The notes: generated from the sequence alone by a model not told the origin. Positions 1-17,633 are shown, counted from the stretch's first letter. The stretch is 17,633 bases of DNA from Candidatus Sigynarchaeum calidifontis (GCA_030587475.2 JAUQYZ020000045.1:1-17633); one strand, 5' to 3'. Made by a program: numbers and translations.

Positions 1-501
1 CATTGACGAGATGCGGTTTTCGTGCTCGAGCACGAGGACAACAAACGCAGAATGGTCAAGGCCCGGGCCTTGTCGATAAACGGTAAAATCAGCGCCGAAT
101 TTTAGACCCGGGCGTACGATATAACCTTTTGCGCGCAAATCTTCGTATACCAGGCTCTTTTCCTTGAATTTCTCGTATTTCTCGGCCGCGATCGCCTCGA
201 TCTCCGGCGCCGAGTATTGCTTGCTCGTCTTGCTATCTTGCACGACGAGCCAGCCCTTTTTCACGAGATGGACGGCTTCGAGCATGTCGAGCTGCAGTTC
301 CCTGTCGAATGCGAGCTTGGGATCCGGCTTCTTGATACCAATGGGTTTTCCATAAAAACCTTTTGCATAGAGCGAAGAGCCTTGAGCGTGATCGAACACG
401 ATGACCTGGTCAGCGACCAGCTTCCCCGTGTAGGGAGGCGGGAGATCGCGCCGGATCTTGCTCAACTTCTCGCCAAGCGAGTCGCTCTGAGTGCTTGCCA
501 T
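1..501 (-). CDS. endA: tRNA-splicing endonuclease, catalytic subunit (C-terminus lies beyond the window edge)
   Basis: My translation from ATG at 501, open to base 1: MASTQSDSLGEKLSKIRRDLPPPYTGKLVADQVIVFD...LYAKGFYGKPIGIKKPDPKLAFDRELQLDMLEAVHL...VYEDLRAKGYIVRPGLKFGADFTVYRQGPGLDHSAFVV. The LxLxxLEAxxL and VYxDLRxxGYxVxxGLKFGxDFxVY...H motifs, with the catalytic Tyr and His, are diagnostic. Confidence 0.95.
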   Translation of the reverse strand, partial: MASTQSDSLGEKLSKIRRDLPPPYTGKLVADQVIVFDHAQGSSLYAKGFYGKPIGIKKPDPKLAFDRELQLDMLEAVHLVKKGWLVVQDSKTSKQYSAPEIEAIAAEKYEKFKEKSLVYEDLRAKGYIVRPGLKFGADFTVYRQGPGLDHSAFVVLVLEHENRISSM

Positions 502-519
502 TAGTATCCATATGATTGA

Positions 520-527
520 ATTTAAAA
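520..527 (-). promoter_or_regulatory. TATA-like box for endA
   Basis: TTTTAAAT on the minus strand 19-26 nt upstream of the endA ATG; T-tracts just upstream could terminate the small ORF. Confidence 0.45.
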
Positions 528-557
528 GGACATAAAAAAGTCGGGAAAAATGCCTCG

Positions 558-698
558 TCAAGCCAGGGCGGCATCGATGGATGTTTTCGTGTCTGGATTG
601 TCTAGTTCCGTGGCGATCTTGCTGGCTAATTCGAGTGCTTTAGCTCTCGCCGAGAGGATTTCCTCGAACACGCGGCCTCGCGGTGATATGGCGCTCAT
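558..698 (-). CDS. small hypothetical helical protein (46 aa)
   Basis: ATG 698 to TGA 558 gives MSAISPRGRVFEEILSARAKALELASKIATELDNPDTKTSIDAALA. It has an amphipathic helical pattern, fills the intergenic gap, has a TATA-like TTTTTAAT 24-31 nt upstream and T-tracts downstream. Confidence 0.5.
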   Translation of the reverse strand: MSAISPRGRVFEEILSARAKALELASKIATELDNPDTKTSIDAALA

Positions 699-721
699 GA
701 ATAGGAGTCATTCGAAGTGAA

Positions 722-729
722 ATTAAAAA
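722..729 (-). promoter_or_regulatory. TATA-like box for the 46-aa ORF (divergent promoter region 699-797)
   Basis: TTTTTAAT on the minus strand at a spacing that fits a leaderless transcript. Confidence 0.35.
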
Positions 730-783
730 TCCCGCGATGTGCGAAGCGATGTTTATTGGCAATTGGAGAATAGATAATGTGAT

Positions 784-788
784 GGAGG
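784..788 (+). promoter_or_regulatory. Shine-Dalgarno-like site
   Basis: GGAGG ending 9 nt before ATG 798. Confidence 0.45.
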
Positions 789-797
789 CATGGTAGG

Positions 798-2096
798 ATG
801 AAACTCGAGATCATCGAAGCGGGCGAGGCCGAGGGCCGGGCGTTCGTGAACCCGGAAGACATGAAGTCATTGCGGGTTGATGACCTCGATGTTGTCGTCT
901 TCACGAACGAATACGATGATTGGGGAGCCGCACAAGTCGTCGCCAAGGAGGATTGCGAGCCAGGCTATATCATGATCGACAGCATGACCCTGGATTCCGC
1001 CAACATGTCCTCGGGTGACAAGGTAGAAGTCAAGAAATCCGAACCTAGAGGTGGCATCACCGAGGTCCAGATAGGCGTCGAACCGATGGGCTCGCAAGCG
1101 ACCGAGAAGGCGGTCGTTTGGGTCGCCGACCACGCGTCCGAGATGTCCGAGCTCCTCAAGAACCGGCCCATCTTCCGCAACCTGGAGATCAACTGGCGGG
1201 ATGCCGAGATCGGCCACGTCAAGCTCAAGGTCGTGCAAACCAAGCCCCCCATCCAGCCCGGCGAAACCGCCATCATCGATCCCGCGGGCCAGGAGATCAC
1301 GTTTGAAATCATTCCCGCGGTCGACATGAGCTTCAACGCCATCTTGCTCATCGACGTCTCTGGATCCATGCTCAAGGAAGACATGGAAGTCCACGAGATC
1401 GATGGCGCCATCGAGGGCTTGCGCCGCGGATTCGCCGAGACCAAGGACCTCACCCGGTTTCTCGACCAATTCCGCGAGGGGGACAAGGTCTCCCGCATCG
1501 CCAGCGCGGCGATGGCCACCTTGCTCTACCTGTCGCTCAAGATCGGTCGTGGCTGGGGCGAAAACGTCCAGCTCATCACGTTCGGGGATGATGTCGAGCT
1601 CCTCCAGGTACAAGACAAGAAGGGAAACATGTCCCCGGTTATCGAGTGCACGGGCGAGATGCGGGAGCTCAACTTGAACACCGTGGCATATTATGTCATT
1701 GAAAAATGCAAGAAAGCGACGGGCCTCACGACCATGAGCGTCGCGCTCAAGATCGCTGGTGATCAAGTCAAAGCATTTCCAAAGAACCAGCGCACGGGGA
1801 AACAAAACCCGACCATGATCGTCCTTCTCAGCGACGGGAACCCGAACAAGGGCGACGAGGAACAAGGCATCCCGGTCAACCCGATCCCCGTGGTGAAGCA
1901 GTACCTGGTCCGTGAGGACATCGTCCTCTACACGATCGGCATCGGCGAGGCGGATGATGTTGTCATGCAGCGCATCGCGGACTTGGGCCGGGGCGAGTAC
2001 TTCCGGGCCACCAATTTCAAGGAACTATGGCGATTTTACGACATCCTGGCGCAAAAGTTTTCCATCGCGGCAAAGATCAAGACAGCGAATAAATGA
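798..2096 (+). CDS. CDC48/VAT N-terminal-domain (double-psi barrel plus beta-clam) fused to a von Willebrand factor A domain; no AAA module
   Basis: The N-terminus follows the CDC48 N-domain pattern: LEIIEA...GRAFVNPEDMKSL...GYIMIDSMTLDSANMSSGDKVEVKK, then LKNRPI...LKVVQTKP...II. From about aa 180 there is a vWA with complete MIDAS: LLIDVSGSM (DxSxS), GLTTMSVAL (T), IVLLSDGNPN (D), LYTIGIG, IADLGRGEYF. No Walker A/B. Confidence 0.85.
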   Translation: MKLEIIEAGEAEGRAFVNPEDMKSLRVDDLDVVVFTNEYDDWGAAQVVAKEDCEPGYIMIDSMTLDSANMSSGDKVEVKKSEPRGGITEVQIGVEPMGSQATEKAVVWVADHASEMSELLKNRPIFRNLEINWRDAEIGHVKLKVVQTKPPIQPGETAIIDPAGQEITFEIIPAVDMSFNAILLIDVSGSMLKEDMEVHEIDGAIEGLRRGFAETKDLTRFLDQFREGDKVSRIASAAMATLLYLSLKIGRGWGENVQLITFGDDVELLQVQDKKGNMSPVIECTGEMRELNLNTVAYYVIEKCKKATGLTTMSVALKIAGDQVKAFPKNQRTGKQNPTMIVLLSDGNPNKGDEEQGIPVNPIPVVKQYLVREDIVLYTIGIGEADDVVMQRIADLGRGEYFRATNFKELWRFYDILAQKFSIAAKIKTANK

Positions 2097-2218
2097 AACG
2101 CATGTAGTAACATTCTTCACCGGCCCGACATGTTAATTCAAGAAGCGACGATAATTTTTGGTTTATTCGTCCCAAGCCAACGACACGTGCGGGACAACTA
2201 TTTTGGGAAGATGATCGC

Positions 2219-2848
2219 GTGAAAAAATCTACATGCTTGGCAAAAAACCAAAAGATGAATTGTGAATGGATATCCCTAAATGTCGCCGGGTACGGGCTCA
2301 AATGCTTATCAGCGAACGACGGCTCGGTTGTTTGGAACTCTACTATTACCGCCCCGGGCCTCTCTCCGAGTGGGTATGGATCCCCCGCGGTCATCGGGGG
2401 TCGTGTGTACATCGGTTCAGAAACGCCTGGAAGCGGTGTATATTGCTTGGACGCTTCGACGGGCTCCATTTTATGGAACACGCCCATACCGGGGTACCAG
2501 TGGTCCACCCCCTCGATTTCCGCGTCAGGTAGCACTCCAGAGAGGCTCTACATCGGGAGCAGCAATAATGTGTTGTACTGCTTGAACGCGATGACAGGGG
2601 CAATCCTTTGGAATTACACCACGGGAGGACGGATCACTGCTTCGCCAGCAATTGTCAACGGCCGGGTATATATAGGGAGTGAAGTCCCTTCGGCAGGGAA
2701 GATATACTGCCTACCGATGATCTTGACGACGACCCAGCCACCAAGCAATCCCATCCCTGGATATTCCATCCCGTTTGTTATAGTGGCGGTTGGCATCGCC
2801 ATAGCGGGAATTAAGATACGCGCTCGCCGGAAGTTAACTGATTGTTGA
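2219..2848 (+). CDS. PQQ-like (BamB-type) beta-propeller surface protein with Loki-CTERM-type anchor; probably N-terminally truncated
   Basis: Repeats SPAV/I.GRVYIGS....YCL.A.TG.ILW (about 4 blades). The tail is Thr/Pro linker, IPGY, hydrophobic helix, then KIRARRK. There is no signal peptide and the GTG start is doubtful, so it may be a gene fragment. Confidence 0.75.
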   Translation: MKKSTCLAKNQKMNCEWISLNVAGYGLKCLSANDGSVVWNSTITAPGLSPSGYGSPAVIGGRVYIGSETPGSGVYCLDASTGSILWNTPIPGYQWSTPSISASGSTPERLYIGSSNNVLYCLNAMTGAILWNYTTGGRITASPAIVNGRVYIGSEVPSAGKIYCLPMILTTTQPPSNPIPGYSIPFVIVAVGIAIAGIKIRARRKLTDC

Positions 2849-2878
2849 TAGAGAAGAAAAGCTTTGCATTTTCTATCC

Positions 2879-2900
2879 ATTCCTCTTTTTTTCCCCTTTC
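2879..2900 (+). terminator. archaeal oligo-T / pyrimidine-tract terminator
   Basis: TTCCTCTTTTTTTCCCCTTTC about 30 nt after stop 2848. Confidence 0.5.
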
Positions 2901-2980
2901 TACTAACCGAAAGCGTGTGTTCTCACATTTTTCGAGTGCCTAAGGTCAAATGCTTCATCAGATACCATTAACACCTTCCC

Positions 2981-2993
2981 GGAAAGATTAAGT
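2981..2993 (+). promoter_or_regulatory. BRE/TATA-like element for the GCS2 fusion gene
   Basis: GGAAAG followed by ATTAAGT about 30 nt upstream of ATG 3024. Confidence 0.35.
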
Positions 2994-3023
2994 GCGTCGT
3001 GAGGAAAAATATTTAATAGAATC

Positions 3024-6000
3024 ATGAACATCCCCTCGACTCCCTTCCCGCAACCTATCGGCAACGAGATGGAGCTGCAGATCGTGAACGACGCTGGGGC
3101 AATATTGCGGGGAGAAGAGCTCATCAAGATCTGGAACGCGATATTCGACAAGATCGAGCTCTCGTTCAAACAAGCCCTTGGCATGGCTCCCGAATACATC
3201 CGAAAGCGAGTCGGGGCGATCAAGCGAGTTACCAAGGAAAAATCGGGAAAACAACTCCCGTATCTCGATATCGAGTACAAAACCTTCAAAACATTCCATG
3301 TTTCGGCGATAGGGCCGGATCCTAACATCAGCCAAGTCACTTGGCTAATGGAACTCGTCACTCCACCAGCCAGCACGATGGAGGAATTCGCCTGGTGGAA
3401 TTCCCTCTTGAACACAGCCCTCGTCAAGTCCTTGCCACCCGGCTACTGGATCTTGCCGCTTGGCTTGAACCCCGCAGAGAAGGAATACTCGAGCGGCGTC
3501 ACTTTTGGCGAGCATTACCACGTCGGCGTCGATGACCCCGGCCTCAAGCTGGCGATCTACACGCTCATCCGCGATTTCATCCCGCATCTCATAGCCCTCA
3601 CCGTGAATTCCCCTTTCATCAACAAGAAGCCGACAGGTGTCGTGAAGGTGACGGATGACGGGAATGGCTTGCAGATCTTGGGAAAAGATTGCACGAAAAG
3701 CTTGCGCTTGTTCTACAACAAGGCTCAGATGGGTCCCGTGGACAAGGAAACGTATATACCTTGCTTGAAAGCACTCGACAAGGATGCCTTCTGCGATGTA
3801 ATCCGCCGTAAACCCCCCGACGACAGGTTCGTGGACATGTACCCGTTCACGCCCTACGGGACCATCGAACTCCGTGTTTTCGACACGCAATTTGCGCTCT
3901 CGCGTCGGCTGGCGATAGTCGCGCTGATCGAAGCGCTGTGTTTGAAGGCAAAACGGCTGCTCGAGCGAGGCGAGAGCATTCCTTGCGTCCTCTCGTCCGT
4001 CTTGATCGCGAACCGCGAGAAAGCTGTTTTATTCGGCTTGCACGGCAAGTTCACGCCGGACACCACGCTACCGGGGTCGTTCGGGATGACCTACAACGAG
4101 GACCCTGCCACGGGCAAGCAAAACGGGAAGTTGTTTCAAGCCGTGAACAGCATGCTTTTTTTCTTGAAAAAAGAGATCGCTGATCTCGGGTTCAAGGAAA
4201 TCTTGTTACCGATACAGATCTCGATAGAAGGAAACAATAAAATCAGAGCACCAGTCACGCCGTCAGATTACTTGCTTTATCTTTCAGAGAAACAAGGTGG
4301 CGATATCGAGAATGCGCTTCACTGTTTCAAGCAACTCCAGGCAACGTATTGCATAGGCTCGCCCAATACTTTGGAAGATCCCCTCGTCGTCGAGTGGGGC
4401 AAGCCTGGAAATGGCATCTCCCAATCGCCAACACACAGGAGTGTTATTATGGCAGAGGCGGTGCCCGCGCCCGCATCGACAGAAATTGATTTCACGGGTA
4501 TTGCTGCGACGGCCACCGAATCCCAGGTCAAGGTTGTAAAGCCGATACCGTTCCAGCTCTCCTTCACCATCGCGTCTTCGCTACCCCGGAATAGCGTTGA
4601 TATCCTCGCGATCCAGCAACTCATAGAGATCCAGAAAAAAGCGGAGATCGTGCTCGCCACGAGCTTCAAGCGATTCGCCGCGCCGGTCAACCAACAAGTT
4701 ACCATCAGTCAGGACGAGTTCCCGCTCGTCCCGGCCCAGGATCTGTTCATCGGGAACAAGCAATGCCGCCTCAAGTTTTCCCTCAAGGATAAGCAAAAGG
4801 AGGCGACCACGTATTCCAATGCCTTCTGGATCGAGTTGCTCCCGAGATATGTAATTACCTCGGAATTCCGGAAGCGAAAGGTGTCTCCTGGTGAAAAGCT
4901 GGATGTCAAGTACAAGATAACGTCGACGAGCAGCACGGCTCCCCTTTCGGCCATACAAGTGGATGTAAAATTCCAAGTGCTATCAGCCGACGGGACGACG
5001 GTCTTGTATCAAACCGACCAACACGCGAGCGTGAAGGATACCGAGACCGTGCAGTTCAAGGTCATCCCGCTTGCATCGTGGAAGGATAGAGAACTCTCTT
5101 TCCGCGTCGTCGCGATGTTGAAGGATAAAATCATCGCACGCCATGAAATCGGCCAGATAATTCTTGACATCCCGGAAGAAATGCCGGACACGTTCACGCC
5201 GCGATTGGTGGAGAAAAAAGCGGAGATAAAGCCGCGAAGCACGGAGCCGGCTGTCCAATCCTCCGCACCGGCCACGGGCGACAAATATGGCCTCGTTAGG
5301 ACGCTCGCGTTCTCCTCGGCTCCCGAAAAGCAAGAACCAAGCACGATGCCGGTAAAGATGCCCGCGCGGGGCCAGCGCGAGTTGAAAATCCCGCCGTCGC
5401 AGCTCAAACGACATGTAGCGGAACCACTGCGGATTATCAATGTCCCGGAAACGATCTCTGCGCCGAAAGTGAAATCGTCAAAGGATATCAAGCCCCTCGT
5501 TTCTACAAGCACGCCTGCACTTGATGAAAAAGCCGAACGCGAGCGCATGGCGAATCTTCTCGCACGTGAGACGACAAGCAAGCCACGTGTAGACGCGAGT
5601 TCGTTGAAGGTGCCATTTCTCGAGGCCGTCGATGCCGCAAGCGCGAAGGTCGAGATCGACGTTAAGCTACTTTCCCCGCGCCTCGTCGCACCGGGGGAGA
5701 AGATCGTCATCGCCTACACAATGAAAAAGACCAAGACAATCGGAGAAAACGAATTCTTGAAACTAATCTCTTTTTTAATGAATATACGTCAAGAATTCAT
5801 CGTTGTCTTGAACGAAAAATACAAATTCCAAGGCGACACCTCGAACTTTACCCTCACGGTCGATCCACAGAAACATTTCAAGGATTGGAAACCAACCGAG
5901 CCGTTCCACGCCGTGCTGCAAGCTTATCTTGACAACACCCTGGTCGGTCAAGCTGTGTACAGCGACTTCCAGCTTGCCAAGTTCACGACCAGTTCCCAGA

Positions 6001-7007
6001 TCACGTGGAAGAAAATCGATCTCCTCTCCGGGACGATTTACCCGGGCATGGACGCGGGCTTCGAGTTCGATCTCGACGTGAAGAGCATCGTGAACCCGGT
6101 TGCCATCGCTATAGAGGCAAGCTGCCAGGGGACGATCGTTACCACGGACTTTATGGTGAAAAAGGAGGGCACGAACCATTTCATCGCACCGTTCAGGGTA
6201 CCATTTCAAGGGCTCATCACCGTGCCCAGCACCCCGATGATCATCAAGATAAAGGACAGCTCGGGCATGACCATAAAGGAACAAAAGAAGACCATTGCCA
6301 TCATCGCCCGGGGGCCCGTGTTCGTCATCAAGGACGTGGTGCTGGACACGATGGAGGGCCTCGACAATGCGACGCTCACGTTCGAGTTCATCAACGACGG
6401 CAAGCTGCCCGTTTCGTGCGACGTGACGGCTCTCGCGATCGAGCCTGGCGGCTCCAGCCACGAGATCGCTTCCCGAAAGCTCAAACTCAAGGGCATGGAG
6501 ATGCAGCACGTGGAATGCACGAAAGTACGCTTGCCCATCAATGCCATCCGTGATAACACCATCATTATCGATTTTCTCATCGAGATCGCCGATTTTAACA
6601 AGATCAAAAACCTCATCCGCCAACACGTGAAACTAGACCCCGCCCCCGGCGAGAAAGTGAACGTTTATTTCCACGGGAAGCTGAAAAACATCGACCGCGT
6701 GCGCGATATCACCGCCTACATCGACAAGGTCGGCATCGAGATAGAAGTGCGCAAGGAGATCACGCTGGGGGGATGCAAGGCGAAGGTTGTCGAGATCGTG
6801 GACGGCGAAGCCCGCAAGGTGATTCACGTGGTGAAATTGCCAAAAGGTCGCGAACGGGTGCACGAGAACATCACTTGGAGGCCGCCGCGCGCGAAAACTT
6901 TCCCCTCGCTTTGCAAGCTCGAAGTGCAATTCTTCCAGGACGATGATCAAGTTGAGATCGATCGCATGCGCACCGAGCCACTCTTTTTCACGATCTTTCC
7001 CGAGTAA
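3024..7007 (+). CDS. GCS2/YbdK-family carboxylate-amine ligase domain (aa ~1-460) fused to multiple predicted beta-sandwich domains and a low-complexity linker
   Basis: Ligase motifs: IGNEMELQIV (GxExE), MELVTP, GLNP, FGEHYHVG, IALTVNSPF...TG, SLR, GTIELRVFD. The C-terminal ~850 aa have alternating-hydrophobic beta strands (e.g. ATLTFEFINDGKLPVSCDVT, LVAPGEKIVIAYTM, KVSPGEKLDVKYKI) split by a P/K/S/E-rich linker (aa ~720-870). No signal peptide or TM helix is evident. Confidence 0.85.
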   Translation: MNIPSTPFPQPIGNEMELQIVNDAGAILRGEELIKIWNAIFDKIELSFKQALGMAPEYIRKRVGAIKRVTKEKSGKQLPYLDIEYKTFKTFHVSAIGPDPNISQVTWLMELVTPPASTMEEFAWWNSLLNTALVKSLPPGYWILPLGLNPAEKEYSSGVTFGEHYHVGVDDPGLKLAIYTLIRDFIPHLIALTVNSPFINKKPTGVVKVTDDGNGLQILGKDCTKSLRLFYNKAQMGPVDKETYIPCLKALDKDAFCDVIRRKPPDDRFVDMYPFTPYGTIELRVFDTQFALSRRLAIVALIEALCLKAKRLLERGESIPCVLSSVLIANREKAVLFGLHGKFTPDTTLPGSFGMTYNEDPATGKQNGKLFQAVNSMLFFLKKEIADLGFKEILLPIQISIEGNNKIRAPVTPSDYLLYLSEKQGGDIENALHCFKQLQATYCIGSPNTLEDPLVVEWGKPGNGISQSPTHRSVIMAEAVPAPASTEIDFTGIAATATESQVKVVKPIPFQLSFTIASSLPRNSVDILAIQQLIEIQKKAEIVLATSFKRFAAPVNQQVTISQDEFPLVPAQDLFIGNKQCRLKFSLKDKQKEATTYSNAFWIELLPRYVITSEFRKRKVSPGEKLDVKYKITSTSSTAPLSAIQVDVKFQVLSADGTTVLYQTDQHASVKDTETVQFKVIPLASWKDRELSFRVVAMLKDKIIARHEIGQIILDIPEEMPDTFTPRLVEKKAEIKPRSTEPAVQSSAPATGDKYGLVRTLAFSSAPEKQEPSTMPVKMPARGQRELKIPPSQLKRHVAEPLRIINVPETISAPKVKSSKDIKPLVSTSTPALDEKAERERMANLLARETTSKPRVDASSLKVPFLEAVDAASAKVEIDVKLLSPRLVAPGEKIVIAYTMKKTKTIGENEFLKLISFLMNIRQEFIVVLNEKYKFQGDTSNFTLTVDPQKHFKDWKPTEPFHAVLQAYLDNTLVGQAVYSDFQLAKFTTSSQITWKKIDLLSGTIYPGMDAGFEFDLDVKSIVNPVAIAIEASCQGTIVTTDFMVKKEGTNHFIAPFRVPFQGLITVPSTPMIIKIKDSSGMTIKEQKKTIAIIARGPVFVIKDVVLDTMEGLDNATLTFEFINDGKLPVSCDVTALAIEPGGSSHEIASRKLKLKGMEMQHVECTKVRLPINAIRDNTIIIDFLIEIADFNKIKNLIRQHVKLDPAPGEKVNVYFHGKLKNIDRVRDITAYIDKVGIEIEVRKEITLGGCKAKVVEIVDGEARKVIHVVKLPKGRERVHENITWRPPRAKTFPSLCKLEVQFFQDDDQVEIDRMRTEPLFFTIFPE

Positions 7008-7094
7008 CTAGCAATATTGGTTTATTGCCCCTCCGAGCGATCGGAATACATAAAGAAGGTAATAGTTCAAGATCGAGGTTTAGTGAAAAGGATC

Positions 7095-9284
7095 ATGACA
7101 TTAATGAAAAGACGTCAAGCCAAGGGAGAACAAGAGATCATTTCGATTACTGACGAGAAAGATGTCATTGAAAATATCGTGAAGAAAAAAGAAACAGGTT
7201 GGGATGAGGTAGGGTTCGCAAGACCAATCGGAGGCTTTTTTTACAATTATATCTTGTTTATCGTCGGCGCGCTCATCGTGCTCGCCCTCGGCACGACGCT
7301 ATTGCCGGCGGTGGTACCTTACCCTGAGATCTTCGGATACAGCACGATCGTGACGGGGTATTTCAAGCTGCTGTTCATGCTGTTCGACGCGGGGCTAGGC
7401 GACGCGCTCGGCCGGTTTTTGCCAGAATATCGCATCAAGAATCCAAAGCGAGCAATGGAATACATTTCTTTCTTTATATGGTTTCAAATGTTCACCGGGC
7501 TTGTCCAGGTAACCATGGTCGCTGCTTTCGTCATATCCTGGCTCCCAGAAATGACGATAGCGCATCTCGCGTGGATGATGCTCATCTATTCGACCGTGCA
7601 ATACCCCGGCATGCTCAGCATCTTCGCCAACGTGCTCCGTTCCTACCAGCAATTCGGGAAAGTCCAGCTGATCAGCTTCTTGCAAGACACGCTCATCCAG
7701 AACATCACGACGGTCGTGCTCGCGCTGGGTTTCGGGTATTGGTTCGACACGATTCCGAGCCTCGGGTTCGTAATGGGAGCCGCCACGGGATATATCCTTG
7801 GCCAATACGTCGACGATTTCATCGCCTTGATCATCGGTGCGAAGTTTTTTTCCGACGTGATGAAAGTTACCGGCTTCTCTGCACTCGACGCGATGCGGCC
7901 GCGTTTCAGCCGGAAGGTCGTCAAGGAATCGCTTGCTTTTGGCTTGAAAACGATGATAGGCCCTGTTTACGGCGTTGCCTTCGAATTCATCAGGTTGAAC
8001 GTCATGATCTTGCTTTTGCCGAGCTATGCGACGTGGATTGGATTGCTTAGCCTCGCCAAGGGCATCGCGGGTTTGGCCAACATTGCAGGACCGACCGCCA
8101 CGTGGACCGGGATCTCGTTTTCCGAGTCGTTCAACAATGGCAAAAAGCATCTGACCTACCATTACACGAAGTCGGCACTCAAGTGGATAACGTTCGTGAG
8201 CGCGTTTTTCTTGCCCGAGCTGATCATCGCGATCCCGACATTGCTCTATTCCGCGGTAAAGATATTGGGCACAGACTGGATCCTCGCAATCCCGCTCATC
8301 GCGCCATGCACTATCGAGCCGCTACTCGCGACGTACGACTCGATGCCCATGTCGGTCATCGCGAAGGTCGGCAAGCGCCTCGGCGAGAAGGAACGGGATG
8401 GCAAGGTGGAATACCAGGCAATGAAGGGCTCGCACATCCTCGAGCGCCAGCTCTTCTCGGTCCTCGAGACGTCCCTGAACTTCGGCATGCTCGTTCTCTT
8501 CATCTGGCTCGCGCCGCTCTTCGGCGGCATTAACGTCTACACGTTCATTTTCGCACCCATCCCGGTCAGGATCATCTTCGTCATCATCGGCTGGACGTAC
8601 ATCGACAAGCGCATCATTTCCTTGAAGCCGACGAGGGACTGGATGGGCCAGGGGCTCATCGCTACCGGGATCGCGACGGCGGTTTTCTGCGGGATCCTCT
8701 ACGTGCTCATCTTCTGGATCTACCCAGGAATGTACGACGCTACCCTTGCGGGGTTCAAGTCTGTTTTCCCGGAGGGCGACGTTGCAGAGTATCTCGCACT
8801 TATCCCCGGCGTCTTGATCATCCTTGCATCACTGCTCGTGTTTCCCGAGTGCATTTTCGCGCCCTTGTACGCTTATTTCGGCGGGTGGGACGACGTGTCA
8901 CTCGATGATTTCCGCAAGGCGGCCTTGTTAGCAGGCCCATCCAAGGGCATCACGATGCTCATGTACAAGATCAGCAAGTTTTTCCACGAGCGGTCGCCGT
9001 GGAAAAACAAGTTTGCCTTCAAGGACACGGAACTCGCCCTCAAGGAAGCGGACGAGCTCTTGCAGATCCGCAGGGCGCTCGATGCCAAGATCATCATGGA
9101 AAAGAAGACCAAGTACCTGGACGATCTCAAGGACCTGGAAGCCACGCTGGCCGCGGCGATCGAGTCGCGCGATTCCGATGATGCCCGCAGACTTCTTAGG
9201 TACATGGTGTCGATTGCCGAGGATAACAAGGACGACAAGCTCGCGACCGAGTACAAGGGAAGGCTTGCAAGACTTGAGAAGTGA
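7095..9284 (+). CDS. MOP/MATE-superfamily polysaccharide/oligosaccharide flippase-like membrane protein
   Basis: About 12-14 hydrophobic segments. It has FGYSTIVTGYFKLLFMLFDAGLGDALGRFLPEY (Wzx/Rft1-like D.GL..A..RF motif), NVLRSYQQF and KESLAFGLK. ATG 7095 (or 7104) is preferred over the track's TTG at 7017. Confidence 0.7.
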   Translation: MTLMKRRQAKGEQEIISITDEKDVIENIVKKKETGWDEVGFARPIGGFFYNYILFIVGALIVLALGTTLLPAVVPYPEIFGYSTIVTGYFKLLFMLFDAGLGDALGRFLPEYRIKNPKRAMEYISFFIWFQMFTGLVQVTMVAAFVISWLPEMTIAHLAWMMLIYSTVQYPGMLSIFANVLRSYQQFGKVQLISFLQDTLIQNITTVVLALGFGYWFDTIPSLGFVMGAATGYILGQYVDDFIALIIGAKFFSDVMKVTGFSALDAMRPRFSRKVVKESLAFGLKTMIGPVYGVAFEFIRLNVMILLLPSYATWIGLLSLAKGIAGLANIAGPTATWTGISFSESFNNGKKHLTYHYTKSALKWITFVSAFFLPELIIAIPTLLYSAVKILGTDWILAIPLIAPCTIEPLLATYDSMPMSVIAKVGKRLGEKERDGKVEYQAMKGSHILERQLFSVLETSLNFGMLVLFIWLAPLFGGINVYTFIFAPIPVRIIFVIIGWTYIDKRIISLKPTRDWMGQGLIATGIATAVFCGILYVLIFWIYPGMYDATLAGFKSVFPEGDVAEYLALIPGVLIILASLLVFPECIFAPLYAYFGGWDDVSLDDFRKAALLAGPSKGITMLMYKISKFFHERSPWKNKFAFKDTELALKEADELLQIRRALDAKIIMEKKTKYLDDLKDLEATLAAAIESRDSDDARRLLRYMVSIAEDNKDDKLATEYKGRLARLEK

Positions 9285-9330
9285 TTTTCTTCTCCCGGTC
9301 TTCGATAAAAGCGAAATGATCCCCCCTTCT

Positions 9331-10110
9331 TCACTTTTTCATCAAGCGCTCAACGAGCTGGCAGTCATAGTCGGCGTCTTGCATGCAAGCAAACCCGACG
9401 GCCACGAAGTCGTTGGGCTTTATATTGCTTATGCAGAAGCTAAGGCCCACCTCGGGCTCGATCCGGCCCGCCGCGAGAGGCTTGATGTTCAAGATCTGGA
9501 TCTTGGTGTTTTGAATGGCGGCGATAAGGGTATTTACTTCGATATTACTTTGAAAACCCATTACATTAAGGGGTTGGACGATCAATGACACGTCGTACTT
9601 CCGGTGATGGCATATCCTGATGGCATCGACGTAGTGCGTGCTCAACCCGGGAACCATGCCCTTGTCGCGGATATCGGCAAGGATCGGCTCGATGCCCTCG
9701 ATCTCGAGCTTCATCGTGTCCATCTTCGCGTCGACGTACGACCGGTGCGGCATGCAGACCGAGACATCGTGGTCGGCGCACCACTGCACCTGTCCGGGCA
9801 TCGTCGGAGGCAAGTCGGTCGCGGTCTCTCGCGCCGGGCTCGGCGAGCAAATCCAATGGAACTTCTCGCCGGTTTCTTTCTGCACCCGCTGGATGGCGGC
9901 GTAGATGTGGTCGCGGGGAGACGAGATGATCGCATTGACGCCGAATTCTTGCTGGATAAAGGTCATGATCTCGACGATCCGGTCGAGCGTGAGATATTCG
10001 TTGAAAAACATGTCTCTCGAAAGCGTGAAATGGCTAATGCCGCAAAACGGGTTCGATCCGCAGATGAGACGAGAGATCTCTAGATTTTCGAGCTTGACTT
10101 TAGGAATCAC
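9331..10110 (-). CDS. aldo/keto-reductase-like TIM-barrel protein (short, divergent)
   Basis: MIPKVKLENLEISRLICG (AKR N-terminal hairpin and strand 1), GMVPGLSTH, PLNVMG, IKPLAAGRI. The canonical DTAxxY motif is not visible. Confidence 0.7.
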   Translation of the reverse strand: MIPKVKLENLEISRLICGSNPFCGISHFTLSRDMFFNEYLTLDRIVEIMTFIQQEFGVNAIISSPRDHIYAAIQRVQKETGEKFHWICSPSPARETATDLPPTMPGQVQWCADHDVSVCMPHRSYVDAKMDTMKLEIEGIEPILADIRDKGMVPGLSTHYVDAIRICHHRKYDVSLIVQPLNVMGFQSNIEVNTLIAAIQNTKIQILNIKPLAAGRIEPEVGLSFCISNIKPNDFVAVGFACMQDADYDCQLVERLMKK

Positions 10111-10158
10111 AAGATATGCACCGGTCGATGTTCACTCGCGGGGCATAAAAAGGAAACG

Positions 10159-10533
10159 TCAATCGTGATCGGGTTCGCCGATCTCGACCTTGTAGCCCGC
10201 CCGTTCGAGTGCCCTTTCTTTGCCTAGCAATAAGGCTTGCAAGGCGAGGAAAGAGAGATGTATATCGAGATATTTGAGATATGCCTTTATTTTATTCAAA
10301 TAATCTTCGATAATGGCGAGCTGGAACTCTTTCCGGCCGAGCATTAACCGGCCATCTGCACCGATGATGAAATTCGAGAATAAATCCATCAAGGCATGGA
10401 TCTCCTTTCTTTTTTCCTCAAGGGTCGCGATCGAGCGGCGATATTTCTTGATCAGCTGGTCATCTTCCTTGATGTTCTTGCGCAACCACCGATCGTGGCT
10501 TGCAACCTTCCATGCCGTCGCCATGATCATCAT
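10159..10533 (-). CDS. hypothetical coiled-coil protein
   Basis: 124-aa ORF co-oriented with its neighbours, with two heptad-patterned helices separated by a Gly-containing segment; the start may be any of several ATGs. Confidence 0.6.
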   Translation of the reverse strand: MMIMATAWKVASHDRWLRKNIKEDDQLIKKYRRSIATLEEKRKEIHALMDLFSNFIIGADGRLMLGRKEFQLAIIEDYLNKIKAYLKYLDIHLSFLALQALLLGKERALERAGYKVEIGEPDHD

Positions 10534-10626
10534 CGATGCGAGGTGAACGATTTTCCCAGGACATGTATTAGGGGAGAACGCGGGATTAAAACCTCAGCGG
10601 TTTGAAAATGAAAGGCATTTGATGAT

Positions 10627-10662
10627 GGAAAAAAGGAAAAGGGAAACACGTGAAGGTGTTTC
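10627..10662 (-). terminator. hairpin plus U-tract terminator of the surface-protein gene
   Basis: Perfect 7-bp stem GAAACAC (10643-10649) / GTGTTTC (10656-10662) with a 6-nt loop, followed on the minus strand by CCTTTTCCTTTTTTCC, 16 nt after stop 10679. Confidence 0.65.
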
Positions 10663-10678
10663 TCGCGTTAATCAGCAC

Positions 10679-11644
10679 CTATTTGTTGCGGCGGCGCCGC
10701 ACCACTGAAACGATAATAACGACGCCGACGACTGCACCTACGGCAACCACGATGACCAGCAACCACGGGAAGTTGGGGAAGAGTGCCCCCCATGCAGAAG
10801 CGAAAGCGATCAACTCGGTGGCCGGGGTGAACGCAGTGACATGAATAGAACTCGAAGGAGACACGGGCGAGCCAGACGCTGCTAGGGACGCGGGTTCTAC
10901 GACCGCCGTGGGAGCGTCAGAAACACCGAGAAAATTGGCCAGATTCACGATCACGGTTACGTAAGTTGCGAGGATCAACCAAAATGCCCAGACGATCACC
11001 TGCATCTTGGCCAGAATCAAGTTACCAGTGCCAGTTGCATTCAGCAAGTTGATCCAGTCTTGCGACACGTTGAAACTGTAGACGACCATACAATGATCTT
11101 GCCGCGTGCAGAAAAGCACGTATTTATAGTCGGCAGCAGCCGAGAATTCCAGCATAACCGCGTGATCGACGTTCGGAACTTCGGGTTCCGACAACACGTA
11201 GGTCGACCCCTGGTGCACGCGCAATACCGCGACGACGATGTCCCAGACGTCCTTGATGCCGTCAATCTGGGATTCGTTCAAGCCAGCACTGGTTAGTAAA
11301 CCCCTCGCAGCTATCGTGCCAATGTCGTTCTTCGAGAGGTCGACTGCCTTGGAGAGCACGTTCCCGCCCTTGTCGATCATCGACGCGCCGATCACGTTTG
11401 CATCCACGAGACCGGCGGTCCCGTTCTTGAGCCACACTTGCGAGGAACACGTGACATTCCCGTTGGTCGTATCGGTATACCATTGCACGGAAATGGTGTT
11501 ATCCCAGACGAGAGTGTACCCGGCGAGCTTGTCTTGAGCCGGCATCCAGGATGGAAGCGCCGCGGCGCTGCCACGGATGGCGCAAACGAGAAAGAGCGCC
11601 GCAAGGATGGCGCTCACGGCAATTGTCTTTTTCGTTCCTTTCAT
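10679..11644 (-). CDS. secreted, C-terminally membrane-anchored hypothetical glycoprotein
   Basis: Signal peptide MKGTKKTIAVSAILAALFLVCAIRGSAA; sequons NVT, NGT, NES, NVS, NAT; an internal hydrophobic helix; an S/P/A linker; C-terminal TM followed by RRRRNK. Confidence 0.85.
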   Translation of the reverse strand: MKGTKKTIAVSAILAALFLVCAIRGSAAALPSWMPAQDKLAGYTLVWDNTISVQWYTDTTNGNVTCSSQVWLKNGTAGLVDANVIGASMIDKGGNVLSKAVDLSKNDIGTIAARGLLTSAGLNESQIDGIKDVWDIVVAVLRVHQGSTYVLSEPEVPNVDHAVMLEFSAAADYKYVLFCTRQDHCMVVYSFNVSQDWINLLNATGTGNLILAKMQVIVWAFWLILATYVTVIVNLANFLGVSDAPTAVVEPASLAASGSPVSPSSSIHVTAFTPATELIAFASAWGALFPNFPWLLVIVVAVGAVVGVVIIVSVVRRRRNK

Positions 11645-11819
11645 TGTTATCGAACCCCTTAACGCTGCTCCTTGTTAGGGTGGCTACTCAATGAAATAGA
11701 AGGCATTTATACCCATCTACATGAGTTCTCCTCTTGAACAAGATAAAAACCTGGCCACCCGTCTGCAAAGATGATTCTTCGAAACATCTGCGCTCTTGAG
11801 CAAGCACGATGATCTTGCA

Positions 11820-13316
11820 TCAATCCCGAACAACTAACGATCGTGCAATGATCTTGAAATTTTCCATTATTTCGACAAACGACGCGTCATAAGGCATCCA
11901 CCAGACATCCGGTTCCTTGAATTTGTCAACATGCACGTGCAAGGGATCCACGACTTCGAGGAACCCGAACCGTCCATGTGTCCTGCCGATACCTGATGCC
12001 TTCGGCCCGCCCCAGGGGGTTTGTGCCAGTGCAAAAGTGTACACGACCTCGTTGATCATAACGGTCCCGGTCTCCAGCCTCTTGCCAAGTCGCACCCCCT
12101 TCTCGTGATCTTCTGTCCAGATGCTAGAAGTGAGGCCATATGGATTCGAGTTTGCCATCTCGATCACCTCGTCTTCATCCTTGAAGATGATGATCGCCAA
12201 CACGGGTCCGAATATTTCTTTCTGTACACAGTCCATTTCGTTCTTACAATTCCCCAGGATCGTGGGCTCCACGAAATATCCTTTTAGACTTGGATTCCGG
12301 CGGCCGCCGACTAGCACGGATGCCCCCTCCTTTTTGGCATCATCGATGGCCTTCAAGACCTTATTCATCTGGAACTCGTTGATCATGGCCCCCACGTCGA
12401 CACCAGGGTCAATCGGGTTTCCTTGCTTCAATTGTTTCGTGAGCGCGACGAGCTCGGTCGTGAATGGCTCTGCGACGCTCTCGTGGAGGTATAAACGCTT
12501 CACCGAAGAGCAAACTTGGCCAGAATTCGTGAAGCAGCCCCATCGCGCGGCTAGAGCAGCACGATGCAAGTTTGCATCTGGTAAAACGATCATTTCCGAC
12601 TTGCCACCGAGTTCGAGACAGACGGGGGTCAGCGTGTCCGCGGCCTTCCTCATAATCGCCTTCCCCGTCTCCGTGCTCCCCGTGAAAATGATCCGGTTTG
12701 CCTGGCTAATCATGGCATTCCCGATGACCGATCCGGACCCAAACACGGTCTGCATGAGCCCCTTGGGCAGGTCGGGTATCGAGTCGAACGCGGCTTGTAC
12801 TTGTTTCCCGACGAGTACCGTGTCTGAGGACGGCTTGAACACGACCGCATTTCCAGCCATGAGCGACTGCGTGATTTGGCTGAAGGGGATCGCGAATGGA
12901 TAGTTGTATGGCCCGATGACCGCCACGACACCCGCGGGTTTATACACGATGAAGCTTGACTTGCCGAGCGAGCTGTAAAAGCCAAGATCGATGTCCTCCC
13001 TCTTGTCTAGCACTTGTTCGGCCATGGTGTAATAATAGAACGTCGAATCCATTGCTCCGTAGACCTCGGAGGAGAGCGCTTCCAGCGGGGGCTTGCCCGT
13101 TTCTTTCGAAATAAGGATAGAAATCTCGTCAATCCGGTCGGCGATGTATTCGTTCACGCGCGCGACGATGCGTGCTCGTTTCCCCGTTCCGACATCCCGC
13201 CAGATCCGCTGGGCAGCACGTGCGGCGGTGAATATGGCGTCCAATGCATTGACCGGGGTTTCTTGAACCTCGCCGTTTTTTTCCAGCGTAGCCGGGTTCG
13301 TGCTCGTGATTACCAA
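11820..13316 (-). CDS. NAD(P)-dependent aldehyde dehydrogenase
   Basis: GPYNYP, FKPS, FTGSTETG, LELGGK (catalytic Glu), FTNSGQVCSS (catalytic Cys), KEIFGPV, PWGGPKASGIGR. TTG start. Substrate cannot be determined from sequence. Confidence 0.95.
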   Translation of the reverse strand: MVITSTNPATLEKNGEVQETPVNALDAIFTAARAAQRIWRDVGTGKRARIVARVNEYIADRIDEISILISKETGKPPLEALSSEVYGAMDSTFYYYTMAEQVLDKREDIDLGFYSSLGKSSFIVYKPAGVVAVIGPYNYPFAIPFSQITQSLMAGNAVVFKPSSDTVLVGKQVQAAFDSIPDLPKGLMQTVFGSGSVIGNAMISQANRIIFTGSTETGKAIMRKAADTLTPVCLELGGKSEMIVLPDANLHRAALAARWGCFTNSGQVCSSVKRLYLHESVAEPFTTELVALTKQLKQGNPIDPGVDVGAMINEFQMNKVLKAIDDAKKEGASVLVGGRRNPSLKGYFVEPTILGNCKNEMDCVQKEIFGPVLAIIIFKDEDEVIEMANSNPYGLTSSIWTEDHEKGVRLGKRLETGTVMINEVVYTFALAQTPWGGPKASGIGRTHGRFGFLEVVDPLHVHVDKFKEPDVWWMPYDASFVEIMENFKIIARSLVVRD

Positions 13317-13376
13317 TGCAAATACACGTACGAGCGTTCGTTGCTCGTCTTGATGTTACACGGAGAACAAACTCGT

Positions 13377-13420
13377 ATTTAAAATGCCTCCTTGGTAGGT
13401 AATCGCCGTCAACTTTATGT
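13377..13420. promoter_or_regulatory. divergent promoter region (ALDH / acyl-CoA synthetase-like operon)
   Basis: TTTTAAAT on the minus strand (13384-13377) and CTTTATGT on the plus strand about 30 nt before ATG 13448. Confidence 0.35.
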
Positions 13421-13447
13421 CACTGCTGCATCTTATCGTATTGGCAA

Positions 13448-14836
13448 ATGAGCGAGACAGACGAGATAGATCCCTTTTTCACACCGCGAAGCGTCGTGCT
13501 CGTCGGCGTGAGCAGGGACATGGATAAATTCAACGGGATCGTCCTGAAGAACTTGCTAGCCGTTAATTACCCCGGAAAAATATATCTCGTCAATCCCAAT
13601 GCCAAGGAGATCCTTGGCATTAAATGTTATCCCCGCTTGGTCGACCTTCCCGAAATTCCGGAACTCGCCATCATTCTACATTCCGATGTCGGCCGGATCC
13701 TTGAAAATTGCGGCAAGAAAGGCATCAAGCACGTCATCATCCAAGCCGACATCTCGCTTCAAGAAGGGGCAGACCAGGACCGTATCGACAGCACGATAAA
13801 CGAGATTGCTTCTCGATATGATATCAAGTTCATGGGTCCGTCCCTCATCGGGCTGATCAATTTCCCGGGCCATTTCACGTCGTCGCTCATCCCGGTTCGA
13901 GATCACGTGGCTCACCTCGGAGAAGATCCCGCGCGGGCAGCTATCGGGTTCATGGCCCAATCCGGGGGCCTTGCAGGCGCATGCGGGTGGTGGCACCCGT
14001 CGCAAGACATCTCGTTCGCAAAGGTCGTGCATTTCCATGGACAGGTGAATGGGTCCATTCCAGATGGTGCCCTGGTGAAATACATCGCTGCAGATCCGAA
14101 CGTGAAAGTCGTGTCCTTGTTCATCCGCAAGATCACGCAATCGCTGGTCGATGCTGTCCGCGAATGCACTAGCGCCAAGCCCGTCTTGTTCAAGAAATGC
14201 GGGCAGCCGGTCGACGTCGACAAGCTCGTGGCAGCAGGGGCGTTGCAAGTCGAGGAATACATGGATCTCTTCGAGATCGCAAAGGTATTCATTTTCTCGC
14301 CACTCCCCCTGGGCAACCGAATCGGTTTGATAGGGCCGAGCTCCGGCGCGATCGACGTGGTCTTGAGCGAGTTCAAGAAAAACGGCCTGGAGTTAGCCAA
14401 GCCGTCCCCGGAGATCGAACAAAAGATCATCGACTTGCTCGGGGGTCGCGCGGGCAAGCGATGCAATCCCGTGGATTTCTGGCCACCGCCGCGCTTCTTC
14501 GGCCACGAGATAGGCCGCATCCATCTCGAGGCCGCCGAGTACCTACTTTCGGATCCGAACGTCGATGCGATATTCCTTGTTCTCGAGTTTTTCCACGAGA
14601 TCGAGTTCGACTTGCGCATTTTCGAGGATGTACTCGCTCGCCACCCGGACAAGCCCGTCATGGGCGTGCTTATCCAGGCCGAGGAGGACGGGGCGAGCCG
14701 CGTCGTGAAGGCCGCGACGATCTTGAGGATACCCATCTTCTCGGAGCCAGAGCGGCTCGTGCGGGCATATTCGATGCTGTTCCGGTTCTCGCGCGCTCGT
14801 AAGACAACAACAAGACCGAAATCGAGGAAAGAATGA
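13448..14836 (+). CDS. acyl-CoA synthetase (NDP-forming) alpha-subunit-like protein lacking the phosphohistidine segment
   Basis: CoA-binding domain: FFTPRSVVLVGVSRD..K, YLVNPNAKEILGIKCYP. Also MGPSLIG, AQSGG, DPNVKVV, NPVD and DPNVDAI. The expected 'KxGR...AAxSHTG' loop is replaced by KKCGQPVDVD. Confidence 0.85.
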   Translation: MSETDEIDPFFTPRSVVLVGVSRDMDKFNGIVLKNLLAVNYPGKIYLVNPNAKEILGIKCYPRLVDLPEIPELAIILHSDVGRILENCGKKGIKHVIIQADISLQEGADQDRIDSTINEIASRYDIKFMGPSLIGLINFPGHFTSSLIPVRDHVAHLGEDPARAAIGFMAQSGGLAGACGWWHPSQDISFAKVVHFHGQVNGSIPDGALVKYIAADPNVKVVSLFIRKITQSLVDAVRECTSAKPVLFKKCGQPVDVDKLVAAGALQVEEYMDLFEIAKVFIFSPLPLGNRIGLIGPSSGAIDVVLSEFKKNGLELAKPSPEIEQKIIDLLGGRAGKRCNPVDFWPPPRFFGHEIGRIHLEAAEYLLSDPNVDAIFLVLEFFHEIEFDLRIFEDVLARHPDKPVMGVLIQAEEDGASRVVKAATILRIPIFSEPERLVRAYSMLFRFSRARKTTTRPKSRKE

Positions 14837-15735
14837 TGGTTGGAACGGCGAAACCCATCCATGTTAAAATCCACGGGCTCGACATCGGGGATGATTTCCC
14901 CGTACGCATCATGGGGGTCTTGAACGTGAGCCAAGAGAGCTTTTACAAGCGGTCGGTCGTGGATGCAAAGGACATCCTGGTCAAAGCGAAGGCGATGATC
15001 GCCGGAGGGGCCACGATGCTCGATGTCGGTGGCCGCAGCACGGCACCGAACGTGCAACCCATATCCGTTGACGAGGAACGTGCCCGCGTGGTCACGGCAT
15101 TGAAAGCGCTCCTGCCGGGCCTCGATAACGACCGGGTCATTATTTCGATCGACACCCAATTCGAATCCGTCGCTGCTAGTGCAATGGATATCTTCCGATC
15201 GAGCGGCATGGAAAACCAATTCGTCATCAATGACGTGAGCGGGTTGAATGGAGACCCCGATCTCGCCCGTTGGGTCGCCAGGACGGGCAAGCCGTGCATC
15301 ATCATGGCATCTCACGGGAAGCCCGGCGACTCGCTTGGCGTAGAGCAGACTATCGCGGATCTTGGACGCAGCATTTCAAAACTCCGCGCCCTCGGTTATA
15401 ACGTGGAAGAAAAAGTGATCGTCGATCCGGCGATCGGCCGCTGGATCCCCGATAAAGGTCCCATATACGACCTCGAACTGCTTCACGAGCTGGAGCGGTT
15501 CCGAGCCGTCGGCGCCCCGCTGCTTGTTGCCATCTCCCGGAAGTCTTTCATCGGCGAGGTACTCGGAGAAAAGAATCCCGACAACCGCTTATATGGTACC
15601 CTTTCCGCGACTGCCATCGCCGTGTTCAAGGGCGCCCACGTGGTAAGAACCCATGACATCAGCAAGGAGACCCTCGACACGATCAAGGTCGCTGAAGCAA
15701 TCCGAAGGAAAGCCATCACGAAATCATTACCGTGA
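14833..15735 (+). CDS. folP: dihydropteroate synthase (archaeal type)
   Basis: IMGVLNVSQESFY, LDVGGRSTAP, ISIDT, INDVSG, IVDPAIG, ISRKSFIG, VRTHD; ATGA overlap with the upstream gene. Confidence 0.92.
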   Translation: MMVGTAKPIHVKIHGLDIGDDFPVRIMGVLNVSQESFYKRSVVDAKDILVKAKAMIAGGATMLDVGGRSTAPNVQPISVDEERARVVTALKALLPGLDNDRVIISIDTQFESVAASAMDIFRSSGMENQFVINDVSGLNGDPDLARWVARTGKPCIIMASHGKPGDSLGVEQTIADLGRSISKLRALGYNVEEKVIVDPAIGRWIPDKGPIYDLELLHELERFRAVGAPLLVAISRKSFIGEVLGEKNPDNRLYGTLSATAIAVFKGAHVVRTHDISKETLDTIKVAEAIRRKAITKSLP

Positions 15736-16550
15736 CAGATCCAATGGAGATCAAACCAATCAAAACCCCCGTCATCAAGCCCGGCGACGACTTGATCCGG
15801 ATCCTATTGAATTCGATGCAATCTCAAGGGATGTGCTTGAAACCGGGAGACATTATCGTCGCGGGGGAAAAAGTTGTCGCGACCGCCCAGGGACGCATCG
15901 TCGACCTCGCCACGATCAACGAGAACGTCATCCCCGAACAAGCGAAAAGAATTGGCGAGAAGTATCATATCGATCCCAGGAAGGTTAAAATCATCATGGA
16001 CGAGTCAGAGGAGATACTCGGCGGCGTCGACACGGTCTTGCTGACGAGATCGCGTGGGCTCTTACTCGCCAACGCGGGCATTGACTCGTCGAACGCGGGC
16101 AAGAGCACGAATGTTATCTTGTTCCCGTCCGACTTGTGGGGCACCACTCGGCAGCTGCGGGCTGCGCTGGAAAATGCCTCGGGTGTAAAACCCCTCGGGT
16201 TCATGATCATCGACTCGCGCGTCCAGCCGCTGAAGGTCGGCGTGATCGGTGGCGCGCTCGCAGTATCCGGGTTCCAGCCCGTCGAGGACATCCGCGGGCA
16301 GAAGGACATCTTCGGCCGCGTGTTACTCATCAAGCAGATCGCTGTCGCGGATGACTTGAGCAGCGCCGCCGAGATCGTCATGCGCGAGGCTGCGGAGCAG
16401 ACACCATTCGTTCTCGTCCGCGATGCGCCTGTAAAGTTTGTCCCGGACGACCAGATAAATGAAGAGGCCATGATCATGCCCATTGAACAGTGCCTCTTCA
16501 TGAATGTTTTCAAGAATTATAAAAAAGACAAGATCTTGCTTAAAAAGTGA
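15732..16550 (+). CDS. cofE: coenzyme F420-0:gamma-glutamyl ligase family protein (CofE; possibly a FolC2-type pteroate glutamyl ligase)
   Basis: PVIKPGDDL, DIIVAGEKVVATAQGR, NAGIDSSN, IIDS, RGQKDIFGRVL, AVADDLSSAA, EQTPFVLVR; GTGA overlap with folP. Confidence 0.88.
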   Translation: MTDPMEIKPIKTPVIKPGDDLIRILLNSMQSQGMCLKPGDIIVAGEKVVATAQGRIVDLATINENVIPEQAKRIGEKYHIDPRKVKIIMDESEEILGGVDTVLLTRSRGLLLANAGIDSSNAGKSTNVILFPSDLWGTTRQLRAALENASGVKPLGFMIIDSRVQPLKVGVIGGALAVSGFQPVEDIRGQKDIFGRVLLIKQIAVADDLSSAAEIVMREAAEQTPFVLVRDAPVKFVPDDQINEEAMIMPIEQCLFMNVFKNYKKDKILLKK

Positions 16551-16556
16551 TCTTTT

Positions 16557-17456
16557 TTGGCCGAATCGACCGAGGATGTCATTCTCATCCGCCCACCTTG
16601 CGAGGCGTGGTCCGTGCTCATCGGCGTGACCGAGGGTTGTAACTGGGGGAAATGTAGGTTTTGCGGGGTGTACGATGGAAAGCAACTCGTGCAAAGGTAC
16701 CGCGTGCGGCCGTGGGAATCCATCAAGGCGGACATAGACGAGGCATGGTTTTGTCATCAAACGCTCCCCCGGCGAGCATTCCTCGCGGGAGGCAGCGCTT
16801 TAAGTGCGCCGGTCGATTTGTTGGTGAAAACCCTCGATTATTTGCATAAAAGATTTCCGAGAATGGATCACGTGAGTTCCTACGCGAAGAACCATGACAT
16901 TTTGAAAAAAACAGACGATGAACTCAAGCAATTGGCAGATGCAGGCTTGACCATCGTGTACATGGGCCTGGAATCCGGATCGGATGCGGTCTTGAAGTAC
17001 ATGAACAAGGGAACGCGTGTCGCGGGCATGATCAGGGCGGCGAGGAAAGTCATGGCCGCCGGCATCAAGCTCTCCACGTACGTCGTGCTCGGCCTTGGCG
17101 GTAAGATGTTCCCAGATCATCCCTACGAGACAGCCAAGGCATTGACGTCGATGAATCCCACGTTTATACGTTTCAGGAGCCTCAATTTCATCCCGAACGC
17201 CCCATTGCACGACGATTGGATGGCGGGCAAGTTCGTGGCTTTGCGGCCCGTTGAAATATTACAAGAACAACTTGCGATCCTGGAACACATCGGCCCAGAA
17301 GTCACTTCTCGTGTCCTCAACGACCACGTGTCCAACTTTGTAGATATCGACGGGCAGCTCCCCGGCGACAAGGAACGCATCACGAATATATTGAAAACCT
17401 TGATTGCCGACCCGCGCATCCAGGCCCTTGAACATAGAAATCGGACGGTAATGTAA
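16557..17456 (+). CDS. radical SAM protein (RPPxEA...CxxxxCxxC subtype), function unknown
   Basis: RPPCEAWSVLIGVTEGCNWGKCRFCGVY, FLAGG, YMGLESGSD.VL..MNKG, VVLGLGG, DHVSN; TTG start 6 nt after the cofE stop. Confidence 0.9.
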   Translation: MAESTEDVILIRPPCEAWSVLIGVTEGCNWGKCRFCGVYDGKQLVQRYRVRPWESIKADIDEAWFCHQTLPRRAFLAGGSALSAPVDLLVKTLDYLHKRFPRMDHVSSYAKNHDILKKTDDELKQLADAGLTIVYMGLESGSDAVLKYMNKGTRVAGMIRAARKVMAAGIKLSTYVVLGLGGKMFPDHPYETAKALTSMNPTFIRFRSLNFIPNAPLHDDWMAGKFVALRPVEILQEQLAILEHIGPEVTSRVLNDHVSNFVDIDGQLPGDKERITNILKTLIADPRIQALEHRNRTVM

Positions 17457-17495
17457 GCAAATAGCTCAATCGCGGGCTAGAGGACGGACGGTCAT

Positions 17496-17633
17496 TTAGG
17501 CGGGGATCGTCTCGAACAACCCCTCCAGCGAGTAGCGCTTGTGCTTGTACGAGCAGGTCCACGGGCGTTTCGGTCGGGAGATGTAGTTCACGTGCAGCGT
17601 CTTGAGCAATTGCACGGTTTCCTTGGTCATGAA
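17496..17633 (-). pseudogene. truncated DDE transposase fragment (IS701/IS4-like), entering from the right edge
   Basis: The minus frame from 17633 reads FMTKETVQLLKTLHVNYISRPKRPWTCSYKHKRYSLEGLFETIPA*. This resembles the segment after the second catalytic Asp (DxWF...L...YIxRxK). It stops before any RWxIE motif. Only 45 residues are visible. Confidence 0.5.

Follow-up and report, generated by a model that had tools for sequence, protein, structure and literature searches.

The N domains of Cdc48/p97/VAT, PEX1 and NSF/Sec18, and the UT3 domain of UFD1, share one two-lobed fold that combines a double-psi barrel with an Nc barrel. vWA proteins are versatile, and in Rpn10, MERIT40 and TFIIH p44 the vWA domain acts as a non-enzymatic assembly subunit of a large complex; eukaryotic JAMM deubiquitinases pair with proteins of this kind, Rpn11 with Rpn10 and BRCC36 with MERIT40. 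The pupylation ligase PafA belongs to the GCS2/glutamine-synthetase fold class of carboxylate-amine ligases. The only solved protein in which a Cdc48/NSF-N-like domain is directly followed by a vWA/Sec23-trunk-like domain, over ~430 residues, is DEPDC5/Iml1 (Sea1; GATOR1/SEACIT). Its NTD was described as NSF/Sec18-N-like and its SABA domain as Sec23-like, two features reportedly not combined in any other protein (PMC8534245), and NPRL2-like longin proteins but no Depdc5 homologue have been reported from Asgard archaea (Liu et al., 10.1101/2020.10.19.343400). We describe here an Asgard protein family in which a Cdc48-type head is joined to a vWA domain, and of which our literature search returned no published description.

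The window, that is, the whole stretch of DNA analysed (17,633 nucleotides), is an entire contig (C178) of a 5-Mb archaeal MAG that is 89% complete and comprises 269 contigs. The gene under study, hereafter V, encodes in the window the 432-aa protein P0001 within a complete ATG-to-stop frame that carries a GGAGG-like motif just 5' of its start. Its parts, with the evidence for each, are:

798..2096, plus strand: V, Cdc48N-vWA protein P0001, 432 aa (open reading frame, Pfam, model, homologues)
798..1052, plus strand: lobe 1 of the N domain, a double-psi beta-barrel, aa 1-85 (Pfam CDC48_N; VAT DPBB match)
1053..1325, plus strand: lobe 2 of the N domain, an Nc-type beta-barrel with two helices, aa 86-176 (structural alignment; no Pfam match)
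1326..2072, plus strand: vWA domain, aa 177-425 (Pfam VWA and VWA_2; fold matches)
1353..1367, plus strand: DxSxS motif of the MIDAS, DVSGS, aa 186-190 (invariant across 41 sequences)
1374..1493, plus strand: family-specific insert of ~40 aa, aa 193-232, between the MIDAS loop and helix alpha1 (secondary structure of the model)
1728-1730, plus strand: MIDAS residue T311 (invariant across 41 sequences)
1833-1835, plus strand: MIDAS residue D346 (invariant across 41 sequences)

V is a real gene, with relatives from 90% down to 40% identity across Asgard lineages. A search of 5.8 billion proteins yielded 90 of them, nearly all named ones being Asgard, from the Sigyn-, Loki/Prometh-, Hod-, Heimdall-, Thor- and Freyr/Jord-archaeota; further, more distant paralogue groups, including Odin ones and a few longer proteins, came from an exhaustive search made without a profile. 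A pattern-based locus search of GTDB genomes had found only 8 true relatives and was replaced by direct genome searches, in which a member was present in 63 of the 151 sampled genomes of the phylum (48/72 among those of high quality), several genomes carrying two or three paralogues.

On P0001, Pfam CDC48_N was matched at aa 12-81 (42.2 bits; gathering threshold 35.1), while CDC48_2 was not found, the second lobe being invisible to sequence methods, and the UFD1 family gave no match at E<=1. The head was also folded alone (aa 1-176, pLDDT 92.6) and aligned with ~48,000 representative PDB chains. It superimposed on the N domains of CDC48A (Z 16.7, rmsd 2.7 Å, 162 residues), PEX1 (Z 15.7, 3.4 Å, 159 residues), NSF (Z 14.7, 4.3 Å, 162 residues), Sec18 (Z 14.6, 3.7 Å, 155 residues) and VAT (Z 13.2, 3.5 Å, 161 residues), on UFD1 (2yuj; Z 13.1, 3.0 Å, 157 residues), on Pex6 N1 (Z 12.3, 3.1 Å, 150 residues) and on the DEPDC5 NTD (Z 11.8, 5.0 Å, 153 residues). 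Since these alignments span aa 1-176, both lobes are present although sequence methods detect lobe 1 only. Lobe 1 also matched the VAT DPBB domain by itself (Z 13.2, rmsd 1.7, 80 aa), and R123, P124 and W133 of lobe 2 are invariant in an alignment of 41 family members. The head is 21% identical to the N domain of the same genome's Cdc48, and thus represents an old divergence, not a recent truncation of Cdc48.

The vWA half was recognized by both Pfam VWA (38.7 bits) and VWA_2 (30 bits) over aa 182-410, above the respective cut-offs, and its five MIDAS ligands (D186, S188, S190, T311 and D346) are invariant across the 41 members. Taken from the full-length AlphaFold2 model (pLDDT 89.7, pTM 0.85; alignment of 41 homologues), it matched canonical vWA domains with Z scores of 19-22.7 and an rmsd of about 2 (VIA-align), among them 4fx5 (Z 22.7), TFIIH p44 (Z 21.6), archaeal ArnB (Z 20.7; 24% identity, the highest of the best vWA matches) and Rpn10 (Z 19.2). 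The pTM of the model indicates a fixed mutual placement of head and vWA halves. The insert was modeled as a strand (194-197), two helices (202-211 and 216-222) and a second strand (230-232); its mean column conservation (0.58) is about equal to that of the N domain, and D195 and R233 are invariant in the 41-member alignment. The insert also drew a weak parvalbumin/EF-hand match (E 0.03), which we discounted for want of a canonical EF-loop. The vWA domain stops 7 residues short of the C-terminus, and P0001 consequently has no UIM, SHP or Npl4-binding region; in particular, there is no C-terminal extension able to hold ubiquitin-interacting motifs of the Rpn10 type.

An earlier, sequence-only reading of this gene had described it as a two-subdomain CDC48-type N domain fused to a MIDAS-intact vWA domain with a ~40-aa helical insert and with no AAA ATPase. 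This anatomy stands in all its parts: neither a Walker A motif nor a Pfam match to an AAA domain was found in P0001, and the head is followed directly by the vWA fold. The comparisons which that reading had proposed with p97-N, Ufd1 and NSF-N all returned the expected fold, and the distribution it had asked after proved to be Asgard-wide.

When the full-length model was searched with Foldseek, the top full-length matches were DEPDC5/Iml1 chains (E about 1e-12, 430-550 columns), which ranked ahead of p97-N chains covering the head alone, with TMq 0.35-0.40 and an rmsd of about 10. The parallel in domain order between V and DEPDC5 is real, and a common descent of V and the NTD and SABA domains of DEPDC5/Iml1 is no more than possible. 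The remark that the architecture was not known as a characterised one is thereby qualified: no paper on it was found, yet a two-domain parallel exists in DEPDC5/Iml1, a characterised eukaryotic protein (PMC8534245). A stronger proposal, that V is the archaeal counterpart or ancestor of this half of DEPDC5/Iml1 and the scaffold of a GTPase-regulating, proto-GATOR1 complex, could draw on the Foldseek ranking, on the NTD match, on the NSF/Sec18-N-like plus Sec23-like combination reported in that same study and on the small GTPase genes found near some V members. We nevertheless consider it highly improbable. The head is nearer to canonical Cdc48-N than to the DEPDC5 NTD (Z 16.7 versus 11.8), and the vWA half is nearer to canonical vWA domains. 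No sequence signal was obtained, Pfam IML1 (PF12257) matching nothing in the MAG at E<=1 and being absent from the hmmscan of P0001, and a family profile run against all PDB sequences retrieving no DEPDC5 chain at E<=10. V lacks the SHEN, DEP and CTD regions, and its conserved neighbours are the enzyme genes H and L described below, not Nprl2/Nprl3 longin or Rag genes. Small GTPases abound in Asgard genomes, and one lying near V now and then is to be expected. A rigid-body re-ranking of the full model did not place DEPDC5 among the best 50 matches, a list filled by canonical vWA domains and uninformative on a joint superposition of the two domains.

Downstream of V by 0.9 kb and on the same strand begins the gene for a very large protein, L:

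3024..7007, plus strand: L, predicted carboxylate-amine ligase of the GCS2 type and of giant size, 1327 aa (Pfam GCS2, homologues, linkage)
3024-4403, plus strand: conserved core of L, aa 1-460

The Pfam GCS2 match of L (28.4 bits; cut-off 21) is confined to a short stretch (aa 158-205), and this GCS2/YbdK-like stretch (E 3e-4 against YbdK), lying inside a conserved N-terminal core of ~450 aa, is the sole recognisable part of the protein, no known domain having been found in the ~870 C-terminal residues. All 73 L homologues are Asgard, and their length classes follow clades. To define the company kept by V, 44 V-positive genomes were searched with the L of the window (3024-7007) and with H, an Amidohydro_2 protein encoded beside a Freyr orthologue of V. 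Both were present in 44/44. Outside one family of genomes (f2), all 37 genomes had H within 6 kb of one or more V genes on the same contig, and 31 of the 37 had L within 12 kb of V; in the six exceptions the assembly is fragmented and L sits on a different contig. Within family f8, H and V were adjacent in 19/19 genomes, with L ~7-11 kb off on the same contig in 16/19, and genomes of the Freyr/Jord type each carry two full H-V-L sets plus a third, unlinked V. In family f2 (n=6), which belongs to the same order as the MAG, a short L adjoins H in all six genomes, and three of them have V on the same contig at a distance of 9-52 kb. Single loci are in keeping with this linkage, showing H-V-L in Freyr, H-L-V in Hod and, in Heimdall, H with an ORF of >1086 aa at a distance of 6 kb, and the V/L/H association is kept across eight genome families. 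Natural fusions were found as well: P0165 (962 aa) joins V (aa 9-410) to an L core (aa 453-913, E 1e-54), P0171 (889 aa) joins H (aa 8-333) to V (aa 498-818), and P0187 combines an H fragment with V.

The phylum-wide linkage of V to H and L, together with the two kinds of fusion, argues for fixed enzyme partners of V. It also speaks against V being a generic vWA regulator, the N domain of which would be a mere protein-binding accessory and which would have no fixed enzyme partner, acting either as an ArnB-like phospho-switch or with a remote MoxR-type AAA+ protein. The rank and identity of ArnB among the vWA matches fit such a regulator, as do the versatility of vWA proteins in general and the V paralogues that lie apart from any H or L, such as the third copies of the Freyr/Jord-type genomes; given that no MoxR, FHA or kinase gene occurs in the window, however, and given the linkage and fusions, we hold it to be quite improbable. 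The MoxR-type pairing raised by the sequence-only reading was not borne out, the window and the related loci that were inspected containing no AAA+ gene. That reading had further proposed a stand-alone adaptor delivering substrates to an unfoldase or the proteasome. The anatomy of a non-catalytic adaptor or docking protein fits P0001, but gene linkage lends the destination no support: neither in the window nor at any related locus examined did V have a gene for Cdc48, PAN, the proteasome or MoxR nearby.

We favor the reading that V is a docking or target-presenting subunit of a module built around L, with or without H, to which we assign a probability of roughly 0.55. The chemistry that might be ascribed to a V-L-H module, in which L would write and H erase an amide bond, is held with considerably less confidence.

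In the clade of the window the set takes a reduced form. The window and two relatives (80-90% identity) keep V together with an L of 1323-1337 aa, downstream of a syntenic tRNA-splicing endonuclease gene. What lies between V and L differs from locus to locus: a PQQ-propeller fragment in the window, small ORFs or a ceramidase gene in the relatives; parted as they are by the propeller fragment in the window, V and L need not be co-transcribed. No H was found near V in the window or on the contigs of the two relatives, nor was an H-like region detected by BLAST inside the L of the window, and the sole H-like gene of the MAG, on contig C88, is distant and of the f2 type. The hydrolase of the V-L set thus appears to have been lost or moved in this lineage, the 89% completeness of the MAG allowing no claim that H is absent from the whole genome. 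With only this distant gene on C88, no clear write/erase pair can be made out for P0001. Two other ORFs were considered and set aside. One, of 451 aa, lies beyond the tRNA endonuclease gene on a relative's contig and was a candidate diverged hydrolase, but is an unrelated hydrophobic protein. The other, of 755 aa, lies downstream of L (7017-9284), has no Pfam match and is not conserved beside L in the relatives, and was dropped as a part of the module.

A second branch of the family has taken a different course. Nine V relatives of 511-587 aa end in a ubiquitin-family domain (Pfam PF00240), and the fused domains finish in a conserved PASTAG sequence that forms the exact C-terminus in two of them and is followed by 1-14 further residues in the others. 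In a tree of 122 members (FastTree, SH-like support), the Ubl-fused proteins form a single clade (support 97) that is sister to the unfused clade of P0001 (support 100). On contig C26 of the same MAG, one such V-Ubl gene stands beside a cluster encoding a Ubl (165 aa), an E1 (ThiF), an E2 (UQ_con), a JAB protease and a 378-aa ORF. The free Ubl of the operon ends in PASTAG-M and has SKTP linker motifs in common with the fused tails. The ORF following JAB is conserved as a family whose members are 38-77% identical, show the invariant pattern CxxC...CPxCxHxxH...CxxC and match RING domains weakly; the ORF just upstream of V-Ubl belongs to a conserved coiled-coil family. V-Ubl abutted a Ubl-E1-E2-JAB-RING-like cluster on four of four informative contigs (C26 included, the others being from Sigyn, Hod and Loki), a fifth contig that ends at the V-Ubl gene itself having been left out of the count; the Sigyn, Hod and Loki contigs display three different gene orders. 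In three Freyr/Jord genomes, all with V, H and L, neither a STAG-type Ubl nor a full-length E1 orthologue was found, and in another genome (G139) the ubiquitin cluster and V are on different contigs. As the unfused lineages either lack this type of Ubl and E1 or have it unlinked, the link to ubiquitin is derived and that to H and L older. The ubiquitin-cluster link is a property of the sister clade and not of P0001 itself. Complex prediction with P0001 and the operon's Ubl domain (alignments A1 and A3; score 0.00, mark 0.32) speaks neither for nor against binding.

These clusters bear most directly on the possibility that V is a stand-alone ubiquitin or substrate receptor, with a Ufd1-like head and an Rpn10-like vWA domain, which would pass proteins tagged with Ubl on to Cdc48, PAN or the proteasome. 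The structural matches of the head to UFD1 and p97-N and of the vWA domain to Rpn10, the sister clade sitting inside Ubl-E1-E2-JAB clusters and fused to their own Ubl, the eukaryotic precedents for JAMM-vWA pairing and the three canonical Cdc48 genes of the MAG would all suit a receptor. We regard it as unlikely all the same, in view of the loci without a neighbouring unfoldase or proteasome gene, of the Freyr/Jord genomes where V accompanies H and L and the Ubl and E1 were not found, of the separate contigs in G139 and of a C-terminus that leaves P0001 devoid of the binding regions named above. The ubiquitin and proteostasis flavour of the sequence-only reading survives indirectly, through the sister clade and its conjugatable-looking Ubl, whereas the conserved partners and fusions of V are the ligase L and the hydrolase H, and V occurs in lineages where this Ubl/E1 type does not.

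As a subunit of the module of L, with or without H, V would be a non-enzymatic, rigid docking protein made of two modules and belonging to an enzyme module specific to Asgard archaea. The core of the latter would be L, a giant ATP-dependent carboxylate-amine ligase of the GCS2 type, joined in most lineages by H, a putative metal hydrolase of the Amidohydro_2 type. The MIDAS metal may bind a carboxylate of a partner or target, whether an Asp or Glu side chain or a C-terminus, and the cleft of the Cdc48-type head may accommodate a peptide motif or a small beta-grasp domain. V would thus select or present a substrate on which L forms an amide bond and from which H removes it, in a write/erase cycle resembling that of PafA and Dop in pupylation. 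In the sister clade, following a gene duplication, V was fused to a Ubl tag with a conserved terminal Gly and recruited into the Ubl-E1-E2-JAB-RING-like cluster. This recruitment suggests that the module acts on proteins, though its substrate could also be a small molecule. A more encompassing proposal makes of the Cdc48N-vWA protein a shared target-presenting adaptor for two Asgard tagging chemistries, one, the pathway of P0001, with a PafA-like giant amide ligase with or without an eraser, and the other with V-Ubl itself conjugated by an E1/E2/RING-like cascade after trimming by JAB, and at the same time the archaeal ancestor of the DEPDC5/Iml1 NTD-SABA half; taken as a whole, we deem this rather improbable.

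Among known prokaryotes, Asgard archaea are the nearest kin of eukaryotes. Their V family takes over from Cdc48/p97 the head that binds cofactors but not the motor, has its domains in the same order as DEPDC5, a scaffold of nutrient signalling, and in one clade is fused to the very tag of a ubiquitin operon. If V presents targets to an amide ligase, the module would constitute an undescribed prokaryotic system for marking proteins or metabolites, and would offer an experimentally tractable view of how eukaryotic adaptor modules such as Ufd1, Rpn10 and DEPDC5 may have been assembled from older parts. The Ubl-fused proteins provide a test case as to whether a whole adaptor can be conjugated in the manner of ubiquitin.

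Set against the systems introduced at the outset, V shares the two-lobed head of Cdc48/p97/VAT, PEX1, NSF/Sec18 and the UT3 domain of UFD1 but has none of the AAA D1 and D2 modules of Cdc48/p97/VAT, the vWA fold taking their place after aa 176; unlike the N domain of Cdc48, its head is rigidly packed on that vWA domain in the model. UFD1 ranks below the Cdc48, PEX1 and NSF N domains as a match to the head, and its C-terminal SHP and Npl4-binding parts have no counterpart in V, which beyond the head consists of the vWA domain only. With Rpn10, MERIT40 and p44, V has in common a vWA domain fit for a non-enzymatic subunit. It differs from them by the lack of a UIM or zinc-finger tail and by the possession of a Cdc48-type head and of a 40-aa insert after DxSxS, and the pairing of Rpn10 with Rpn11 is echoed in the JAB protease gene beside its sister clade. 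The likeness to DEPDC5/Iml1 is one of fold and domain order only, and V, contrary to DEPDC5/Iml1, retains a canonical MIDAS vWA domain and has a ligase and a hydrolase for gene partners. For the module as distinct from V, the nearest analogue may be pupylation (PafA, Dop and Pup), in which a ligase of the GCS2/glutamine-synthetase fold, an amide-cleaving enzyme and a non-catalytic protein would likewise come together. L is three times larger than PafA, H has an Amidohydro_2 fold and is not a paralogue of PafA, no Pup-like tag was found, and the non-catalytic partner is in this case the Cdc48N-vWA protein.

The locus of V, the 432-aa Cdc48N-vWA protein P0001, is bordered in the window by the following genes:

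1-561, minus strand: tRNA-splicing endonuclease, upstream of V
13448-15735, plus strand: CoA-binding/succinyl-CoA-ligase-like gene and pterin-binding gene, downstream

Since both the upstream endonuclease and the downstream pair were found to be syntenic with a relative's contig (L048), the V locus is shown to be chromosomal and stable. Two further ORFs lie around L, the giant GCS2-type carboxylate-amine ligase:

2219-2848, plus strand: 209-aa ORF with PQQ_2/beta-propeller matches, between V and L
7017-9284, plus strand: 755-aa ORF, starting 10 bases past the end of L

Because relatives carry other genes in the V-L gap (small ORFs, a ceramidase), the 209-aa ORF is a variable spacer; it is below the length of a full propeller and probably represents the fragment of a gene. 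The 755-aa ORF yielded zero Pfam matches, even at E<=1, and was not kept beside L in the two related contigs compared. Within L itself (window 3024-7007, plus strand), the ~870 C-terminal residues (aa ~460-1327) harbor no recognisable domain; the length of this tail varies by Asgard clade, with L measuring roughly 990 to 1416 aa overall, and in sister family f2, where L has only ~570 aa, the tail is absent.

Turning to V, the insert region of P0001 (aa 157-232, window 1266-1493) gave a weak phmmer match to parvalbumin EF-hands (E 0.03). As no canonical Ca-binding loop is visible in this region, the EF-hand reading was rejected and the likeness is probably due to chance. The Heimdall-clade orthologues P0039, P0042, P0046 and P0072 end in a long Glu/Asp-rich tail (C-terminal 60-80 aa) in which the motif EEEYGGPGE, missing from P0001, is conserved; this tail may serve as a site of docking or modification.

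Elsewhere in the same genome, contig C26 (locus L012, 5350-12576) carries a conserved ubiquitin cluster of seven genes:

plus strand: Ubl, 165 aa, C-terminal end ...PASTAG-M
plus strand: E1 (ThiF)
plus strand: E2 (UQ_con)
plus strand: JAB
plus strand: RING-like protein, 378 aa, pattern CxxC...CPxCxHxxH...CxxC
minus strand, convergent with the plus-strand genes: Cdc48N-vWA-Ubl fusion, 585 aa
minus strand, likewise convergent: coiled-coil protein, 373 aa

The fusion of the entire adaptor to a conjugatable-looking Ubl is unusual.

Finally, several genomes contain ORFs 870-895 aa long that match H, the Amidohydro_2 hydrolase, in their N-terminal part; these were found at G047:C65, G064:C231, G070:C89, G088:C407, G112:C36, G146:C42 and G038:2361917, two of them directly adjoining an H-V pair. 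Given that they share both length and layout with the natural H-V fusion P0171, H-V fusions may form a regular paralogue class.

Follow-up and report, generated by a model that had tools for sequence, protein, structure and literature searches.

An Asgard archaeal YbdK/GCS2-type ligase with a long Ig-like arm and two co-inherited partner proteins

Enzymes of the YbdK/GCS2 fold convert a carboxylate into an acyl-phosphate at a metal/ATP site, and the attack of an amine then yields an amide. In a stretch of 17,633 nucleotides from “Ca. Sigynarchaeum calidifontis”, here called the window, a ligase of this kind is joined to a long arm of beta-rich domains, which raises the question of what such an enzyme acts on and what the arm is for. 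The original prediction, made from the sequence alone, took the arm for a scaffold that recruits or localises substrates and proposed an undescribed enzyme for the glutamylation or tagging of proteins. This interpretation is partly supported by the analyses presented here.

Architecture and relatives of the ligase

The open reading frame on the forward strand (Table 1) encodes a protein of 1327 amino acids, labelled P0001. The predicted architecture is confirmed: the ligase domain (residues 1-460) is followed in the AlphaFold2 model by two beta-sandwiches (residues ~487-718), a disordered linker of ~140 residues and four further beta-sandwiches (residues 862-1327). P0001 has no signal peptide, the N-terminus being the ligase domain itself, and no transmembrane segment, with a Kyte-Doolittle maximum of 1.49 over 19 residues that is below the transmembrane level; the absence of an export signal had been anticipated. 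The sole Pfam family matched is GCS2 (PF04107), with a score of 28.4 bits (cut-off 21) and over residues 158-205 only, and this family is present in all relatives examined.

Other Asgard assemblies contain full-length relatives with 38-70% identity, and the exact protein is present in four contigs. Consistent with the suspected Asgard origin, all named relatives are from Asgard archaea, except for one partial sequence labelled Bathyarchaeia. Of 1.84 billion representative proteins, a profile of the tail matched no more than 13. Nine or more of these matches are GCS2 fusions of the P0001 family, and none contains another known domain. Since the fusion recurs at full length in independent Asgard assemblies, P0001 is not an assembly chimera. 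It is a real enzyme of Asgard archaea, an ATP-dependent amide-bond ligase whose long arm comprises six Ig-like domains.

Table 1. Features of the ligase gene and of its linked partner gene in the window
Feature	Nucleotides	Strand	Basis or remark
Partner gene, Cdc48-type N domain (aa 1-~175) and vWA domain	798..2096	+	Pfam
Whole ligase-plus-arm gene (P0001)	3024..7007	+	Stop codon 7005-7007; full-length relatives 38-70% identity
YbdK/GCS2-fold carboxylate-amine ligase domain, aa 1-460	3024..4403	+	Pfam, NCBIfam, PDB profile, AlphaFold2, Foldseek, motifs
E15xE17 motif	3066-3074	+	Alignment of relatives
H164xH166 motif	3513-3521	+	Alignment of relatives
Conserved segment aa 203-246 (beta-hairpin 206-221 and following loop)	3630..3761	+	Predicted Cdc48N-binding surface, first half
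E282xR284 motif	3867-3875	+	Alignment of relatives
Conserved segment aa 329-369 (GLHGKF ... TGKQNGK)	4008..4130	+	Predicted Cdc48N-binding surface, second half
Beta-sandwich A, aa 487-605	4482..4838	+	AlphaFold2; best conserved arm domain between lineages
Beta-sandwich B, aa 606-718	4839..5177	+	AlphaFold2; VIA match to single FnIII/MG domains
Disordered Pro/Ser/Lys-rich linker, aa 719-860	5178..5603	+	AlphaFold2 pLDDT ~30; composition
KYGLVRTLAFS motif within linker, aa 754-764	5283..5315	+	Alignment; L761 and F763 invariant
Beta-sandwich C, aa 862-985	5607..5978	+	AlphaFold2
Beta-sandwich D, aa 986-1096	5979..6311	+	AlphaFold2; opens with invariant FTTxxQ motif
Beta-sandwich E, aa 1097-1210	6312..6653	+	AlphaFold2; opens with invariant GPxFxI motif
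Beta-sandwich F, terminal domain, aa 1212-1327	6657..7004	+	AlphaFold2

The ligase core

The motifs that had been recognised in the core, E15-x-E17, E110, H164-x-H166, S226-x-R228 and E282-x-R284, show no or almost no variation among 19 relatives, and E15/E17, E110, H164/H166 and E282/R284 align to the metal/ATP motifs of YbdK in a profile alignment. The AlphaFold2 model of the domain has a pLDDT of 88 and a pTM of 0.92, and a profile search of the PDB matched YbdK (1r8g) at 2.4e-12. In Foldseek, the core matched 1tt4 and 1r8g with an E-value of 5.6e-15 (query/target TM of 0.59/0.76 for 1tt4_A), followed in rank by 2gwc, 3nzt and 1v4g. PafA and Dop were also among the matches, at E-values of 4.7e-6 and weaker, with PafA (4bjr, 4.7e-6, TM 0.42/0.41) ranked below YbdK and all the GCLs, while GS and GmaS structures matched only at 2.5e-4 or weaker. 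The motifs and the model together show residues 1-460 to be an active-looking ATP-dependent carboxylate-amine ligase of the YbdK/GCS2 type, and by predicted structure the core is nearest to YbdK and much further from PafA/Dop, to which the original prediction had drawn attention. P0001 thus has the fold in common with the YbdK/GCS2 ligases (PF04107; E. coli 1r8g, Salmonella 1tt4, plant glutamate-cysteine ligase 2gwc), as well as the metal/ATP motifs ExE, E, HxH and ExR, and presumably the acyl-phosphate chemistry.

These similarities argue for a small-molecule pathway, in which the ligase would amidate a free metabolite to give a gamma-glutamylated amine, a thiol resembling gamma-Glu-Cys or a similar product: YbdK and glutamate-cysteine ligases are the nearest structures, no metal/ATP motif is missing, and Asgard matches to the GshA family are mentioned in a review of archaeal thiols. 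The family nevertheless differs from the characterised enzymes, and two of the differences, the NCBIfam scores and a replaced arginine, count against such a pathway. NCBIfam models of the YbdK family match P0001 with an E-value of 6.6e-19, yet the scores are far under the cut-offs (68.3 bits against 176.4 for TIGR02050, and 55-58 against 371-425 for the equivalogs NF010039-40), as they are for the GshA equivalogs, and the identity to YbdK is 17-18%. The arginine of the w-D-I-R-P loop in YbdK is replaced by tyrosine or phenylalanine throughout the ligase family, the motif being V-D-M-Y-P (Y273) in P0001 and containing phenylalanine in the short paralogues; an invariant R268 is located three residues ahead of the aspartate of the V-D-M-Y-P motif. 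Unlike YbdK, P0001 also contains extra conserved segments at residues ~22-100, 203-246 and 338-370. It is further set apart by its arm of 870 residues, by two conserved partners described below, and by a distribution that was confined to Asgard archaea in every search.

It could also be asked whether the ligase domain is a pseudo-enzyme or has a moonlighting role in a protein that is mainly a structural or scaffolding Ig array, given that two thirds of the protein belong to the arm and that the matches of the arm are structural Ig/MG arrays. We consider this highly unlikely, as about 19-35 diverged sequences show no or almost no variation in the catalytic motifs and the ligase is the best conserved part of the protein, with a mean pairwise identity of 63% against 37-48% for the arm domains.

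The arm

The 37-48% mean identity per arm domain, compared with 21% in the linker, indicates from the alignments that the arm is under constraint. Comparisons between the domains with hhalign show that it is not a recent repeat, the likeness of sandwich C to sandwich B being marginal (E 1.7e-4), and each sandwich is shown to be distinct and individually conserved. Homologues of domains A and F can be recognised in other long forms: an HMM of domain A finds those of families f21 (1e-5 to 1e-10), f2 (4e-9), f20 (7e-10) and f8 (2e-4), and an HMM of domain F those of f21 (1e-6) and f2 (2e-6). A short helix is predicted within the linker at residues ~834-847, and P864-F865, just past the linker, is invariant in the alignment of relatives. 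The acidic C-terminal end (...FTIFPE) is kept in close relatives only.

The arm had been likened to arrestin, adaptin-ear and TRAPP sandwiches, a likeness that proved unspecific: VPS26 ties at a Z of ~10 with unrelated arrays such as GH2 Ig domains, complement MG domains, transglutaminase barrels and PECAM, and sandwich B matches single FnIII/MG domains in VIA, for instance RbmA (Z 10.4, rmsd 3.2 over 104 residues). Like the MG arrays of alpha-2-macroglobulin and complement C3-C5 and the C-terminal beta-barrels of transglutaminases, the arm consists of tandem Ig-like sandwiches (Foldseek E 1e-16 to 1e-13, VIA Z 10-11), with a TM of only 0.1-0.2 and in a tie with many unrelated Ig/FnIII arrays. 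Unlike alpha-2-macroglobulin and complement, P0001 has no thioester, CUB domain, bait region, secretion signal or match to their sequence families.

Bacterial alpha-2-macroglobulin and GH2 Ig-like domains are among the tied matches, and the language-model features of the arm resemble CARDB/NPCBM_assoc (0.90-0.91, a lead only), which would fit an exported, adhesin-like or carbohydrate-binding surface arm of the CARDB, MG or GH2 type. However, P0001 lacks a signal peptide and a transmembrane segment, its N-terminal enzyme is ATP-dependent, and no carbohydrate-binding or A2M family from Pfam was found on it. An exported arm is therefore scarcely credible, and so is a chimera, given the independent assemblies and the four contigs with the exact protein. 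The evidence supports a non-catalytic, cytoplasm-compatible array of beta-sandwiches.

Tail-less paralogues of the ligase are widespread, one of them in the Sigynarchaeum genome itself, and the arm is therefore an accessory; since these paralogues share core and partners with the long forms, it is probably not part of the chemistry. For the same reason, the argument that a small-molecule ligase has no need of the tail, and that the substrate should hence be a protein, is weak. The appendages of the ligase family vary, and include Ig arms, polybasic N-termini and, in P0053, a C-terminal membrane anchor. Such a diversity of localising appendages counts against a pathway for free metabolites.

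A co-inherited gene module

The gene for the Cdc48N-vWA protein is located 0.9 kb upstream of the ligase and is the only linked module partner within the window; in a genome of the same genus (G281) the two genes are 33 bp apart. The MIDAS site of its vWA domain is intact, and D186xS188xS190, T311 and D346 are invariant in 16 orthologues. A third gene, for an Amidohydro_2 hydrolase, is present at 15 of 25 ligase loci, and all 15 products match PF04909 (best E 1.5e-18).

The survey of architecture and neighbourhood across Asgard genomes that had been proposed shows that the fusion is recurrent and that the three genes are inherited together. Across 400 Asgard genomes, ligase, Cdc48N-vWA protein and hydrolase have a near-identical pattern of presence and absence at the family level. 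All three were found in every genome of families f1 (3/3), f20 (5/5) and f21 (6/6), and all three are absent in this survey from families f9-f15, f17, f19 and f22-f27 and from genera g8 and g17. In most lineages the genes are neighbours or lie close to one another, and where they are duplicated the copies remain together. They form an operon in the order amidohydrolase, ligase, vWA in f16 and are adjacent in f8, and each of the two ligase paralogues in f20 and f21 has a vWA gene and a hydrolase gene of its own next to it. In f18 the ligase directly adjoins the hydrolase, with the vWA gene ~7.4 kb away, and a vWA-hydrolase pair is ~7.4 kb from the ligase in f31. Comparative genomics thus shows the ligase to be the catalytic member of an Asgard-specific module.

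Two observations count against reading the three genes as one module. Several near-complete f4 genomes contain the vWA gene, with no ligase or hydrolase found, and the Sigynarchaeum genome encodes two ligases and two vWA proteins against a single hydrolase, which is located on another contig (C88) and is unlinked to the ligase.

Predicted contact between the ligase and the Cdc48N domain

A complex prediction with ligase residues 1-470 and the vWA protein gave an ipSAE of 0.67 (0.64, 0.67 and 0.68 in the individual runs), compared with 0.00 for the best of three controls. Among 80 solved complexes, 58 reached the mark used, as did 2 among 110 mismatched pairs. Between runs, no fewer than 44% of the contacts coincide, and the partner has a pLDDT of 83 or more. 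To our knowledge no such complex has been solved, which makes it unlikely that the prediction passed by reproducing a known structure.

The predicted interface involves only the Cdc48N domain of the partner and the ligase core, and is formed by two of the three extra segments. In the segment at residues 203-246, which the HMMER match to YbdK leaves unaligned, the interface residues are 206, 208, 219-222, 233 and 240-242, and the invariant residues include K208, L219, K221, D240 and K241. In the segment at residues 329-369, the interface residues are 329, 333, 336-337, 340-343 and 365-369, and N330, G338, L339, G341, F343 and G368 are invariant. The predicted contact hence falls on the invariant residues K208, L219, K221, D240, K241, G341, F343 and G368, and the model supports binding of the Cdc48N domain by the ligase core.

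Comparison with known systems

The Cdc48N domain is a fold that binds ubiquitin and adaptors in Cdc48 and Ufd1. The N domain of Cdc48/VAT binds adaptors or substrates, and vWA-MIDAS adaptors bind an acidic residue of their target protein. The Asgard partner has an intact MIDAS in common with the vWA adaptors of MoxR-type systems (CbbO, NorD, ViaA), and in the predicted complex its Cdc48-type N domain is bound to the ligase. Unlike the MoxR-type systems, the module contains no fused or consistently adjacent AAA+ ATPase.

Such a partner would also suit Pup-like tagging, in which the C-terminal glutamate of a small protein tag is joined to target lysines in the manner of PafA. PafA and Dop (PF03136) have the GS/GCS superfamily fold in common with P0001, and a ligase with a hydrolytic enzyme and a protein-level partner would resemble a writer and an eraser. 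The structural match is, however, much weaker than that to YbdK (target TM of 0.41 against 0.76), and the hydrolytic enzyme is a paralogue of the ligase in PafA/Dop, whereas it is a TIM-barrel Amidohydro_2 protein in the Asgard module. No Pup_ligase match (PF03136) was obtained for P0001 or elsewhere in the genome (89% complete), nor a match to Pup (PF05639), and no conserved 30-95-residue open reading frame surrounds the module at 25 loci, bearing in mind that short disordered tags could escape such searches. No linkage of the module to the proteasome was seen. Pup-like tagging is thus very improbable.

A precedent for the gene pair is FluG/NodGS, in which Amidohydro_2 is coupled to a GS-fold gamma-glutamyl ligase; for FluG, a role on a small gamma-glutamylated metabolite has been proposed rather than established (PMC6478659). 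The Asgard module similarly couples Amidohydro_2 genetically to an ATP-dependent amide ligase, but this ligase is of the GCS2/YbdK type rather than GS type I-like, the two are encoded by separate, unfused genes, and a non-enzymatic Cdc48N-vWA component and the Ig-domain arm are added. Under a FluG-like small-molecule pathway, the hydrolase would make or hydrolyse an intermediate, as proposed for FluG and for bacterial gamma-glutamyl-amine pathways, the Cdc48N-vWA protein would act as a subunit that regulates or modifies the enzyme, and the only task of the arm would be to scaffold or localise it. In many genomes, the short tail-less paralogues directly adjoin the hydrolase, in agreement with such a pathway. 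The eukaryotic GCL offers a parallel, its modifier subunit being a bound, non-catalytic partner of a small-molecule enzyme. Against this stands the Cdc48N-vWA MIDAS protein, for which we know of no role in metabolite synthesis, and which co-occurs and co-duplicates with the ligase and is predicted to dock on it. We regard this pathway as a serious rival to protein-directed ligation, possible if rather doubtful.

A possible function of the module

The reading that we tentatively prefer, at a likelihood somewhat short of even, is that the ligase marks a macromolecular target. The mark would be amide-linked, most simply a glutamate-type or another amino-acid or carboxylate adduct, and the target probably a protein or peptide. 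The Cdc48N domain would dock on the conserved ligase segments and leave the carboxylate-binding vWA/MIDAS site free. The arm and the vWA partner would hold or select the target, and the hydrolase would take the mark off or prepare its substrate. The arm would be a device for reach, docking or localisation.

Several findings count against a protein target: the nearest structural match of the core, YbdK, is a small-molecule ligase; the tail-less paralogues that keep the hydrolase next door are widespread; and the FluG precedent, the lack of a conserved tag gene at 25 loci, the generic arm matches and the GCL modifier subunit point the same way. A partner at the protein level is supported by the linkage and co-inheritance of the ligase with the Cdc48N-vWA protein and the amidohydrolase, and by the predicted binding of the Cdc48N domain.

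Our main result lies beyond the ligase gene itself: the set of ligase, Cdc48N-vWA protein and Amidohydro_2 hydrolase is undescribed, and no published account of it was found in the literature. Protein-directed ligation by this module is plausible, with protein glutamylation by P0001 as a hypothesis, and the substrate of this Asgard ligase may be a protein.

An intact ligase core carrying a conserved six-domain arm

P0001, the 1327-residue product of the ligase gene, is an intact YbdK-fold ligase fused to a conserved, non-catalytic arm of six domains. GCS2 (PF04107) is the sole Pfam family that it matches, with 28.4 bits against a cut-off of 21 and over aa 158-205 only. The NCBIfam models for the YbdK family and glutamate-cysteine ligase matched two stretches (~aa 160-206 and 270-343) with E-values down to 6.6e-19 and scores well under the curated cut-offs. 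All of the metal and ATP motifs that the original prediction had assigned to a GCS2 core (E15-x-E17, E110, H164-x-H166, S226-x-R228 and E282-x-R284) were found, and they are invariant or nearly so among 19 diverged relatives. The only clear solved relatives identified by profile were YbdK from Escherichia coli (1r8g, E 2.4e-12) and its homolog in Salmonella (1tt4). However, the profile alignment places the D-I-R-P of YbdK opposite D-M-Y-P in the P0001 family, which has an invariant Arg three residues upstream.

AlphaFold2, run on aa 1-470 with the 19-sequence alignment, gave a confident ligase domain (pLDDT 88, pTM 0.92). Its Foldseek matches in the PDB were to YbdK-type structures (E 5.6e-15, target TM 0.76), plant and bacterial glutamate-cysteine ligases (E 1e-9 to 1e-6), PafA (4bjr; E 4.7e-6, target TM 0.41), Dop (E 7.6e-6 and weaker), and GmaS and glutamine synthetases (E 2.5e-4 and weaker). 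PafA, GCS2 and YbdK belong to one carboxylate-amine ligase superfamily (Iyer et al. 2008, PMC2588565). The single matching cluster in the ESM Atlas was a 986-aa GCS2 protein from Thorarchaeota (TM 0.90).

The division of the tail into two beta-rich domains, a disordered linker of about 150 aa and four further beta-rich domains, first read from the sequence, reappears in the AlphaFold2 model of aa 481-1327 as beta-sandwiches A-F (see table). As also anticipated, there is no export signal: the full sequence of P0001 contains neither a TM-grade hydrophobic segment nor an N-terminal signal.

Coordinates of the ligase, its arm and the associated genes
Feature	Coordinates	Remarks
Cdc48N-vWA gene	window 798-2096 (+)	432 aa
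PQQ/BamB-type gene	window 2219-2848 (+)	209 aa
Ligase gene	window 3024-7007 (+)	1327 codons, ATG start, single long ORF; 175-bp non-coding gap to upstream gene
Beta-sandwich A	aa ~487-605	AlphaFold2
Beta-sandwich B	aa 606-718	AlphaFold2
Disordered linker	aa 719-860	pLDDT ~30; one short helix
Beta-sandwich C	aa 862-985	AlphaFold2
Beta-sandwich D	aa 986-1096	AlphaFold2
Beta-sandwich E	aa 1097-1210	AlphaFold2
Beta-sandwich F	aa 1212-1327	AlphaFold2
Polytopic membrane protein gene	window 7017-9284 (+)	755 aa; starts 10 bp past ligase stop
Its counterpart in L005	L005:5941-7956
CoA/pterin/CofE/radical-SAM block	window 13448-17456 (+)
Thor-type upstream genes	L006:7323-7994; L035:6087-6740; L036:6608-7276; L039:6849-7556	~220 aa
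Short-form ligase, contig C207	L025:7659-9488	609 aa
Snf7/ESCRT-III gene	L025:14479-15321	~5 kb from C207 short ligase
P0053, Heimdall-labelled short form	L021:7001-8623
P0060, short form	L020:7001-8698
Second vWA paralogue of own genome	L042:5692-7449 (-)	contig C26; 585 aa
vWA orthologues, families f3/f4	L044:3205-5361; L045:2837-5131	718-764 aa

Foldseek matched the tail to the MG arrays of complement and alpha-2-macroglobulin, to ciliary ASH-type arrays and to mastigoneme, with E-values of 1e-16 to 1e-13 and TM of 0.1-0.2. The VIA matches all lie at Z 10-11 and comprise GH2 Ig-like domains, C5/C3 MG1-3, PECAM, RbmA, VPS26, and the barrels of protein 4.2, factor XIII and TG3. A specific assignment to arrestin/VPS26, to transglutaminase barrels or to MG domains was rejected because all of these are tied, and the arrestin- or adaptin-ear-like arm of the original prediction was not upheld, VPS26 scoring no better than unrelated Ig-like folds. 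Language-model features of the tail resemble those of CARDB/NPCBM_assoc domains (0.90-0.91), a lead only. Since the structural matches are many and tied and the language-model likeness is only a lead, the arm is a generic Ig-like array with no functionally diagnostic fold.

Mean pairwise identity reaches 37-48% in the individual arm domains, compared with 63% in the ligase and 21% in the linker. The linker contains the motif KYGLVxxLxFS (aa 754-764), in which L761 and F763 are invariant, and is followed closely by an invariant P864-F865. An origin of the arm from recent internal repeats was discarded, as profile likeness is marginal and confined to the B-C pair. A role of the acidic C-terminus as a MIDAS ligand or self-substrate was likewise dropped, since this end is conserved in the closest subfamily only.

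Distribution and forms of the ligase family

Twelve full-length relatives (38-70% identity, 100% coverage) were found in assemblies labelled Lokiarchaeota/Lokiarchaeia, Hodarchaeota and Promethearchaeota; the ~1141-aa proteins of Thorarchaeota share only the ligase third with P0001. The fusion is thus kept in related genomes, which rejects an assembly chimera. Among 1.84 billion representative proteins, the arm HMM had 13 matches, at least nine of which are GCS2 fusions of the P0001 family; the remainder include one truncated copy and two short fragments, and none of the 13 carries another known domain. No specific match to a known carbohydrate-binding or secreted module was obtained for the tail, in line with the original prediction, although the generic matches do include such domains. 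With E-values of 1e-10 to 1e-3, the HMMs for domains A and F (the terminal one) still detect the long forms of other families of the phylum; the arms are thus homologous across these families yet fast-evolving.

The ligase family is present in 256 of 400 genomes in the phylum-wide survey, with size classes of ~550-585, ~980-1095, ~1140-1190 and ~1230-1410 aa. The ~560-aa form consists of the ligase core and an N-terminal extension, without the arm. A maximum likelihood tree of the cores resolved two well-supported clades (100/99), one containing the short forms and the ~1140-1190-aa forms, the other the ~980-1090-aa forms and the 1230-1410-aa giants, including P0001. In a collection of 5.8 billion proteins, every close relative of the core is Asgard-labelled, except one partial "Bathyarchaeia" record.

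The genome of Ca. Sigynarchaeum calidifontis itself also encodes a short form, on contig C207, with 33% identity to the core of the giant. It has a helical N-terminus followed by a Q-rich linker, and a Snf7/ESCRT-III gene lies in its vicinity. An MIT domain on this protein was dismissed, as the match is weak (E 0.0018), falls short of the cut-off and occurs in only 1 of 16 short forms. Putative localising features of other kinds occur among the short-form ligases: a C-terminal hydrophobic anchor in P0053, and a polylysine stretch at the N-terminus of P0060 and of most short forms. Supply of the arm by a neighbouring gene in tail-less lineages was also rejected: hhalign comparison of the arm profile with both neighbours of P0060, one of which is the amidohydrolase, gave nothing.

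A three-gene Asgard module

P0001 belongs to a three-gene Asgard module, in which the vWA partner is closely linked. A protein combining Cdc48_N and vWA domains is encoded near the ligase in the window and in loci L002, L004, L019 and L021 (the last with a Heimdall short form), and these proteins are orthologues with 30-81% identity over their full length. ORF calling across 25 ligase loci drawn from different families, followed by BLAST clustering, gave exactly three recurrent groups of proteins: the ligase (25/25), the Cdc48N-vWA protein (17/25) and an Amidohydro_2 TIM-barrel protein of ~470-515 aa (15/25). Each of the 15 barrel proteins matches PF04909, and the residues that ligate the metal (HxH, H, H and D) are invariant or nearly so. 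No conserved small tag ORF was found near the module in the 25 loci, the genome has no match to Pup or Pup-ligase families, and YbdK is a far better structural match to the core; a Pup-like tag system is therefore an unlikely explanation.

Searches of the 400 genomes gave a nearly identical family-level pattern of presence for the three proteins (see table); because related genomes are non-independent samples, the counts describe this pattern and are no statistical test.

Genomes with each module protein in Asgard families (f) and genera (g)
Group	Ligase	Cdc48N-vWA	Hydrolase
f1	3/3	3/3	3/3
f3	11/14	10/14	11/14
f4	115/135	110/135	113/135
f18	12/12	12/12	7/12 (scores right at strict threshold)
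f20	5/5	5/5	5/5
f21	6/6	6/6	6/6
f9-f15, f17, f19, f22-f27	none	none	none
g8, g17	none	none	none

The arrangement of the genes varies. Family f16 has an operon in the order amidohydrolase, ligase, vWA, and f20, f21 and f8 show convergent adjacency. In f18 the hydrolase gene abuts the ligase gene and the vWA gene is ~7.4 kb off; in f31 a vWA-hydrolase pair is located ~7.4 kb from the ligase. Two complete paralogous sets are present in f20/f21, where every ligase has its own vWA protein and hydrolase. The genome studied here (assembly 89% complete) encodes two ligases, two vWA paralogues and a single, unlinked hydrolase on contig C88, at 9839-11437. Several f4 genomes (e.g. G199, G204, G223, G236, G240 and G243), some of them 94-100% complete, have kept the vWA gene, and neither the ligase nor the hydrolase was found in them in the phylum survey. 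We read this as joint gain and loss of the ligase and the hydrolase, with a possible further role for the vWA protein where both enzymes are missing.

Between the vWA gene and the ligase gene, the window contains a gene for a PQQ/BamB-type beta-propeller fragment. It looks like a recent insertion that split the pair, since only 33 bp separate the vWA end from the ligase start in G281, a genome of the same genus (locus L008). Thor-type loci have immediately upstream of the ligase a gene for a different protein, with no recorded Pfam match and no relation to the PQQ-type gene of the window.

Downstream of the ligase lies a gene for a polytopic membrane protein of no Pfam family. Its product is 66% identical to that of the gene at the same position in L005, where the Hodarchaeota-labelled ligase is 44% identical to P0001, and both loci continue with the same pair of minus-strand genes, of 259 aa and 124 aa. 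It was rejected as a module member, being a ligase neighbour only in these two related loci and within a longer syntenic block. Further downstream are CoA_binding_2/Succ_CoA_lig-like, pterin-binding (DHPS-like), CofE-type F420 ligase and radical-SAM genes, which also follow the ligase in the Loki-type loci L002 and L004 and, for the first two genes, in L005. A functional tie was rejected in favour of macro-synteny, as the intervening genes vary; absent from the f16, f20/f21, f8 and Thor loci, the block is probably a separate cofactor operon.

Predicted contact between the ligase core and the vWA partner

The MIDAS site of the vWA protein (D186xS188xS190, T311 and D346) is invariant. This protein evolves much more slowly than the ligase: identities between the window and L002 are 81% for the vWA protein versus 46% for the ligase, and 80% versus 41% for L004. 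The vWA orthologues that accompany short-form ligases are longer than the one in the window; the second paralogue of the genome studied here is extended by ~155 aa at its C-terminus, and orthologues in f3/f4 by ~310-350 aa at the N-terminus.

The ligase core (aa 1-470) and the entire vWA protein were modelled as a complex in three runs alongside three controls. The ipSAE was 0.67 (runs 0.64, 0.67 and 0.68), compared with 0.00 for the best control, at least 44% of the contacts agreed between runs, and the pLDDT of the partner was at least 83. Of 80 solved complexes, 58 reach that mark, as do 2 of 110 mismatched pairs, a calibration that holds roughly for the custom alignments used here. No solved structure that joins a GCS2 ligase to a Cdc48 N domain is known to us, so the predictor is unlikely to have reproduced a known complex. 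On the partner side, the predicted interface involves only the Cdc48N domain (aa 39-41, 65-74, 96-98, 127-128, 154 and 175-176), and on the ligase side the segments aa 206-242 and 329-369, with the invariant residues K208, L219, K221, D240, K241, G341, F343 and G368. The HMMER match to YbdK omits the first segment and reaches merely the start of the second. These models support a predicted binding of the ligase core to the Cdc48N domain, with a docking that would leave the MIDAS site open to another ligand.

Possible function and significance

We infer, tentatively and with confidence approaching an even chance, that a macromolecule is the target of the module; it would be recruited or held by the arm and the vWA protein, and the hydrolase would reverse or feed the reaction. 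The main rival, by analogy, is a small-molecule pathway with the vWA protein as a modifier subunit. In FluG and its bacterial relatives, an Amidohydro_2 enzyme is paired with a GS-fold gamma-glutamyl ligase, and the proposed substrate is a gamma-glutamylated metabolite (PMC6478659). The tail-less ligases that adjoin the hydrolase fit such a pathway, which we consider somewhat less likely than action on a macromolecule. Slightly less probable still is the more specific proposal of an Asgard-specific reversible protein modification. The ligase would then act as the writer, amide-linking glutamate or another small carboxylate or amine onto proteins held by the Ig arm; the Cdc48N-vWA protein, docked on the ligase by its N domain, would read or present an acidic group through its MIDAS; and the Amidohydro_2 enzyme would erase the mark.

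In a search of the full-text literature on Asgard ligases, vWA/CDC48 proteins and amidohydrolases, neither the family nor the module turned up in any paper; a review records InterPro matches to the GshA family in Asgard genomes and nothing further (PMC7278568). Amide ligase chemistry on the GS/GCS fold is already known, whereas the family, its Ig arm and the fixed partnership with the vWA protein and the hydrolase are not described in the literature found. What this window adds is how the arm is built from its domains, the motifs in the linker, the single unlinked hydrolase, the 33-bp adjacency in a sister species and the predicted interface between the core and Cdc48N.

Present in about 60% of the 400 sampled Asgard genomes and duplicating as a unit, the module is a major, conserved and unexplained part of Asgard cell biology. 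Should its product be a metabolite, this would be an Asgard-specific compound new to science, with its synthesis coupled to a protein-binding adaptor. If proteins are marked, the lineage that gave rise to eukaryotes would have a new system of post-translational modification, and ATP-dependent protein tagging would have been invented independently a third time, beside the ubiquitin-like and Pup systems, among the prokaryotes most closely related to eukaryotes.
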